Assembly (NCBI GenBank): GCA_002269645.1
Contig: NIVC01000551.1
Location: forward strand, 310,001 to 374,000
DNA: 64,000 bases
Source of the DNA: Macrostomum lignano
Taxonomy: Eukaryota
Direction: 5' to 3'
In this document: positions 1-64,000 of the stretch, piece by piece
Layout: each line of letters starts with the position of its first letter
How positions within the stretch are numbered: position 1 is the first letter of the stretch
Made by a program: the position numbers and the translations under genes
The notes under the pieces: generated by a model
Databases searched by the model: none
Seen by the model: only the letters and a program-made list of their open reading frames with translations
What the model was told of the DNA's origin: nothing

Positions 1-540
1 GCTGACTCCCTCCACAGGGACAGATGGGCGGGCACCCAAAACTGCCGGCAATCTCGTGCCGCGGTTCCTTGCCCGTCTCGCAGGCTCAGAAACATCCTTC
101 TGAACCAGAATCGGAAGGATATTCGTGCCCTTGTCATGACCCTTACCGGCCATGGCTACCTCGCCAGGCACTGCTTCCTCCGAGGCGACCTCGAGAGCGA
201 AATTTGCCCCTTTTGCGAGTGCGACAATGAAGATGCTCAGCACTTTGTCTGTCACTGCCCTTTCTTTAACAGAGACCGGCTACGCTACCTCGGGCCGAAC
301 CCGTCCATTGACGAGGTTTGCCAGCCCGACAGCATCCCACGGCTCATCCAGTTCCTTCGGGCGACTAGACGAGCCAGTTTCTTCCCCACGGAAGATCACG
401 CTGCAGGACGGACCGGCGGACCACCCTGACCGGCCCCACGCCTCTGCCTGTCCGCGGGCCTTCAGGGGCTAGCGGAATGAGCGACCCTCGCCTCCCCGCT
501 GTGTCTACGGACCACCCTGCAGCTAAGTTAAGTAAGTTAT
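1..540 (+). mobile_element. 3' end of non-LTR retrotransposon (RNase H-bearing, LOA/R1-like), C-terminal Cys/His motif and TAAG-type tail
   Basis: ORF 136-429 LTGHGYLARH...CPFC..DNEDAQHFVCHCP matches the C-terminus of ORF 15741-17138 ([10 protein letters not shown]...CPFC...[11 protein letters not shown]); followed by ctaagttaagtaagtt at ~522-538. Confidence 0.8.
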
Positions 541-1308
541 CGGCCGGCAATGACACAGCTCTCAATAATGAAGTAACAAAGACTCAAATAACAAAGACTT
601 ACCAATTAGTGTTTGTCTCTCTCAGATATACTCGTAAAGCCTTGCTTGGTAGCTCTGGCTAAGCCCAAGATTTCTTAAGGCTGCTCCGACTCTGAAGTTT
701 CAGCTCTGATTTTCGCTTGTATTTATACACGATTTCATTCGACCTTGAGTCCCAAACCGGTTTTATTGATCAGAATCAAGAAATGGACTTTGTCCCTTGA
801 CCGGTGGAGTTTTGAATAGATTAGGGGTGAAGCTTAGGTCGCATTTAAATCGACATTTACCATATTTGGAAATATAGGTTGAAAACCGGTTTTTCGGATT
901 ATGTATAAGATCACTCTCTGTTTACGTGATATTGCAGGTATTACTGAAAATAGAGTATGACGAATGTTAGTTTTTAAAAAGTATTCATGTTTTTATCTTA
1001 CTACTTTTAGTAGTCTGCTCACCAACTAGAAGAGAGATCTCTACACCGAGTGCAGTCACATCGACTTGGGGCTAAACTGGAATCTCAGCTTGGCTCTGCT
1101 CGTGCAATGAACGCCCTTGAGGGCCAACATCCAAGGCACAGTGAAGTGTACATGCCTAACGATACATAAAGTTCGACTGTACACTCCTGTGTGAGTGTGT
1201 GCCTGTGCGTATGACTGCGTAAGTATCCGCGCGCCTGTGTGCCTGCTCAGGGGAGTCGGCGTAATGGGCAGCAATGACTCGCTGGTTGTGTGACAATGTA
1301 ACGATATA

Positions 1309-1413
1309 TACCGATTTTTTTCGGCAGCAATTGCGTAAGCTGAAGCCGCGTACAAATACTTCAGCGTAGCGGCTGAAGCTTAGTAGAGCAATTGCTGCCG
1401 AAAAAAATCGGTA
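1309..1413. repeat. ~105-bp palindrome / TA-flanked mini-MITE candidate
   Basis: Perfect 24-bp arms 1311-1334 (ccgatttttttcggcagcaattgc) and 1388-1411, TA on both sides, extra inner pairing (taagct/agctta, agccgc/gcggct). Confidence 0.8.
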
Positions 1414-1692
1414 CATGTCATTATTGTACCCTTTTGACTTCCCTTGTCTATGGCCCAGACATGTATAGTGCGGATGCTGAGTATGAAATGCGATTGTTGC
1501 CGGAATGCGCTTTGAAAGGGTTGTAGAGATAATCAATCGTCTATGGCAAATTTAGTTGTTCTCTAAATGAAAGGGTTGTAGAGATAATTAATCGTTTATG
1601 GCAAATTTAAAGGACAGTGAAGACAGCTAGCCTGGCTGCCATGAGTTAATTCTCAAGTTGATTTTGAGCTTGAATTAATTCTCCTATTCGGA

Positions 1693-2409
1693 GTGCAAAT
1701 AGGAAAACTAGCTATGATTCGCTACGCAAACATTCCTGGCGGAGAAATATGTGGACTCTCCACGGACGAGTTGGCTTTTGTCACCCGAGAGTCGAGCACG
1801 CGCTACGTTCTGGAGATGGACAACCTGGATGCGTCGTCCAGTTCCAACGGGCTGCCTGAGCTAGGTAGCGAAGATCTGGAAATGTTGGACCGACTTGAGA
1901 GTGACTCAGTGCCGAAATCGACCGAGACGCAACGGAAGCTTCACGTGGCAAGGTTCCGACAGTTCCTCAACGAGAAGGGGCTCTGCCAGGAGTTTGAGCG
2001 TGTTCCGGATCGATTTTTGAACGATTATCTGAGGCTTTTCTATTCATCCCTTCGAAAGCAGGATGGAACTTACTATGCGCCAAAGTCTCTCATCTGTTTT
2101 CGTGCGGCTATTCAACGCCACCTGCAATCCCCGTCCGTTAATCGCCAGGTGAACATCATTACCGGAGAAGCCTTCAAGCGTTGCAATGGCGTTCTTGTCG
2201 CCATGGTGAAAATGTACATGGAAGGACACGTCGAGAAGGTAGACAAATACGAAGCTATTTCCGAGGACGACATGCAAACAATTCGCGCATACTTTGATCG
2301 AACGTCCCTTCGTAAACTGCAGGAGAAGCCTCTGTGGTGGTCAGTTCCACAACTGCACATTCAACTTTTACGGAAAGTAAAACAATTGATTCGATCGGTT
2401 TGTTCTTAA
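1693..2409 (+). pseudogene. Crypton/DUF3504-family tyrosine-recombinase N-terminal fragment (KCTD1/ZMYM/QRICH1-like), truncated
   Basis: VPKSTETQRKLHVARFRQFL...LNDYLRLFYSSLRKQDGTYYAPKSLICFRAAIQRHL...NIITGEAFKRCNGVL...AISEDDM is the typical DUF3504/Crypton region; the ORF degenerates before the catalytic core. Confidence 0.75.
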
Positions 2410-3138
2410 GAACTTTTTGTGACTATGAAACACTTTCGCCGTGTTGCTATTGTTGTTCCTTGTTTTGATAGCCAAATACATTCGTCTGAAATCCGGCAAC
2501 AATCGAAAAAAGCCGACAAACAATTAAATTGTTACCGCAAGTATGAATGCCGGAAACCATAGACAAAAGGGAACAATGTCGCTTAAAGTGTGCCAGGGTG
2601 CACGCAGCCCCTGCCCGTAACTAAACACCTAAACCTAAACTTTAATCTATATAGCTAAATTATTTAACCTAATCCTATCCAGTCAAAAAAAAATCAAATA
2701 AAAAGCACAAAAATAGTCCTGTAGTTCTGGTTGCTTTCCAAGAAAAACAAAACACTGGTGCAATTGCTATGTTTAATCAAAAGGTTTTCGTTTTCCAAAT
2801 GTAAATCACGAAAAAGGCACATTTTTTAGACTGAAGGTGCTTTATACTATAGATACTAAAGTTTAGTATCTGGTAGGATTGGGAGATACAGATAGCTCAG
2901 TACGAGTTCGTGGAATTGTTTCCTCATATAGAGCTCAAGTAGCAGTTAAAGAAAGGTTTGGCTTGGTTAGTGTTGTACCGTATAGTTAAAGTACAGGATA
3001 GAATAAGACTCAAAAAGTAGGGTGGTGCTCAAATTTTGATGCGCCATCATTTTTACTTGGAGTCATCATCAAAAGGTGCTAGTTTCTAAGTTTGGGTGCG
3101 TCTAGGCTTCTAGAAAAAATTTATATGCAATTATAATC

Positions 3139-3714
3139 TCACTGCCAAAGCATGCACTCAAAGGTCTTCATAGAGTAATCCAGTTTGAGCGCACTACCAA
3201 CCGTCTCCACCAGGTAATAGAAGATGCCTGTGTTATTCAGTGCAGCAGGTGGGAGCAGGTAAACACCGTTAGGATTGATGAAGTTGCACCAGCCGAACCA
3301 CCAGCCACCTGATCTATCTCGGGCGCAGCTGCCACCGCTCCAGTTGTCATTGTCCGATTCAAGCGTGCTGAACTGCCAGTTGTTCGGAGACCAGTGCTGC
3401 TCAGTACGCTGCCCGACACTCGACCTGCTCCCGTCCAGAGGTCCCATCGAGCACCTGTACTTGTCGGTCGCTGGGCCAACAGAGAACGGAGCATTCTCAG
3501 CCCAGTACCAGGTGCCGTTCCAGTCGCTGAACTCCCAGCGGACTCTCCACACTCCAGTGGCGGTGAGCTGGTGGAGCTGTTCCAGTCCCATCCAGTAGTT
3601 GAGACTCTCGCCCTGACCGAATCCGCTTGCGTACTCCGCCCAGCTGCGGTTGAAGCTGACGGAGCCGTCGACTCTGTGCTGGAAGGTCGTCCAGCACTTC
3701 ACCGGCTCCCTCAT
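3139..3714 (-). CDS. Fibrinogen-related domain (FReD/FBG) exon, last exon of a secreted protein
   Basis: WTTFQHRVDGSVSFNRSWAEYASGFG...YWMGLEQLHQLT...FSTLESDND...CA...GGWWFGWC...NPNG; acceptor ctgcag at 3715-3720; 55-bp upstream intron (GT at 3769) is in frame. Confidence 0.9.
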   Translation of the reverse strand: MREPVKCWTTFQHRVDGSVSFNRSWAEYASGFGQGESLNYWMGLEQLHQLTATGVWRVRWEFSDWNGTWYWAENAPFSVGPATDKYRCSMGPLDGSRSSVGQRTEQHWSPNNWQFSTLESDNDNWSGGSCARDRSGGWWFGWCNFINPNGVYLLPPAALNNTGIFYYLVETVGSALKLDYSMKTFECMLWQ

Positions 3715-4691
3715 CTGCAGGGGCGCAAAAGTGCTGCATTTGTTTCTCCAGATCAAACGCAATACTCACTTTAGAAGTGTTCAAGTGCCCAAGATAATAG
3801 TTTCTAGGAGGGCGACATCGTCCCACGACATCCAGCCCTGAAGCTATTCTGCCCATTCCGTTGGCTCCCGAGCACATGCAAGCGTGCCAATACCGTAAGC
3901 ACGCTCATACAGGGTGCACATCGGCCCTGACTTTCTAATCGTCAGCCATCTACAGTCTCTGCGTCTTGGAGTTGTCCGCATGGCTGTAAATCGCCCGACG
4001 AAACCGACGGGCAATTTTCGTGCACGGGTCGTGTGGCGCGAGAGCCAGCCGCGTTTACCGCTGAGCTGCTCTGCTATTCGCAACCTTGCTCAGGTACTTC
4101 GACTACATGCGCGCACTTTTTACTTCCAAGGTGCTACCAGACCGTCAGAGGCTGGCGTTGTTCCAGGCAGGGGTTGAGACCGCACCGAATCTGCAATTCC
4201 GAGACCCGGACGCTGGCGGAATCGCCCGATCAGTAAGTTGACGGGGCTGTCTGGTCTACTGTGAGCCGCTTTCAAGACCACTAGCGAGTCACTCACGCGC
4301 CAGACTATGGCCTCTCCAACCGACATGTACCTGTTGCTCATTCGCAACGAGTTGTACTACAATCAACCGTCGAGGACAGTCGAGAGGACAGGCTGTTTTT
4401 CTGCGACACTGTTACTCTTTTCAGGCTTTTAAGGCCAGCAAGTTTTCTTGTATTTTTGTTGAGACATCATCTTGTCTTCTTTAGGGGACACAATTGTCGT
4501 TTTTAATATTCTTGACTGCGTGACCAGCTGGTTGTCCTGTTGACAAAGGTCAGCCATGCTCAACATTGAAATGACCCAAAAGCATGAGTCAACTGGCATC
4601 CTGAGCATTGTTGCTGCTATCTGACCCGAGACTGTGAGACAGTACTTTATTAAATCTGAGACTTGACCCTCGGATATTTCATCTCACTCAC

Positions 4692-4982
4692 CCACAGCTG
4701 AGGCAGGCTGGAGTCGCTGGCGTGCCGGCACTTCCTGCAGGCGTCCATCGCTCCCCGATCGCAGGCCAGCAGCGAGCAGGAGCCCGAGGCCGCGTCGAAG
4801 CGGACGGCGTCCACGTTCTCAGCGACCGCAGTACAGTGAATGTCGCTGCTGGCCAGCTTCACCGCCAGCACCCGGTACTCGACGAGGTCGCCACGCTGGC
4901 GCTTCCAGCCGAAGCCTGCGGCCGCAGCAGTCGCCATGACAGCGCAGATGAAACTGTAAGTCAATGCTTGAGCCATCGCCAT
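4692..4982 (-). CDS. Probable first exon (signal peptide + PAN/apple-like Cys region) of the FReD gene; middle exons unresolved
   Basis: MAMAQALTYSFICAVMATAAAA signal-like start, C...VRFDAASGSCSL PAN-like motif, GTGAGT donor at 4691; same strand, 1 kb upstream of the FReD exon. Confidence 0.5.
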
Positions 4983-5352
4983 TTACACTACAGCTGCTTG
5001 GAGAACTGGGAGGGAAAAAGTTGGGAGGCAAGAGCGGGCAGAAGCTGGTTAAACTTTATGTTGAAGCTGGGTTGCTGGGCGACGGAGAACAAAGCTCTGG
5101 AGAATGAGTCTGCTGAAGCTCTGCTTGCAGTGAAGTAGGGAACTCTAAACTGCAACTTTTTCTTCTTATCAGCTTTTTTCGCAGCTGTATTGGACGGATG
5201 TTTGCCCTACAAAAGTGAAAACTAGAATTTCTTTAGGATTTGAAATTCTCTTGTTCAAATGCCTTTTTGGTGATTCACTGCTGCTGAGGTGACAGACACC
5301 TCTCCTTGAATGCAGGCATTGAAGTATTAGACAATGGGCTCCCTGAAGGAGG

Positions 5353-5902
<550 letters not shown>

Positions 5903-7289
5903 GCAGGCCAAACAGACAGAATGCTGTCTAGACTCCAAGTCTACAGCCTTACTAACAGTAGCACAGTTGGCAGCAAATGTCGAAATCCCCAAAACCCGCA
6001 GCTTTGCGGACTGGACGGGTTTGGCACCTGCGAGAAATGCTCAAATCTGTGCATTCAGGTGAGTCAGTGATACTATGACTTTGTAAAGATGACTTAATAA
6101 AATAAGTTTCACTTCCACAAACTGCGCAAATGTCGAAAAGCATTTACGTTTAAAGCATTTCATTTACAAATTTGATTTGTTCCGGCATTGGACGTTGTCC
6201 CAAGTTGTTATCAAAAATTTACGTAACTTGTGGGTCTGCATCTTACTGAAATAAAAAATAGCGTATAAAAATATCCGTGACGATTAAAAGCAAGAAATTT
6301 GATAGTTTAATTTCTCAGAAAAGATGCAGATTAGTGCAGAATGAGTCTTCATTCCCGAAAATGCATTCCCTCACGTCAGTAGCAGACAGGCTTAAAAGCT
6401 GTTGCATTGGCCAGCTGCAGGACGCAGCACTGCTCACCTCATCTAGCAATTTTCTGTGCTTCAACCCTATCTACCAGCATTCTGCCTCCGCTCCAGCATG
6501 CTGGCAGCCTGTCGGACAGAGAGGTGAGGAGCGCCTGCCTGTTATGCCAGACGGGGGCGGCGGCCCCAGAATTGCCATGCAGACCCCCCTGCTCTGCTCA
6601 AATACTCAGAGCCATATAACTATGGCAGCCATGCTGACTGTCCCAGGGATAGTGCTGGGCGGAAAAATATCCCTGTTGGTGGAGGGGGCGAGAGTCGACT
6701 GGAGGGGGGGGAGGAAGGTTGGGGAGGCAGACAGGCAGGAGACAGGCCTGCATGGGAGGCGGAGGAGGCGGTGGGAACTCCAGGATTAAAGCGACAGAAA
6801 AGGTGTGCTGCTGCTGCTGCTCCAATGAGAGCTCCAGCAAACCGGCAGACTCAACAGTTCTGAGTTGAGCACCCCGTCCTGTCCAATACAATACTTGCTA
6901 GAAGTCAAAGGAATTACAACACAAACAGTGTTGGTGTTGGTCCCAAACGGAAGTAAGGAATAAACGAAACTAACAAATCTTTCTAGATCCGCAGACACCA
7001 CAGCTGTGGGTAGCAAAGTACGGCATACGCTGCAGTCAAAAGCACTACTGGTCTGTTAGTATAAAACCGGTTGCAAGAAGCGTCTTCGAATTTGTAAAGG
7101 TAATTTTTAATATTTTAATTCGTTTATGTTTTGACTACGAGAGAAAATTAAAATTGTATCATAATAAAACTTTTTAAACCACATGGCTTCTTTATCATTC
7201 AACAGCCATACCTAATAAACCTGACCAATTAGCAGTCAAATAAAACAGTTAACCCAATACACCTGGTCTAAAAGCAATCAAATAAGATA

Positions 7290-7800
7290 GTTACCCCAAT
7301 ACACCCGGTCAATAAGCAGTCAATTAAAACAGCCACCCCAATACACCTGGTCAATAAGCAGTCAATTAAAACAGCCACCCCAATACACCTGGTCAATTAG
7401 TAATCAATTAGAACAGCCACACCAATGCACCTGGTCAATTAATAATCAATTAGAACAGCCACACCAATACACCTGGTCAATTAGTAATCAATTAGAACAG
7501 CCACACCAATGCACCTGGTCAATTAGTAATCAATTAGAACAGCCACACCAATACACCTGGTCAATTAGTAATCAATTAGAACAGCCACCCCAATACACCT
7601 GGTCAATTAGTAATCAATTAGAACAGCCACCCCAATACACCTGGTCAATTAGTAATCAATTAGAACAGCCACCCCAATGCACCTGGTCAATTAGTAATCA
7701 ATTAGAACAGCCACCCCAATACACCTGGTCAATTAACAATCAATTAGAACAGCCACCCCAATACACCTGGTCAATTAGTAATCAATTAGAACAGCCACCT
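7290..7800. repeat. 42-bp minisatellite
   Basis: caatacacctggtcaattagtaatcaattagaacagccac(a/c)c x ~12. Confidence 0.95.
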
Positions 7801-8302
7801 TATACACCTTTCTAATTAGCAGCCAAATAATACAGCAACAATAATACATACATATCCTTTTCCGAGCAGGCCTCGCATAAAGCAAAATACCGAAAGATGC
7901 AGTCAGACTGTTAAAAATATTTTTTGCTGAAAAAACTACGATATTTAGCATCGCGAAAGCAACCCGGGATGTCAAATAATACCTGCCGCTCGGTTTATCC
8001 ACCAGAATTTCCGAGTGTATTCATACACGCATTGTGAATCTTTGAATAGCTAGCTTTTTTTCCAAGAACGCGCCTCGTCGCGCGACGCAAATCAGCGGGA
8101 GTCTCAGGTGTGCTCATCCTCTTTTCCCAGTGGATTCTCTTTGATCTTGTCTGCTAGGATACTGCAGGTTTTGCTTGATTCTTGCCTAATTAAATCTATT
8201 CGTTATTTATTAGCTCTGCTGTCCCGCAGGTGGCAATGAAATAAAATCTTTTTTGTCCGTTGTAGCAAATCCTGCTCAATTATGTTTTAAAACACTTGCT
8301 CG

Positions 8303-9418
<1,116 letters not shown>

Positions 9419-9452
9419 ATCGATAACCGCCAGCTTCACTCGCACATGCAGC

Positions 9453-12400
9453 ATGTCTTCATCCAAGGCGGAGGACGGTCTCACAGAGGAGCAGATCGAG
9501 GAGTTCCGTGAGGCCTTCTCACTATTCGACAAGGATGGAGACGGCACCATCACGAACAAGGAGTTGGCAGTTGTCATGCAAGCTCTGGGACAAAATCCCA
9601 CACCTGAGGAGCTTAAGGTGAGCCAAATCTAGTTTATGACTGAGTGGGCTAGCAGTCTAGTTTATGACTGAGTGAACTCGCACTCTAGTTTATGACTGAG
9701 TGAACTGGCAGTCTAGATTATGACTGAGTGAACTCGCACTCTAGATTATGACTGAGTGAACTAGCAGTCTAGATTATGACTGAGTGAACTGGCAGTCTAG
9801 TTTATGACTGAGTGAACTCGCACTCTAGTTTATGACTGAGTGAACTCGCACTCTAGTTTATGACTGAGTGAACTCGCACTCTAGATGATGACTGAGTGAA
9901 CTCGCACTCTAGATGATGACTGAGTGAACTGGCAGTCTAGTTTATGACTGAGTGAACTCGCACTCTAGATGATGACTGAGTGAACTAGCAGTCTAGTTTA
10001 TGACTGAGTGAACTCGCACTCTAGATGGTGACTGAGTGAACTCGCACTCTAGTTTATGACTGAGTGAACTCGCACTCTAGTTTATGACTGAGTGAACTCG
10101 CACTCTAGATGGTGACTGAGTGAACTCGCACTCTAGATGATGACTGAGTGAACTCGCACTCTAGATGATGACTGAGTGAACTGGCAGTCTAGTTTATGAC
10201 TGAGTGAACTCGCACTCTAGATGATGACTGAGTGAACTAGCAGTCTAGTTTATGACTGAGTGAACTCGCACTCTAGATGGTGACTGAGTGAACTCGCACT
10301 CTAGTTTATGACTGAGTTAACTCGCACTCTAGTTTATGACTGAGTGAACTCGCACTCTAGTTTATGACTGAGTGAACTCGCACTCTAGTTTATGACTGAG
10401 TGAACTCGCACTCTAGATGATGACTGAGTGAACTCGCACTCTAGATGATGACTGAGTGAACTCGCACTCTAGATGATGACTGAGTGAACTGGCAGTCTAG
10501 TTTATGACTGAGTGAACTCGCACTCTAGATGGTGACTGAGTGAACTGGCAGTCTAGTTTATGACTGAGTGAACTCGCACTCTAGATGATGACTGAGTGAA
10601 CTGGCAGTCTAGTTTATGACTGAGTGAACTCGCACTCTAGATGATGACTGAGTGAACTAGCAGTCTAGTTTATGACTGAGTGAACTCGCACTCTAGATGG
10701 TGACTGAGTGAACTCGCACTCTAGTTTATGACTGAGTGAACTCGCACTCTAGTTTATGACTGAGTGAACTCGCACTCTAGTTTATGACTGAGTGAACTCG
10801 CACTCTAGTTTATGACTGAGTGAACTCGCACTCTAGATGATGACTGAGTGAACTCGCACTCTAGATGATGACTGAGTGAACTCGCACTCTAGATGATGAC
10901 TGAGTGAACTGGCAGTCTAGTTTATGACTGAGTGAACTCGCACTCTAGATGGTGACTGAGTGAACTCGCACTCTAGATGATGACTGAGTGAACTCGCACT
11001 CTAGATGATGACTGAGTGAACTGGCAGTCTAGTTTATGACTGAGTGAACTCGCACTCTAGTTTATGGCTGAGTGAACTCGCACTCTAGATGGTGACTGAG
11101 TGAACTCGCACTCTAGATGGTGACTGAGTGAACTCGCACTCTAGATGGTGACTGAGTGAACTCGCACTCTAGATGGTGACTGAGTGAACTCGCACTCTAG
11201 ATGGTGACTGAGTGAACTCGCACTCTAGATGGTGACTGAGTGAACTCGCACTCTAGTTTATGACTGAGTGAACTCGCACTCTAGTTTATGACTGAGTGAA
11301 CTCGCACTCTAGATGATGACTGAGTGAACTCGCACTCTAGATGATGACTGAGTGAACTCGCACTCTAGATGATGACTGAGTGAACTGGCAGTCTAGTTTA
11401 TGACTGAGTGAACTCGCACTCTAGTTTATGACTGAGTGAACTCGCACTCTAGTTTATGACTGAGTGAACTCGCACTCTGGATGATGACTGAGTGAACTCG
11501 CACTCTAGATGATGACTGAGTGAACTCGCACTCTAGATGATGACTGAGTGAACTGGCAGTCTAGTTTATGACTGAGTGAACTCGCACTCTAGTTTATGAC
11601 TGAGTGAACTCGCACTCTAGTTTATGACTGAGTGAACTGGCAGTCTAGTTTATGACTGAGTGAACTCGCACTCTAGTTTATGACTGAGTGAACTCGCACT
11701 CTAGATGATGACTGAGTGAACTCGCACTCTAGATGATGACTGAGTGAACTAGCAGTCTAGATTATGACTTAGTGAACTCGCACTCTAGATGATGACTGAG
11801 TGAACTCGCACTCTAGATGATGACTGAGTGAACTCGCACTCTAGATGATGACTGAGTGAACTAGCAGTCTAGATTATGACTTAGTGAACTCGCACTCTAG
11901 ATGATGACTGAGTGAACTGGCAGTCTAGTTTATGACTGAGTGAACTCGCACTCTAGATGATGACTGAGTGAACTGGCAGTCTAGTTTATGACTGAGTGAA
12001 CTGGCAGTCTAGATGGTGACTGAGTGAACTAGCAGTCTAGATTATGACTTAGTGAACTGGCAGTCTAGATGATGACTGAGTGAACTAGCAGTCTAGATGA
12101 TGACTGAGTGAACTAGCAGTCTAGATGATGACTGAGTGAACTAGCAGTCTAGATTATGACTGAGTGAACTCGCACTCTAGTTTATGACTGAGTGAACTGG
12201 CAGTCTAGATTATGACTGAGTGAACTGGCAGTCTAGATGATGACTGAGTGAACTGGCAGTCTAGTTTATGACTGAAATCACCGTCTACTTTCGAAGATCG
12301 CATGGCCATCTCTCACTCCCCCAGTGGACAAAGCAGTTCGCCTGTACGCATACCTTATGACACAGCGACATTCTCAGAGATTACAGAATACATTTGCTAA

Positions 12401-13972
12401 TGAACCAATACCTAGGAGTGACTCTATACATGTATGCTTCTTTATATCGTGGAAAAAAGCTGCATGCATCTAAGAATTTTTGTGTCGCAGAAGAGAGAGA
12501 CAGAGAAGCAGATGGAAATGCATTACCAAACTGCATGCTAGTGCTCCCGCATATTACTCATCATAGCTAGCGACTGTGGGTTCCATATAGGAACTTGATG
12601 GGATCTGTTCCGTGCAATCGCTACGAGAGGAGGCTGTACTCAATGCATTGAGAGCTCTTGATAGCATTTTATTTTGCATAGCAGCAGCTCCTACTCACGT
12701 GAGCACTGCGTCCCGGAGCCACATGAGTGGTTGGTGAACGCCAAATTTATATTAATTCTTAATTAGTGATGCCCCATCATTTCGGCTAGAGGATACGGCG
12801 TTTATGCCGCCAGTTTGTAAAACTATTAATGCTCCAGTGGTATGAGGGGAATAGACCTGCGTTTAATGGGGTTTGACCTGGCGTGGGGATGAGGGAGGGC
12901 TGCCGCTGGGGCTGGGCGGGTTGGGGTGGGGTGCAAATAGGGATCGCAGTCTGATAATTGCTTTGAGTCTCAGAAAAACTGCGTTGCCATCTGCATTAAC
13001 CCTGGTTCTCAACCATTCAGCGATGGAAGGCTGATGATGCAGAGGAGACTGTAGCTGCTGTAGAGGGATAGTGTAGATGCTGTAAATGAGACGGTAAATG
13101 CTGTATATGAGACTATAGATGCTGCAGATGAGACTTTGATGCTGTAAATGAGACTGTAGATCCAGGTGTAGATGAGACTGTAGATGCTGTAGATGAGACT
13201 GTAGATACTGTAGATGAGACTGTAGATGCTGTAGATAAGACTGTAGATGCTGCAGATGAGACTGCAGATGCTGCAGATGAGACTGCAGATGCTGTAGATG
13301 AGACTGCAGATGCTGTAGATGAGACTGTAGATGCTGTAGATGAGACTGTAGATGCTATAGGTGATCACTGTAGATGCTGTAAATGAGACTGCAGATGCTG
13401 TAGATGAGACTGCAGATGCTGTAAATGAGACTGTAGATGCTGCCTTGTGGCTGTAAAAGTAGATGAGGCTGTATAAGGAAGGCAGCTGCACTCAGTGGTG
13501 CAGAACCTAAAAAACCAGTGACCTGTCAGCACTCCGCAAACCCAACAATCCCCAGGAGATGATCCGCGAGGTTGATCAGGACGGCTCCGGCAGCATCGAA
13601 TTCGACGAATTTCTCGACATGATGAAGAAGCAAATGAACAGCTCCGACTCCGAGGAGGAGGTCCGACGCGCCTTCCGCCTGTTCGACGCTGACGGAGACG
13701 GCTTCCTGAGTGCCACCGAGCTGCGCCAGGTGATGCAGAACCTCGGCGAGAGGCTCACAGCCGAGGAGGTCGAAGCGATGATCGAGGAGGCTGACACCGA
13801 CCGCGACGGCCAGGTGAGCTACGTGGAGTTTGCCAAGATCATGGGCGTCTGCGTTGGAGGCGGCGGTGGTGGCAGTGGCGGCGGCGGTGGCACCGACGAA
13901 GATCAAGGCGAACCCGGAGCGGCCACCGGCAGCGGCGGACCTTGCAGAAGCAAGGAGGGCACAGCTGTGTGA
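9453..13972 (+). CDS. Calmodulin-like protein, 4 EF-hands plus Gly-rich tail; exons 9453-9617 and 13556-13972; 193 aa
   Basis: [38 protein letters not shown]...QNPTPEELK|[19 protein letters not shown]...[12 protein letters not shown]...[12 protein letters not shown]; donor GTGAGC 9618, acceptor cccag 13555, phase 0. Confidence 0.93.
9629..12275. repeat. 28-bp intronic minisatellite (~94 copies)
   Basis: tctagtttatgactgagtgaactcgcac and variants, inside the calmodulin-like intron. Confidence 0.97.
13040..13445. repeat. 21-bp minisatellite
   Basis: gatgagactgtagatgctgta units. Confidence 0.9.
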
Positions 13973-14237
13973 CCAGCTGCGTGTAGAACATTTTTGGTTT
14001 TATGTCGAATTTTTACAATCTGTTAACTCCTCACAAGTAACATTGGGTGATGACAAGCGCGAGTTTGCCAAGTAGGTCAGCTGTTCTTGTCATGTTCAAC
14101 TCCAAAGAGATTGAAGCACGAGTCAAGAAAGAGCCAAGGCCAATTCGTTTACCAGAATAGAAGCAGTGCATGGCGAAGACAGCTAGGGATTTTAATTGGA
14201 TGAAGCAACCCTAAAATGGGCGCCAATTCTTTGGTGT

Positions 14238-14712
14238 CTCAGTGGGCGCCTGTGTCTCTTGGTGGGCGCCACTGTCTCTTAGGTGGATGCCCCTGTCTCT
14301 TGGTTGGCACCCGTCTCTTGGTGGGCGCCACTGTCTCTTAGGTGGGTGCCCCTGTCTCTTGGTTGGCACCCGTCTCTTGGTGGGCGCCACTGTCTCTTAG
14401 GTGGGTGCCCCTGTCTCTTGGTTGGCACCCGTCTCTTGGTGGGTGCCCCTGTCTCTTGGTTGGCACCCGTCTCTTGGTGGGCGCCACTGTCTCTTAGGTG
14501 GGTGCCCCTGTCTCTTGGTTGGTACCCGTCTCTTGGTGGGTGCCCCAGTCTCTTGGTGGGTGCCACTGTTTCTTAGGTGGGTGCCCCTGTCTCTTGGTTG
14601 GCACCCGTCTCTTGGTGGGTGCCCCAGTCTCTTGGTGGGTGCCCCTGTCTCTTGGTAGGTGCCCCCGTCTCTTGGTGGGGGCCCCTTGTCTTTTGGTGGG
14701 TGCCCCTGTCTC
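14238..14712. repeat. ~20-bp GC-rich minisatellite
   Basis: gtctcttggtgggtgcccct variants. Confidence 0.9.
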
Positions 14713-15224
14713 TAGCAGATGACACGCCAGATCTGTCAGTCAACTTTGGCCATAGATATTAAGCTACGATCATCGTCATAATTTGAAAGATAAATTATTA
14801 ATTACCATCCTATTTCGTCAGTGAGTTATCAAAATTTAATGAAAAATTTTTCAGACATGTTGCCCAGTACAGTATAAAAGTTATTTATTTATCAAAACAG
14901 CTTTGTTATCTTTAAATGTAATTTTCAAATTTTGAAAGCATTCAAATTTTTAGCCTAAATCTGTGTGCGCTTTATGTTCAACAGATCAGACAAGAGGCTC
15001 TTTCTTCAAAGAGACGTGTCTTCATTTATTTTGAATCGCGAAAAGTTTAACCCACAGCGCACAGTTAATAATTCTTATCGCATGTTGTTATTCACCAAGA
15101 AAATAAATAAGGGTAATATATTGCTATTTAAACGTAAAATGAATCACAAAATAATCTTTGTCCTTTTCTGAACATAAAGGAGCATGAAAGATCGGATTTA
15201 AAGGAAGCTTGAGTATAGAGGCTG

Positions 15225-15590
15225 TAATTAAGCCTGTAAAGGAGACTGTAAATGCTGTAATGGAGACTGTAAGGGAGACTGTAAATGCTGCAATGGAGCC
15301 TGTAATGGAAACTGTAAAGGCTGCAATGGAGCCTGTAATGGAGACTGTAAAGGCTGCAATGGAGCCTGTAATGGAGACTGTAAAGGCTGCAATGGAGACT
15401 TTAAAGGCTGCAATGGAGCCTGTAATGGAGACTGTAAAGGCTGCAATGGAGACTGTAAAGGCTGCAATGGAGACTGTAATGGAGACTGTAAAGGCTGCAA
15501 TGGAGACTGTAAAGGCTGCAATGGAGACTGTAAAGGCTGTACTGGAACCTGTGGAGACCTGTAGAGACTGTCAACATAACCTGTAGAGAC
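15225..15590. repeat. 21/33-bp minisatellite
   Basis: gtaaaggctgcaatggagact / gcctgtaatggagact units. Confidence 0.9.
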
Positions 15591-15725
15591 CTGTGAAAAG
15601 TCTAGACTTCCATGAAAAGACCGTCTAGGGACTGAAAGGGACAAAAAAGAGCTACTTGAAAGATTAATATAAATATTAATGATGTAATAATTTTTAGATA
15701 ACAAAACAACTTGTAAGTAAAACGA

Positions 15726-17240
15726 TGGCGCAGAGCCATCGTGCCGACTTGGGGCCTCTCACCTAGAACGGTCCGTTGGATTTACACCGGCATCATCCGG
15801 CCCAGTATCACATATGCGAGTCTCATCTGGACTAGCGTGTTGGAGCACAAGACCGCCCGTCAGCGCCTGTACCAGCTTCAGGGCAGCATTTGCCGTGCCA
15901 TCACAGGTGCGTACCCGTCTACCCCCTACGAGGGGCTGAACACTATCCTTAACCTGCCTCCGCTTCACCTATTCATTAGGGCGGAGGCTATGAAGTCTGC
16001 CTCCCGGCTTATCAGAGATAAAACGCTAAATAACGCACCCTCTGGCTTTATGCCAATGAAAACATTAATCCCGCATATGGACTTTGTCCGCCGCGACCTT
16101 AACAACATCCACATGGACCTGGGCAATGTGGATAGTCGACCTCCCGCCCTCAACATCAGGAGGGGCTTCAAGACCGCCATCCCTGGCCGAGACAATATTC
16201 CGCTGGATGTCGGTGTGAACCGGCGCAGCCAGGGCATTCACTGCTTCACCGACGGCTCGCTGTTCAACGGCCGCGCTGGAGCGGGTATTGCCATTTTCCA
16301 CGAGGGTAAGATGCTTTTCCAGGAAAGTCTGAACCTCGGTGAGAACACCTCAGTTTTCCAAGCTGAAATTTGCGCCATTGAGCAGTGTGCCCAGCAACTG
16401 CTTCAGGCGAACATTAATAACTTTGACATTAATTTCTACACTGATAGCCAAGCTGCTATTAAGGCCTTAACCACTGAGAATATCTCCGCTACTACAGTAT
16501 CTCAATGCCACCGCAGTGTGCAATCTCTCTCAGTCCTTAACAGGATTAGAATTATCTGGACACCTGGTCACAGCAACATCCTGGGCAACGAGCTTGCGGA
16601 CTCTCTCGCCAAGGAGGGCAGCAACCCAGACGGCAACCATCGTCTGATGAGGCTACCCACTCCCAGGTTGCAAGTCACCCGCCATATCAACAGGTGGCTC
16701 CATCAGCAGCACCAGCTCCACTGGAACAGCTGCACCGAGTACAGGCAGAGCCGCTCTGCCATGCCTAACCTGAACAGGAAAGTCTCTGATTATCTGATTT
16801 CGCTTAACAGAACCGACCTCAGGGAGATGTGCATGGTCCTAACCGGCCACGGATTCTTCCAGAGACATATATCGTTGCAAACCGGTTGCCCTCCCACCTG
16901 TCCTTTCTGTGGCATAGGAGAGGAGACCGCGGAGCATCACGTCACCCTCTGCCCTTACTTCAACAAGGCGCGGCACAAATACCTCGGCCACCCCCAGCGG
17001 ATGGACGAGCTGACCACCCCGGACAATATCCGTGACCTGCGCGCCTTCGTCCGGGACTCCGGCCGGATGAGGGTCGCCGATGCCTCCACTGCGAACCTGC
17101 CGACTACTGGCGGGGACTGGGCGCACCCCCAGGGTTAATCCTTGTGCTCTTTTACCTTGGGGTTGCGATAGGGGCCTCGCGGCCTATTCGCGGCGCCTGC
17201 GCCCCCCGTCAGTAGTAAGTAGTAAGTAAGTAAGTAAGTA
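15726..17240 (+). mobile_element. 5'-truncated non-LTR retrotransposon (LOA/R1-like): RT thumb, RNase H, C-terminal Cys/His motif, (TAAG)n tail
   Basis: ORF 15741-17138: [15 protein letters not shown]...TP, RNase H FTDGS...[10 protein letters not shown]...TDSQAAI...[19 protein letters not shown]; tail agtaagtaagtaag 17211-17240; probable TSD aaacga (15720-15725, 17240-17245). Confidence 0.92.
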
Positions 17241-18477
17241 AACGAATAACTTTCAGCTGTAATTAAATAACTTTTCCCAGTTTTTATTATCAAATTTACC
17301 ACAAATTCACTTGCTCAAATACAATTCCAATTTTATATACGAGTATATTTTTTATTCAGCCATAACATTTTGTTCACAACTTTAAGATACACAAACAGAC
17401 GTAATTAGGGTTATGGTGCCACTATTAGTAGTATCAGTATTAGAAGTCGAAGATAACATTAAAAAAAGACATGACAAGTAATAAAAATCGTTCAATAGTC
17501 GATATGCACTACTTATAGAGTTTTTCTACTCATAGCAGTAGTGCGATACGGGTAGGGGCAAAACATGAGTTAGGAATGTGCAAGCAATAAAAGTGTCAAT
17601 CAGCAAGGCAGAGCAGAAGTTTCTATTTACAAGTTACTGGACCCAATATCGATAAAAGAACATCTCCTCCAATGCCTTGCAGAGAGGAAAGTACGACAAA
17701 ATTGATTAAAAAATTTAAGCAGAAAAACACACACAGTGCCGATATGTTGTTCAATACATGCAAATTGAGATTTTAGCTGTATATTGATATTTGATATTCA
17801 AAATTGTTTTGGAATGATTTGCGTAAAAACAATCGATACATGCGCTTGATACTACTGCAGGCACTTATGCTGCGTGGAGATGATTGATCAGTAAAACTGA
17901 TGAAGATTTTGTAGATAGAAGAAATTGGCAACAAGTACCAAGTAGTTGACAAAATAGGAAAAAAACACAGGTTAATAAAGAAAAAAGTTTACAAATTGAA
18001 AAACGTATACACAACTGACAAATATAGGAATGTGTTTAGAATAAATAATAGTGGAGTACAAAAGTGTCAGCTGTGAACAAGAGAATCCGGCGTACTTTTA
18101 AAAGGAATGTACTTTTACATGACAGCAAAATTGTTTCGTATAAAAACCGTTGATTTGCAGCTGCTAAAACTCAGTAAAACAAAGTACAATATAATAATAA
18201 TTGGATAAGTTGTATTGAATTTCGTTGGACAATTTGCGCTTTGTTAAGTTCTTTTCGATACATATCGGCTCGCATTTTCTTGAAATTAAAAAAGCTATGA
18301 TTTTGTTTTGAACTCTACTTAAATATATTCAGTAGTACCAATTCGGCTGACAAATTGTCCAAAAATTATAAGTAGAGCTACTTACTAGTTAAACAGTAGT
18401 ATTTGATGTATATTGGTGATCGAATGTTCGCGAAAAGCAGACTATATAAATAATTTCTTTATTGATAAAAAACGATG

Positions 18478-21400
18478 TTAAAAAGTCAGTTGACCGGTAA
18501 GCCAGGGTGAGACGAGGGCGAGGGCCACGGCTGCCAGAGTGGGCAGCAGGCTGGAAGCGGAGCCTTCACGGCAGGTCAGCATCCGGTAGCTGCAATGGTA
18601 GAGTTGAGGTGCTGGTTGATACTGGTCTGGGGTGGTTTATTGTCAACAAACTGATCATGTGACTATCATTATATCACTGATCTAATCACGTGACTATTGT
18701 ATCACTGATCTAATCACGTGACTAATGCATCACTGATCTAATCAGGTGACTATTGTATCACTGATCTAATCAGGTGACTATTGTATCACTGATCTAATCA
18801 CGTGACTAATGCATCACTGATCTAATCAGGTGACTATTGTATCACTGATCTAATCAGGTGACTATTGTATCACTGATCTAATCAGGTGACTATTGTATCA
18901 CTGATCTAATCAGGTGACTATTGTATCACTGATCTAATCAGGTGACTATTGTATCACTGATCTAATCAGGTGACTATTGTATCACTGATCCAATCAGGTG
19001 ACTATTGTATCACTGATCTAATCAGGTGACTATTGCATCACTGATCTAATCACGTGACTAATGCATCACTGATCTAATCACGTGACTATGAAATCACTGA
19101 TCTAATCAGGTGACTATTGCATCACTGATCTAATCACGTGACTAATGCATCACTGATCTAATCACGTGACTATGAAATCACTGATCTAATCAGGTGACTA
19201 TTGCATCACTGATCTAATCACGTGACTAATGCATCACTGATCTAATCACGTGGCTATTAAATCACTGATCTAATCACGTGGCTATTAAATCACTGATCTA
19301 ATCACGTGGCTATTAAATCACTGATCCAATCACGTAACTATTAAATCACTGATCTAATCACGTGGCTATTAAATCACTGATCTAATCACGTGGCTATTAA
19401 ATCACTGATCTAATCACACAACTATTAAATCACTGATCCAATCACGTAACTATCACACCACCGATCTAGACAAAAATGCCAGACAGAAAACCCAACTCAC
19501 TAATTTTGCTCATTGTTAACCATCTTCTCGTAGTTCTGCGACACCATACCGCCGGCGTGGAACCAGATCGACACGTCGTTAAACGGATATTCGTAGCCCT
19601 GCCGGCACTCGCACTTGTAGCTGTCCAACGCGAAGCGATTATTAATAATCGGCACGCACTGAAAAATTGCAACCAATTAGCGGGTGTGAAAGATAAACGC
19701 TAAACCCTGATTTGAGTGTCAGGCGAAAACATATAATCGAGGTCAATATTAAGGATAAGGTGAACACGGGACTAACGGGAACGATGCTTACTAACTGGTC
19801 ACCTTTGGCACCAATTAAATCGTCAAAGTTCGTCTTCTACCTGAGAAAGAGAAAAGAAGCACAGAGCACTGGCTTCCGTGACGATTCCATCAGTGCCAAG
19901 GGCGGACTCGAGTCAGTTTGGTAAAAGTAGCGTTGTACATGCATGTATGTAATAGTTTGAGCATTTACTGTAGGTAAAATATAACATACTTAACTGTTAC
20001 TGAGTGGGTCTAACAGCTACTGACTCTGTGTCTAACAGTCACTGACCTCGTGTCTAACAGCTACTGACCTCGTGTCTAACAGTCACTGACCTCGTGTCTA
20101 ACAGTCACTGACCTCGTGTCTAACAGTCACTGACCTCGTGTCTAACAGTCACTGACCTCGTGTCTAACAGCTACTGACTCTGTGTCTAACAGTCACTGAC
20201 CTCATGTCTAACAGCTACTGACCTCGTGTCTAACAGTCACTGACCTCGTGTCTAACAGTCACTCTGTGTCTAAAAGTCACTGATCTCGTGTCTAACAGCT
20301 ACTGATCTTGTGTCTAACAGTCACTGACCTCGTGTCTAACAGCTACTGACCTCGTGTCTAACAGTCACTCTGTGTCTAAAAGTTACTGATCTCGTGTCTA
20401 ACAGCTACTGACCTTGTGTCTAACAGTCACTGACCTCGTGTCTAACAGCTACTGACCTCGTGTCTAACAGTCACTCTGTGTCTAAAAGTTACTGATCTCG
20501 TGTCTAACAGCTACTGACCTTGTGTCTAACAGTCACTGACCTCGTGTCTAACAGCTACTGATCTTGTGTCTAACAGTCACTGACCTCGTGTCTAACAGCT
20601 ACTGACCTCGTGTCTAACAGTCACTCTGTGTCTAAAAGTTACTGATCTCGTGTCTAACAGCTACTGACCTTGTGTCTAACAGTCACTGACCTCGTGTCTA
20701 ACAGCTACTGACCTCGTGTCTAACAGTCACTCTGTGTCTAAAAGTTACTGATCTCGTGTCTAACAGCTACTGACCTTGTGTCTAACAGTCACTGACCTCG
20801 TGTCTAACAGCTACTGACCTCGTGTCTAACAGTCACTGACCTCGTGTCTAACAGCTACTGACTCTGTGCCAACAGTCACTGACCTCGTGTCTAACAGTCA
20901 CTCTGTGTCTAACAGTCACTGATCTCGTGTCTAACAGCTACTGACCTCGTGTCTAACAGTCACTCTGTGTCTAAAAGTCATTGAACTTGTGTCTAACAGC
21001 TACTGACCTTGTGTCTAACAGTCACTGACCTCGTGTCTAACAGCTACTGACCTTGTGTCTAACAGTCACTGACCTCGTGTCTAACAGCTACTGACTCCGT
21101 GTCTAACAGTCACTGACCTCGTGTCTAACAGCTACTGACATCGTGTCTAACAGTCACTGACCTCGTGTCTAACAGCTACTGACATCGTGTCTAACAGTCA
21201 CTGACCTCGTGTCTAACAGCTACTGACATCGTGTCTAACAGTCACTGATCTCGTGTCTAACAGCTACTGAATTTGTGTCTAACAATTACTCATTGTATCT
21301 AACAGCTACACACTGTGTCTAACACCAACAATGACAGTGTCTAGCAGCCAAATATCTCGAAACCAGCCCCAGCCCCACCCCCAGACTCACATAGGTAGTT

Positions 21401-24400
21401 TCATAGTGGCACGGGGCAGTGTTCTTAAAGTAATTAGCCTCGTAGAAGTTGGACGGGCACATGTTGATGTCCATCTTGGACAGGGGAACTGTGACGGTCA
21501 CCACACCGCTGAATTCCAAGGATTTGTAGGGCGATATGCCAAAAAATGGGACGGCAACGGTTATGACCCAGGCGTTAAGGTGACGCTTGTTGGGGTCCTT
21601 GTCCTTGTTGCAGTCAAAGTAGGGCTTGGACCAGTAGATGTCCTCGTATCTGGGCGCTCGATAATAGATCGGGAATCGCTGGAAAGGCTTAGACGAAGTG
21701 CCGTTCAGGTCGAAGCGAACGAACGGCTTGGTGACAAACTTCTCAAGACCGTAGGTGTTGGAGGCCCAGCGCTCTTTGAGTAGCTGGAGGGCGATGGGAT
21801 ATAAGAAGTAGCAATTGAAGATTATGAAGAATGGATTACGACAAAAGGCGAATAGTGAAGCCTTTGAATGTAGATATGGGATCTGGGAATATGGGATCTG
21901 GGATTATGGGATCTGGGAATATGGGATCTGGGAATATGGGATCTGGGATTATGGGATCTGTAAATATGATACCTAGGAATATGGCCATATGGGATCTGGG
22001 ATAATGGCATTTGGGAATATGGGATTCTAGATAATGAGATCTTGGAATATGGGATTTAGAACTTTGGGATCTGGGAACATGGGATTCGGGATTATGGGAT
22101 CTGGGAATAGGGATTGTGAAATTGAGGCATAGGGATTATGGGATCTGGGAATAGGGATTATGCTATCTGGGAATAGGGATTATGCTATCTGGGAATAGGG
22201 ATTATGGGATCTGGGAATAGGGATTATGCTATCTGGGAATAGGGATTATGCAATCTGGGAATAGGGATTATGGGATCTGGGAATACGGATTATCGGAATT
22301 GGGAATGGGATTATGTGATCTGGGAATACGGATTATGGGATCTGGGAATACGGATTATGGGATCTGGGAATAGGAATTATGAAATCTGGGCATATGGATT
22401 ATGGGATTTGGGAATAGGCTAGGGATTATGGGATCTGGGAATACGGATTCTAAGACTAACCTTGAACCAGTCGCGCTCATAGTAGGCCCGAGCTGCCTCC
22501 CAGCCTGCAGCGTCCTCGGCAACAAAGCTCAGCTCGCGCTGTTTCTGATCCGTCCGCTGCTCCGAACCCAGCTTGTAGGCCGTGGGACCAAAATACTCAA
22601 CTTTGTTGCGCAATTTCGGATTAAAAAATGCGTCCCGATCGTAATAGACACCAGACGACAAGATCCAGTGATCCGCCATGATGTTTGAGAACACCTCACC
22701 ATAGATCTGGTGCTCGTTCAGATATTTGTCACCATGGACACCGCCGTAGATTTCGTCCGGATTCACGTTCTGTTGGAAGGCGCTCAAGAAGTGCGCCAAC
22801 CTGATCGGTGATGGCGGAGGGTGGGGAACTGCGATTTATCACCTGAATTTATAGTTTATCACCTGACAATTAAGGGGTAAATCAATATAAAAATACAATT
22901 ATAGAAGAAAGTCAACACCCCTTTGGTAAAGACCAAAAAGAATGGTCTTTAGAGTCTAAGGACCTAAGAAGAATAGTCCTTGAAGAACCCGAGGACCTGG
23001 GAAGAATATTTCTTAAAACTATGGCCCTTAAGAACCTAGGGAGAAAGGTCCTTAACGATCCGAGGACCTAGGAAGAATGGTCCTTAACGATCCGAGGACC
23101 TAGGAAGAATGGTCCTTAACGATCCGAGGACCTAGGAAGAATGGTCCTTAACGATCCGAGGACCTAGGAAGAATGGTCCTTAACGATCCGAGGACCTAGG
23201 AAGAATGGTCCTTAACGATCCGAGGACCTAGGAAGAATGGTCCTTAACGATCCGAGGACCTAGGAAGAATGGTCCTTAACGATCTGAGGACCTAGGAAGA
23301 ATGGTCCTTAACGATCCGAGGACCTAGGAAGAATGGTCCTTAACGATCCGAGGACCTAGGAAGAATGGTCCTTAACGATCCGAGGACCTAGGAAGAATGG
23401 TCCTTAACGATCCGAGGACCTAGGAAGAATGGTCCTTAACGATCCGAGGACCTAGGAAGAATGGTCCTTAACGATCCGAGGACCTAGGAAGAATGGTCCT
23501 TAACGATCCGAGGACCTAGGAAGAATGGTCCTTAACGATCCGAGGACCTAGGAAGAATGGTCCTTAACGATCCGAGGACCTAGGAAGAATGGTCCTTAAC
23601 GATCCGAGGACCTAGGAAGAATGGTCCTTAACGATCCGAGGACCTAGGAAGAATGGTCCTTAACGATCCGAGGACCTAGGAAGAATGGTCCTTAACGATC
23701 CGAGGACCTAGGAAAAATGGTCCTTAAGAATCGGAGGGCTTGGGAAGAATGGTCCTTAAACAGCCGAGAAACTCTAAGTCAGCACACCCAGACTCACCTC
23801 AGAGCAGTTCTCGCCTGCACCTCAAACTGTTTATCAGCACCGAAGCCGACTTCTCCGGGCAGCACCAGTCGATCCGGAGGCTGGGCACCGCAGTTCTCGG
23901 GCGTGATAGATACGTACTGCCTCATCAAAGCTTTCACAGCGTTGTACCGATCAGAGGAGAAGCTGGACAGCCGGCCCAGGTAATAGATATTCTGCTCGCC
24001 ATAGTCGGCAATTGTTTCGATGTTTCGCTTCACTCGAGATTTGCGCTCGTCTAACAGGCGCTGAGTGGCCTCGGGCAGCGGATGGCGCGGCAGCAGCTTA
24101 GTGCTGACAATGCTGGGACTGGCCGTGGAGTTCCGGGCAGCGGATGAGCCGCCCGTGGCATTCTTCAGATAGCTCACTGCGGCGGACACGGCAGACTTAG
24201 CCAGTTGGACAAATCGCCTGACCCCAGTTCGTTGCAGTTTAGCCTGAGCGGCCGCCTGCTGGTCCTGACGGTCGTGCTCTTCAGCTCGAACCCGGAGCTC
24301 CGTCATGCTGCTGGCGTTGTATAGCCGCATCAGCTGGACTAGCAGCTTCACATCGTCAGCTGATCGTTTCCGGCGCCGATTGCCAGTTCCGGAATTGGAA

Positions 24401-27400
24401 ATGCCCGACTGGGTGAGCCGGTGAATTCGCCATCTAACTGGGATGCACTCGAATCGTTTGGCCTCCTCGTCCGAGGCCTGCTCAATGTTGCGGCCAAGGA
24501 AGGGGCCGTTCTGCCAGTAGGGGTAGCGGAAACCCGGCAGGCAGTGGCACATGTAGCCGCCACGTTGGAAACCGTAGCCGGGCAGGGGCTCGCACTGGAA
24601 TCGGGAATATCGTTAATACTTGATCCTCAATAGATTATCATTAATCCTTATTCCTCAATAGCACTTACCGTAGTAGTTGAACCACACCTGGCCACGCCGC
24701 TCAGGTAAGTGTGATCCGGCGACTCCACCCCTCTCTTGCAGGGGTCAAAGTCGATGCGGCGAAAGTCAATGTCCGACGTGGACACCGCTACGTACCTGAG
24801 GGGGGCAGGCACGTGTTTGGAATTGATGAGGTTGGAGGCTGAACCAGCAACTGACACTCTGGAAGGCTAGCCCAGCAACTGAGGATGTGGGAGGCTGGCC
24901 CAGCAACTGAGCATCTGGGAGGCTGGCCCAGCAACTGAGGATCTGGGAGGCTGGCCCAGCCAACTGAGGATGTGGGAGGCTGGCCCAGCAACTGAGGATG
25001 TGGGAGGCTGGCCCAGCAACTGAGCATCTGGGAGGCTGGCCCAGCAACTGAGCATCTGGGAGGCTGGCCCAGCAACTGAGCATCTGGGAGGCTGGCCCAG
25101 CAACTGAGGATGTGGGAGGCTGGCCCAGCAACTGAGCATCTGGGAGGCTGGCCCAGCAACTGAGGATGTGGGAGGCTGGCCCAGCAACTGAGGATGTGGG
25201 AGGCTGGCCCAGCAACTGAGCATCTGGGAGGCTGGCCCAGCAACTGAGGATCTGGGAGGCTGGCCCAGCAACTGAGCATCTGGGAGGCTGGCCCAGCAAC
25301 TGAGGATGTGGGAGGCTGGCCCAGCAACTGAGGATGTGGGAGGCTGGCCCAGCAACTGAGGATGTGTGAGAAAACAGCCAGAAGAGAAGCAGGAAGCTAC
25401 ATCAGACAAGCTATATAAGTCCTATGATTCAGTGCCGCCAGATACGCGCGCAACCATTTACGCATTCAAGCAGACTTAACTGCAAACAAGCCCGACAACA
25501 GGTGGCTGAGGCCAGCCAATCAGAATAGAAAATGGTCCTGAACAATTTCTAAAATTACTTCAAACAGCTCCCAGCCTACTCAAGCCTTCACGTTCATCAA
25601 TTATAATTAAAATCGAATCAACAGTTTTGCCTAGGAGCTGTTAAAATAGAACAATTACGCAAAATTATTCTCAAAATACACAGATGCTTAAGCCAATCAA
25701 TGGATGTTTGAATGGATGATCAATGGAGCAGACAATTGAGAAAGCAGGCGCACACGCTCACACAGGGCGTATAGCTACCCTTTTCAAAGCTTAGTTCAAT
25801 TTTCACTGGCCATGTATAGTGCTAGAAAGTTATTGACGATACATATCGGCGGAGAGTCATTATTGTCGGCTTCATTTTTATATATCTTATCTCCCTCTCT
25901 CTTATCTGCCTCTCTCTTATCTCCCTCTCTCTTATCTTCCCTCTCTTCAATCTGCCTCTCTCCTGTCTCCCTCTCTCTTATCTGCCTCTCTCCTGTCTCC
26001 CTCTCTCTTATCTGCCTCTCTCCTGTCTCCCTCTCTCTTATCTCCCTCTCTCTTATCTGCCTCTCTCCTGTCTCCCTCTCTCTTATCTGCCTCTCTCCTG
26101 TCTCCCTCTCTCCTGTCTCCCTCTCTCCTATCTGCCTCTCTCCTGTCTCCCTCTCTCTTATCTCCCTCTCTCTTATCTCCCTCTCTCTTATCTGCCTCTC
26201 TCCTGTCTCCCTCTCTCTTATCTGCCTATCTCCTGTCTCCCTCTCTCCTATCTGCCTCTCTCCTGTCTCCCTCTCTCCTATCTGCCTCTCTCCTGTCTCC
26301 CTCTCTCCTATCTGCCTCTCTCCTGTCTCCCTCTCTTCTCTCTCTCTCTCGTCTCCCTCTCTCATCTTTCCCATCTCTATCCAATAAACAGCCAGCAAGA
26401 CAGGCACTCACTTGGGACTGCGCAGGTTAGTCTCGATACTGTAGCGCCTCATAAAGTCGATAACGGGGCCAACACTGCTGACTAGCCACATGTTGGTCCT
26501 GCCGCAGTCGAAGTAGGGCCTACTAAAGTACACAGGCTGATAATTCTCTTGAATGCCAGGCGATGGCGGGCCGAAGAACCTTCGAGTCACGTTGGGAGTT
26601 TTGCCCATCACGCCGGGGGAGCTAGAGTTGTAGATGTTGTAGTCGTACTGGTGCTTGGCTTGGTTGTCCGTTCTGCGCGGGCGGGGTGACAGCAAGGTGA
26701 CAGAATGATATACACTGCGATACAAATTTGTCAGTACATTCTCGCATCTACCTACTACTTTATCTACTTACTTTACAAACTAGTAAAGTAGTCTAGTAAA
26801 TCGGATTAATTGTCATTCTCAAATATAAAATCTGCTCAATCCTTTATCCAGAAGCTGCTCAATCATTTATCCAGAAGCTGCTCAATCCTTTATCCAGAAG
26901 CTGCTCAATTTTTTATCAAGAAGCTGCTCAATCATTTATCCAGAAGCTGCTCAATCCTTTATCCAGAAGCTGCTCAATCCTTTATCCTGAAGCTGCTCAA
27001 TCATTTATCCTGAAGCTGCTCAATCCTTTATCCAGAAGCTGCTCAATCCTTTATCCAGAAGCTGCTCAATCCTTTATCCAGAAGCTGCTCAATCCTTTAT
27101 CTTGAAGCTGCTCAATCCTTTATCCTGAAGCTGCTCAATTCTCTATCCTGAAGCTGCTCAATCCTTTATCTTGATGCTGCTCAATCCTTTATCCTAAAGC
27201 TCTTCAACCCTCTATCTAAGCTACCAAATGTACTCTAACATATTCATTAAAAAATCTGCGTTAGAAAAAGGGGCAGTTCTACCTGAGATCTGGTATGAAG
27301 TCAATCTTAATCCTAGGATCGGGATCGTACAAGAACAGCGGATTAAGCCGGTGCCATCTAGCCGTGTAGTTGTGATTCGGCCCGGCGCCCAGGTCCTCCA

Positions 27401-27980
27401 CTATAATAGTGTTATTGGTGGGCTCGCGCAGCCAGTTAACATTATCCTGATAGTCGTCCAAACGCCAGGCCTTCGGTCCAAACAGCGGCAGAGTCTGGTT
27501 AAAATTGAGTATAGTAGGAAACCAGTTGGCGTACTGGCAGTGAGTGTCAAACAGAATGGATGAACCATTGAGCAGGCCAGGCGCTGAGGTCACGGTAGCA
27601 GCTGAGCTCAGGTAATAGTACATGAATCCTGGCAACAAAGGAAAATCAAATTCAGACTCGTTCAATCGCTGCAGGATATAGGAGAAGAAGTAGCCTCGGT
27701 TCAGCGCCATGTTGTGCAGATGGATCAGCTTAGTTCGATTGGGGAATACCACAATCTGAGGCAGAACGTTAAACTTGGGCACCTGACCCAGAGTGTTCAC
27801 TGGCAGCCGCAGCGAGTCAATGCTCATCTCTTTGCAATTCTTTTCATCCACGCTGATCATTTTCTCCATGATCAAATCGAAATTGTCCCTGTGCATCCAA
27901 TCGTAGGGACCAATAGCGATTGAATAGCCAATTAGCAGGCAGGCTGCCGACACTGCGATGGCCAAACTGCCGCGGCCCAT
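18478..27980 (-). CDS. Secreted/GPI-type protein with two tandem Cache-like + EGF-like modules (GPR158/179 ectodomain-like); exons 27980-27283, 26672-26412, 24795-24669, 24594-23798, 22800-22461, 21783-21391, 19658-19501, 18589-18478; 961 aa
   Basis: All seven introns are GT-AG and phase-compatible (2886 nt). N-terminal signal peptide; repeated motifs [66 protein letters not shown]; hydrophobic GPI-like C-terminus [23 protein letters not shown]. Confidence 0.88.
18660..19450. repeat. 28-bp intronic minisatellite
   Basis: tcactgatctaatcaggtgactattgta units. Confidence 0.95.
20005..21300. repeat. 22-bp intronic minisatellite
   Basis: tgtctaacag(tc/ct)actgacctcg units. Confidence 0.95.
21875..22440. 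repeat. Intronic minisatellite with CTGGGAAT core
   Basis: gggattatgggatctgggaata variants. Confidence 0.9.
23045..23750. repeat. 32-bp intronic minisatellite (homogeneous, internal AGGACC/GGTCCT inverted motif)
   Basis: ccgaggacctaggaagaatggtccttaacgat x ~22, no spacers. Confidence 0.97.
24865..25365. repeat. 28-bp intronic minisatellite
   Basis: tgggaggctggcccagcaactgag(c/g)at(c/g) units. Confidence 0.95.
25885..26365. repeat. CT-rich intronic minisatellite
   Basis: tctgcctctctcctgtctccctctctctta variants. Confidence 0.9.
26830..27210. repeat. 23-bp intronic minisatellite
   Basis: ctgctcaatcctttatccagaag units. Confidence 0.93.
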
Positions 27981-28684
27981 TTTGATACTACTGCATGCAG
28001 TAAGTAGGCAGGTTAAGCGTTTTAATTTCTTATTTATTATACTATTATAAACAAGAGTAATTCCTATAGATTTACATTCTGTAAAAACAATTTATTGATA
28101 GAAAATATGTCCAAAAGTCTGTTTGCAACATTTTGACTTTGATTTGAACTTTGAAGTTATCTTTTCCTTTTTGTTTTCATGTGGTTAGCAAAGAATCTTG
28201 GGTATACAACTATATCCCACTAGCATTAGTATTAGTAAGGTTGTCCAAAGTCAGAACTGCATCCAAGAATGCTTTTAGTCCACAGGTCCTATGTGAAAGG
28301 TTTTGAAATATTTGTAGGTTGAACACAAACTTTGACTTTGTACTAAAGAATAAATTCATTGACATGTGATTGACAATGACATTGCACTGTTGAAATATTG
28401 GATCTATCTAGATATTCTAAGGCCCACTACAAATGGGTCACATTTGGCACTAAATTGATGAATTAAAAGCTTATTAATTTCCTAGCTGAATAGCAAAAAA
28501 ATAGCACATACTCTAAAATATAGAGAATAACATTTTTACTTAACTATTTATTTAGCAAAGTTATTTTTTTTTGCAAAAAAACCCATTTTCATTCAACTTT
28601 ACCTTTTATATACATGTTGGCAAATCATAGGACCCTCAATGAAGACCATATTAATTTTTAAAGGAAATTAATTCTGCTTTAAAT

Positions 28685-29325
28685 AGAACTATAACTATTT
28701 ATAAGAACTATAACTATTTATGAGAACTATAACTATTTATGAAAACTATAACTATTTATGAGAACTATAACTATTTATGAGAACTATAACTATTTATTTA
28801 TGAGAACTATAACTATTTATGAAAACTATAACTATTTATGAAAACTATAACTATTTATGAAAACTATAACTATTTATGAGAACTATAACTATTTATGAAA
28901 ACTATAACTTTTTATGAGAACTATAACTATTTATGAAAACTATAACTATTTATGAGAACTATAACTATTTATGAAAACTATAACTATTTATGAGAACTAT
29001 AACTATTTATGAAAACTATAACTATTTATGAGAACTATAACTATTTATGAAAACTACAACTATTTATGAAAACTATAACTATTTATGAGAACTATAACTA
29101 TTTATTTATGAGAACTATAACTATTTATGAAAACTATAACTATTTATGAGAACTATAACTATTTATGAGAACTAAAACTATTTATGAGAACTATAACTAT
29201 TTATGAGAACTATAACTATTTATGAGAACTATAACTATTTATGAGAACTATAACTATTTATGAGAACTATAACTATTTATGAGAACAAAAACTATTTATG
29301 AGAACTATAACTATTTATGAGAACA
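28685..29325. repeat. 19-bp AT-rich minisatellite
   Basis: gagaactataactatttat units. Confidence 0.95.
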
Positions 29326-29714
29326 AACATTTTAGAAAATAAAAATATCAGAAAAAAATATTGGATAAACTTGAAGTCCCATGTGCCTTAGCCTTTTAAT
29401 GCAGGTGATATTTATAAATTTCATTGCTCTGGCAAATAGAGTATTTTGTATATCAGAAAAACTAAGCAACACTTGTACACTAGAGTCAAGGAGCACTAAA
29501 CCAAAAGATCTGCTATATAAAAGCACCTTCTCACATGCAACTCATGCTGTAACAACAAACCTATTGATTTATTTAAGATTATCAATTCCTGCTGCCATGA
29601 CGGCATGAGCACACTTTGAACATCTTAAAGGCTATGTACATCAAAGATGAGAACTTGAGTCTAAACTGCTAGCTAGCTATGGGAGGTGCCAGCTACCAAC
29701 TCAGCCATGCTTGG

Positions 29715-29870
29715 GCGCAACATTGGGATTCACCTGGCCGTTTCTATTGGCAACACACGCATGTAAGTCGCTATTGGCTGAGAGCAGTCACGTGACTATT
29801 GTTCTGTCCAATAGCGACTTACATGCGTGTGTTGCCAATAGAAACGGCCGAGTGAATCCCAAAGTTGCGC
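29715..29870. mobile_element. 156-bp palindromic MITE-like element
   Basis: 63-bp inverted arms (29715-29777 / 29808-29870, 3 mismatches) around a central AGTCACGTGACT palindrome. Confidence 0.75.
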
Positions 29871-30616
29871 ATGTATGAACTCAGCATGTTTTAGCTTAGA
29901 GTATATGCTATTGATTGCACTGTTTGTTAGATTTTTTATTAAAAACTATGAATATTTAATTTATATTGTTTATTCAACTAATTATAGGTATATTTATTTA
30001 CACTGTTTATTCAACTTTCTATTTCATTACTGCCTTGACAATGACCTACAAGGGTCAAAATGCATTAAACATTAAATAAAAGAAAATCAAAACAAATTAT
30101 TGTTTGTTCTCTCATTCATTCTATTCCTATTTATTAAGTGAACTGCTCTATTATAACTATTTAATAGATAATAAATATACTTTAGTAGAAAATATTTGAT
30201 ATTGGAAAAATATGAATCAAGCACATTATATGAAATTAAACAAAATGACTATATCCATTAAATCAAGTCAACATATATTATAAAAGCTATGAAATAGCTA
30301 GGGCCTAGTTCTAAAATTATGCCTTAACTTGATAGTATTAGGCCAGCATAAATAGGCCTACTACTATTAAATAACAATACATCATATGATAGAGATCTAT
30401 GGCTATAATTGCTATATGATTATTATGATTTTGATATAATATAGCATATCATATCAATCCTATATACTTAAAATGTAATAGCTAAAAATATGAATAGATG
30501 TTAGATCACAACAATAATGTTATAACTTTGAATATAAATTGAATAAAATGAATACTTTTAATAAAACTTTGAATAAAATTTTAATATTCAATTAAATATG
30601 AATATGACATTGCATG

Positions 30617-31186
30617 CAGGGGCTGATTTTGGGGGAGAGGACTCGACAAAACTAGCTTGACAAAACATATTGTGCCCCCCAAAAAAACTAAAATTTTGCT
30701 CCTTAAACTTCATTTTTCGCCCCTGGATACCTTTTCTTGCCCCTGGCCTAAGCTTGATTTTTTGCCCCCTGCATGCATTAATGCATTTTTGTGGGTAATG
30801 GCTAGAGTTCCGGCACTGGAACCTGTTTTCTAATGGCTATGGGTCTGGCAGTCTTCTGCAGGCAGTTATGTAGGCCTACTAATGAAGTCTTTGAAAATTA
30901 GAAGTATCTTGTTTTGAATCTCATCATTTCGTTTTGATCTTATCTTGAACAAATCCCAATATCAACCACCCATTAAAAAGTAAAATGTTTCTGCTATATT
31001 ATACCCATAAATTGCACTACTGGAATACCACTGCCAGATCCATAGCTGTTAGAAATGGGTTCCAGTGCCGGAACTCTAGCCATTGCCATTTTTGCGCCGC
31101 TAGCTTAAAAATTGGCGCCCCTTATACTCGTGTTGGCGCCCCAAACTTGGACCGCCCCCCAAAATGAAACTCTAGATCCGCGACTG
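30617..31186. mobile_element. Non-autonomous hAT-type element (570 bp) with 8-bp TSD, containing a second ~55-bp inverted-repeat pair
   Basis: TSD ATTGCATG at 30609-30616 and 31187-31194; imperfect TIRs CAGGGGCTGATTT / CAGTCGCGGATCT; internal inverted arms ~30797-30853 and ~31030-31084. Confidence 0.8.
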
Positions 31187-32669
31187 ATTGCATGTGTATA
31201 GGAAGTAGGGCAGTAGGCCCATGTGATGTGTGTGTGCTGTGCTGTTTGCATGCATGGTGTGGCACACTGCACAGTACCTTTCAATCTTTTTTCACACTAT
31301 TCCTCAATTAACTCGATTTAGTATATGGATTTTAGTTTTTTGATAAACAAAATTCTGCAGAAAAAAATTTAAAAGAACAGCTATTTTACTTCGAAATGTA
31401 GCTAAATGAAAATCTAAAATTTAACATGTCGTCACACGTCAAGCCTACATAGGACTACAAGTATAGTAGCCAATATAAAGTCTGGCAAAACAGTAAGCAG
31501 TCAACAAAAAAAACAAAATTTGGTTGTTTCGCACACAAAAAATGGCACAGCAAAGGCAATAACTAACGATCATGGACGGACGGTCAAGAATAAAGAAAGA
31601 ATTTCGATCGAAAATTTATTTCCACCTAAGTTGAAATCAGAATACTTGCTTTACAATATGATGTCTAACTTTAAACAACTGCAATTTATTAATACTTTAA
31701 ATTAATAATTATTTAAATGTTTATTTGTGTTTTGTTACGAACCTGTCATTTGTTTCTAACAATAAAATTTTGTTGAAACTTTTACTTTCAAAGTAGCACC
31801 GTTAAAAACACTCGAAAATACTTCTTGTGTTTTTTTGTCGATGGAATCAATTCAGAATTCAATGCTATTTATTCGTATTGATTGCATGCATCTAATTGTC
31901 ACCATAAAAAGTCTATGGGACTACTTGATTGCCGAAGTACTTTAATACGAGTACTTACGCAACTGTGTTCCGGCCAAACTAAAGAATTGATTTGATTGAT
32001 TGCGAAAAGGAAATGCTTGATTGCGAATTAGCAACGATTTTGTCAGTGCTGCCGGAAGGTTTGATTTTAATTGTACCTTACCTTACAATCAAATTTACAG
32101 AATATACATGTACCGGTACATCTACCCATGTTTATGACTTTTAGACTATAGACTGAAGCCTCGTCGATGATATGTTTTCCTTATATTAGTGAATAAATTC
32201 CCACGCAAACCAGTGACAGATAAACAAGCCTGATAAAAGTATCAAAAATTTCTATCTTTAGAGGTACACAGCCTCTGAAACTCTTTTCTCAACGATGTAA
32301 TCCTACACAAACTATCGAAACTTACGATTGTCTCTCAGCTGCTCAAAAATAGATACGCATTTCTTAATTGTAATTTAATCCAATTGCACGCTAAGAACGA
32401 ATTTTCAGTCCTATGTGACGCCGCATAACCCCCATTCCCTTTACTTTTGTGACGATGTCATTTTCTTTCATACTTCTTTCCTATTTTGCGTCGTACGTGT
32501 AAAGCATATATCATCTCCTTCTACATGTACATTGCACTTAAATTTAACCTTCTTATTTAATTTATTAGCGTTGATGTATTTTTGTTATACTTTTTGTTAT
32601 TTGTTAGAAATAGTTAGCAGTATATAAAACGAATTCAAATCTAGCTCGTATTTACTCTCACTCTTCTCC

Positions 32670-33990
32670 AACGAATGGACCACGGCGCACATCGTCGCAG
32701 TTCTTAAGAAGTTGGGCACCACTGCCTTCAGTCCTAGCTGCGCTCAACCGGATGCTGTTATCGCGGTTGCAGCCCGTGCTGGATCCGTACCTGCGTCCTG
32801 AGCAGAATGACTTCCGGTCCCATCGTGGCACATTGACGCAGATCCTGGCTTTCGGCGAGTCATCGAGGAAGCGCGGATACGCCAGTCGATCCTGATTGTT
32901 ATCTTTAACTATAGATTTCAAGAAGGCATTCGACTCGGTCGTCCGGTCTGTGCTCCCAAAAGTGCTCCGTGCGTACAACGTGCCAGAGCAGCTGATTTCC
33001 GCTATCATGGTGATTTACCGTGATACGAAACTGCTGTTTCAACACCGGACAACCTATCGGACTTCTTTGAGACATCCTCCGGGGTGCTTCAGAGAGATAC
33101 ACTTGCGCCGTTCCTGTTCGCCTGTTCGTTCTGGTGCTTGACTGGGTGCTGCGGACCGCTCTTACTACCAACGTCGACGGCTTTCTGTTGCGGCGACGCT
33201 TGGGTCGACGTCAACCGGAGAGGCGGCCCAGCGTGCTTGGCTACGCCGACAATCTCGCCCTGCTGTCCTCAACGGTCGAGGGCGCCCAGCGACAACTGGA
33301 CAAGCTAGTTGTTGTTGCGACGAGTGTCGACCTTGTGGTCAACGAAGACCGTCGTGCTCTGCGTGCCGGACGCCATCGAAGCTGCGATTTTGTGCCGAGG
33401 CGCTGATGGACAGGCGACAGCTTCCACGTTGTCAGCAGTTCGTCTACCTCGGCGGTCTGGTTCCCGGCGTCAGCGAGGATTTTCGGCGTCGCCGTGGGCT
33501 TGCCTGGGCTGCCTTTCGTTCTTTGAGGGCGGTCCTGCAGTCCGAGGCCCTACCTGACCGCCAGAGGGCGGCGTTGTTCCAGGCGGTGATCTAGACCGTC
33601 CTGCTGTACAGCGCCGAGACCTGGACGCTGACAGCAAGCTGACGCGGCGCACGCTGGCCTGCTGCGCGCCGCTTTCAAGATCGGCTACGAGCGAGTGACC
33701 AACGTGGCTTTGTGTCGCCGCGCCGGCCTGCTCCGTCCAAGCGACCTGCTGCGCCGTCGGCGACTCCAACTGGCAGGCCACATCATCCGAGCCGAGACGT
33801 ACTGCCCAGAGCCGGTGCAGGAGGTGTTGCTGCTAACGCTGCAGGCACCCTACCGGCGGGGACAGGCGCGCACTCGGCGTTTCGTCGACTGCCTGCGGGC
33901 TGACGCGGGCGCCCCGGATTCGGCCGGCGGCGTGGCGTTCATCCGCGACCTGGCCTTGAAGCGCGCCCTGTGACGCTAAATGCGCATTCT

Positions 33991-34048
<58 letters not shown>
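32670..34048 (+). mobile_element. Decayed, 5'-truncated RTE-like non-LTR retrotransposon with (TTG)n tail
   Basis: Frameshifted RT motifs IDFKKAFDSV, LQRDTLAPFLF, GYADNLALL, FVYLGG; RRRRLQLAGHIIR C-terminus; (TTG)n 33990-34048. Confidence 0.88.
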
Positions 34049-34049
<1 letters not shown>

Positions 34050-34253
34050 CCCCCCTTATATGCAAGTCCAGCCATGGCAAAGGGGGGCGGCTGCCACTGC
34101 ATCCACCACTAAGTAAAAATAATAAACTGGCTAACATATACCTAATAAGTTATAAGATGAATAAAATCTGAGAGTACACACAATACCGAATACAATTAGC
34201 AAATAACTATAAACTATTATTTAGATTTACCAAAGCTATCTCTTAATTGTCAG

Positions 34254-35118
34254 TGTAGTGCATGCGCCCTTGTCAGTTGGCAGGGCGCGTTGCACTTTGG
34301 GGCTGGTTGGGGGGGTTGGCGGGCGTGGCAGGGTTTGGCCGCCGGCCGGGCTTTGCGCGTGCCCCTCCCCAGCCGTGCCCCTGCCCCGTGCTCAGGGCTG
34401 GTTGGCTGCGGCCGGGCCAGCTTTGGCGCGGGTGCAGCCCCTCCCCCCTTAGGCGGGGTTTTGATTGGCTGGGCCGGCGTGGTTTGTTTTGGTGAGCTTA
34501 GCCGGTGGGGCCGTCTGCCCCAGGGTTTGGGTGCTATTTATGGTGCGACTCTGGCTCTTGCCCGCCACCTGCGTGCTTTTTGTGTTTTGGTGTGCTCCGA
34601 GAGTGCAAGCGCGAGACCTGATAAAAGAAACAGCAACATTAGCTACTTCGATAAAAGAAAGACAATAGCCTAATTGAGAAGAGTCTTGGAGAATTAAGAA
34701 GAAGTCGGAAACTGCGCTTGAGACCTGTGAATAATAAACGGTGAACAGTCATCTGGCCACTGGTAAGCCGCCTGCTGTTTGAGTCCTTTCTTTTCGGGAA
34801 GCTTGCTAGGCCGAATTCTTGCCAGAGCGTCATAACGCCGGGAGACCATATAGCTTCTGTAGTACGGTACCGTTTACCATATATTGCGTACGCCCTACGG
34901 TATAGAGAATAGAAGCACTCGAGAGTGTCACCACACCTCGAGCCGCAGCGTGAACTCTGAGTGTCACAACACCAGAGGGATCAAATTATTATCGCAGAGC
35001 GTCGCCACGCCTGCTCGTCGTATTCATAAAAGTACAGACAGAGCGTCACAACGCCTGTTATATCACATATAATATATATTGTACTCGGGACTGGGCACCC
35101 AAGCCGACCCGGGTTACA
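34254..35118 (+). repeat. Element A 5' LTR
   Basis: tgtagtgcatgc...gggttaca; ORF-track translations identical to those of the 3' copy. Confidence 0.95.
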
Positions 35119-35124
35119 ACAAAT

Positions 35125-35142
35125 TGGCGCCCGAACAGGGAC
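35125..35142 (+). promoter_or_regulatory. Primer-binding site complementary to tRNA-Lys(UUU)
   Basis: TGGCGCCCGAACAGGGAC, the same 18-mer as the lentiviral tRNA-Lys3 PBS, 6 nt after the LTR. Confidence 0.9.
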
Positions 35143-35366
35143 CCTGTCCCCAAAGATTGAAAGTCGGCTCAGTTGCTTTCTATGAAAATTGCTGTCATAT
35201 TGTGAGCGTTTTTTCTTATTAAAACGACTGTTGCTTATCGCTTGCGGCTATTGCCCTACCGCAAAAGACATTGATCACGGTGACAGACAACTGATTGGTT
35301 ATCAGAGATCGATAGCTATCACCACCTCAGAGTAAAGAGTAGCAACGGTATTCAGTGACTTCGGCC

Positions 35367-36287
35367 ATGGGTGATCAAGCTATGGACCAACTGATCGATG
35401 CGCTGGCTGCGCGCCTCAGAGCCAACGCCGACCGAGCAGCGCCACGACTCTCGAAGCCGCCCAAGTACATACCAACGATGAATTTCAGCCTATGGCTGCA
35501 GAGTTTCAACGAGTACTGCGAGGCTGTCGGTATAGAAGAAGAAGCCAGGCGGCCGCACCTGATCGGCCTACTCGACCTCACAACAGCCTACGCTGCCGTT
35601 GATAAGCTGGACTTGGCAGACGACATCGAGTACGGGGAATTCACGGATGCACTACTGGCGCGGTTCACCATGAACAGAACAGCCCAGGACTACCGTTTTG
35701 AATTATCGAATCGAGATCAGCTAGACAAGGAGTCTGTGGAGACCTACGGGGACGAGCTGCTGGAGTTGGTGCGCAATGCCTTCCCCACCGCGGATGCCGA
35801 CACCAGGACAGAGCTGGCGAAAGACAGATTTCTAAAAGGCGTTCGAGTAACCGACACTGTCCGAGAAAGACTGTACCTGCAGCAGCCGGCCAACCTCACC
35901 GATGCCATTCGAACAGTAAGAAAACTTGAAGCAGCCCAGAAGGCGTCTTCGACCCAGTCCAAAGCCAGACCCAGGGCTGGGCTGAATGCCTTTGCCACCG
36001 AAACGTCGACAGGTGACGCCGGCAAAGACGAGGAGCTACGCCAACTGCGTCAAAAAGTAAAGGAAATGGAAGAAAAGATCCTACGGATGGAGCAGATGCA
36101 GCAGGGCCAGCAGGAGCCGCCCGAACCCGGCCTTCAAGACAAGCAACAATCCAAGCAGGCGGCTCCGTCCAGCTCGAAGCAGCGTAGCGGTGTCAAGTGC
36201 TACAACTGCGGGGAGATAGGCCATCTCTCATTCCAGTGCCCAAAGCCGGGAAAAGGCAAGAGGGGCCCACCAGCTGGAGGCAAGTGA
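35367..36287 (+). CDS. gag: Element A Gag
   Basis: Capsid-like helical region, coiled coil, CCHC knuckle CYNCGEIGHLSFQC. Confidence 0.9.
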   Translation: MGDQAMDQLIDALAARLRANADRAAPRLSKPPKYIPTMNFSLWLQSFNEYCEAVGIEEEARRPHLIGLLDLTTAYAAVDKLDLADDIEYGEFTDALLARFTMNRTAQDYRFELSNRDQLDKESVETYGDELLELVRNAFPTADADTRTELAKDRFLKGVRVTDTVRERLYLQQPANLTDAIRTVRKLEAAQKASSTQSKARPRAGLNAFATETSTGDAGKDEELRQLRQKVKEMEEKILRMEQMQQGQQEPPEPGLQDKQQSKQAAPSSSKQRSGVKCYNCGEIGHLSFQCPKPGKGKRGPPAGGK

Positions 36288-36417
36288 GCCCCTGCAATTC
36301 GTCAGCCTCCGAACAAGCCGTCATCTCATCTCATCATCATCAAACGCCCGGTACCGCATCTCATCAGCATCCAGTGTCCGGTACTGCGGCTCATCAGCAT
36401 CCAGTGTCCGGTACTGC

Positions 36418-37453
36418 TGATGTGTTCCTTATTACCCGACTTCGGTAATCAAAGAACAATCACTTCTAGCTCTTTAGCTAGGCAACCCAGTAATTCAAAC
36501 GAAAGTATTCAATTACCTTGACTTCTTATGAGATATCTCTCCTTTTAGTCCTTCGTAGATCTCGTGTAGATCTCGATCTGTAGTTCAGGCCTGAATTCGA
36601 CTCGACTTGTAGTCCTGGTCCGAGTTTCTCTTTCTTCTTTTGCCGGCCGGTATCTGTCGTTCGGACCAATAAGAAGCTTCCAAATTAACAATGGGTACCC
36701 TGCGCCAAACTGCGGTTTAATATAAGCCTACTCCTTCTAGCAGTGCCTCTATGCACTCTAGGTATAGCTCCGGAAACCACTGATAGTCTTCTAAGATCTA
36801 TCAGGGGCAGTCCTTCTGGAGACTGCAACCAGTAGAGTCTAAACAGACTCAGGAGTCTCAACAGACTCAAACTAAACTCCAACGAGACGTCTCAAAACAC
36901 AGGCGCAAATGAGTAAGGCTTACCGCAAGAACTCGACGAGTCTTCAGTAGGAAGTCCTGTAGTGGCTTCCTCTTCGGAGCTCTTCTCCTTCCGGAGGAAT
37001 TGTGGCTCCGGGTCCGTTCCGGACCACTTGTATTTATAGGCGTTCAGACCTCTCTCGAGGTCGTACATCACTGTCTTCGCAAATGTCAAAGGGTCACGAT
37101 TCGGTGGCTGTCAAGCATGACAGGGTAGAAAGTTGCGCAACTAGTCTACTGTAAAAGCGCATGATTGGTTACCGTAGCTGGTAGACTTTGATTGGTTCAT
37201 CCGGGTGCAACCCGAGTGCAAACAAAATGATGACTTGAAGGTGGGGTTTGAATTGACAGTTGTTGGTCGCACGTGATTGGGTGATTTCTAAAATTAGCAT
37301 GCTCGAGGTCTCTCTCTTCCTATTGGTTAGTCCGAATATACTTATAGTTCAAAGCATACCTTTATTCATGCTCTTCAATTTACTACTAAATAAAATGTGT
37401 GAGTAGTACATTAACACTTTTATGTCTTCTTACGGGAGGTAGAACACTCTACA
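36418..37453 (-). repeat. Element B 3' LTR
   Basis: Direct repeat of 46012-47047; TATAAATA on the minus strand at 37031-37038. Confidence 0.95.
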
Positions 37454-37674
37454 AAATCTCCCATGTTTACAAAAAACTCGTCCCGAGTTTTAAATTATAG
37501 AGGATTGAAACGCATAAAAAGTGCAAGCATGTCTTTATAATAATCATTTGTCACAAGTGTTACAGGTATTTAGTAATGGGTAGTTAAGAGCGTTGGTTAT
37601 AAAAGTTATTTAAAGGTAAGTATACGCATGCAAATAAAATGTTTTTGGTTACAGTATTGACATGTGCGCCAAGA

Positions 37675-37887
37675 CTAACAATAGGCGCACTGCCGCAAAC
37701 TACTTCTACCTATCGGGCAATTCTGCCAGAGCTGAATATAATGTGAGTCGCTTAAATATTGTCCGCATATGCGATGTCTGTTTTCACAAATAATTGGTGG
37801 CTTGACAGCCAAGTCATCAGTTAAACATATTGGGCATTCGTAGAGTTGCTGTAGTTGGGGCGCCTGTTTGGACAGTGCGTTGCCCAT
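37675..37887 (-). CDS. Small accessory ORF of element B: N-myristoylation motif plus variant RING finger (70 aa)
   Basis: MGNALS (MGxxxS), strong Kozak context acaATGG; CPIC-x12-CxNxHxxCxxY...CPIGR...CAYC. Confidence 0.6.
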   Translation of the reverse strand: MGNALSKQAPQLQQLYECPICLTDDLAVKPPIICENRHRICGQYLSDSHYIQLWQNCPIGRSSLRQCAYC

Positions 37888-37998
37888 TGTCGTCGTCGCT
37901 TGAAGTTTGAAGTCGCTCAGATTAGTCGCCTCTTACGACAAGCTTGCGAAGCTGTAGAGCTATTCTGACCCGGTCTCTACACGGGTTGTTTTCGCAAC

Positions 37999-40900
37999 TT
38001 AACGAGGTCGCAGATTGTAGCCGTGTTGCTGTTTCTCGGTTGATGTTTGTGTCTCCTCGTGTTTTGTTGCGATGTGGCGGTTCGCCGAACGCGTGCGATC
38101 AGCGTTGTCTAGTGACGGTAAAAACGTTGTCGTGTCAGTGTTGATCTTCTTTAGTCGATGAATGTGCACGTAGAATTGGTGCTGATGAGGATCTTGCACA
38201 TTGGCCAGGCGTGCCGTTGTCGGTGACGTTAGTTGGACCACTCGATATGGTCCTTTGTACTTCTGTGCGTGTTTGTGCGTCTGTTGCGGCGGATAGTGCA
38301 GGTAGACGATGTCGCCGGCTGTCAGAGTTGTCGATCTCGTGTCGGTGCCGGTGGTTAGAGCCACCTGATTGTCGATGTTGTGCTTGGCTACTTTCCATGC
38401 GAGGTGTAGTTGCGTGACGAACTTTTGAATGGACGTCGGGACTTCCACATATTGCGATGGTAGTAGTTGCTGCGCCAATAGGTTTGGCGGCTGGAAGTCT
38501 CGCCCAAACATTAGAAAGAATGGCGTATTGTCCGTTGATCGATGAATAGCGCTGTTGTAGGCCATTGTTACTGCTTGCAGATAGATGATCCAGTCGTCCG
38601 GTTGTTGATGCGCGAAGTGTGTAATCATCTCGTGTAGGTTGCGGTGAAACCTTTCAACCATGTTCGCCTTCGGATTGTAGGTCGATGTGTAGATCTGCGT
38701 GATGTTGAGGATCTTCACCACTTGCTGAAAGAGTTGAGACGTAAACTGCGATCCATTGTCCGATGTGAGGTTCTTTGGCGTACCGTACTTGCAGATGATG
38801 TCGTTGAAGAAACCCATTGCCACTGTCTGAGCTGTGATGTCCGGTATTGGTATGGCAATAGCAAACTTTGAGAAAATGTCCAAGGCTGTTAGGATGTAGG
38901 TGTAGGCTATGCCATGGAGACAGCTCGGTGGCAGCGGTCCGGTGATGTCGATGCTGAGACAGTCCATAGTTGTTGACTTTGGTATCGATTGTAGCTGTGG
39001 TTTTTGTCGTCGTCCTGTCTTCGATGCTGCGCATGAGTGGCAGTTGTTGCAATACTGCTTGATGTCGCCATGCATGCTTGGCCAAAAGTAGTATTGCTCC
39101 ACTCTTGCAATGGTTTTGGCTGCCGACAGGTGTCCAGCGAGTGGGTTGTCGTGCAGCTCGTTGAGAATTGCCTGCCTAAACGAATATGGCATGTAGATTT
39201 TAGGTTTGTTGTCACTCATCCAGTAGAGTCGTGACTTGTTGATTGTTAAATGTTGTCGCTGCTTGCGCAGGAATTTTCGTTCCACGGGGCTGAGCTTGAC
39301 GTCCTTGTCGTTGTTTTTAACTGCTATGTAGAAGTTGTCGTGTTCAGTCTCATCCACCAATTCCTTGATGTTAGGGATTGGATGAATGGCGTTGACTTCG
39401 TAGGCTCTTGACAGGGCGTCCGCGGCCTTGTTAGTAATTCCTGGTTTGTAGACGAGCTTGTAGTTGTAGTCCTGGATCTTGAGTGTCATCCTGATGAGTC
39501 GGTTGTTTGTTTGTCCTTTTGTAGTTACGACGTAGGTCAGCGGTGCATGATCTGTGCGTACTATCGTCTGTAATGGAGATCCATAGATGTAGTAGTGAAA
39601 CTGTCGTAGGGCGAACAGAACTCCTAGTAGTTCTCGTTCCGTAGCTGACCATTTTGTCTCATTCGGTTTAAGTGCTCGACTGACGTAGGCTATAGGTCGT
39701 TCCTTTTTGTCTTCAGTTTCCTGTAGTAGGACTGCTCCGAGTCCCGTTCCTGAGGCGTCTGTCTCGATGATGAAGGGTTTGTCGAAGTCCGGATGCTGTA
39801 GCAGTGCGTCTGATGTCAGCTGTCGTTTGATTTCGTCAAAACTTTCTTGTTGCTTTTGTGTCCAATTCTCCTGCTTCCATTTGTCGAACTTGAGCAGGTC
39901 GTACAGCGGCTTTGCTGTCTTCGCGAAGTTGGGTAAGAACTTTCGGAAGTATTGCGCAAGTCCAAGAAATGATTGGACCTTCGTTTTGCTAGTTGGCGTA
40001 GGAAACTTTTTCACTTTATCCACGTTGTCTGGGTCCGGTGAAATTCCTTTGGCTGTCACCTGATGTCCCAGGTAACGCACGTTGTCTTGGAAGAATTTGC
40101 ATTTAGTTGGTTGTAGCTTCAGACCTTGACGTTGTATAAGCGCGAGGGCCTTCTCCGTCGCTTCATAGAGTCGTTCGAAGTCTTCTCCGTAGGCCAAGAT
40201 GTCGTCAACATAGTGCAACAGGTTCGTGCATCCTGCAAGCATGTATGCTGTTAGTCGGCTCATCGTTGCTGGGCTGTTGCTGAGTCCCATCGGCGATCGA
40301 TTGTACTCGTATACTTGTCCATTGTAGGTTTTGAAAGCCGTGTACTGTCGTGACTCTTTCTCGATTTCAATTTGCCAAAATCCATGACGTAGATCGAACA
40401 CTGTGAACAATTTTGCCGTGTTGAGCTTTGCTAGTAGTTCGGAGATCTTCGGTAGGCTTTGCTGATCCGTCGGTATGTACTTGTTCAGTAGTCTGAAGTC
40501 ACATACGAGTCGTCTTTCGTTAGTCTCCTTCTTTTGCACCAAGAGACATGGTGATGAGTATGCTGAAATGGCTTTGCTGATGATGCCGTGTTTCAGCATT
40601 TTGTCGATAATCTCATCGAAGTGCTGTTGCAGATGCTTGGCGATCGGGTACGGTTTGCACTGAATTGGTTCCGTGTGCGGCAGAAGTTTGATTTCCTGTT
40701 TGATGTCCTTGGCTCGTCCGATGTCGTAGTCATGGTGGCAGAAAGCGTCGTTGTACTTCCACAACAGCTGTCGAACTTTCCTCTTTTGCTGTTCCGTAAT
40801 CGGGCTGTCATCCAAATTGATCTTCTTTTGAAATTCTTCCTCTGTTAGTCGTGGAGTCGCTTGCTCAATCAGCATAACCGATGCTTGGGTGTTGAGATGA

Positions 40901-41508
40901 CCGATGCACATTCCTTGTCGTAGATGAACCGTTTCTGTGTTCGGGTTGAATATTTGTACTGGCAGCTGTTTATCTTTTGCAACCAGTACTAGTGCCGTAG
41001 GCATCATAATTTGGTGTTTAGCCGTGACTCTTCTGTTTGGGTCGAATATCATTGCTTCCTCCGTTGCGTTAGTTGCCTTTGCCTTTATCCAGCAGGCGCT
41101 CTCCGGTTGGATGATGACATCTTGTTGCAATGTTACTTTTGGTAGTACTCGGATCTGGTTGATCAATGGTTGTTCTACCGAGTCGATCTTAAACGTTTGC
41201 TTATTGAAGTCGAAGGTCAATGGTAGTCGAAGCTGCTTGAACGTGTCGATGCCAACAATAACGTCCTGGTTTGGGAGTCTGTCGATGACGTACGTTGGAA
41301 CTGTCAAGTGTTTATTAGCGATTCTTAAATCAATGTCGGCTTTTCCCAGAATGTTTAGCGAATGTCCTCCTGCTCCTGCAACTGCGATTGTTGCTGGCCG
41401 TAGAGCAAGTCGTAGCTTGTTGCACAGTTGTTTTGATATAACTGTGATGGAGCTGCCGGAGTCGAGTAGCGCTCGACATGGTAGATTGTTGATTACCACT
41501 TGAGCCAT
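37999..41508 (-). CDS. pol: Element B Pol (PR-RT-RNase H-IN), intact 1169 aa with its own ATG
   Basis: LLDSGS; YVDD; IETDASGTG; H-x6-H...CHSC; IDITGP / SDNGSQF / VERFH; KGPYRV. Confidence 0.96.
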   Translation of the reverse strand: MAQVVINNLPCRALLDSGSSITVISKQLCNKLRLALRPATIAVAGAGGHSLNILGKADIDLRIANKHLTVPTYVIDRLPNQDVIVGIDTFKQLRLPLTFDFNKQTFKIDSVEQPLINQIRVLPKVTLQQDVIIQPESACWIKAKATNATEEAMIFDPNRRVTAKHQIMMPTALVLVAKDKQLPVQIFNPNTETVHLRQGMCIGHLNTQASVMLIEQATPRLTEEEFQKKINLDDSPITEQQKRKVRQLLWKYNDAFCHHDYDIGRAKDIKQEIKLLPHTEPIQCKPYPIAKHLQQHFDEIIDKMLKHGIISKAISAYSSPCLLVQKKETNERRLVCDFRLLNKYIPTDQQSLPKISELLAKLNTAKLFTVFDLRHGFWQIEIEKESRQYTAFKTYNGQVYEYNRSPMGLSNSPATMSRLTAYMLAGCTNLLHYVDDILAYGEDFERLYEATEKALALIQRQGLKLQPTKCKFFQDNVRYLGHQVTAKGISPDPDNVDKVKKFPTPTSKTKVQSFLGLAQYFRKFLPNFAKTAKPLYDLLKFDKWKQENWTQKQQESFDEIKRQLTSDALLQHPDFDKPFIIETDASGTGLGAVLLQETEDKKERPIAYVSRALKPNETKWSATERELLGVLFALRQFHYYIYGSPLQTIVRTDHAPLTYVVTTKGQTNNRLIRMTLKIQDYNYKLVYKPGITNKAADALSRAYEVNAIHPIPNIKELVDETEHDNFYIAVKNNDKDVKLSPVERKFLRKQRQHLTINKSRLYWMSDNKPKIYMPYSFRQAILNELHDNPLAGHLSAAKTIARVEQYYFWPSMHGDIKQYCNNCHSCAASKTGRRQKPQLQSIPKSTTMDCLSIDITGPLPPSCLHGIAYTYILTALDIFSKFAIAIPIPDITAQTVAMGFFNDIICKYGTPKNLTSDNGSQFTSQLFQQVVKILNITQIYTSTYNPKANMVERFHRNLHEMITHFAHQQPDDWIIYLQAVTMAYNSAIHRSTDNTPFFLMFGRDFQPPNLLAQQLLPSQYVEVPTSIQKFVTQLHLAWKVAKHNIDNQVALTTGTDTRSTTLTAGDIVYLHYPPQQTHKHAQKYKGPYRVVQLTSPTTARLANVQDPHQHQFYVHIHRLKKINTDTTTFLPSLDNADRTRSANRHIATKHEETQTSTEKQQHGYNLRPR

Positions 41509-41728
41509 GGCTTTGCCAATTTCGGCGTGTAGAGTACATACGTAGTTCTCTGGCCATTTTGGGTCTTGCTGTTCTGCTTGATAGTTGGGTGGTTGTATTC
41601 TTGGTGCCGTTGGTGTTGTCGGAATCGATGGATATAGCCGCGTTGCTAGTGTCGGTTGCCCTTGAACTCACGATGTGCAGTTTCTGTTAGTTCTAAACTG
41701 TTGTCGCCTTCCGTTGTCGTTCTTTGCA

Positions 41729-43114
41729 TTATGGCATTAACTGTCTTCTTAGCTTTGGACAAGTTTGACTGAAGCACCGTACGATTGACGAAATGATGAA
41801 GATTGCCGTGACAATCCACACAATGCAAGCACCGTAGAAGATGAATCCTTGATAGAGACTGCCTCTTCCATTGAGCAGCTCCCAGAAGCTGTTTGTCCAA
41901 AATGATTTGATGGCGCTGTCCATTGAAACAAGGACGGGAAATCTTCCTGTCCCGGTTCCTTTGTCCTTTCTTGTGAACAGCTGGTGAATCATCTTGCGTT
42001 GGGTGATGAACGCTTGCAAGAAGTCGTTGATCGTCCATCCTGGTGTTATCTCGTCAAGTTGGATATCGGCGAATGGCGTATACTTCGTTCTGTTGAATCG
42101 GATTTTCAAATCCTCCATGTCGTAGTTTTCGTCGACGATTACTTCCGGTTCTGTGATGTTTGCTGTCGTTCCAGTTGTTTTGATGACGTGCAGTGCATTG
42201 TCCAGTTGATAGTAGTTTGCTGCCGTGGTGCAGGGTCTCGGTATTGCGGTGCCAACTATGATGTTGTGTACCGTGTCCAAGAATCCCTGAATTCGTTTTC
42301 CTTCGTAGAACGCTTCAATCCTTGGCTTGTCGTAGCAGGTTGTTGACGTGTTCGACGGCAAGATGTTAAAGTGCTGTATCGGCGTGCACTTGTATATCAA
42401 CAGATGCTCGTATATTGGAACTGCCAAAACGTTCGTCATTCCGGTGATTTTACGAAAAGTCATCGTAGGGTTGACATAGTAGTTTTGTCTGGCATAATTT
42501 AAGTTGATTGCGTGCATTTTGCAAGTTAGCTGGACCAGTGTTCGATGCAAGTGGTTTAACTGGTTGTGTAGATTGTGATCCAAAGCCGTTATCTTTGCTG
42601 ACAGTAGTCGGTTTGACACCAGTTTGGGACGTTCGATGTCACGTCGTCGTCTGTTCTGTTGTTCCTGCTGTTGATACGTTCCGTTGATGATCGCCAGAAA
42701 GGTTTGTTTGTCGTCATCTTTTACGTAGACTGGTATCTCTTGTTCCGAGATGAATAGTGTCTTGTCTGTATCCTTGCATTTCAGTTTTTGCTCGACTGGT
42801 TTCTTTTGAAACGTCAGTGCCAAGTCTCCTGACTTTGCCAAAAACGTGTTTGACAGTAGACCTCCTTCAACTGTGTGATACTTTTGAAGCTTGCAGTCAA
42901 TTTCCGGCTCAACTTCCCACGCGAAGAAGTATTGTCGTGACTTAGATGGTTCTTCATATCGTGAGTCGCCTCTGCGTATAATTTGCCATCGATAGTCTTG
43001 ATGATATGTTGGACTCAACGGTAAGCTGTATAGTTCCTCATTCCGCAGTATCGGCGTTGGACACCATCCTTTGCTGTATCGGCAGTCACTTAATTGCAGT
43101 TGTAGCGACTCCAT
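41729..43114 (-). CDS. env: Element B envelope glycoprotein, C-terminal part (herpesvirus gB-like class III fusogen, TM-anchored)
   Basis: Furin site NRRRRD; helical LHNQLNHLHRTLVQLTC; NPTMTFRKITG...LLIYKC; CYDKPRIEAFYEG..QGFL...PC; N-glycosylation sequons; TM FIFYGACIVWIVTAIFIISSIV. Joined to the upstream ORF by a 1-nt frameshift in an A5 run (~43114-43118). Confidence 0.75.
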   Translation of the reverse strand: MESLQLQLSDCRYSKGWCPTPILRNEELYSLPLSPTYHQDYRWQIIRRGDSRYEEPSKSRQYFFAWEVEPEIDCKLQKYHTVEGGLLSNTFLAKSGDLALTFQKKPVEQKLKCKDTDKTLFISEQEIPVYVKDDDKQTFLAIINGTYQQQEQQNRRRRDIERPKLVSNRLLSAKITALDHNLHNQLNHLHRTLVQLTCKMHAINLNYARQNYYVNPTMTFRKITGMTNVLAVPIYEHLLIYKCTPIQHFNILPSNTSTTCYDKPRIEAFYEGKRIQGFLDTVHNIIVGTAIPRPCTTAANYYQLDNALHVIKTTGTTANITEPEVIVDENYDMEDLKIRFNRTKYTPFADIQLDEITPGWTINDFLQAFITQRKMIHQLFTRKDKGTGTGRFPVLVSMDSAIKSFWTNSFWELLNGRGSLYQGFIFYGACIVWIVTAIFIISSIVRCFSQTCPKLRRQLMP

Positions 43115-45315
43115 TTTTCAAAAGGATTGTGGTAGAATGGAATATTCCTGATTAGGTAACTGTTTCGTGTCATGTAGTTAGTCCATGCTTCCGAAAAGTG
43201 TACATATCGTCCGTTTGCTGAGTTCTTCGTTCGGTAAAGTTGTGCCTCCCCCACTTTCTCATCCGGTTCTAGCTGACCATCCTTTGAGAACAGTGTTTGG
43301 TTCCATTGTAGACATTCAGCGTGCGACACATGTAGTTCGTGTTGCCAAAATCGAATTCTGTTCCACTGTCCTCGCCAAACTTTTTCTACTAGGTGCTTGT
43401 CTCTAAAGCACACTATTCCGAGTTGTCGATGCTTCTTGATGTTAGCTTTGTAGAGATCAATTGTTATCTTCTTTGGCTTCGTCTGGTTTGTCTTGAAGTA
43501 GCTGCATTTGATGTCGGTTGGTATCTTGTAGATCATCGGTTGGATATGCGCATCCGTTGGACATATCATTGGTTTCTCCATTGCTGTTGCTTTGGTGACT
43601 ACTGCCGTCAGTAGTATTATGATGATCCAGAATATCCAGAATCGCCATTTTCTGAACGTTGCCGTTGTCTTTGCTGGCATTGGCTGCGGCTGCCATTCGT
43701 TATCTTCTGCGTCCGCATCGTATTCTTCCTCTTGTTCCATTGGCGTTTCCGAGCGCAAGGCATCCGATTCGTTCCGCTGCTTGTCGTCTTCATCATTTTC
43801 TTCCTTGCTTTCTTCCGATGTTGTAGTTGTGTCACTCCATTGTCTGCGGTACCTCACTTCGGCCTTGTAGTCGACCGTTTGAATGTAGGCTTCACCATTT
43901 CGTTTATATCGGATCTCGTAGCATTGATCGCTGTCGGAGCTTAGATTTCTTTCTTCCATTCCTTTGTGCCTTCCGTCTTCATGTTCTTTGTCGGCGGCTC
44001 GGTTGTCATCAGCGTCATTCTGCATCTCATAATCGTGATCGCTGCTTTCTTCTTGCTGTTCTTCTTCCATTTCTGCATTTCCGTCGTTGCTTCTTTCGTT
44101 GTCATCCTTCGTTGCCAGTTCCTTGTCGTTGCCTTTGTTTGTTTCTTCTTTTCTTTCACTGATGTCGCTTGACAATGTTTTTTCTGTGCTCACTTCTGTC
44201 TTTTCTTCTTCGCTGTCAATGTTAGTTTCTTTCATTTCGACCATGCTGATGTTTTTTGTCTTTTCGCTGCTCTCCACATCGAGCCAGTCGATTTCATTGA
44301 TAGTGAAGTCCATTTCCAAGTCGTCTATCGTGAAGACTTGCTGCTCTTGCTGTTCGCTTTCCGGTGTGTACGTGATGGCGTTTGCATATCGTTGCATCGC
44401 TTGCGTTGGTTGCTTGGGCATGTATCTGGTGTTTCGCGGTCTGTAGCCATTGTTTCCGAAGCGTTTCGTGTTTTGCTGCTGCCAATTTTGATGTTGTTGC
44501 CATGGTTTTTGCGGCTTCCTTCTGTTGAATGGCTGTCGCTGCATGTCATTTCTTGTTGACCGATGAGGACAATGTATTTGGTAGTGTCCTTCTCGTCCAC
44601 AGTAATAGCATCTGGCTTGGGCTCGTTCATTTCGTCTTTTTTGTTCGGCGATAACGGCTGTTTGATGTTGCATCAATTTGTTTAGTTGCTGTGTCAGTTT
44701 CTGCACTTCTGTGTTGCCGGTTGTCATTAGTGGAGCGCTTGCTTCCCACTGCATTCCGCACCGTAAAAGGTCTTCCTCGGTTTCAATGTTTTCGCGTAGA
44801 AGTCTATCTCGGAGTGACGGCTGTGCATTGTTTATTACGTGCAGAATCAGATTTTGTTCGCGATCCATCAATCGCTGTCGCTCTCTAGCGGCTAATTCTG
44901 CCGCACCCAGAGGTGGTTGGTCTGCAGCTGGCAGTGTTGGCTGATGCAGTGCCTTAATTATCTGACGGATGTCGTCCACAAAGGTCAGGAAGGATTCGGT
45001 TGGCTGCATCCTTCTGTTATGCAACTTGTGCAGTAGCACTGATCTGTTTGTGCCACAGCGGTTGAAATGCGCGCGCAGTTGAATGATTAATGCTGGGTAG
45101 TTTTGCTGTGTTGCCGCATCTAGTTTACCATAAATCTCTCGTGCAGTGCCTTGGAGGAGTGGTGGCAACAGTTGCGCTTTTTCTGGATTTTGTAGGTTGT
45201 ATTCCCTACATACCAGGTCAAAATGATCAACAAAGGTGTTAAAGTCTTTTTCCATAGAAAAGGTGCCAACTGTCTCTTTGATATCTCTGTGCACCGTTGG
45301 ATTGCGCCGCGCCAT
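43090..45315 (-). CDS. gag: Element B Gag fused in frame to an acidic linker, internal signal sequence and Env N-terminus
   Basis: Capsid-like FVDHFDLVC..., CCHC CYYCGREGHYQIHC, ~250-aa D/E-rich linker, FWIFWIIIILLTAVVTKATA, then a Cys-containing ectodomain. Confidence 0.85.
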   Translation of the reverse strand: MARRNPTVHRDIKETVGTFSMEKDFNTFVDHFDLVCREYNLQNPEKAQLLPPLLQGTAREIYGKLDAATQQNYPALIIQLRAHFNRCGTNRSVLLHKLHNRRMQPTESFLTFVDDIRQIIKALHQPTLPAADQPPLGAAELAARERQRLMDREQNLILHVINNAQPSLRDRLLRENIETEEDLLRCGMQWEASAPLMTTGNTEVQKLTQQLNKLMQHQTAVIAEQKRRNERAQARCYYCGREGHYQIHCPHRSTRNDMQRQPFNRRKPQKPWQQHQNWQQQNTKRFGNNGYRPRNTRYMPKQPTQAMQRYANAITYTPESEQQEQQVFTIDDLEMDFTINEIDWLDVESSEKTKNISMVEMKETNIDSEEEKTEVSTEKTLSSDISERKEETNKGNDKELATKDDNERSNDGNAEMEEEQQEESSDHDYEMQNDADDNRAADKEHEDGRHKGMEERNLSSDSDQCYEIRYKRNGEAYIQTVDYKAEVRYRRQWSDTTTTSEESKEENDEDDKQRNESDALRSETPMEQEEEYDADAEDNEWQPQPMPAKTTATFRKWRFWIFWIIIILLTAVVTKATAMEKPMICPTDAHIQPMIYKIPTDIKCSYFKTNQTKPKKITIDLYKANIKKHRQLGIVCFRDKHLVEKVWRGQWNRIRFWQHELHVSHAECLQWNQTLFSKDGQLEPDEKVGEAQLYRTKNSANGRYVHFSEAWTNYMTRNSYLIRNIPFYHNPFEKWSRYNCN

Positions 45316-45989
45316 GTTGTTGATGGGATAGAACGGTAGCTCTAGGTCTGGGTCGATTTGTAATGGATCTTCCAGTGTGGTGTTTCTTTCGAAATAAACT
45401 TCGGTTGTAACTGATTGTCTTGCGGTGCTTTTGACACCTCAATTTGTTATGTCTGACCTTGAGCGGAATTCGGCTTTTGGCTGCTTTTTCTGACCTCTTA
45501 TTCGCTGGCTGATTTTCGCACTTATGCGGCGTCCCGCAAAGTGTATCTTTAAAGTGCTTGAAGTGCAGCTGCTTCTTGCTTTTTTCAAAGGCCTTTCTTG
45601 TCTTCGTGACGTGCCTTGTCACGTTTTATCAAATTTCGGTTTGTTTTAGCTTTCGTCAAGTGTTTTTAATTTCGGTTTTGTTTTAGTGTGTATTGATTAT
45701 TTTTCGGTTTGTTTTCAGTGTACCGGACGTTGTTTTCGGTTTTGTTTAAGGTTTACTCTTGCTCGAGCTCGTTAAAAACAAAAATTTAACACGCGTGCTC
45801 AAACGTTACTCAAAATTGACAGGTACTCAAGCCTGTATATCTAAACTTTTACTCGAGTTTCAAATCGTACAAAAATCGAAAAGTGTCGAAAAGTGTTACC
45901 TCTAACACGTGCGCGCAAAATTAATGAAGTCGCTCTTTCGTCACTTTACAATAGCTTGGCCAGGCTATTGCTCAAAAGTTTGAGTAGTG

Positions 45990-46009
45990 CCGAGAGGGCG
46001 AGATCACCA
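45990..46009 (-). promoter_or_regulatory. Putative PBS of element B (tRNA species unassigned)
   Basis: TGGTGATCTCGCCCTCTCGG begins 2 nt after the 5' LTR, consistent with a tRNA 3' end ...CGAGAUC-A-CCA. Confidence 0.6.
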
Positions 46010-46011
46010 AT

Positions 46012-47047
46012 TGATGTGTTCCTTATTACCCGACTTCGGTAATCAAAGAACAATCACTTCTAGCTCTTTAGCTAGGCAACCCAGTAATTCAAACGAAAGT
46101 ATTCAATTACCTTGACTTCTTATGAGATATCTCTCCTTTTAGTCCTTCGTAGATCTCGTGTAGATCTCGATCTGTAGTTCAGGCCTGAATTCGACTCGAC
46201 TTGTAGTCCTGGTCCGAGTTTCTCTTTCTTCTTTTGCCGGCCGGTATCTGTCGTTCGGACCAATAAGAAGCTTCCAAATTAACAATGGGTACCCTGCGCC
46301 AAACTGCGGTTTAATATAAGCCTACTCCTTCTAGCAGTGCCTCTATGCACTCTAGGTATAGCTCCGGAAACCACTGATAGTCTTCTAAGATCTATCAGGG
46401 GCAGTCCTTCTGGAGACTGCAACCAGTAGAGTCTAAACAGACTCAGGAGTCTCAACAGACTCAAACTAAACTCCAACGAGACGTCTCAAAACACAGGCGC
46501 AAATGAGTAAGGCTTACCGCAAGAACTCGACGAGTCTTCAGTAGGAAGTCCTGTAGTGGCTTCCTCTTCGGAGCTCTTCTCCTTCCGGAGGAATTGTGGC
46601 TCCGGGTCCGTTCCGGACCACTTGTATTTATAGGCGTTCAGACCTCTCTCGAGGTCGTACATCACTGTCTTCGCAAATGTCAAAGGGTCACGATTCGGTG
46701 GCTGTCAAGCATGACAGGGTAGAAAGTTGCGCAACTAGTCTACTGTAAAAGCGCATGATTGGTTACCGTAGCTGGTAGACTTTGATTGGTTCATCCGGGT
46801 GCAACCCGAGTGCAAACAAAATGATGACTTGAAGGTGGGGTTTGAATTGACAGTTGTTGGTCGCACGTGATTGGGTGATTTCTAAAATTAGCATGCTCGA
46901 GGTCTCTCTCTTCCTATTGGTTAGTCCGAATATACTTATAGTTCAAAGCATACCTTTATTCATGCTCTTCAATTTACTACTAAATAAAATGTGTGAGTAG
47001 TACATTAACACTTTTATGTCTTCTTACGGGAGGTAGAACACTCTACA
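46012..47047 (-). repeat. Element B 5' LTR
   Basis: Apparently identical to 36418-37453. Confidence 0.95.
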
Positions 47048-47800
47048 CTGCGCCTCATCAGCATCCAGTGTCCGGTACAGCGTCTCATCAGCCTCCAGTG
47101 TCCGGTACTGCGTCTCATCAGCATCCAGTGTCCGGTACTGCGCCTCATCAGCATCCAGTGTCCGGTACAGCGTCTCATCAGCCTCCAGTGTCCGGTACTG
47201 CGTCTCATCAGCATCCAGTGTTCGGTACAGTACCTCATCAGCATCCAGTGTCCGGTACTGCGTCTCATCAGCATCCAGTGTCCGGTACTGCGCCTCATCA
47301 GCATCCAGTGTCCGGTACAGCGTCTCATCAGCCTCCAGTGTCCGGTACTGCGTCTCATCAGCCTCCAGTGTCCGGTACAGTATCTCATCAGCCTCCAGTG
47401 TCCGGTACTGCGTCTCATCAGCCTCCAGTGTCCGGTACAGTATCTCATCAGCATCCAGTGTCCGGTACTGCGTCTCATCAGCCTCCAGTGTCCGGTACAG
47501 TATCTCATCAGCATCCAGTGTCCGGTACTGCGTCTCATCAGCCTCCAGTGTCCGGTACAGTATCTCATCAGCATCCAGTGTCCGGTACAGCGTCTCATCA
47601 GCATCCAGTGTCCGGTACTGCGTCTCATCAGCATCCAGTGTCCGGTACTGCGCCTCATCAGCATCCAGTGTCCGGTACAGCGTCTCATCAGCCTCTAGTG
47701 TCCGGTACTGCGTCTCATCAGCCTCCAGTGTCCGGTACTGCGTCTCATCAGCATCCAGTGTCCGGTACAGTGCCTCATCAGCCCCCAGCGTCCGGTACTG
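47048..47800 (+). repeat. 30-bp coding tandem repeat in the element A gag-pol junction (continues 36345-36417)
   Basis: cctcatcagcatccagtgtccggtactgcg units encoding (S/P)HQ(H/P)PVSGT(A/V). Confidence 0.95.
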
Positions 47801-50800
47801 CACCTCACCATCAACTAGCCGGTTTTGCACAGTCGCAGCGCCCAATCACCGTCAACGCACCTCAGTCAATTCAAATCAATCCTGCGTCGATATATGTTAC
47901 GGCCTCAATCGCAGGGCGGAGGGTGAACGCGCTAGTGGACTCGGGAGCTTCCTGCACCATTATCTCACGGGAAGCTTACCAAAGTATGCCGAAACAGAGC
48001 GTCAGAGATTTGGCCGGTGCTGAAGGCTACGTTAGCTTAGCAAACGGCAGCCCGATCGAAATCGAGAGGACAGTCCTGTTGCGACTGTCAATCGCTGATA
48101 AAGTAATAGATACTCCAGCCTTGGTAGTCAGCGGAGTGAAGTACCAACTGGTATTGGGATCCGACTTCTGCAGGGACAACAGTTGCGTCATCGACTACAA
48201 GACAGCTGTCTTTTCAGTGCAGGACACTGCAATCCCGTTCCGATGGCAAGCTGAGCGCCCGATCGTTTGCAGAATTTTGGCGACAAGGTCCAGCACAATA
48301 CCGCCAGGTCATCAAGCAGTTCTGTCAGCAAGGCTGGAGAGCAAAGGACGACGGAACAGAGGGTGTGTCGGTCTAACTGAGAATCTCGGAGCGAACGATT
48401 TGGCAGCTGGCCGCTGGCTTGCTAAGGCCTTAGTGATCCCAAATAGCGGCAGCCGTCTGCCGACTCGACTCATCAATATCACGGAAGAGCCAGTCAGAAT
48501 TCGCCAAGGTTGTACGCTCGGGTGGTTCTGCCCCCTAGAATCCACCGAACCGTTGAACACCATCAAGCTCTTAGCCGTAGAGTCAGGAGACGATCCACAG
48601 GAAGAGCCGAAGGTCCAAGGCAGCAACAGCCCTTCGGAAGCAGACTTGCTACCAAACTCGTATGGCGACTGTGGACTGTCGACGAAAGAAGACGAATAAT
48701 TTAGAATCCTTGTCCGGAGTTACAGCGATGTGTTCACGACCAAGCAGACTTCAAGCAAGTTAACTACCGTGGTGGAGCATGAAATTAACACCGAGAATGC
48801 GCGCCCAATCAAAATCCCACCGCGTCGTCTGCCTCCCCACTTACAGCCAGAATTAGATCGTCAAGTCAACGAGTTGCTGGAAAAGGGGCAGATCGAAGAA
48901 GCACAGTCGCCATGGTGCTTTCCTTTGGTGTGCGTAAAGAAGAAATCAGGGGAAATGAGGATGTGCGTCGATTATCGGAAGTTGAATGAGGTCACCGTCA
49001 AGGACGCAGTGCCGATGCCGAGGGTCGATGATGCGCTGGAGGCAGTACACGGCGCCAAGATCTTCTCGACAATGGACCTTCACAGCGGGTTTTGGCAAGT
49101 AGGGGTGAGACCTCAGGATCAGGACAAGACGGCGTTTGCAGTGCCGCATCGCGGACAATTTCGATGGAAGGTTATGCCGTTCGGCTTAGTGAACAGCCCA
49201 GCAACATTCACCAGGTTGATGGCAGCCGTTCTGGACAAGCAGATGTGGAAAACCTGTCTCGTCTACATCGACGATCTACTGGTTTGGTCAACCGACGTGG
49301 ATGAACACCTGAGAAGACTGGAGGAAATATTCAGCAAGTTGCGGCAAGCAAATTTGTGCCTGAAGCCCCAGAAGTGTCACTTTTTGCAAAAGCAAGTGAA
49401 ATTTCTCGGTCACACGCTGTCGGCTGCTGGCATCAGTACCGATGAGGAGAAAGTTCAAGAAGTGAAGAACTGGCCAACACCGCGATCCTCGACGGAGCTG
49501 CATTCATTCTTGGGCCTGTGTGGCTATTACAGAAAGTTTATTAAAGATTTCGCCGCAATAGCAGCGCCTCTAACTCGATTGACAACAAAAGACGCAAAGT
49601 TTGAATGGAAAACGGAACAGCAGCTGGCGTTCGAAAAATTGAAGGAACGAATGACAAGTTCAGAGGTTATGGCTCATCCGGATTTCTCCCCGGATGCCGG
49701 AGAGTTTATCCTCGATACTGATGGCAGTTCGAAGATGGGCATAGGAGCGGTACTTTCTCAAGTCCAGCCAGATGGAGCAGAACGAGTGATCGCCTATGGG
49801 TCCAAGACACTAAATCAAGCCGAACGCAACTATTGTACGACTCGTTTAGAACTACTAGCGGTTGTGACTTTCATCATGAAGTTCAGATACTATCTGCTGG
49901 GAAAAGCGTTCTGTCTGCGAACGGACCACAGCAGCCTGCAATGGTTAAAAAACTTCAGTGACGCCGAGGGACAGGTTGCTCGCTGGTTGGAGAAGTTGGC
50001 TCCATTTCAGTACCGCATCGTTCACAGACTAGGTCGATCGCATGGCAACGCGGACGCAATGTCGAGGAAGCCAGTACGGAGACATTTCGGAGCGGAGACA
50101 TGCCCGGCATGTGCGCAGCATCCAGAAGGACTAAATGCAGTCGAATTTGAACGATTCTCAGCCGGCAATCTGGCAAGCGAGCAGGATCAAGATGACGATT
50201 TGAGAACAGTAAAGGAAGCGCTTGGCTCAAACCCAGTTCCAGATAAAAGCGAGACAGCTTGGAGTCCACTGGCTAGAGCCGTCTGGACTCGAAAAGACGA
50301 CCTGGTGCTGCAAGAGAACGTGCTCCTTGTGAGAAACAAAGACAGGCGCGATGAGTATCAAATGGTGCTGCCACGAAAGGCATTGGATCGTATCTTGAAA
50401 ACCCTACACGAGGGAGTGGGAGGTGGCCACATGGGCTTTGCGAAGACAAAATTTAAAGTGCTTCAGCGCTACTGGCGTCCAGGATTGTCTCGTGCCATTG
50501 AAGAATATATTCGCGGTTGTGCCACCTGCTGCAAGTCAAAGCCGGGCAAGCGAAACCGAGCACCCCTGCAACCGTTGACATTCGCAGCACCATTCGATTG
50601 CGTCATGATGGACATTGTCGGGCCGCTACCGCGGAGTAAGGCTGGAAACATTTATCTCCTGACAGTCCAAGATTCGTTTACGAAGTGGCCTGACGCGTAC
50701 CCGCTTCGCAACCAGAAGGCAAGGACGGTGGCAAGGGCGCTTTTCAATCGATGGATTAGCCAGCATGGATGTCCGAGTACTTTGCACAGTGACCAAGGAA

Positions 50801-51708
50801 GGAACTTCGAATCGCAAGTGATGCGCGAAATGTGCAGGATACTCGAGATCCGCAAGTCCAGAACCACAGCTTATCATCCGAGCGGAAATGGACAAGTAGA
50901 AAACTTCAATAAAAGTTTAAAATCCATCCTCAAGTGCTGCCTAGAGGACTCAGGACGAAACGACTGGGAAGAATTCGTCAGCTCTGCGTTAATGGCGTAC
51001 CGATCAAGCGTGCATCGAGCAACGGGTTATACTCCCCACTACATGGTCTATGGCACGGAGATGCGCCTACCGATAGACTTGACTGACCAGCCGCCACAGC
51101 CTGTCGATTCGCATGTAAATTTCGTCAAGGAGCTAGAAGACAAATTGCAGACAGCTCATCGCGCTGCTCGACAGCAGTTGAATACTTATCAGCGGCGACA
51201 GAAGGACCAGTACGATAAAAGAACCCGAGGATCCGATATTCAGGAGGGTGACCATGTCTTCGTCTACAGCCCCGCCCTGAAACCAGACGAAGCCGCAAAG
51301 TTTCACGTAAGCTGGCTCGGCCCAGTGAAGGTGCTCGAAAGAAGATCCGAGGTGCTCTTCAAAGTGGAAAACCCGTCAAATCGTAAAAAGTCGAAGTTCG
51401 TCCACTTCAACAACCTCCGGAAGTTCGCTCGACCGGCCGCCCTGGAAACACCAGTTAGGACCGCGGCACCGCCGGAGGTGGTCGACGAGACGGACTCGGA
51501 GACAGAGGCGGAATGCGAGACTTGGACTCGGCCTCAACTGATGCCGCCACAGGACGCCGAGGAAGTCGCCGAGGTGCTGGAAGAGCAGATGGAGTTGGTT
51601 GACGACCCGCAGCCTACTCATAACCCGGTGGAAGCTGCACCTGAGCCTCGAAGGTCCGGAAGGTTGCGACGGCCGCCGGATCGCTACGGCCAGCCAGTGA
51701 CATTCTAA
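47048..51708 (+). pseudogene. pol: Element A Pol (PR-RT-RH-IN), interrupted by element B and by an in-frame TAA at 48697-48699
   Basis: LVDSGAS; YIDD; LDTDGS; HHCC; MDIVGP / SDQGRNF / QVENFN; WLGPV; ORFs 46993-48699 and 48730-51708 share one frame. Confidence 0.93.
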
Positions 51709-52131
51709 TGGGTTACTCGTCATCGTGAAGTCTCATCAGTTTCATATGCGATTATCGTAAAAAGCCAGAAAAATATTTCGCGAATGCGTCATTCATCATA
51801 AATACGAGTACTTCATCAATGCACCATTCATCATGAGTACGAGCAGTTCGCCAATGCGTCATTCAAGAAATTCGTTAATGCGTCATTAAGTCATTTTAAT
51901 CGCATCTTCATCGAAGTTTTGACGAGAATCAAATTTTGCCTACAAAATCTATGCATCGGTGGAGGGTATTCGGACTGGCATCCGGTGACAACTCGAATTT
52001 GCGCTGGGACTTTACGATGCAGGGTACCGCGGGCCACGGTCCGAGGAGATGACGCTCTGGCAAGAGGGGAGCAGGAGTAGAATCTGGAGTCAGGGACAGT
52101 GTGTCGCAGGTTTGAGTACGTTGCTTTGCAG

Positions 52132-53641
52132 ATGGATTTGTACGCTGTCCTCCAAGTCGGACACACAGCCGAACGTGCCGAGATCAGGCGAGTCTATCGA
52201 CAGCTAGCGCTCTTCTGGCACCCGGACAAGCACCCGGACAAGGAACTCGCAGGACGCCGTTTCCAAGAAATTGAGACTGCTGGTAGAATTCTATCGTGTC
52301 CATATCGCCGACCAGTTGGGCGATAAATCAATCCCGTATGACGAGGCTGTAACCTTCGCAATGACGTTCATACCTCCTACTGGTGTAAGAATGCCGGCGG
52401 ACATCGAAGAGGGAGTACAGCAAAGGCGAGAAGTTGAAGAAGCTCAGCGCAAGGAAGCTGGTCTCAGGCAGGGGAGACAGGGACAGAGGAACGATTACGA
52501 AGCGGATGGCTACATTCTAATCTCGGACGACGATGAGAGCGAGGAGTCGGATGAATGTAGCATCGACACAGAAGAAGAAGACGAGTGGCTGGCATCGGAT
52601 GGCTCCTCCGGAAGTAGTGAGTCAGAAGCTATGGAGATCGATGTACCGGAAAGCAAGGAGGTTGTCTCACATCGCGCGTCGGGAGCAATATGGGATGATG
52701 AAAAGCTGTCGTTATCGGCAGCTGCGCGTCAGCTCCGCCATCGTTTGATGAAGCATATTTTGGCTGGACAGTCGGACGGAATCGTGTCAGTGCTCACGGC
52801 TATGAGACGGCTGTTTCGAGACTCGCAGCGAGAACCGAGGAGCGCACTGTCAATGGTCCTGCTGCAGGCGTTGTTCTTCATCCGCAGAGATATCGCTCCG
52901 GTAAAGCGTCAGAGAGCAGGCCGCCGTTACTGGTCTAGGCAGAGTTTTGATTGTTTCGTCCGACAGCTCTGTCACGAGCTCATCCCGCTGTTCGGTTTGC
53001 GCCGGCCCGGCAGGCTGCTCGAGGTCCTGAAAAGCTGCGTCGGTCTCCCTGGACTTCGGGTTCGCTGGGGTGCCCAGTTCCGATTCATACTGTATTTTCT
53101 GCTTACTTGTATGTATGTTGTTACGCTCGTACTGTATGGGTTTATTTGCATGCTAGTGGGGTCAAGCTTCCTGGGGGAATGGCTCAGCAGCTGGGCGGCG
53201 GCCACGTGCGCTTCCTGCCGGCTTCTGCGGCGGCCACCTGCGCTTCCTGCCGGCTTCTGCGGCGGCCACGTGCGCTTCCTGCCGGCTTCTGCGGCGGCCA
53301 CCTGCGCTTCCTGCCGGCTTCTGCGGCGGCCACCTGCGCTTCCTGCCGGCTTCTGCGGCGGCCACGTGCGCTTCCCGCCCGGCCATCTGCGCGCCTCGCC
53401 CGGCCGCCTTCGCATCTTGCCGGCCACCTGCGTGCCCTGCCGGCCATCTGCGCGTCCTGTCGGCAACCTGCGCTTCCTGCCCGGCCATCTGCGCGTCCTG
53501 TCGGCAACCTGCGCTTCCCGCCCGGCCATCTGCGCTTCCTGCCGGCCACCTGCGTGTCCTGTCGGCAACTTGCGCGTCCCGCCCGGCCATCTGCTCGTCC
53601 TGCCGGCCGCCTGCGATGGTTTTCTGTGCCGCCAGCTTTGA
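52132..53641 (+). CDS. Element A ORF3: J-domain (DnaJ) + acidic region + hydrophobic segment; one +1 frameshift near 52310
   Basis: MDLYAVLQV...EIRRVYRQLALFWHPDKHP...FQEIETAGRILS is a J-domain with HPD (52219-52227); acceptor ttgctttgcag directly precedes the ATG; continues in ORF 52271-53641. Confidence 0.75.
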
Positions 53642-53859
53642 AAGCCTATTCCGTGCCCCGTGGTTGCTCCTGACGAACTCGCGTGCAGAATACTAGTACC
53701 TTTTTCATATTTCTCTTGCGGCAACCTTTTTTTTGCTTTTCCCTGTTGCATTAGTTTGTTCCCAATTTTTTTGTTGTTTTTGATAGTTTATTTCGCTTTG
53801 TTATTTCAAAATTTTTTGTCCCAGTCGCCGTGGTTCGAGCTCCGCCCTGTTTTTCTTGT

Positions 53860-53871
53860 AGGAGGGGAGGG
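53860..53871 (+). promoter_or_regulatory. Polypurine tract of element A
   Basis: aggaggggaggg immediately before the 3' LTR. Confidence 0.85.
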
Positions 53872-54736
53872 TGTAGTGCATGCGCCCTTGTCAGTTGGCA
53901 GGGCGCGTTGCACTTTGGGGCTGGTTGGGGGGGTTGGCGGGCGTGGCAGGGTTTGGCCGCCGGCCGGGCTTTGCGCGTGCCCCTCCCCAGCCGTGCCCCT
54001 GCCCCGTGCTCAGGGCTGGTTGGCTGCGGCCGGGCCAGCTTTGGCGCGGGTGCAGCCCCTCCCCCCTTAGGCGGGGTTTTGATTGGCTGGGCCGGCGTGG
54101 TTTGTTTTGGTGAGCTTAGCCGGTGGGGCCGTCTGCCCCAGGGTTTGGGTGCTATTTATGGTGCGACTCTGGCTCTTGCCCGCCACCTGCGTGCTTTTTG
54201 TGTTTTGGTGTGCTCCGAGAGTGCAAGCGCGAGACCTGATAAAAGAAACAGCAACATTAGCTACTTCGATAAAAGAAAGACAATAGCCTAATTGAGAAGA
54301 GTCTTGGAGAATTAAGAAGAAGTCGGAAACTGCGCTTGAGACCTGTGAATAATAAACGGTGAACAGTCATCTGGCCACTGGTAAGCCGCCTGCTGTTTGA
54401 GTCCTTTCTTTTCGGGAAGCTTGCTAGGCCGAATTCTTGCCAGAGCGTCATAACGCCGGGAGACCATATAGCTTCTGTAGTACGGTACCGTTTACCATAT
54501 ATTGCGTACGCCCTACGGTATAGAGAATAGAAGCACTCGAGAGTGTCACCACACCTCGAGCCGCAGCGTGAACTCTGAGTGTCACAACACCAGAGGGATC
54601 AAATTATTATCGCAGAGCGTCGCCACGCCTGCTCGTCGTATTCATAAAAGTACAGACAGAGCGTCACAACGCCTGTTATATCACATATAATATATATTGT
54701 ACTCGGGACTGGGCACCCAAGCCGACCCGGGTTACA
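53872..54736 (+). repeat. Element A 3' LTR
   Basis: Direct repeat of 34254-35118. Confidence 0.95.
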
Positions 54737-55281
54737 AGTTCAAAGTTGAGGTTAAGATCAAGGAATAGGGCCTTCTTAAGCCTAATTTAAAATTGTAAGG
54801 CCAATGCAAAACGCGACACGACACTAGCAGTAGACATGTTAAATGTTAAGATAGAGCCTGACTATTACTTCTCACTCAATTTCTGTCTGCCAAATTATGT
54901 GGAACATCTCATACCCACCCTACCGTTAAACGAACGTTCCCTCAAAAGGGGGTGATACATTTACTCCATTGGCGCATAGAAAATTTTAATTTATTTAATT
55001 AAATTATGATACTCCATCGATTATTTAGTAATGATTACGGTCCTGGGCGGCTCGCCGGGCGGTAAGTATCAATTAAGGCTGACAGGATCATTGGTAGGCA
55101 CTACATGTACATGCAAGTGATTGATTTCTATAAGATATGCTCTGAGGCCCAAGCAGCCTCCAATCAAGGCCTGAAGAAGGCCGAATCCATAAATCTCAAT
55201 GGAGGTATATTTATTAGTCATTAATCAGTTCAAGAAGCTTAACACAGTTATATGCACGCTGTAAGCTGTGATTTCTATCAA

Positions 55282-57009
55282 TTAGCGGCATTTGTACTCG
55301 GGGACTGACTTTGTCTGGTAATTTGCATTGGAGCACAAGCAAAACCGCCTCCGGCCACGCCACGGAAACCAGCAGCTGCTGTACCAGTAGTTCTTCCACT
55401 TGCCCCAGCCACACTTAGCAGTGTCGTATTGATAGTCCTGTGCGCTGCCTGCCGGCAAGGCGCTGGTCGATGTATTCACAAAGCAGTCAATCACTGTGCG
55501 GGTCCTCTTGCGCATTATTCGACCTACCGAGCAGTCGCGGTACCAGCTGTCCCAGCTCAGCCAAGGGCACCAGGCTGAGTAGATGGTGCTCACCTCCTGG
55601 CTAACATTCGAACCAGCCTGAGCAGCAGCCTCTTTACCTGAGCAGCCGCATTGCCTGCTGCGCCTTCTCGTAAATCGCGTGTTATACTTGGGCGTATAGA
55701 AGTAGCTGCGGTGGTACAACCACCACTTAGAGTACCCGCGATCGTCTGTCCAAACGCTCCAGCTTTTCCAGTTGCACCAGTGCCATGCCTTTACAGATCG
55801 TAAAAAAATTGCACTTGTACTTGAAAGCATTAGGACTGCTGTGATTGGTTTTAACAAATCACGGCACTGTCAACTCACCTGGGTGATGTTCTCAACTGCG
55901 GCCGTCTCGATGGTCTCAGGCGGCCTGTCAATCGGGCAGCGGCAGCTCCTGGACCGGTGCCTGCTGTTCCAGTTCCCACAGACCCGGCTGCCTTCGGACG
56001 AGTCGGTGGCCCACTCGGACCACTGGCACCAGCTGATGAAGCTGCCCTGCGTCTGGCTTTTGTCCTTCGCGCCCTGACACCAGCCGCTCACGAAGACCCC
56101 TTCGTCAGTGGGGCAGGTGCACTGGCGGACGCGGGTTCGATTCACAAGCGCGTTGCAGATGTCGGAATCTCCGGTCGCACCAGAGGCGGTGGCCCAGTTG
56201 GTCCAGGACTGCCAGGTGCAGATGTCTGAGCAGGAGAAGTCGGTGTGCTTTCATAAATCAAAGTATACAGGAAACAGCTCGATTAAAGACCCACTCACCG
56301 TGTTACAGAGTGACAGAAGACCCACTCACCGTGGTACAGAGTGACAGAAGACCCACTCACCGCGGTACAGAGTGACAGAAGACCCACTCACCGTGGTACA
56401 GAGTGACAGAAGACCCACTCACCGTGGTACAGAGTGACAGAAGACCCACTCACCGCGGTACAGAGTGACAGAAGACCCACTCACCGTGGTACAGAGTGAC
56501 AGAAGACCCACTCACCGTGGTACAGAGTGACAGAAGACCCACTCACCGTGGTACAGAGTGACAGAAGACCCACTCACCGTGGTACAGAGTGACAGAAGAC
56601 CCACTCACCGTGGTACAGAGTGACAGAAGACCCACTCACCGTGGTACAGCTTGACGAAGGCGGCTTCCCCAGCCGTGCCGTTGCCAGTCCAGTAGGTCTC
56701 GAACTGTCCCTGGTCAGCCAGGTGGCACAGGCCCGCACTGGCATTGAAGTAGTACGCGTGGCAGAAAGCCCACGCTCTGCACTTGGTCGCGCACTGGAGA
56801 CTCCCCAGCAAGCTGGCGTTCATCCCCACCGGACCCACCAGCTTGATGGAGCCCGGACTCAGCGCCACGGCTGAGACCGCGGACTCGTTGGGACCGCCGA
56901 TTCCCGACGGCAGACGATCAGACGCGTTGAAGTTGAACTCCCTGACTGTGGAAGCGTCGGTCAGCCGTGCCGCAGTCAGGAGTAATAAGGTCGCCACCGA
57001 GAGGCCCAT
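55282..57009 (-). CDS. Secreted PAN/apple + thrombospondin-type-1-like (WxxW..R.R.C) repeat protein; exons 57009-56640, 56225-55879, 55788-55282; 407 aa
   Basis: Signal MGLSVATLLLLTAARLTDA; CATKCRAWAFCHAYYFNASAGLCHL (PAN); repeated CxWxxWxxW...RxRxCxC; GT-AG introns are phase-compatible. Confidence 0.8.
56287..56649 (-). repeat. 31-bp tandem repeat that duplicates the exon 1 / intron 1 donor site (12 copies)
   Basis: Minus-strand unit GTGAGTGGGTCTTCTGTCACTCTGTACCACG. Confidence 0.95.
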
Positions 57010-57884
57010 CAGGCTGTGCTTGCTGAAGTTGCCGATTGCTGTGTTGCTAAAAGACAAAACTTTTCTCTCCTGCTTCTGGCCCGTCTCCCGCCCCGGGCTC
57101 AGGTGTTTTATGCACCGGCTTGATGCGTCTCTTTGTTTTGTTGGTTGCCATGGAAACAGCGCTTTTGGGCGATTCCGCGGGCGGCTACGGAGGTGGGAGA
57201 AGCCGAATAATCGCCCAATAAGTTGACGTGACTCAGGCCAACATCATTACTAAGTGACAATCATTACTCGAGTGGCAAGACCCGTCGACTTTTTCATTGT
57301 ATCCCCTCGCATTCTGGATCACTTATCAGAATGTGGCATTCAAACACTTGTCCCTTTCACCCTCTCAACCAAGGCATCGCACCTGAGGGGCCAGGTCGCT
57401 CCTGATTGACAGTTGGATGTAAATGTAATGTGAGTGCTCTCTCACTCTCTCTCTCTCTCTCTCTCATGTTCAGACGGCCACAGTTGTAACCTGATCTCGG
57501 ACCCTAGTTGTTGCCATGCGGACATGCGAAAGTAGTCAGTAGAAATTTAAAACGCATGGCCCCATTTCATTCAATGCAACGCTGCCTCCATCTGCCGCTT
57601 GATTGCTGATCTGAGCTGAGGCGAGCAGATCCAGAGACTCACGCAGGTCTCGTAGTTGCCGATGGCTGGCTTCGCTACCAGCACCCGGTACTCGGCGAGG
57701 TCGCTCCCTGCCGGAGTCTGCGGCTTTGTCAGTCGCCATGGCAACGCAGATGATCAGCAGAGAATGGATTTCTTTTAGCAGATAGCTGAATATTGCCATT
57801 CTACTGGGAGATGCCCTCCTGTAGCATTGCTATAATGACTTCATTTTAGGCGCGGGATTCTGTACTTTTGTTCGTGTACGCACT

Positions 57885-58015
57885 CCCCTGGGAATGGGGT
57901 CCCTGGGAATGGTGTCCCTGGGAATGGGGTCCCTGGGAATGGTGTCCCTGGGAATGTTGTCCCTGGGAATGGGGTCCCTGGGAATGTTGTCCCTGGGAAT
58001 GGGGTCCTTGGGAAT
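57885..58015. repeat. 15-bp minisatellite with CTGGGAAT core
   Basis: ccctgggaatggggt units. Confidence 0.9.
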
Positions 58016-58104
58016 CGTGTATCTAAAGTGCGAAATGGAGTGCTAAATGGAATTGAGTGCTGAAAATGGAGCGCTGTCCATTTTCGCCGTCAGTTTGGAG
58101 TGCG

Positions 58105-58423
58105 CCGTCAGCAGTTTGTCTACCTCGGCGGTCTCGTGCCTGACGTTTGCGAGGACCTGCGATGTCGCCGTTGACTTGTCTGGGCTGTTTTCCGTTCCGT
58201 GAGGGCCGTCCTGCAGTCCTAGGCCCTGCCTGATTACGAGAGGCCAGCGTTGTTCCACGCGGTGATCGAGACCGTCCTGTTGTACAACGCCGAGACCTGG
58301 ATCCTGACAGATTCACTCGAACAGCAGGTAGATGAGGCGCACGCTGGCCTGCTGCGCGCCGCCTTCAAGATCGGCTACGAGCGAGTCACCAATGCGGCAC
58401 TCTATCGCCGCACCGGCCTGGCG
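58105..58423 (+). mobile_element. RTE-like fragment (left part), split by a hAT-like insertion; resumes at 62541-62705
   Basis: Homologous to 33435-33730 (cagtttgtctacctcggcgg...gagaccgtcctgttgtacaacgccgagacctgg). Confidence 0.85.
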
Positions 58424-58919
58424 CAGGGTGTCCGCGCGAAATTCAATATCAATTTCCAGGTTTTTCAAGGTTCAAATAAGTAAAGCTCCAGGTTGCTACT
58501 TGGTGTAGCTTTGAAACGTATGTACGCAGCGATTTTTCTTGATTTAGTGTTTCCTACTACGAACTGTATATTATATATTTCATAGTAAAAATGGGCCACT
58601 GTCAATGAGCAATCAACGAAAAGAAAAAGGGGACATGATCGGAAAAGATATGCAAAATTCAGTAAACGTTTAGCAAAGTTGCCACGTACTGTAGCAGCTC
58701 GTATCAGCACTGCAGGGCGCAAATAAGTGGAAAATTGGAAAGTAAAAAAATAGGTAAAATATACAGGCTATTGTCAATGAGCCGTCAATTGAAACTACAA
58801 GACTAACATTGAACGAAACTGAAACTCGTAAAATAGGACATAAAATGTGACATTTATGGAAGTGAAAATAAAGCAAAATATGCATGACAGTAAACGCTTC
58901 GCCAATGTTCAGCAAATAA

Positions 58920-59838
58920 TTATGGTCTTTTTAAGTACTTGTAACTAACTGTCGTCAGTTGCCAAATGTACTTAGGCGAGCCTTTTGCGCAACTCCTCGG
59001 CACGAGCTCGAGCTCCTGTTCGATTCGGAAAATCTCGTCAGTCGCTTTTCTCTTCTGGGATACGGTGACCGCTGTCTTCGATTTCTCCTCGTCTCGTTTT
59101 TCCTCCAAGGCATCACGGTAACGCTGCCTGGCCATTCTTACACTGGATAGAAGATTCTTGGATAGAAGCTACTGTTATAGTTGTTATAGTATCCTGGACT
59201 TGGCGCAGGGACACCAAAGAATCCTGCAGGAGGTTAGGCACCAGCATGTCCTTGTTCACGGAAAATCCACTTTCAACAGTGGCATTGCCATGTGACATGA
59301 TCAACACCATGCTTATCGGCTTCCAGAGCGCATCCCTGGCTGCTAGCTGCAAGCCATGAAGCGCACTTGCAGTGGCTTCTGCACCAGGAAGCAGGTTCCA
59401 GTAGAGCGTGTCTACTCGTTCACTCGCGGCATTAAATGCGGCCATTGTTCTCTGAACCTCTGGACTCTCCACAAAAGTCCCAAAACTGCGTTAAGCAAGG
59501 TCGCACCCATCTGCAGGTAGTCAATGACACTCCATGAGGTCCGTAAGTAGCATCCGAAAGCGCTGTTGGCTGACTTCTGGAGAGCTGCAAATGAGTGTTG
59601 GCGAGAGAGAGCTAGCTCCGCGAACAATTGAATATCGAAGAGGCGACTTCTCTGGAAGTTTTTCAATCAATTTGCAGTAGAACTGCTTGCATTCCGAAAG
59701 GAATTTCAGCTTGTCCTGCTCTGAAATCGTCTTCTCAGCAAGAGCGACACCCAATTCTTTTCGTGCGGCGAATCCAATGTCAATTAACTTTGCTGGCAAA
59801 GTAGCCTTGTCCAGTTCCAAATTCGCCAGATCCGACAC
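58920..59838 (-). pseudogene. Frameshifted C-terminal part of a hAT-like transposase
   Basis: LWKPISMVLIMSHGNATVESGFSVNKDML..NL.QDSLVSLRQVQD resembles the hAT C-terminal dimerisation region; spread over three frames. Confidence 0.7.
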
Positions 59839-60029
59839 GGAAGCCTTGGTGACAATCTGTTGCGTAAAATAATGGAACTTCAGCGACCAACAGTAAGAAC
59901 GATGACGCTCAGCTTCTCATAGAGAAAGACAAACATTGGCTTCTTTGTCTTTGTCTTCTTCCAGTTTTACATTACACAGATCATGGGAAGAATGATAATT
60001 CCAGGTTTCCCCTCCCACATTGGTCTATT

Positions 60030-62528
60030 TCCAGGTTTTTCTTCTGTTTTGGGGCGTTTCCAGGTTTTTTTGCATTTCCAGGTTTTCCAGGTTTTTCCAG
60101 GTTTTTTTGCATTTCCAGGTTTTTCCAGGTTTTCCAGGTTTTTCCAGGTTTTTTTTTGCATTTCCAGGTTTTTCCAGGTTTTTTTGCATTTCCAGGTTTT
60201 TCCAGGTTTTTTTTGCATTTCCAGGTTTTCCAGGTTTTTCCAGGTTTTTTTGCATTTCCAGGTTTTTCCAGGTTTTTCCAGGTTTTTTTGCATTTCCAGG
60301 TTTTTCCAGGTTTTTTTGCATTTCCAGGTTTTTCCAGGTTTTTCCAGGTTTTTCCAGATTTTTCCAGGTTTTTCCAGGTTTTTCCAGGTTTTTTTGCATT
60401 TCCAGGTTTTTCCAGGTTTTTTTGCATTTCCAGGTTTTTCCAGGTTTTTTTGCATTTCCAGGTTTTTCCAGGTTTTTCCAGGTTTTTCCAGGTTTTTTTG
60501 CATTTCCAGGTTTTTCCAGGTTTTTTTGCATTTCCAGGTTTTTCCAGGTTTTTCCAGGTTTTTCCAGATTTTTTCAGGTTTTTCCAGGTTTTTCCAGGTT
60601 TTTTTGCATTTCCAGGTTTTTCCAGGTTTTTTTGCATTTCCAGGTTTTTCCAGGTTTTTCCAGGTTTTTCCAGGTTTTTCCAGATTTTTCCAGGTTTTTC
60701 CAGGTTTTTCCAGGTTTTTTTGCATTTCCAGGTTTTTCCAGGTTTTTTTGCATTTCCAGGTTTTTCCAGGTTTTTTTGCATTTCCAGGTTTTTCCAGGTT
60801 TTTCCAGGTTTTTCCAGATTTTTCCAGGTTTTTCCAGGTTTTTCCAGGTTTTTTTGCATTTCCAGGTTTTTCCAGGTTTTTTTTGCATTTCCAGGTTTTC
60901 CAGTTTTTCCAGGTTTTTTTGCATTTCCAGGTTTTTCCAGGTTTTTCCAGGTTTTTTTGCATTTCCAGGTTTTTCCAGGTTTTTTTTCATTTCCAGGTTT
61001 TTCCAGGTTTTTCCAGGTTTTTCCAGATTTTTCCAGGTTTTTCCAGGTTTTTCCAGGTTTTTTTGCATTTCCAGGTTTTTCCAGGTTTTTTTGCATTTCC
61101 AGGTTTTTCCAGGTTTTTCCAGATTTTTCCAGGTTTTTCCAGGTTTTTCCAGGTTTTTTTGCATTTCCAGGTTTTTCCAGGTTTTTCCAGGTTTTTTTGC
61201 ATTTCCAGGTTTTTCCAGGTTTTTTTGCATTTCCAGGTTTTTCCAGGTTTTTCCAGGTTTTTTTGCATTTCCAGGTTTTCCAGGTTTTTTTGCATTTCCA
61301 GGTTTTTCCAGGTTTCCCAGGTTTTTCCAGGTTTTTCCAGGTTTTCCGGGTTTTTTGCATTTCCAGGTTTTTCCAGGTTTTTTTGCATTTCCAGGTTTTT
61401 CCAGGTTTTTCCAGATTTTTCCAGGTTTTTCCAGGTTTTTTTGCATTTCCAGGTTTTCTAGTTTTTCCAGGTTTTTTTTGCATTTCCAGGTTTTTCCAGG
61501 TTTTTCCAGATTTTTCCAGGTTTTTCCAGGTTTTTCCAGGTTTTTTTGCATTTCCAGGTTTTTCCAGGTTTCCCAGGTTTTTCCAGGTTTTTCCAGGTTT
61601 TCCGGGTTTTTTGCATTTCCAGGTTTTTCCAGGTTTTTTTGCATTTCCAGGTTTTTTGCATTTCCAGGTTTTTCCAGGTTTTCCAGGTTTTTTGCATTTC
61701 CAGGTTTTTTGCATTTCCAGGTTTTTCCAGGTTTTCCAGGTTTTTTGCATTTCCAGGTTTTTTGCATTTCCAGGTTTTTCCAGGTTTTCCAGGTTTTTTG
61801 CATTTCCAGGTTTTTCTAGGTTTTTCCAGGTTTTTCCAGATTTTTCCAGGTTTTTCCAGGTTTTTTTGCATTTCCAGGTTTTTCCAGGTTTCCCAGGTTT
61901 TTCCAGGTTTTTCCAGGTTTTCCGGGTTTTTTGCATTTCCAGGTTTTTCCAGGTTTTTTTGCATTTCCAGGTTTTTCCAGGTTTTTCCAGATTTTTCCAG
62001 GTTTTTCCAGGTTTTTTTGCATTTCCAGGTTTTCTAGTTTTTCCAGGTTTTTTTGCATTTCCAGGTTTTTCCAGGTTTTTCCAGATTTTTCCAGGTTTTT
62101 CCAGGTTTTTCCAGGTTTTTTTGCATTTCCAGGTTTTTCCAGGTTTCCCAGGTTTTTCCAGGTTTTTCCAGGTTTTCCGGGTTTTTTGCATTTCCAGGTT
62201 TTTCCAGGTTTTTTTGCATTTCCAGGTTTTTTGCATTTCCAGGTTTTTCCAGGTTTTCCAGGTTTTTTGCATTTCCAGGTTTTTTGCATTTCCAGGTTTT
62301 TCCAGGTTTTCCAGGTTTTTTGCATTTCCAGGTTTTTTGCATTTCCAGGTTTTTCCAGGTTTTCCAGGTTTTTTGCATTTCCAGGTTTTTCTAGGTTTTT
62401 CCAGGTTTTTCCAGGTTTTTTGCATTTCCAGGTTTTTCCAGGTTTTTTTGCATTTCCAGGTTTTTCCAGGTTTTTTTGCATTTCCAGGTTTTTCCTGGTT
62501 TTTTTGCATTTCCAGGTTTTTCCAGGTT
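60030..62528. repeat. ~2.5-kb CCAGGTTTTT / TTTGCATTT minisatellite inside the transposon
   Basis: Mixed 9-10-bp and ~22-bp units. Confidence 0.97.
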
Positions 62529-62540
62529 GCGGACACCCTG

Positions 62541-62705
62541 CTGGCGACTCCAACTGGCAGGCAATTTCATCCGAGCCGAGTCGTACTGCCCACAGCCGGT
62601 GCAGGAGGTGCTGCTGCTGCTGACGCTGCAGGCACCCTACCGGCGGGGGCAGGCGCGCACTCAGCGTTTCGTCGACTGCCTGCTGGCTGATGCCGGCTCG
62701 GAAAC
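62541..62705 (+). mobile_element. RTE-like fragment (right part)
   Basis: gcgactccaactggcaggc...ccggtgcaggaggtg...ttcgtcgactgcctg matches 33760-33900. Confidence 0.85.
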
Positions 62706-62809
62706 TGTCGGCAGTGCGGCCTACGTTTGCACACAGGCATCGAAACGCTCCCAGTGACATTGTCTCACGCATGAATGGCTGGCAATGCACTTTGTTGATG
62801 TTGAATGGA

Positions 62810-63478
62810 GGGGTGGGAATGGAGAGCTGGGAATGGAGAGCTGGGAATGGAGAGCTGGGAATGGAGTGCTGGGAATGGAGAGCTGGGAATGGAGTGCTGG
62901 GAATGGAGAGCTGGGAATGGAGAGCTGGGAATGGAGTGCTGGGAATGGAGTGCTGGGAATGGAGAGCTGGGAATGGAGAGCTGGGAATGGAGAGCTGGGA
63001 ATGGAGAGCTGGGAATGGAGTGCTGGGAATGGAGAGCTGGGAATGGAGAGCTGGGAATGGAGAGCTGGGAATGGAGAGCTGGGAATGGAGTGCTGGGAAT
63101 GGAGAGCTGGGAATGGAGTGCTGGGAATGGTGAGCTGGGAATGGAGTGCTGGGAATGGAGAGCTGGGAATGGAGTGCTGGGAATGGAGAGCTGGGAATGG
63201 AGAGCTGGGAATGGAGAGCTGGGAATGGAGAGCTGGGAATGGAGAGCTGGGAATGGAGAGCTGGGAATGGAGAGCTGGGAATGGAGAGCTGGGAATGGAG
63301 AGCTGGGAATGGAGAGCTGGGAATGGAGAGCTGGGAATGGAGAGCTGGGAATGGAGTGCTGGGAATGGAGGGGTGGGAATGGAGAGCTGGGAATGGAGAG
63401 CTGGGAATGGAGTGCTGGGAATGGAGAGCTGGGAATGGAGAGCTGGGATTGGAGTGCTGGGAATGGAGTGCTGGGAAT
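62810..63478. repeat. 15-bp minisatellite with CTGGGAAT core
   Basis: gctgggaatggag(a/t)g units. Confidence 0.95.
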
Positions 63479-63519
63479 AAGAACATGTTATTGCTGACTG
63501 TTGACTGTCATGAGCCATC

Positions 63520-64000
63520 AAATGTCACTGACAGTCAAATGTCACTGACAGTCAAATGTTACTGGCTGTCAAATGTCACTGACAGTCAAATGTCACTGAC
63601 AGTCAAATGTTACTGACAGTCAAATGTCACTGACAGTCAAATGTTACTGGCTGTCAAATTTCACTGGCAGTCAAATGTCACTGACAGTCAAATGTCACTG
63701 ATAGTCAAATGTCACTGACAGTCAAATGTCACTGACAGTCAAATGTTACTGGCTGTCAAATGTCACTGGCAGTCAAATGTCACTGATAGTCAAATGTCAC
63801 TGATAGTCAAATGTCACTGACAGTCAAATGTCACTGACAGTCAAATGTCACTGACAGTCAAATGTCACTGACAGTCAAATGTCACTGACAGTCAAATGTC
63901 ACTGATAGTCAAATGTTACTGGCTGTCAAATGTCACTGGCAGTCAAATGTCACTGATAGTCAAATGTTACTGGCTGTCAAATGTCACTGACAGTCAAATG
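63520..64000. repeat. 17-bp minisatellite (runs off the window)
   Basis: tcaaatgtcactgacag units. Confidence 0.95.

Follow-up and report, generated by a model that had tools for sequence, protein, structure and literature searches.

Element B and the reading frame behind its pol gene

The window analysed here, a stretch of 64,000 nucleotides of Macrostomum lignano DNA, contains a minus-strand LTR retrotransposon, element B, which spans 36418-47047 and is bounded by two identical LTRs of 1036 nt, with a 4-bp target-site duplication at 36414-36417 and 47048-47051. Its 5' LTR (46012-47047) has TG...CA ends, a TATA-like box and two splice-donor-like sites at about LTR positions 530 and 937, and is followed by a 12-nt primer-binding site (45998-46009). 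The genes lie in the order gag, env, pol, and in the window copy the coding region is split over three frames: the first (43090-45315) encodes a Gag with a zinc knuckle, an acidic spacer, a hydrophobic segment and the N-terminal part of env, the second (41729-43117) the C-terminal part of a gB-type fusion glycoprotein (PF24664, E 1.1e-05, below the curated cut-off), and the third (37999-41667) protease, RT, RNase H and integrase in Ty3/gypsy order. Several relatives of B have a single frame of about 2,400-2,500 codons. The 40 nt that precede the 3' LTR (37454-37493, the LTR itself occupying 36418-37453) are conserved across families and make up the polypurine-tract region. With its PR-RT-RH-IN order, TG...CA LTRs, primer-binding site, target-site duplication and gB-type env between gag and pol, B has the sequence features of a GAG-ENV-POL errantivirus.

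B is nested in another gypsy element, element A, whose LTRs lie at 34253-35119 and 53871-54737. The insertion site is a 30-nt tandem array within the coding region of A (36328-36417 and 47047-47813) that is open in frame. Ahead of its 3' LTR, A has a DnaJ-domain ORF (52132-52326, plus strand; Pfam E 6e-17) followed by a 426-codon ORF with no Pfam match, and it seems to carry an accessory gene of its own, broken in the window copy. Elsewhere in the window, a 473-codon plus-strand frame with an RNase H domain (15717-17138; Pfam E 1e-13) is probably a piece of another retroelement. The LTR of B is only 79-88% identical to that of most sibling copies (L084-L096) and 99% identical in one, with bodies about 99% identical, and its difference from the sister family falls mainly in the first 410 nt, a pattern that suggests swapping of U3.

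Downstream of pol lies a 70-codon ATG-to-stop ORF (37887-37675, minus strand), placed 111 nt 3' of the pol stop (38001-37999) and 221 nt 5' of the 3' LTR; the plus strand of this interval holds no such frame. The ORF begins MGNALS, with A at -3 and G at +4 of its start, and reads through a CPIC...CENRHRIC pattern, with Tyr at 44 and Gly at 60, to a terminal CAYC. The first-pass annotation had described the main features accurately: the strong Kozak context, the Siah-like RING pattern in which Tyr and Gly replace two expected cysteines, the location after pol and before the 3' LTR, and a Gag that begins MARR and so lacks Gly2. The ORF alone matches Pfam weakly (Baculo_IE-1, E 0.035; Sina_RING, E 0.94), and a word-index protein search with its 70 residues, which is weak evidence, returned no match. 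Searching the animal's own genome with the ORF gave 113 candidates, 111 of which match, far beyond chance.

Comparison with sister families shows that the 70-codon ORF is the decaying stump of an accessory gene, ORF1, of 216-222 residues. DNA similarity to these families runs past the stop to 37626, with 16-17 further codons (37626-37674, minus strand) that can be aligned to a second zinc finger of the sister genes, and restarts at 37493. About 1,310 nt separate the points matching 37626 and 37493 in the sister copy L061. In B the interval is a 132-nt AT-rich spacer (37494-37625) that stands in place of the rest of ORF1 and of ORF2; three diverged copies elsewhere in the genome have a 3' spacer that matches it at 77% identity. 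The stump (37675-37887, minus strand, stop at codon 71) retains the N-terminal MGxxxS extension, a damaged RING finger 1 and the first two ligands of finger 2. The view of the frame as a complete micro-ORF fails, since homology continues beyond its stop and some 1.3 kb of the sister cassette is then absent; the extra CAYC is indeed there, but it does not offer alternative zinc ligands to the RING, because it is the first ligand pair of the second finger.

B copies are very young, as the identical LTRs of the window copy attest, and the own genome holds 22 near-identical ones, all of which share the deletion after 37626, the stop at codon 71 and Gly60. Codon 44 encodes Tyr in 16 copies and Cys in six, further ligand losses occur at residues 44, 57 and 70, and a frameshift interrupts the ORF in two copies, the frame and start context being intact in 20 of the 22. 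Two of the eight zinc ligands are replaced in the window copy and one is absent from every copy, so that the stump nowhere has the eight ligands that a RING requires. Variant sites in the ORF comprise four synonymous and ten replacement changes, for which the neutral expectation is not rejected (p 0.50), and the last 99 codons of pol in the same copies, with 18 synonymous and 17 replacement sites (18/35 synonymous, p 0.0004), are constrained; these counts are small and the copies may be doubled by assembly haplotypes. Nothing suggests that the short 70-residue form is under selection, and the earlier aside that the ORF was "possibly decaying" proves correct for the window copy on the strength of the shared stop, the deletion and the neutral variation. 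Conservation in sibling copies, on which the first-pass annotation had staked its reading, does hold, but for the frame as the truncated beginning of what was once a longer gene.

Full-length cassettes of the sister families

In the sister families ORF1 has 216-222 codons, and between it and the 3' LTR come one or two paralogues, each about 200-212 codons long. Alignment and modelling show that these proteins share one architecture: RING finger 1 is followed by a second finger that resembles a RING, and the C-terminal part is a helical domain of about 110 residues. We aligned 20 of the longest natural full-length ORFs, hand-picked from 20 stretches, with identities to the first of 19-75%. Of the 16 zinc ligands, 12 never vary and the other four hardly do, and P58 and R61 (both invariant) and a WP motif are likewise conserved. 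The ligands of finger 1 follow C3HC4 spacing, Cys and His being three residues apart as they are in SIAH, and the pattern C-x2-C...C-x1-3-H-x2-C-x2-C...C-x2-C runs through the 20 sequences, with six ligands invariant and the first pair conserved in at least 90%; its sequence pattern includes the E2-contact hydrophobics, the Pro and the linchpin Arg of RING E3s. Finger 2 starts with CAYC; it has no linchpin arginine, and one of its loops falls a residue short of the usual RING pattern.

AlphaFold2, run on the 20-sequence alignment, gives a model with pLDDT 90.5 and pTM 0.81, in which residues ~13-64 align to many RINGs at an rmsd of 2-3 Å, none reaching E 0.001 or Z 5. Profile matches of finger 1 to RING1B, TRIM5, SIAH1 and TRIM21 (E ~1e-5) align its C-x-I/V-C-L and C-P-x-C-R segments; Sina_RING matches 16 of the 20 family members, Pfam's curated cut-offs are passed by two of ten full-length proteins, most scores lying below them, and the Atlas look-alikes are viral RING clusters at 0.86-0.91, a weak likeness. 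An HMM search for RING/SINA, as had been proposed, gives weak matches for the 70-codon ORF alone and RING matches at modest scores for the full-length forms. Similarity to known RING E3 ligases covers only about 50 residues: finger 2 and the helical domain match nothing known, the latter having no Pfam or Atlas counterpart. ATP synthase delta/OSCP, the best structural hit to the helical domain (Z 4.6), was rejected as a common helical arrangement.

The full-length genes have evolved under constraint. For ORF1, dN/dS is 0.07-0.28 in 10 of 36 pairs, the other 26 being saturated, and for the later genes it is 0.14-0.21 in 9 of 11 pairs; pol has 0.04-0.06, the cassette genes lying 2-5 times higher. 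In a tree of 24 proteins, which has four long outside branches and a root placed for drawing only, ORF1 forms a clade apart from several clades of later genes, and the duplications must therefore be old; paralogues within one cassette are about 20% identical. Every family of the B-like clade has an ORF1 that begins MGNALS or MGNAQS, so that Gly2 and Ser6 are kept there through ~30% divergence, and Gly2 is absent from the first genes of other families and from all later genes. Most simply, the myristoylation motif would be a gain in the B-like clade, because the other first genes, and a more distant relative (P0003), lack the extension. Cassettes have also been swapped between families, as B is 90-100% identical to family L062 in pol but closer to L061 than to L062 in the ORF1 region (84% against 76%).

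Beyond the cassettes themselves, a profile search of 1.84 billion representatives returned four full-length matches under E 1e-30, the remaining matches being generic RINGs. One is a UniRef gene model labelled Macrostomum lignano and named 'RING-type domain-containing protein', which joins LTR pieces to copies of later genes nearly identical to those of the cassette. P0003, P0004 and P0005 are unnamed proteins of 206-214 residues from short public contigs, 22-34% identical to the family, with both fingers and the WP motif, and P0003 clusters with ORF1 in the 24-protein tree. Word-index protein searches found nothing from alignment A1 (710 candidates) or from longer forms with A2 (2184 candidates), which is weak evidence, and scans of metagenome contigs and viral contigs found no relative. 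P0006 and P0020 are further relatives from outside the own genome.

Loss of the cassette is common within the B-like clade. Its 76 matched rows in the own genome, 35 more distant or partial rows being excluded, divide into 22 B stumps and 54 sisters; with frame length taken as a proxy for cassette integrity, 28 of the sisters have frames of 120-160 codons, mostly through a second, independent deletion, and 20 have at least 200 codons without a stop. Since most recent copies lack a whole cassette, recent amplification needs no cassette in the same copy, and the cassette genes may matter little today.

Several arrangements elsewhere in the own genome bear on how cassettes are carried. L064 (contig C301) and copies like it have lost most of env and pol but keep gag, the pol C-terminus, the RNA element described below and both of their RING genes intact, and are thus non-autonomous elements in which the cassette persists. 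At L069 and L112 (contig C1063; C1064 has a similar copy) a cassette of three RING genes, accompanied by a remnant of the pol C-terminus, adjoins AT-rich genes that look Polinton-like by eye (capsid-, ATPase- and DNA-polymerase-like ORFs) and have no clear Pfam match; a Polinton origin of the cassette was rejected, as the pol remnant lies between the cassette and the Polinton-like genes. Contigs C2121, C1130, C87, C272 and C1405 each hold 3-7 ORF1 matches of several families on one strand within some tens of kb, together with many more later-gene fragments, and C87, C1130 and C2121 look like versions of one locus; a nested insertion hotspot and a flamenco-like piRNA cluster are candidate readings. 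Distant gag-env-pol families (34% pol identity) have in the post-pol slot unrelated ORFs of 253-362 codons with no Pfam match (L159:6303-7100, L160:5149-6027, L161:4956-5765 and L163:4877-5974), three of the four forming one family and beginning after CAG.

A structured RNA and expression signals

Between the pol stop and the start of ORF1 lies a conserved non-coding element of 61 nt (37925-37985, minus strand), shared across families whose pol proteins are only 72% identical. It comprises a 4-bp hairpin whose loop is complementary to a downstream 7-mer, a pseudoknot-like arrangement, followed by one or two small hairpins. Its exact pattern occurs at 103 places, two of those listed being unrelated, and the reversed control at none. 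Among 11 distinct sequences, both partners have changed in two of the loop/7-mer pairs, a single family has lost one pair, and no variation is seen in the remaining helices; this covariation, drawn from about three sequence types and two events, is thin but specific, and the RNA is probably pseudoknotted. No Rfam family matches it (best E 1.3, far below gathering scores). The element has one variant site in 64 nt among the 22 B copies and is kept even in cassette-deleted copies. It could allow internal initiation, block a nuclease, or act as a signal for export or packaging.

The later genes have a start signal of another kind. In 19 of 26 later genes the start codon is preceded, at a distance of no more than 2 nt, by a pyrimidine-AG, which is so placed in none of 18 first genes and in 33 of 491 background ATGs, where the exceptions are mostly third genes and the counts come from related sequences, not independent events. 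Second genes start at splice-acceptor-like sites and are probably read from spliced RNAs; the UniRef model, which uses an LTR-donor-type join to later genes, offers a hint only. Contigs from three runs guessed to be RNA and one of unclear kind cover a sister element in full (30 of 30 bins). Among the 13 joints listed in them there is none that connects an LTR donor to a cassette gene, although such contigs cannot settle expression or splicing. Readthrough or reinitiation from pol into ORF1 was rejected, because the spacing varies from ~110 to 150 nt and stops intervene.

Cassette function and known systems

We consider it reasonably probable that the cassette proteins are element-encoded RING ubiquitin ligases, in which finger 1 would be catalytic, finger 2 and the helical domain would choose substrates, and the paralogues would widen the target range. 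The linchpin arginine sits right after the last Cys of a RING. In the portion of the literature consulted it is a catalytic hallmark of RING E3s, whose domains activate E2~ubiquitin (PMC12326332). On this model, finger 1 would bind a host E2~ubiquitin while the rest of the protein picks the substrate, and the ligases would remove or re-route host factors that limit the element, with paralogues covering different targets or compartments and the myristoylation signal of ORF1 in one clade placing that ligase on membranes. Second genes would be read from spliced RNAs and ORF1 through the structured RNA ahead of it. The cassette would be dispensable in cis, given that subfamilies lacking the greater part of it have gone on multiplying, possibly with full copies supplying the proteins in trans; the deleted subfamilies keep the RNA element, and the stump probably survives owing to its adjacency to that element. 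The earlier proposal of an accessory factor of an enveloped retroelement holds up in so far as a RING accessory gene is present and an E3 ligase is the best functional guess, but not as a Z-like myristoylated budding micro-protein.

Large DNA viruses deploy RING E3 ligases against host defences. More tentatively, we can imagine an errantivirus clade whose own RING ligase family, with an undescribed substrate-binding helical domain, disarms host transposon-silencing or antiviral proteins, is read through a new pseudoknotted RNA and splicing, is swapped between families and acts in trans, with cassette-less copies such as B as cheats. If true, an LTR retrotransposon would have a set of genes aimed directly at host defence, in the way that large DNA viruses have their E3 ligases.

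A different and rather unlikely account, prompted by Cer1 and the adjacent RNA and not exclusive of a ligase role, would make the proteins RNA factors of the Rev or CERV type, whose fingers or basic helical domain bind the upstream RNA to export or translate unspliced genomic RNA, in trans for deleted copies. The splice-acceptor-like starts of the later genes (ORF1 has none) speak for it, as does the adjacent structured RNA, with its near-invariance in the deleted B copies and its 103 pattern matches against none in the control; yet what is invariant in the proteins are the residues by which a RING binds an E2, a single RNA target hardly accounts for two or three paralogues that are only ~20% identical, and CERV is described, in the part of its report consulted, as lacking a homologue outside nematodes (PMC10309623).

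The idea of a myristoylated matrix or budding factor like arenavirus Z, making up for a Gag without Gly2, draws on the retention of Gly2 and Ser6 in ORF1 of the B-like clade and on weak matches of finger 2 to RING finger protein Z (E 0.1-2.4, 5 of 20 rows), and we regard it as improbable. Those matches are no better than one to TRIM32 (E 0.044) and sit in the part absent from the window, whose 70-codon ORF matches no Z entry at E 10; the Z family is also absent from the Pfam matches of both stump and full-length proteins. The first genes of other families and all later genes lack Gly2. Arenavirus Z carries late domains, and the motifs PTAP/PPxY/YPxL are absent from the stump and from 19 of the 20 aligned members, being present in one. 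Moreover, the parent protein is three times longer than the 70-residue form (216-222 residues, with two fingers and a helical domain, where Z has a single RING in ~90-100 residues), and the polyprotein's own hydrophobic segment after Gag could anchor Gag.

Function in the 70-residue form itself, such as that of a decoy bound to membranes in which CAYC or other residues substitute as ligands, is very improbable and largely refuted: the frame and start context survive in 20 of 22 copies, which are themselves very young, but the variation is neutral, ligands are lost at 44, 57 and 70, two copies are frameshifted, and a single-sequence model has a pLDDT of 53.5, weak evidence since no alignment was used. 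That the genes are neutral passengers, fragments of a host RING gene acquired by chance, we find scarcely credible even though the cassette is often lost, as strong purifying selection over saturated synonymous distances (dN/dS) refutes it for the full-length genes and no more-distant, intron-containing host gene stood out in own-genome protein searches (best 150 candidates scored, hits inspected in part).

GAG-ENV-POL errantiviruses with an HSV/gB-type env have been reported in flatworms, nematodes and bryozoans and share with B, according to the sections consulted, their gene order, gB-type env and Ty3/gypsy pol (PMC13524379). A Macrostomum lignano element listed there shares its 12-nt primer-binding site with B, and its LTR length, 864 nt, with the sister family of B, so that this family has probably been catalogued already. 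The words RING and ubiquitin occur nowhere in the main text of that report, nor do RING, ubiquitin or zf-C3HC4 in its seven supplementary files, and no description of the post-pol cassette was found in these parts of it. More broadly, the openly accessible literature covered, including PMC13524379 (text and seven supplements) and PMC12801592 (text), yielded no description of an array of RING genes in elements of this type.

Cellular and DNA-virus RING E3 ligases (SIAH1, RING1B, TRIM5/21, herpesvirus ICP0, baculovirus IE-0/PE38 and giant-virus RINGs) share the spacing, E2-contact residues and arginine of finger 1, but the likeness is confined to ~50 residues, and the cassette's finger 2 and helical domain have no known match. 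Arenavirus Z resembles one cassette clade in its MGxxxS start and, weakly, finger 2; it has ~90-99 residues and one RING, in contrast to the 200-222 residues, two fingers and helical domain of cassette proteins that mostly lack Gly2 or late domains. The Burro giant gypsy elements of planarians, like the cassette elements, come from flatworms, have their env placed in frame between gag and pol and, in the part of the report consulted, carry ubiquitin- or apoptosis-related extras (AIR1 RING-like, MATH, BIR and SUMO-like), but these lie inside a 4,900-residue polyprotein or upstream, whereas the cassette consists of separate, duplicated post-pol genes in an 11-kb element (PMC6431247). Accessory genes after pol are known from LTR elements of bdelloid rotifers (PMC5408684) and from nematode Cer1, with its CERV (PMC10309623); as far as the consulted portions of these reports go, such ORF3-slot genes encode a GDSL esterase, a DEDDy nuclease or an RNA-export protein, and none is a RING array.

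In animals, the persistence of LTR elements under host silencing is an open question, and few Ty3/gypsy accessory genes have assignable biochemistry. The substrates of likely E3 ligases would name host factors that restrict these elements, in a probably tractable flatworm model. The cassette shows what fills the post-pol slot once env has moved upstream and adds a helical domain and a structured RNA that are both new; the 70-codon ORF, in itself a pseudogene, is of interest only because it points to the cassette. By comparison with known systems, the backbone of B is of a familiar kind, and what is probably new is an LTR element with its own duplicated and selected genes for likely ubiquitin ligases.

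Follow-up and report, generated by a model that had tools for sequence, protein, structure and literature searches.

Organization of element B

The window, a stretch of 64,000 nucleotides of DNA of the marine flatworm Macrostomum lignano, contains an LTR retroelement, element B, at 36418-47047 on the minus strand, and all its features given below lie on that strand. Its 1036-bp LTRs, the 5' LTR at 46012..47047 (TG...CA) and the 3' LTR at 36418..37453, were 100% identical in the LTR-pair comparison. A 12-nt primer-binding site was read from the sequence at 45998..46009, two bases inward of the 5' LTR, and the same 12-mer recurs in seven of eight loci, the eighth being truncated at a contig end; no tRNA genes were found within the 64-kb window. 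Element B sits in the gag-pro region of element A, bordered by a 4-bp target-site duplication (36414..36417, strandless; second copy at 47048-47051). The LTRs of element A itself, at 34253-35119 and 53871-54737, show 100% identity to each other. The TG...CA LTR pair, the primer site and the duplication are those of Ty3/gypsy (Metaviridae) elements. Pol, at 37999..41667, comprises aspartic protease, RT, RNase H and integrase in the Ty3/gypsy order, with Pfam matches to gag-asp_proteas, RVT_1, RT_RNaseH_2, Integrase_H2C2 and rve; Peptidase_A17 was absent from the Pfam matches of pol. Element B belongs to a multi-copy Ty3/gypsy (Metaviridae) family of M. lignano and is young, having inserted recently.

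Upstream of pol, a frame of 782 codons (43090-45438, Met at 45315) runs from Gag to the start of env with no stop in between. Gag (44569..45315) was recognized in the ORF translation by a region resembling a capsid together with a single CCHC knuckle (44569-44610, codons 277-290); its Pfam matches (zf-CCHC, E 0.029-0.063; DUF1759, E 0.0033) were all weaker than the cut-off. It continues in frame into a low-complexity linker (43687..44568) that, by translation and composition, is first basic and then acidic; this charged linker has 304 aa, with D+E making up 25%. A putative internal signal sequence follows at 43582..43686, with a basic n-region, a hydrophobic core and a small-residue c-region; by hydropathy the hydrophobic segment spans codons 597-621, and signal-peptide cleavage would be expected behind it. 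The envelope ectodomain (41849..43581) is broken in the assembly at 43114-43118 and continues in a second frame of 462 codons (41729-43117), which holds an RRRR furin-type site (42641-42652) and a second hydrophobic segment (41756..41848), a transmembrane segment that hydropathy suggests is a stop-transfer anchor. The env-pol junction (41666..41755) carries two frame breaks in the assembly; it is continuous in the open sibling copies and unbroken in the named M. lignano proteins ALD16272 and PAA64473. Named proteins with 96% identity place the host among the flatworms. Inside the LTRs there is no ORF beyond the gag-env-pol frame.

Much of this had been proposed in an earlier note made from the letters of the sequence. 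Its enveloped Gypsy-like element was confirmed as Ty3/gypsy by the LTRs, primer site, target-site duplication and pol domains, and its gag-env-pol order by ORFs, Pfam and the sibling copies. The path it traced from a CCHC-bearing Gag in frame through an acidic linker to a signal and a Cys-rich envelope is indeed stop-free in 43090-45438, and the RRRR site, both gB-like motifs and the hydrophobic segment it reported were all located in the frame 41729-43117. The internal signal sequence it suggested is supported by hydropathy and by conservation of the putative segment: the layout is identical in kind in all six open copies, and a hydrophobic segment lies 5-27 aa upstream of env in all 11 distant homologues examined. 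The several sequons and Cys-rich ectodomain that it described correspond to 6 N-glycosylation sequons and 12 ectodomain cysteines in a sibling's natural unbroken env.

A single gag-env-pol frame in sibling copies

The order gag, env, pol was confirmed in element B and in its open siblings. A stop-free gag-env-PR-RT-RH-IN frame, 2480-2538 codons long and encoding every domain, was present in 6 of 20 fetched loci (4 of 18 when two loci fetched for their known openness are left aside), including a subfamily whose env is only about 63% identical; the other 14 were broken or cut off as assembled. Across the genome, 12 of 95 env matches fall within frames that stay open for 2370 codons or more. Judged from the sibling copies, the whole coding capacity of the family is one frame, Gag-linker-signal-gB-like Env-TM-PR-RT-RH-IN.

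The window copy itself has three frame breaks, at 43114-43118, near 41754 and near 41666. In short-read contigs, the window form was absent at 43113 and 41754 in all four runs and at 41666 in three of the four, and in the fourth run it had half the depth; as contigs lose rare variants, this result speaks for the family and not for the element B locus itself. Because the window form is absent or in the minority in the contigs of all four runs, the three breaks are probably assembly errors. When 13 copies were compared with one open copy, 57 scattered frame-changing gaps were found and just two substitution stops. Single-letter runs of at least four held 11 of the 57 gaps, an enrichment over the 4.9% of random places at such runs, and 39 of the 57 lay away from runs of at least three. 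A programmed frameshift at 43114-43118 was considered and rejected: siblings with an open frame have no use for one, and the sequence there does not form an XXXYYYZ heptamer. In two sequencing runs that may be RNA, contigs of uncertain kind span most of the element, and no introns were read among the eight joints listed in these two possible-RNA runs.

The siblings bear on several points of the earlier note. The slip that it placed at a five-letter run does fall, at 43114-43118, at a run of five. The in-frame Gag-Env fusion turned out to be shared across the family rather than peculiar to one copy, the sibling copies being open, and across the gag-env junction none of the 13 copies has a substitution stop between gag and env. 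In contrast, its Gag-Env structural polyprotein separate from pol gives way to sibling frames with Gag-Env-Pol in one piece; the transmembrane segment that it took to be C-terminal (41756..41848) is internal, the open-copy frames continuing into the protease; and its product of about 1195 aa is ruled out by the two further breaks in the window and by the same open-copy frames.

The linker remains open across subfamilies whose linker amino acid identity is 28-59%, with a dN/dS of 0.33-0.38, and that of Gag is 0.01-0.03. Env, with a dN/dS of 0.06-0.13 in three pairs and saturation in a fourth, evolves under purifying selection as far as these ratios indicate. M. lignano has another, distant family, whose annotated products are single proteins of 2852-2859 aa with CCHC, env, PR, RT and IN. 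Among 40 distant homologues, the named ones of which come from nematodes (Panagrolaimus, Ditylenchus), a CCHC was present upstream in 14, a protease motif downstream in 15, and both in one chain in 8.

A gB-like envelope and its known relatives

The Pfam family Monjiviricetes_fusion matched env with E 1.1e-5, weaker than the cut-off, whereas all 18 matches of an env family profile were herpesvirus gB (best E 1.1e-13). The predicted structure of the sibling's natural ectodomain matched gB in a fold search with E 1.8e-21; the TM-score was just 0.36-0.46 with an rmsd above 11 A, and the model was a monomer with a pTM of 0.55. Nyavirus G ranked third in the viral fold search, and among the close matches were the G proteins of nyamiviruses and chu-like viruses, each a single glycoprotein. 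The window's 462-aa env piece gave no phmmer matches against PDB, and its single-sequence structure prediction (pLDDT 34.6) was discarded. The gB likeness that had first been seen by eye is thus strengthened by profile and fold, and by predicted fold the envelope is a gB-like class III fusogen for which fusion activity is predicted. Fold and cysteine pattern are common to it and herpesvirus gB, with an identity of 10-16%; in contrast to gB, the flatworm env is made within a polyprotein, in an element without a gH/gL or gD partner.

GAG-ENV-POL "ancient errantiviruses" with an HSV/gB-type ENV have been described from nematodes, bryozoans and flatworms (Chary and Hayashi, eLife 2026, PMC13524379), and the ectodomain of element B sits, as that group requires, between a signal/TM and a TM. 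In the available text of that source, these elements have three ORFs and do not form one clade, and nematode endogenous retroviruses (NERVs) have a flipped env-pol order; a single polyprotein or its processing is not stated there, and "polyprotein" and "frameshift" occur zero times in the preprint text. The source also lists an M. lignano element, Platyhelminthes_Rhabditophora_Mlig_errantivirus_2, with 16 copies and a table length of 9728. This element and element B share a Ty3/gypsy pol, a gB-type env between gag and pol, the host and the multi-copy state, and the 12-nt primer site equals its PBS_revComp entry. Its length of 9728 compares with 9706-9747 from LTR end to LTR end in three sister-subfamily loci and with 9594 in the window copy. 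Because of the latter length, element B is probably a sister subfamily of Mlig_errantivirus_2, the two being compared by species, primer site and length only. The earlier note had implied novelty; as far as the available text of PMC13524379 goes, the gag-env-pol order with a gB-type envelope is already published and the host species listed. The element is not new in kind and therefore opens no new class.

The arrangement is not described in the available text of PMC12801592, in which "envelope" and "glycoprotein" occur zero times and whose family table may include the element, nor in the main texts of PMC4604429 (term search) and, in its available part, PMC7084138. A literature search returned no paper pairing M. 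lignano with a retrovirus-related polyprotein or envelope, and one work that mentions gag-env-pol together with retrotransposons.

Sacco et al. 2022, in J Gen Virol, reportedly found nematode NERVs with one continuous gag-env-pro-pol ORF, a metavirus RT, an env resembling Nyamiviridae G and extra ORFs, confined to chromadorean nematodes. On this account the continuous ORF is common to both, whereas the host of element B is a flatworm and its LTRs enclose no additional ORF. The structural polyproteins of alphaviruses and flaviviruses likewise carry capsid, internal signal and glycoprotein in one chain, but their fusogens are class II and unrelated, and the flatworm element has its enzymes after Env in the same chain; the analogy is one of working only. 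Drosophila errantiviruses make an F-type env from a separate mRNA. Drosophila gypsy/ZAM and the Bel/Pao elements (Tas) are, like element B, LTR elements with a captured viral fusogen; their order is gag-pol-env, and Tas-type pol is Bel/Pao, whereas element B combines gag-env-pol with a Ty3/gypsy pol. The modest addition made here is evidence that in a flatworm the three genes form one polyprotein, open across deep divergence, with a conserved putative internal signal.

Proposed assembly and alternatives

The best explanation overall, to which we give a probability of about 0.8, is a recent Ty3/gypsy insertion with one Gag-Env-Pol frame, the topology below, and breaks that are most likely assembly errors. 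Translation would begin in the cytosol with Gag; Env would pass into the ER lumen by the internal signal sequence, host signal peptidase would cleave after the signal, and Gag would stay membrane-held through that segment. The second hydrophobic segment would halt transfer and leave PR-RT-IN in the cytosol as a long Env tail. Env would then trimerise, be glycosylated and be cleaved by furin at RRRR, and the element protease would release itself, RT-IN and capsid. With such a topology, capsid, enzymes and spike would therefore be co-delivered to one membrane, from which they could bud jointly, and gB would mediate entry to another cell, most plausibly from soma to germline or stem cells. On a more tentative footing, at rather less than an even chance, these elements may be infectious invertebrate analogues of retroviruses, with an equimolar polyprotein, Gag anchored by the Env signal, PR-RT-integrase as the Env tail and partner-free gB fusion. 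The available text of PMC13524379 does not describe such a route of assembly. If true, the mechanism would offer another way of building an enveloped retroelement particle, and would naturally test whether a gB-fold protein can act alone, a question which that source leaves unanswered; it would also be watchable in its natural host, the family being young and multi-copy in a transgenic-ready flatworm.

A 1:1:1 output of Gag, Env and Pol conflicts with the surplus of Gag that retroelements usually make, and no signal balancing this output was found in the element. Alternatively, the transcripts may set the balance, with Gag-only or Env(-Pol) mRNAs arising by splicing, trans-splicing or early polyadenylation and the signal being N-terminal from a nearby Met. 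Splicing often balances Gag and Pol in single-frame retroelements, and a Met lies 38 codons ahead of the env start motif in four of five open copies. However, this Met is missing from the divergent subfamily, only 2 of 11 distant homologues have a Met in the 40 aa that precede the hydrophobic core, and the linker is kept open at the dN/dS given above, which would be needless for a skipped intron; we regard this explanation as possible but unlikely.

Env could also be kept for a non-entry role, as a membrane scaffold for assembly or for ER budding, in an element that moves intracellularly only. Herpes gB fuses only with gH/gL and gD, and how gB-carrying elements enter cells is termed unknown in the available text of PMC13524379. 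Against this, the whole ectodomain, its cysteines and the furin-type site are kept under purifying selection, and the close fold matches include G proteins that act as the single glycoprotein of nyamiviruses and chu-like viruses, making the proposal rather improbable.

We give still less credence to a programmed frameshift near the env-pol junction, by which Gag-Env would be made in excess over Gag-Env-Pol. An in-frame XXXYYYZ heptamer sits at a constant position, after the second TM and ahead of the protease, in four of five open copies, including the divergent subfamily, but it is missing from the fifth, is of a weak slippery-site type, and may merely mirror a conserved Pro-Lys dipeptide. 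Of the alternatives, this one comes nearest to the alphavirus analogy of the earlier note.

An accidental Gag-Env fusion, confined to the window copy or its assembly, could draw on the three breaks but is refuted by the siblings, the fusion being found in several subfamilies, the second M. lignano family and distant homologues. A word-indexed search for longer homologues returned one protein. The related env is at the C-terminus in homologue P0039, a Bel/Pao-type protein.

Element B and the gag-env-pol frame of its family

Element B, a Ty3/gypsy LTR element on the minus strand (36418-47047), contains three long frames flanked by LTRs of 1036 bp each that are 100% identical. In the first frame (43090-45438, minus strand), Gag, which has a single CCHC knuckle, is followed by a charged linker of 300 aa, a hydrophobic segment, and the beginning of a Cys-rich domain. 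The second (41729-43117, minus strand) completes this domain, includes an RRRR site (42641-42652), and adds another hydrophobic segment; the third (37999-41667, minus strand) encodes PR-RT-RH-IN, as identified by Pfam. Frame and Pfam analysis agreed with the description of element B in the earlier note. Each LTR begins with TG and ends in CA, and the insertion is flanked by a 4-bp target-site duplication. Element B is nested within a second LTR element (element A) whose own LTRs are 100% identical, indicating that the insertion was recent.

A 96%-identical protein bears the annotation Macrostomum lignano retrovirus-related polyprotein, and the same species name is found on each of the 10 proteins in its cluster. 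At least 34 DNA matches were present in the genome, ten of them full-length at 97-100% identity (18 of 181 candidates scored), and a protein search of the genome, to which 92 of 229 candidates contributed, yielded at least 95 env matches; these counts are lower bounds, and one match does not equal one copy.

Six of 20 fetched loci, the window's own locus included, contained one stop-free frame of 2480-2538 codons with the motif order CCHC, env, PR, RT, IN. Two of the six were chosen since the protein search showed them to be open; leaving these two out gives 4 of 18, and among the 18 is one locus truncated at a contig end. Of the 95 env matches, 12 fell in open frames that were 2370 codons long or more, and open copies reached subfamilies with env identity down to approximately 63%, at which the linker was just 28% identical and differed in length. 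Pairwise comparison of 13 broken copies with an open copy (one comparison spanning part of the frame) revealed 57 frame-changing gaps, five in-frame gaps, and two substitution stops, neither of which lay between gag and env. The frame-changing gaps were dispersed, with an excess at single-letter runs (11 of 57 in runs of at least four, vs 4.9% expected), and 39 lay outside runs of three or more. The in-frame link between gag and env proposed in the earlier note was found in sibling copies. The proposed product, a 1195-aa Gag-Env with a C-terminal TM, was not, because the open copies and two named proteins, ALD16272 and PAA64473, run continuously from env through the TM into the protease; judged from these frames, the product of the family is Gag-Env-Pol.

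The frame slip noted previously in the window copy was present, but it was one of three breaks rather than the only one. None of the four runs carried, in its short-read contigs, the form that the window has at 43113 or at 41754; its form at 41666 was missing in three of four and present at half depth in the fourth. Because such contigs merge copies and lose rare variants, this result makes assembly error at the window locus the more likely source of the breaks without proving it.

The envelope and its homologues

The window's env piece alone gave a sub-threshold match to Pfam Monjiviricetes_fusion and no match in the PDB, and a structure model built from it was discarded as useless. A profile built from 41 natural env sequences generated 18 PDB matches, all to herpesvirus gB (best E 1.1e-13), which covered the N-terminal part and the helix-crown part. 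The modelled unbroken ectodomain of a sibling copy (pLDDT 78.5, pTM 0.55) matched gB of KSHV, VZV, HSV-1, and EBV (E ~1e-20, TM-scores 0.36-0.46), as well as glycoproteins from nyamiviruses, chu-like viruses, and entomopoxviruses. Both profile and predicted fold confirmed the suspected gB likeness. The env dN/dS, obtained by simple counting on recombining copies, was 0.06-0.13 in three copy pairs; in a fourth, dS was saturated.

Among 40 env homologues at E up to 0.001, a CCHC knuckle lay upstream on the same chain in 14, a protease motif downstream in 15, and both in 8; many of the others were short fragments. In all 11 examined homologues with CCHC upstream, a hydrophobic segment ended 5-27 residues before the env match. 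Among 20 homologues looked up, the species names were three nematode entries (Panagrolaimus superbus and, twice, Ditylenchus destructor) and one from M. lignano. A second, distant gag-env-pol family of M. lignano (P0012, P0051, and P0052; Mlig009479, Mlig014599), with an env 29% identical, is annotated as single proteins of 2852-2859 aa, and an insertion of ~200 aa separates its two env matches. Related env sequences also occur C-terminally in P0039, a Bel/Pao-type polyprotein; downstream of a NADAR domain in P0019; and between protease domains in P0035.

Proposed topology and published relatives

The mechanism that we propose builds on the order, single frame, fold, and selection observed here, and its topology and cleavage steps are inferred from hydropathy and from what is established about membrane-protein biogenesis. 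The Gag portion would stay cytosolic while the signal segment enters the ER with its basic residues facing the cytosol. Env would be luminal and freed by signal peptidase, the second hydrophobic segment would act as a stop-transfer, and PR-RT-IN would follow in the cytosol after a tail of ~95 residues. Furin may then cut Env at RRRR and the element's own protease may liberate capsid and enzymes, so that capsid, enzymes, and spike would all be brought to one membrane. A Met 38 codons upstream of env (kept in four of five open copies and absent from the divergent one) and, between the TM and the protease, a possible slippery heptamer (four of five) were considered as answers to the Gag:Env:Pol stoichiometry, and neither was convincing.

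According to the text of the errantivirus survey of Chary and Hayashi (PMC13524379), nematode, bryozoan, and flatworm elements have only ENV of the HSV/gB type and are ordered GAG-ENV-POL, two TM segments flank some of the ENV ectodomains, and the mechanism of entry is described as unknown; for the inverted order in nematodes, the survey credits Sacco et al. 2022. One M. lignano element appears in the survey's supplement, classed as ENV_HSV with 16 copies, and its 12-nt primer site is identical to that of element B. The listed element measures 9728 from LTR end to LTR end; three sister-subfamily loci range from 9706 to 9747, a span that includes this value, and the window copy measures 9594. 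Primer site and length, rather than sequence comparison, point to the two being the same family. A single polyprotein for flatworm elements is not stated in the passages of the survey that were consulted, although its figures, GitHub data, or other supplements may state it. Element B is real and well supported; its arrangement is of a kind already known, and the family is very probably known as well. A continuous gag-env-pro-pol ORF in nematodes was reportedly described by Sacco et al. in 2022. The residual value lies in the single-polyprotein topology and the chance of studying it in a tractable host.

Other features of the window and of sibling flanks

Element A (34253-54737) is young, with 867-bp LTRs. 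Its gag-pro region is interrupted by element B, a 30-bp tandem array lies at ~47050-47800, and a stop at 48697-48699 separates the protease frame from the RT frame. After pol and inside the LTRs, a J-domain gene start was detected at 52132-52290 (plus strand; Pfam DnaJ E 7e-15, HPD motif), which is possibly a captured chaperone-like accessory gene. Its frame is seemingly broken shortly downstream, and an overlapping 477-codon frame (52208-53641) had no Pfam match.

At two fetched loci, L017 (348-1829) and L018 (3-1478, minus strand), frames of 263 and ~215 codons follow pol, with weak RING-finger matches (E 0.001-0.009, below cut-off). A 3' LTR resembling the window's was not found at either locus, and the frames may be either captured genes or flanking DNA. 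An exon-like stretch at 23794-24612 (minus strand) with a weak GPR158/179 extracellular-domain match (E 5e-4) is probably a host gene. Long simple or tandem repeats, with 8-bp and 28-bp units and low-complexity frames, occupy about 5260-6800, 9490-12400, and 59900-63500.

What the first reader, a model, noticed from the sequence alone, without database searches (positions are those of the whole stretch)
52132..53641. LTR retrotransposon carrying a J-domain (Hsp70 co-chaperone) ORF in the env position
Seen: between integrase and the PPT, element A encodes a complete J-domain (HPD motif) directly after a pyrimidine-AG acceptor, then an acidic stretch, a basic helical region and a TM-like hydrophobic segment. 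A single extra base near 52310 splits it; removing it gives ILSCPYRRQLGDK. Established: viral J-domains recruit Hsp70 (polyomavirus T antigens). Inference: a spliced accessory gene that co-opts Hsp70 for particle assembly/uncoating or host manipulation. I do not recall this as a standard Gypsy cargo.
Basis: partly seen in the sequence, partly recalled or inferred. Interest (0 to 1): 0.8.

Follow-up and report, generated by a model that had tools for sequence, protein, structure and literature searches.

The report
Chaperone-recruiting gene in flatworm retrotransposons
A group of related jumping genes in a flatworm carries an extra, long-conserved gene whose protein has the docking module that cells use to call in Hsp70 chaperones, which suggests these elements borrow the host's protein-remodelling machinery, although the copy seen here is broken and the target is not known.

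Summary
The J-domain is real (Pfam DnaJ 6e-17) and is not a one-off capture. It opens a third gene between integrase and the 3' LTR of a young Ty3/gypsy family: 23 of 24 copies read through it, 13 ending at 315 aa. The window copy is broken. Homologous genes lie at the same place in at least six further divergent families of this genome (host inferred: Macrostomum lignano). Each has a J-domain, a linker (acidic in most) and a new basic five-helix domain. dN/dS is 0.06-0.31. Diverged homologues occur in unnamed outside datasets. One family adds an HP1-type chromodomain, two a TatD-like domain, and one has lost HPD. A conserved LTR donor and an acceptor at the start codon point to splicing; in one family the joint would itself create the ATG. 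No splice joint was seen directly. Best reading: an Hsp70-recruiting adaptor acting on nucleoprotein complexes, probably nuclear; the client is inferred. Ten literature searches and four look-ups of this scan's earlier notes found no description of it.

The parts
34254..35121 (+). 5' LTR of element A (TATA-like box near 34535)
   Evidence: identical to the 3' LTR over 867 aligned nt
34760..34768 (+). predicted splice donor in the LTR leader (exon would end at 34762); the only GTAAG in this LTR, 227 nt after the TATA-like box
   Evidence: same placement in 7 of 7 LTR types of HPD-carrying families; use for the J gene is inferred
35125..35142 (+). primer-binding site (tRNA-Lys type; the label is recalled, not from a call)
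35367..36287 (+). gag with CCHC knuckle
36418..47047 (-). element B, an unrelated gypsy element (gag, env-like, pol) inserted into element A's tandem-repeat region, with a 4-nt target duplication; not part of the finding
47851..51708 (+). pol: protease, RT, RNase H, integrase; premature stop at 48697-48699 in this copy (sense codon in 14 of 14 siblings)
52110..52131 (+). predicted splice acceptor directly before the start codon
52132..52320 (+). J-domain with HPD; frame broken near 52310 in this copy by a short deletion
52321..52711 (+). conserved helical extension after the J-domain, then an acidic, predicted disordered linker (out of frame with the J-domain in this copy)
52712..53068 (+). 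unnamed basic five-helix C-terminal domain with a Gly/Arg-rich loop; usual end of the gene
53069..53641 (+). 3' untranslated region in most copies (the hydrophobic stretch and GC-rich tandem repeats); open here only because this copy has no stop at 53066
53860..53871 (+). polypurine tract
53872..54737 (+). 3' LTR (last two bases of the usual end absent, so no target duplication is visible)

Best explanation
A lineage of Ty3/gypsy elements captured a J-domain once, long ago, and has kept it as a third gene. SHOWN: position, copy number, homology across families, purifying selection, no membrane segment, modular add-ons. INFERRED (about 0.75): the gene is read from a spliced RNA that joins the LTR leader to the acceptor at its start codon. 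INFERRED from established J-protein biology (about 0.8 for HPD families): the J-domain stimulates host Hsp70. INFERRED, weakest (about 0.5): the basic C-terminal domain, helped by a chromodomain or TatD-like domain where present, brings Hsp70 to nucleic-acid-bound complexes, most likely in the nucleus (the element's own chromatin or integration complex), which Hsp70 then loosens or takes apart. The copy in the window is dead.
For: Family A: 23 of 24 full-length matches read through the J-domain, 21 of 24 reach the C-domain, 13 of 24 end at 315 aa. LTR pairs are 98.5-100% identical, and 13 of 13 visible left flanks differ. The same gene follows pol in families B-F, between pol and a PPT/LTR in the copies examined, at about 30% protein identity for B-D against A and RT identity of 51-64%. 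dN/dS between subfamilies: J part 0.055-0.23 (7 of 11 pairs; 4 saturated), C-domain 0.066-0.31 (9 of 10; 1 saturated), chromodomain 0.23, TatD-like 0.13-0.19. The 14 element-type J-domains split from 26 cellular ones at 99/97 support, with a shared motif in 13 of 14 against 0 of 26. The C-domain folds confidently (pLDDT 88) and is basic in 11 of 11 rows. The highest 19-residue hydropathy is 0.94-1.56 in 10 of 10 proteins. The family C chromodomain is closest to Swi6/HP1 (E 2e-10); families F and G carry TatD-like domains. A pyrimidine-AG lies 0-17 nt before the start in 7 of 7 families, within 4 nt in 5 of 7 (background 0.013-0.095). A GTAAG lies 166-227 nt after the TATA-like box in 7 of 7 HPD-family LTR types (shuffle rate 0.03-0.08 each). 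The LTRs do not align between families (only two F types align with each other). In family F there is no ATG: the acceptor is followed by TG (4 of 4) and the donor is preceded by A (6 of 6 LTRs), so the joint would create an in-frame ATG.
Against: Family G keeps the gene open (about 10 full-length uninterrupted matches) but lacks HPD in 11 of 11 copies read, so Hsp70 stimulation is not needed in every family. Family H (2 of 2 loci) and five related loci have no detectable gene, and several are young by LTR identity, so it is dispensable for mobility. The window for the donor count was chosen after seeing the data; element B's LTR and one gene-less relative also hold a GTAAG. Splicing, protein expression, localisation and client were not demonstrated. 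The chromodomain and TatD-like modules occur in only 3 of 7 families, not in the window's family. One aromatic cage position is not aromatic in family C (cage positions recalled). The grouping of gene-carrying families on the RT tree was 96/95 under LG+G4 but unresolved under a mixture model with one outgroup. An earlier, smaller J tree gave only 33/88. dN/dS values are rough (high dS, pairs not independent).
Confidence: 0.55

Rival explanations
1. Particle chaperone: the protein brings Hsp70 to Gag or to the RT-RNA complex in the cytoplasm, for assembly, RT activation or uncoating.
For: Same anatomy. The basic loop could bind the element's RNA. Host Hsp40/Hsp70 activate hepadnavirus RT, and polyomavirus J-domains aid assembly (both recalled).
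Against: The added modules are an HP1-type chromodomain and a TatD-like domain, which fit chromatin or DNA better. Related families lack the gene, so it is not a core assembly factor.
Confidence: 0.25
2. Decoy: the protein occupies or misdirects Hsp70 or its partners and so blunts chaperone-dependent defence (small-RNA effector loading) or shifts the heat-shock response.
For: Family G keeps a J-like domain without HPD, as a decoy might. Host J-proteins with HSP70 act in transposon silencing in Arabidopsis (PMC8616336, passage). Other LTR families in M. lignano exploit the heat-shock response (PMC12801592).
Against: HPD is kept in 6 of 7 families and in 5 of 5 outside homologues whose J-domain is in view, which suits an active co-chaperone. 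No canonical heat-shock element in 9 of 9 LTRs scanned, 8 of them from these families.
Confidence: 0.12
3. Same protein, other route of expression: the acceptor takes the host's spliced leader by trans-splicing, which cuts the gene out of the full-length RNA like a downstream operon gene.
For: About 30% of M. lignano genes are leader trans-spliced (PMC8629364, passages). An AG next to the start codon fits either route.
Against: The published leader ends in ATG. Joined to family F's acceptor it would be out of frame, whereas the LTR donor gives an in-frame start. The conserved LTR donor would be left unexplained.
Confidence: 0.15
4. A neutral passenger, or a one-off host exon capture.
For: The window copy is broken, and some relatives lack the gene.
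Against: Purifying selection, presence in 7 families, diverged outside homologues, and clear separation from cellular J-domains.
Confidence: 0.03

Closest known systems
Non-envelope ORF3s of Ty3/gypsy elements, e.g. GDSL esterase and DEDDy exonuclease ORF3s of bdelloid rotifers (PMC5408684, passages)
   Same: A captured cellular-type domain in the env position, family-specific gain and loss; that paper says ORF3s are typically expressed from spliced messages.
   Different: The cargo is a co-chaperone module plus an unnamed domain, not an enzyme. Here selection is clearly purifying between subfamilies; the rotifer study saw no significant departure from neutrality within the genome.
env of Drosophila gypsy-type errantiviruses (recalled; survey PMC13524379, passages)
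   Same: Position after pol; predicted subgenomic RNA from a 5' donor; a start codon made by the splice joint (recalled for gypsy env; my search for it gave no usable paper).
   Different: No membrane segment and no env Pfam match in the conserved protein.
Virus-encoded J-domain proteins: polyomavirus T antigens, phage Rki, pestivirus Jiv insertions (all recalled, no paper seen)
   Same: N-terminal J-domain with HPD on a mobile element, followed by an acidic stretch and a client-binding part.
   Different: No LxCxE motif in 5 of 5 in-genome proteins (1 of 5 outside ones has a match), no helicase; the carrier is a retrotransposon.
Host chromatin J-proteins: Arabidopsis SILENZIO with MBD5/6 and HSP70 (PMC8616336, passage); DNAJ1/2 with SUVH1/3 (recalled)
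   Same: A J-domain tied to a chromatin reader and acting on transposon chromatin; a model for family C's J plus chromodomain.
   Different: Those are host genes with a separate reader protein. Here the element encodes it, and the function is untested.
Heat-inducible LTR families of M. lignano (PMC12801592; parts 1-3 of 6 of the text, word search of the whole main text, Table S1, word search of all 5 supplements)
   Same: Same inferred host; LTR elements that touch the heat-shock system.
   Different: Those use heat-shock elements in the LTR; none was found here. The main text has no mention of DnaJ, Hsp40, ORF or splicing.

Membership tests
Ty3/gypsy LTR retrotransposon | Paired LTRs, PBS and PPT | tested here: met
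Ty3/gypsy LTR retrotransposon | Domain order protease-RT-RNase H-integrase | tested here: met
Ty3/gypsy LTR retrotransposon | Target-site duplication | tested here: inconclusive
   4 nt in 1 of 2 siblings with both ends in view; not visible in the window copy
Ty3/gypsy named clade (Gmr1/Osvaldo, Mag, CsRN1) | RT placement against reference elements | not tested
   no reference set was fetched
J-domain protein (Hsp40) | Pfam DnaJ above cut-off with HPD between helices II and III | tested here: met
   families A-F and 4 of 5 outside proteins scanned; not met for family G (18 bits, no HPD)
J-domain protein (Hsp40) | J fold | tested here: met
   model residues 1-67 match the Ydj1 J-domain, Z 8.7, rmsd 1.3, 66 aligned
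J-domain protein (Hsp40) | Stimulates Hsp70 ATPase | not testable with these tools
   needs an assay
Class A/B Hsp40 | G/F region and beta-sandwich client domain | tested here: not met
   no DnaJ_C match; the linker is acidic and the C-domain all-helical, so class C-like
Retroelement env | Transmembrane anchor and fusion ectodomain | tested here: not met
   hydropathy at most 1.56 in 10 of 10; the hydrophobic stretch lies past the usual stop
Known fold family for the C-terminal domain | Clear structural match | tested here: inconclusive
   best Z 8.2, within the common range for helical bundles
Heat-shock-element LTR families of M. lignano | Canonical three-unit HSE in the LTR | tested here: not met
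   0 of 9 LTRs, exact pattern; 1 one-mismatch site downstream of the TATA-like box in family A
Spliced subgenomic ORF3 | Joint between LTR donor and acceptor in RNA | tested here: inconclusive
   only assembled contigs were available; comparative signals

The most novel reading that the evidence does not exclude
These retrotransposons encode their own chaperone-targeting anti-silencing factor: a J-domain on an exchangeable chromatin- or DNA-reading module that sends host Hsp70 to strip repressive complexes (or the spent integration complex) from the element's DNA. It would be a selfish-element counterpart of polyomavirus T antigen and the mirror image of host J-protein silencers, evolving by module swapping (chromodomain, TatD-like, HPD loss).
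Probability: 0.25. Interest if true: 0.88.

Novelty: new variant of a known kind. Interest (0 to 1): 0.7.

Why it matters
Extra genes after pol are known, but I found no report of a co-chaperone as such cargo. A conserved, selected J-protein shared by at least seven families says that Hsp70 is a lever for retrotransposon success. It gives a defined protein, in a genetically tractable worm if the host inference holds, for asking which step it moves. The family adds a new protein domain, a natural HPD-less variant and natural module swaps as built-in controls. Database gene sets list these proteins as host 'J domain-containing proteins', so chaperone counts for this species include transposon genes.

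Tried and rejected
Expression: no RNA holder is listed on record among 24 runs (19 hold the stretch; 14 of these are guessed to be RNA). Contigs of 4 runs from 4 studies cover all 30 bins of a sibling copy, run unbroken across the acceptor in 4 of 4, and list no LTR-to-acceptor joint. One GT..AG joint inside the LTR, from a donor 14 nt downstream of the predicted one, appears in 1 of 4. Contigs show presence, not absence, and DNA was not excluded, so this is counted neither way.

Fold of the C-domain: no clear match in solved structures (best Z 8.2) or viral models (0 at E 0.001). The ESM Atlas lead to DnaJ-X scored 0.77, at chance level, and Pfam gave no DnaJ-X match at E 1; rejected.

Context of the outside homologues: the single-protein metagenome scan found nothing. 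The alignment scan kept the best 80 of 350 loci; 0 of 80 had pol or the C-domain, and the 19 read were ordinary DnaJ genes. Their link to retrotransposons is therefore inferred from the trees. One of the 9 profile hits (P0011, a repeat protein) was dropped as spurious. A full-length profile search was crowded out and returned 2 proteins.

A structure prediction of Gag with the C-domain was not available. Of 20 J-domain loci first fetched, 4 had pol upstream on the same strand, 2 were decayed element-type copies and 14 were host genes. Of 15 loci fetched by RT, 6 were truncated or decayed members of known families and were not counted for presence or absence. Rfam gave only chance matches on a family D copy. 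PMC8639832 is not held.

Literature: searches gave no paper describing a DnaJ gene in LTR elements (most seen as listings only). The earlier classification of M. lignano LTR elements cited by PMC12801592, Repbase and GyDB could not be seen and may mention it.

Full report
Observation. The frame from the ATG at 52132 gives 64 residues with HPD and matches Pfam DnaJ at E 6.1e-17. It follows a pyrimidine-rich AG. It sits inside a Ty3/gypsy element (element A): 5' LTR 34254-35121, PBS, gag 35367-36287, pol with protease, RT, RNase H and integrase to 51708, PPT 53860-53871 and 3' LTR 53872-54737, the LTRs identical over 867 nt. A second element (B, 36418-47047, minus strand) is inserted between gag and pol. 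This copy is dead three times over: the insertion, a stop at 48697 (sense in 14 of 14 siblings) and an 11-base deletion near 52310 relative to 23 of 23 siblings. The hydrophobic segment lies past the codon at 53066, a stop in 15 of 24 copies, and is read only in this copy's downstream frame and in 3 of 23 siblings.

The gene in its own family. A DNA search of the genome gave 39 matches, 24 of them near full length. Of these 24, 23 read through the J-domain, 21 reach the C-terminal domain and 13 end at 315 residues. Fourteen were fetched whole. LTR pairs are 98.5-100% identical over the parts in view, and the 13 visible left flanks all differ, so these are recent, separate insertions. Counts are lower bounds, and the assembly may hold redundant copies.

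The gene in other families. A protein search gave 119 matches with repeated classes. Fetching representatives showed the same gene after pol in families B, C, D, E and F, between pol and a PPT/LTR, plus diverged subfamilies. Seventeen full-length uninterrupted matches were listed for C, 14 for D and 3 for B. B, C and D are 30-34% identical to A, and RT is 51-64% identical between families (one stop-broken F copy scored 42%). All share a J-domain, a helical extension, a linker (acidic in most; predicted disordered in A) and a basic five-helix domain with a Gly/Arg loop that has no Pfam match. Family C inserts a chromodomain closest to Swi6/HP1. Family F appends a TatD-like domain that lacks at least one conserved histidine. 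An RT search found family G, with the same gene and the TatD-like domain but no HPD in 11 of 11 copies read. It also found family H and five more distant loci with no detectable gene.

Selection and origin. dN/dS between subfamilies is 0.055-0.23 for the J part (7 of 11 pairs, 4 saturated) and 0.066-0.31 for the C-domain (9 of 10) (rough, pairs not independent). A C-domain profile against 1.84 billion cluster representatives gave 9 hits, 8 real. Two are named Macrostomum lignano records; six are unnamed Logan or JGI proteins whose best match to the in-genome proteins is 32-76%. Where whole, they end where these do. A named M. lignano protein matches family C almost letter for letter, which is the basis for the host inference. 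The outside proteins' genomic context could not be fetched. Fourteen element-type J-domains separate from 26 cellular ones at 99/97 (a smaller set gave 33/88), which favours one old capture. No host donor could be named. Gene-carrying families grouped at 96/95 on one RT-RNase H tree but were unresolved under a mixture model, so whether the gene-less relatives never had it or lost it is open.

Expression. A pyrimidine-AG lies 0-17 nt before the start in 7 of 7 families and within 4 nt in 5 of 7, against a background of 0.013-0.095. Seven of 7 LTR types from HPD families have a GTAAG 166-227 nt after the TATA-like box (shuffle rate 0.03-0.08 each; window chosen after the fact). G has a GTGAG at 165 and H has none there. 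The LTRs do not align between families. The strongest point is family F, which has no ATG: its acceptor is followed by TG (4 of 4) and its donor is preceded by A (6 of 6), so joining them gives an in-frame start. I predicted this from the acceptor before looking at the LTRs. The same device is recalled for Drosophila gypsy env. B and E donors also end in A, so the match is suggestive, not proof. The host's spliced leader (PMC8629364, passages) is the rival partner, but it would be out of frame in F. Direct RNA evidence was inconclusive (see Tried and rejected).

Mechanism. HPD and the J fold imply Hsp70 recruitment by established J-protein biology. J-proteins of this build use their other domain to pick the client. 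That domain is basic, soluble and under selection, and the modules added next to it are a histone-mark reader and a nuclease-like fold. I therefore favour a nucleic-acid-bound, probably nuclear client: the element's silenced chromatin or its integration complex. A precedent for J-protein plus reader plus HSP70 on transposon chromatin exists on the host side in Arabidopsis (PMC8616336, passage). A cytoplasmic particle role, a decoy role and trans-splicing are the rivals. Family G shows that HPD can be lost while the gene is kept; H and the distant loci show that the gene is optional.

Comparison and verdict. It works like other captured third genes (PMC5408684, passages) and like viral J-domain proteins (recalled). 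It is not env, not a class A/B Hsp40, and not one of the heat-shock-element families of PMC12801592. Ten paper searches and four look-ups of this scan's notes found no description. Repbase, GyDB and the earlier classification paper were not seen. Verdict: a real, old, selected and apparently undescribed accessory gene family; new variant of a known kind; interest 0.7.

Noticed in passing
L078:67-105 and L078:7760-7800 (family D LTRs): Both LTRs hold an exact 33-of-35-nt copy of the published M. lignano spliced-leader sequence, about 110 nt after the TATA-like box and before the predicted donor: a retrotransposon that seems to carry the leader in its own first exon. It was found in none of the other oriented loci scanned and not in the window.
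   Followed up: partly
window 36418-47047 (-): Element B: identical 1036-nt LTRs, gag, an env-like region (Pfam Monjiviricetes_fusion 1e-5, below cut-off) before pol. The gag-env-pol order is reported for flatworm elements in PMC13524379.
   Followed up: partly
L084:2313-3146 (-); L200:6339-8012 (+): TatD-like domain fused to the gene in families F and G, under purifying selection in F (0.13-0.19) but missing at least one conserved histidine; possibly a non-catalytic nucleic-acid binder.
   Followed up: partly
L199, L200, L210-L218 (family G): An abundant family whose J-like domain lacks HPD in 11 of 11 copies.
   Followed up: partly
window about 34776-34915 (L107:1509-1648): A 138-nt GT..AG joint inside the LTR in one run's contig, from a donor 14 nt past the predicted one.
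   Followed up: no
window 52103-52131: A second AG lies 22 nt upstream of the acceptor, followed by the same GTTTGAGT octamer that begins the LTR joint above; meaning unknown.
   Followed up: no
window 36330-36417 and 47048-47810; 53200-53620; LTR near 34620-34660: Three tandem arrays of variable length among siblings: one between gag and protease (in the pol frame), one in the 3' UTR and a 30-nt unit in the LTR.
   Followed up: no
L107:5076: Contigs of 3 of 4 runs leave the RT region at the same place for the same foreign sequence: probably a truncated copy elsewhere.
   Followed up: no
L081 (G000:C20): Two family E pieces lie in tandem or nested, with two J-domains 3.3 kb apart.
   Followed up: no
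window 3139-3765, 15717-17138, 23794-28091, 55282-57243: Other frames seen in the ORF lists: a fibrinogen-like exon, a non-LTR RT/RNase H fragment and host exons on the minus strand (labels by eye, not tested).
   Followed up: no
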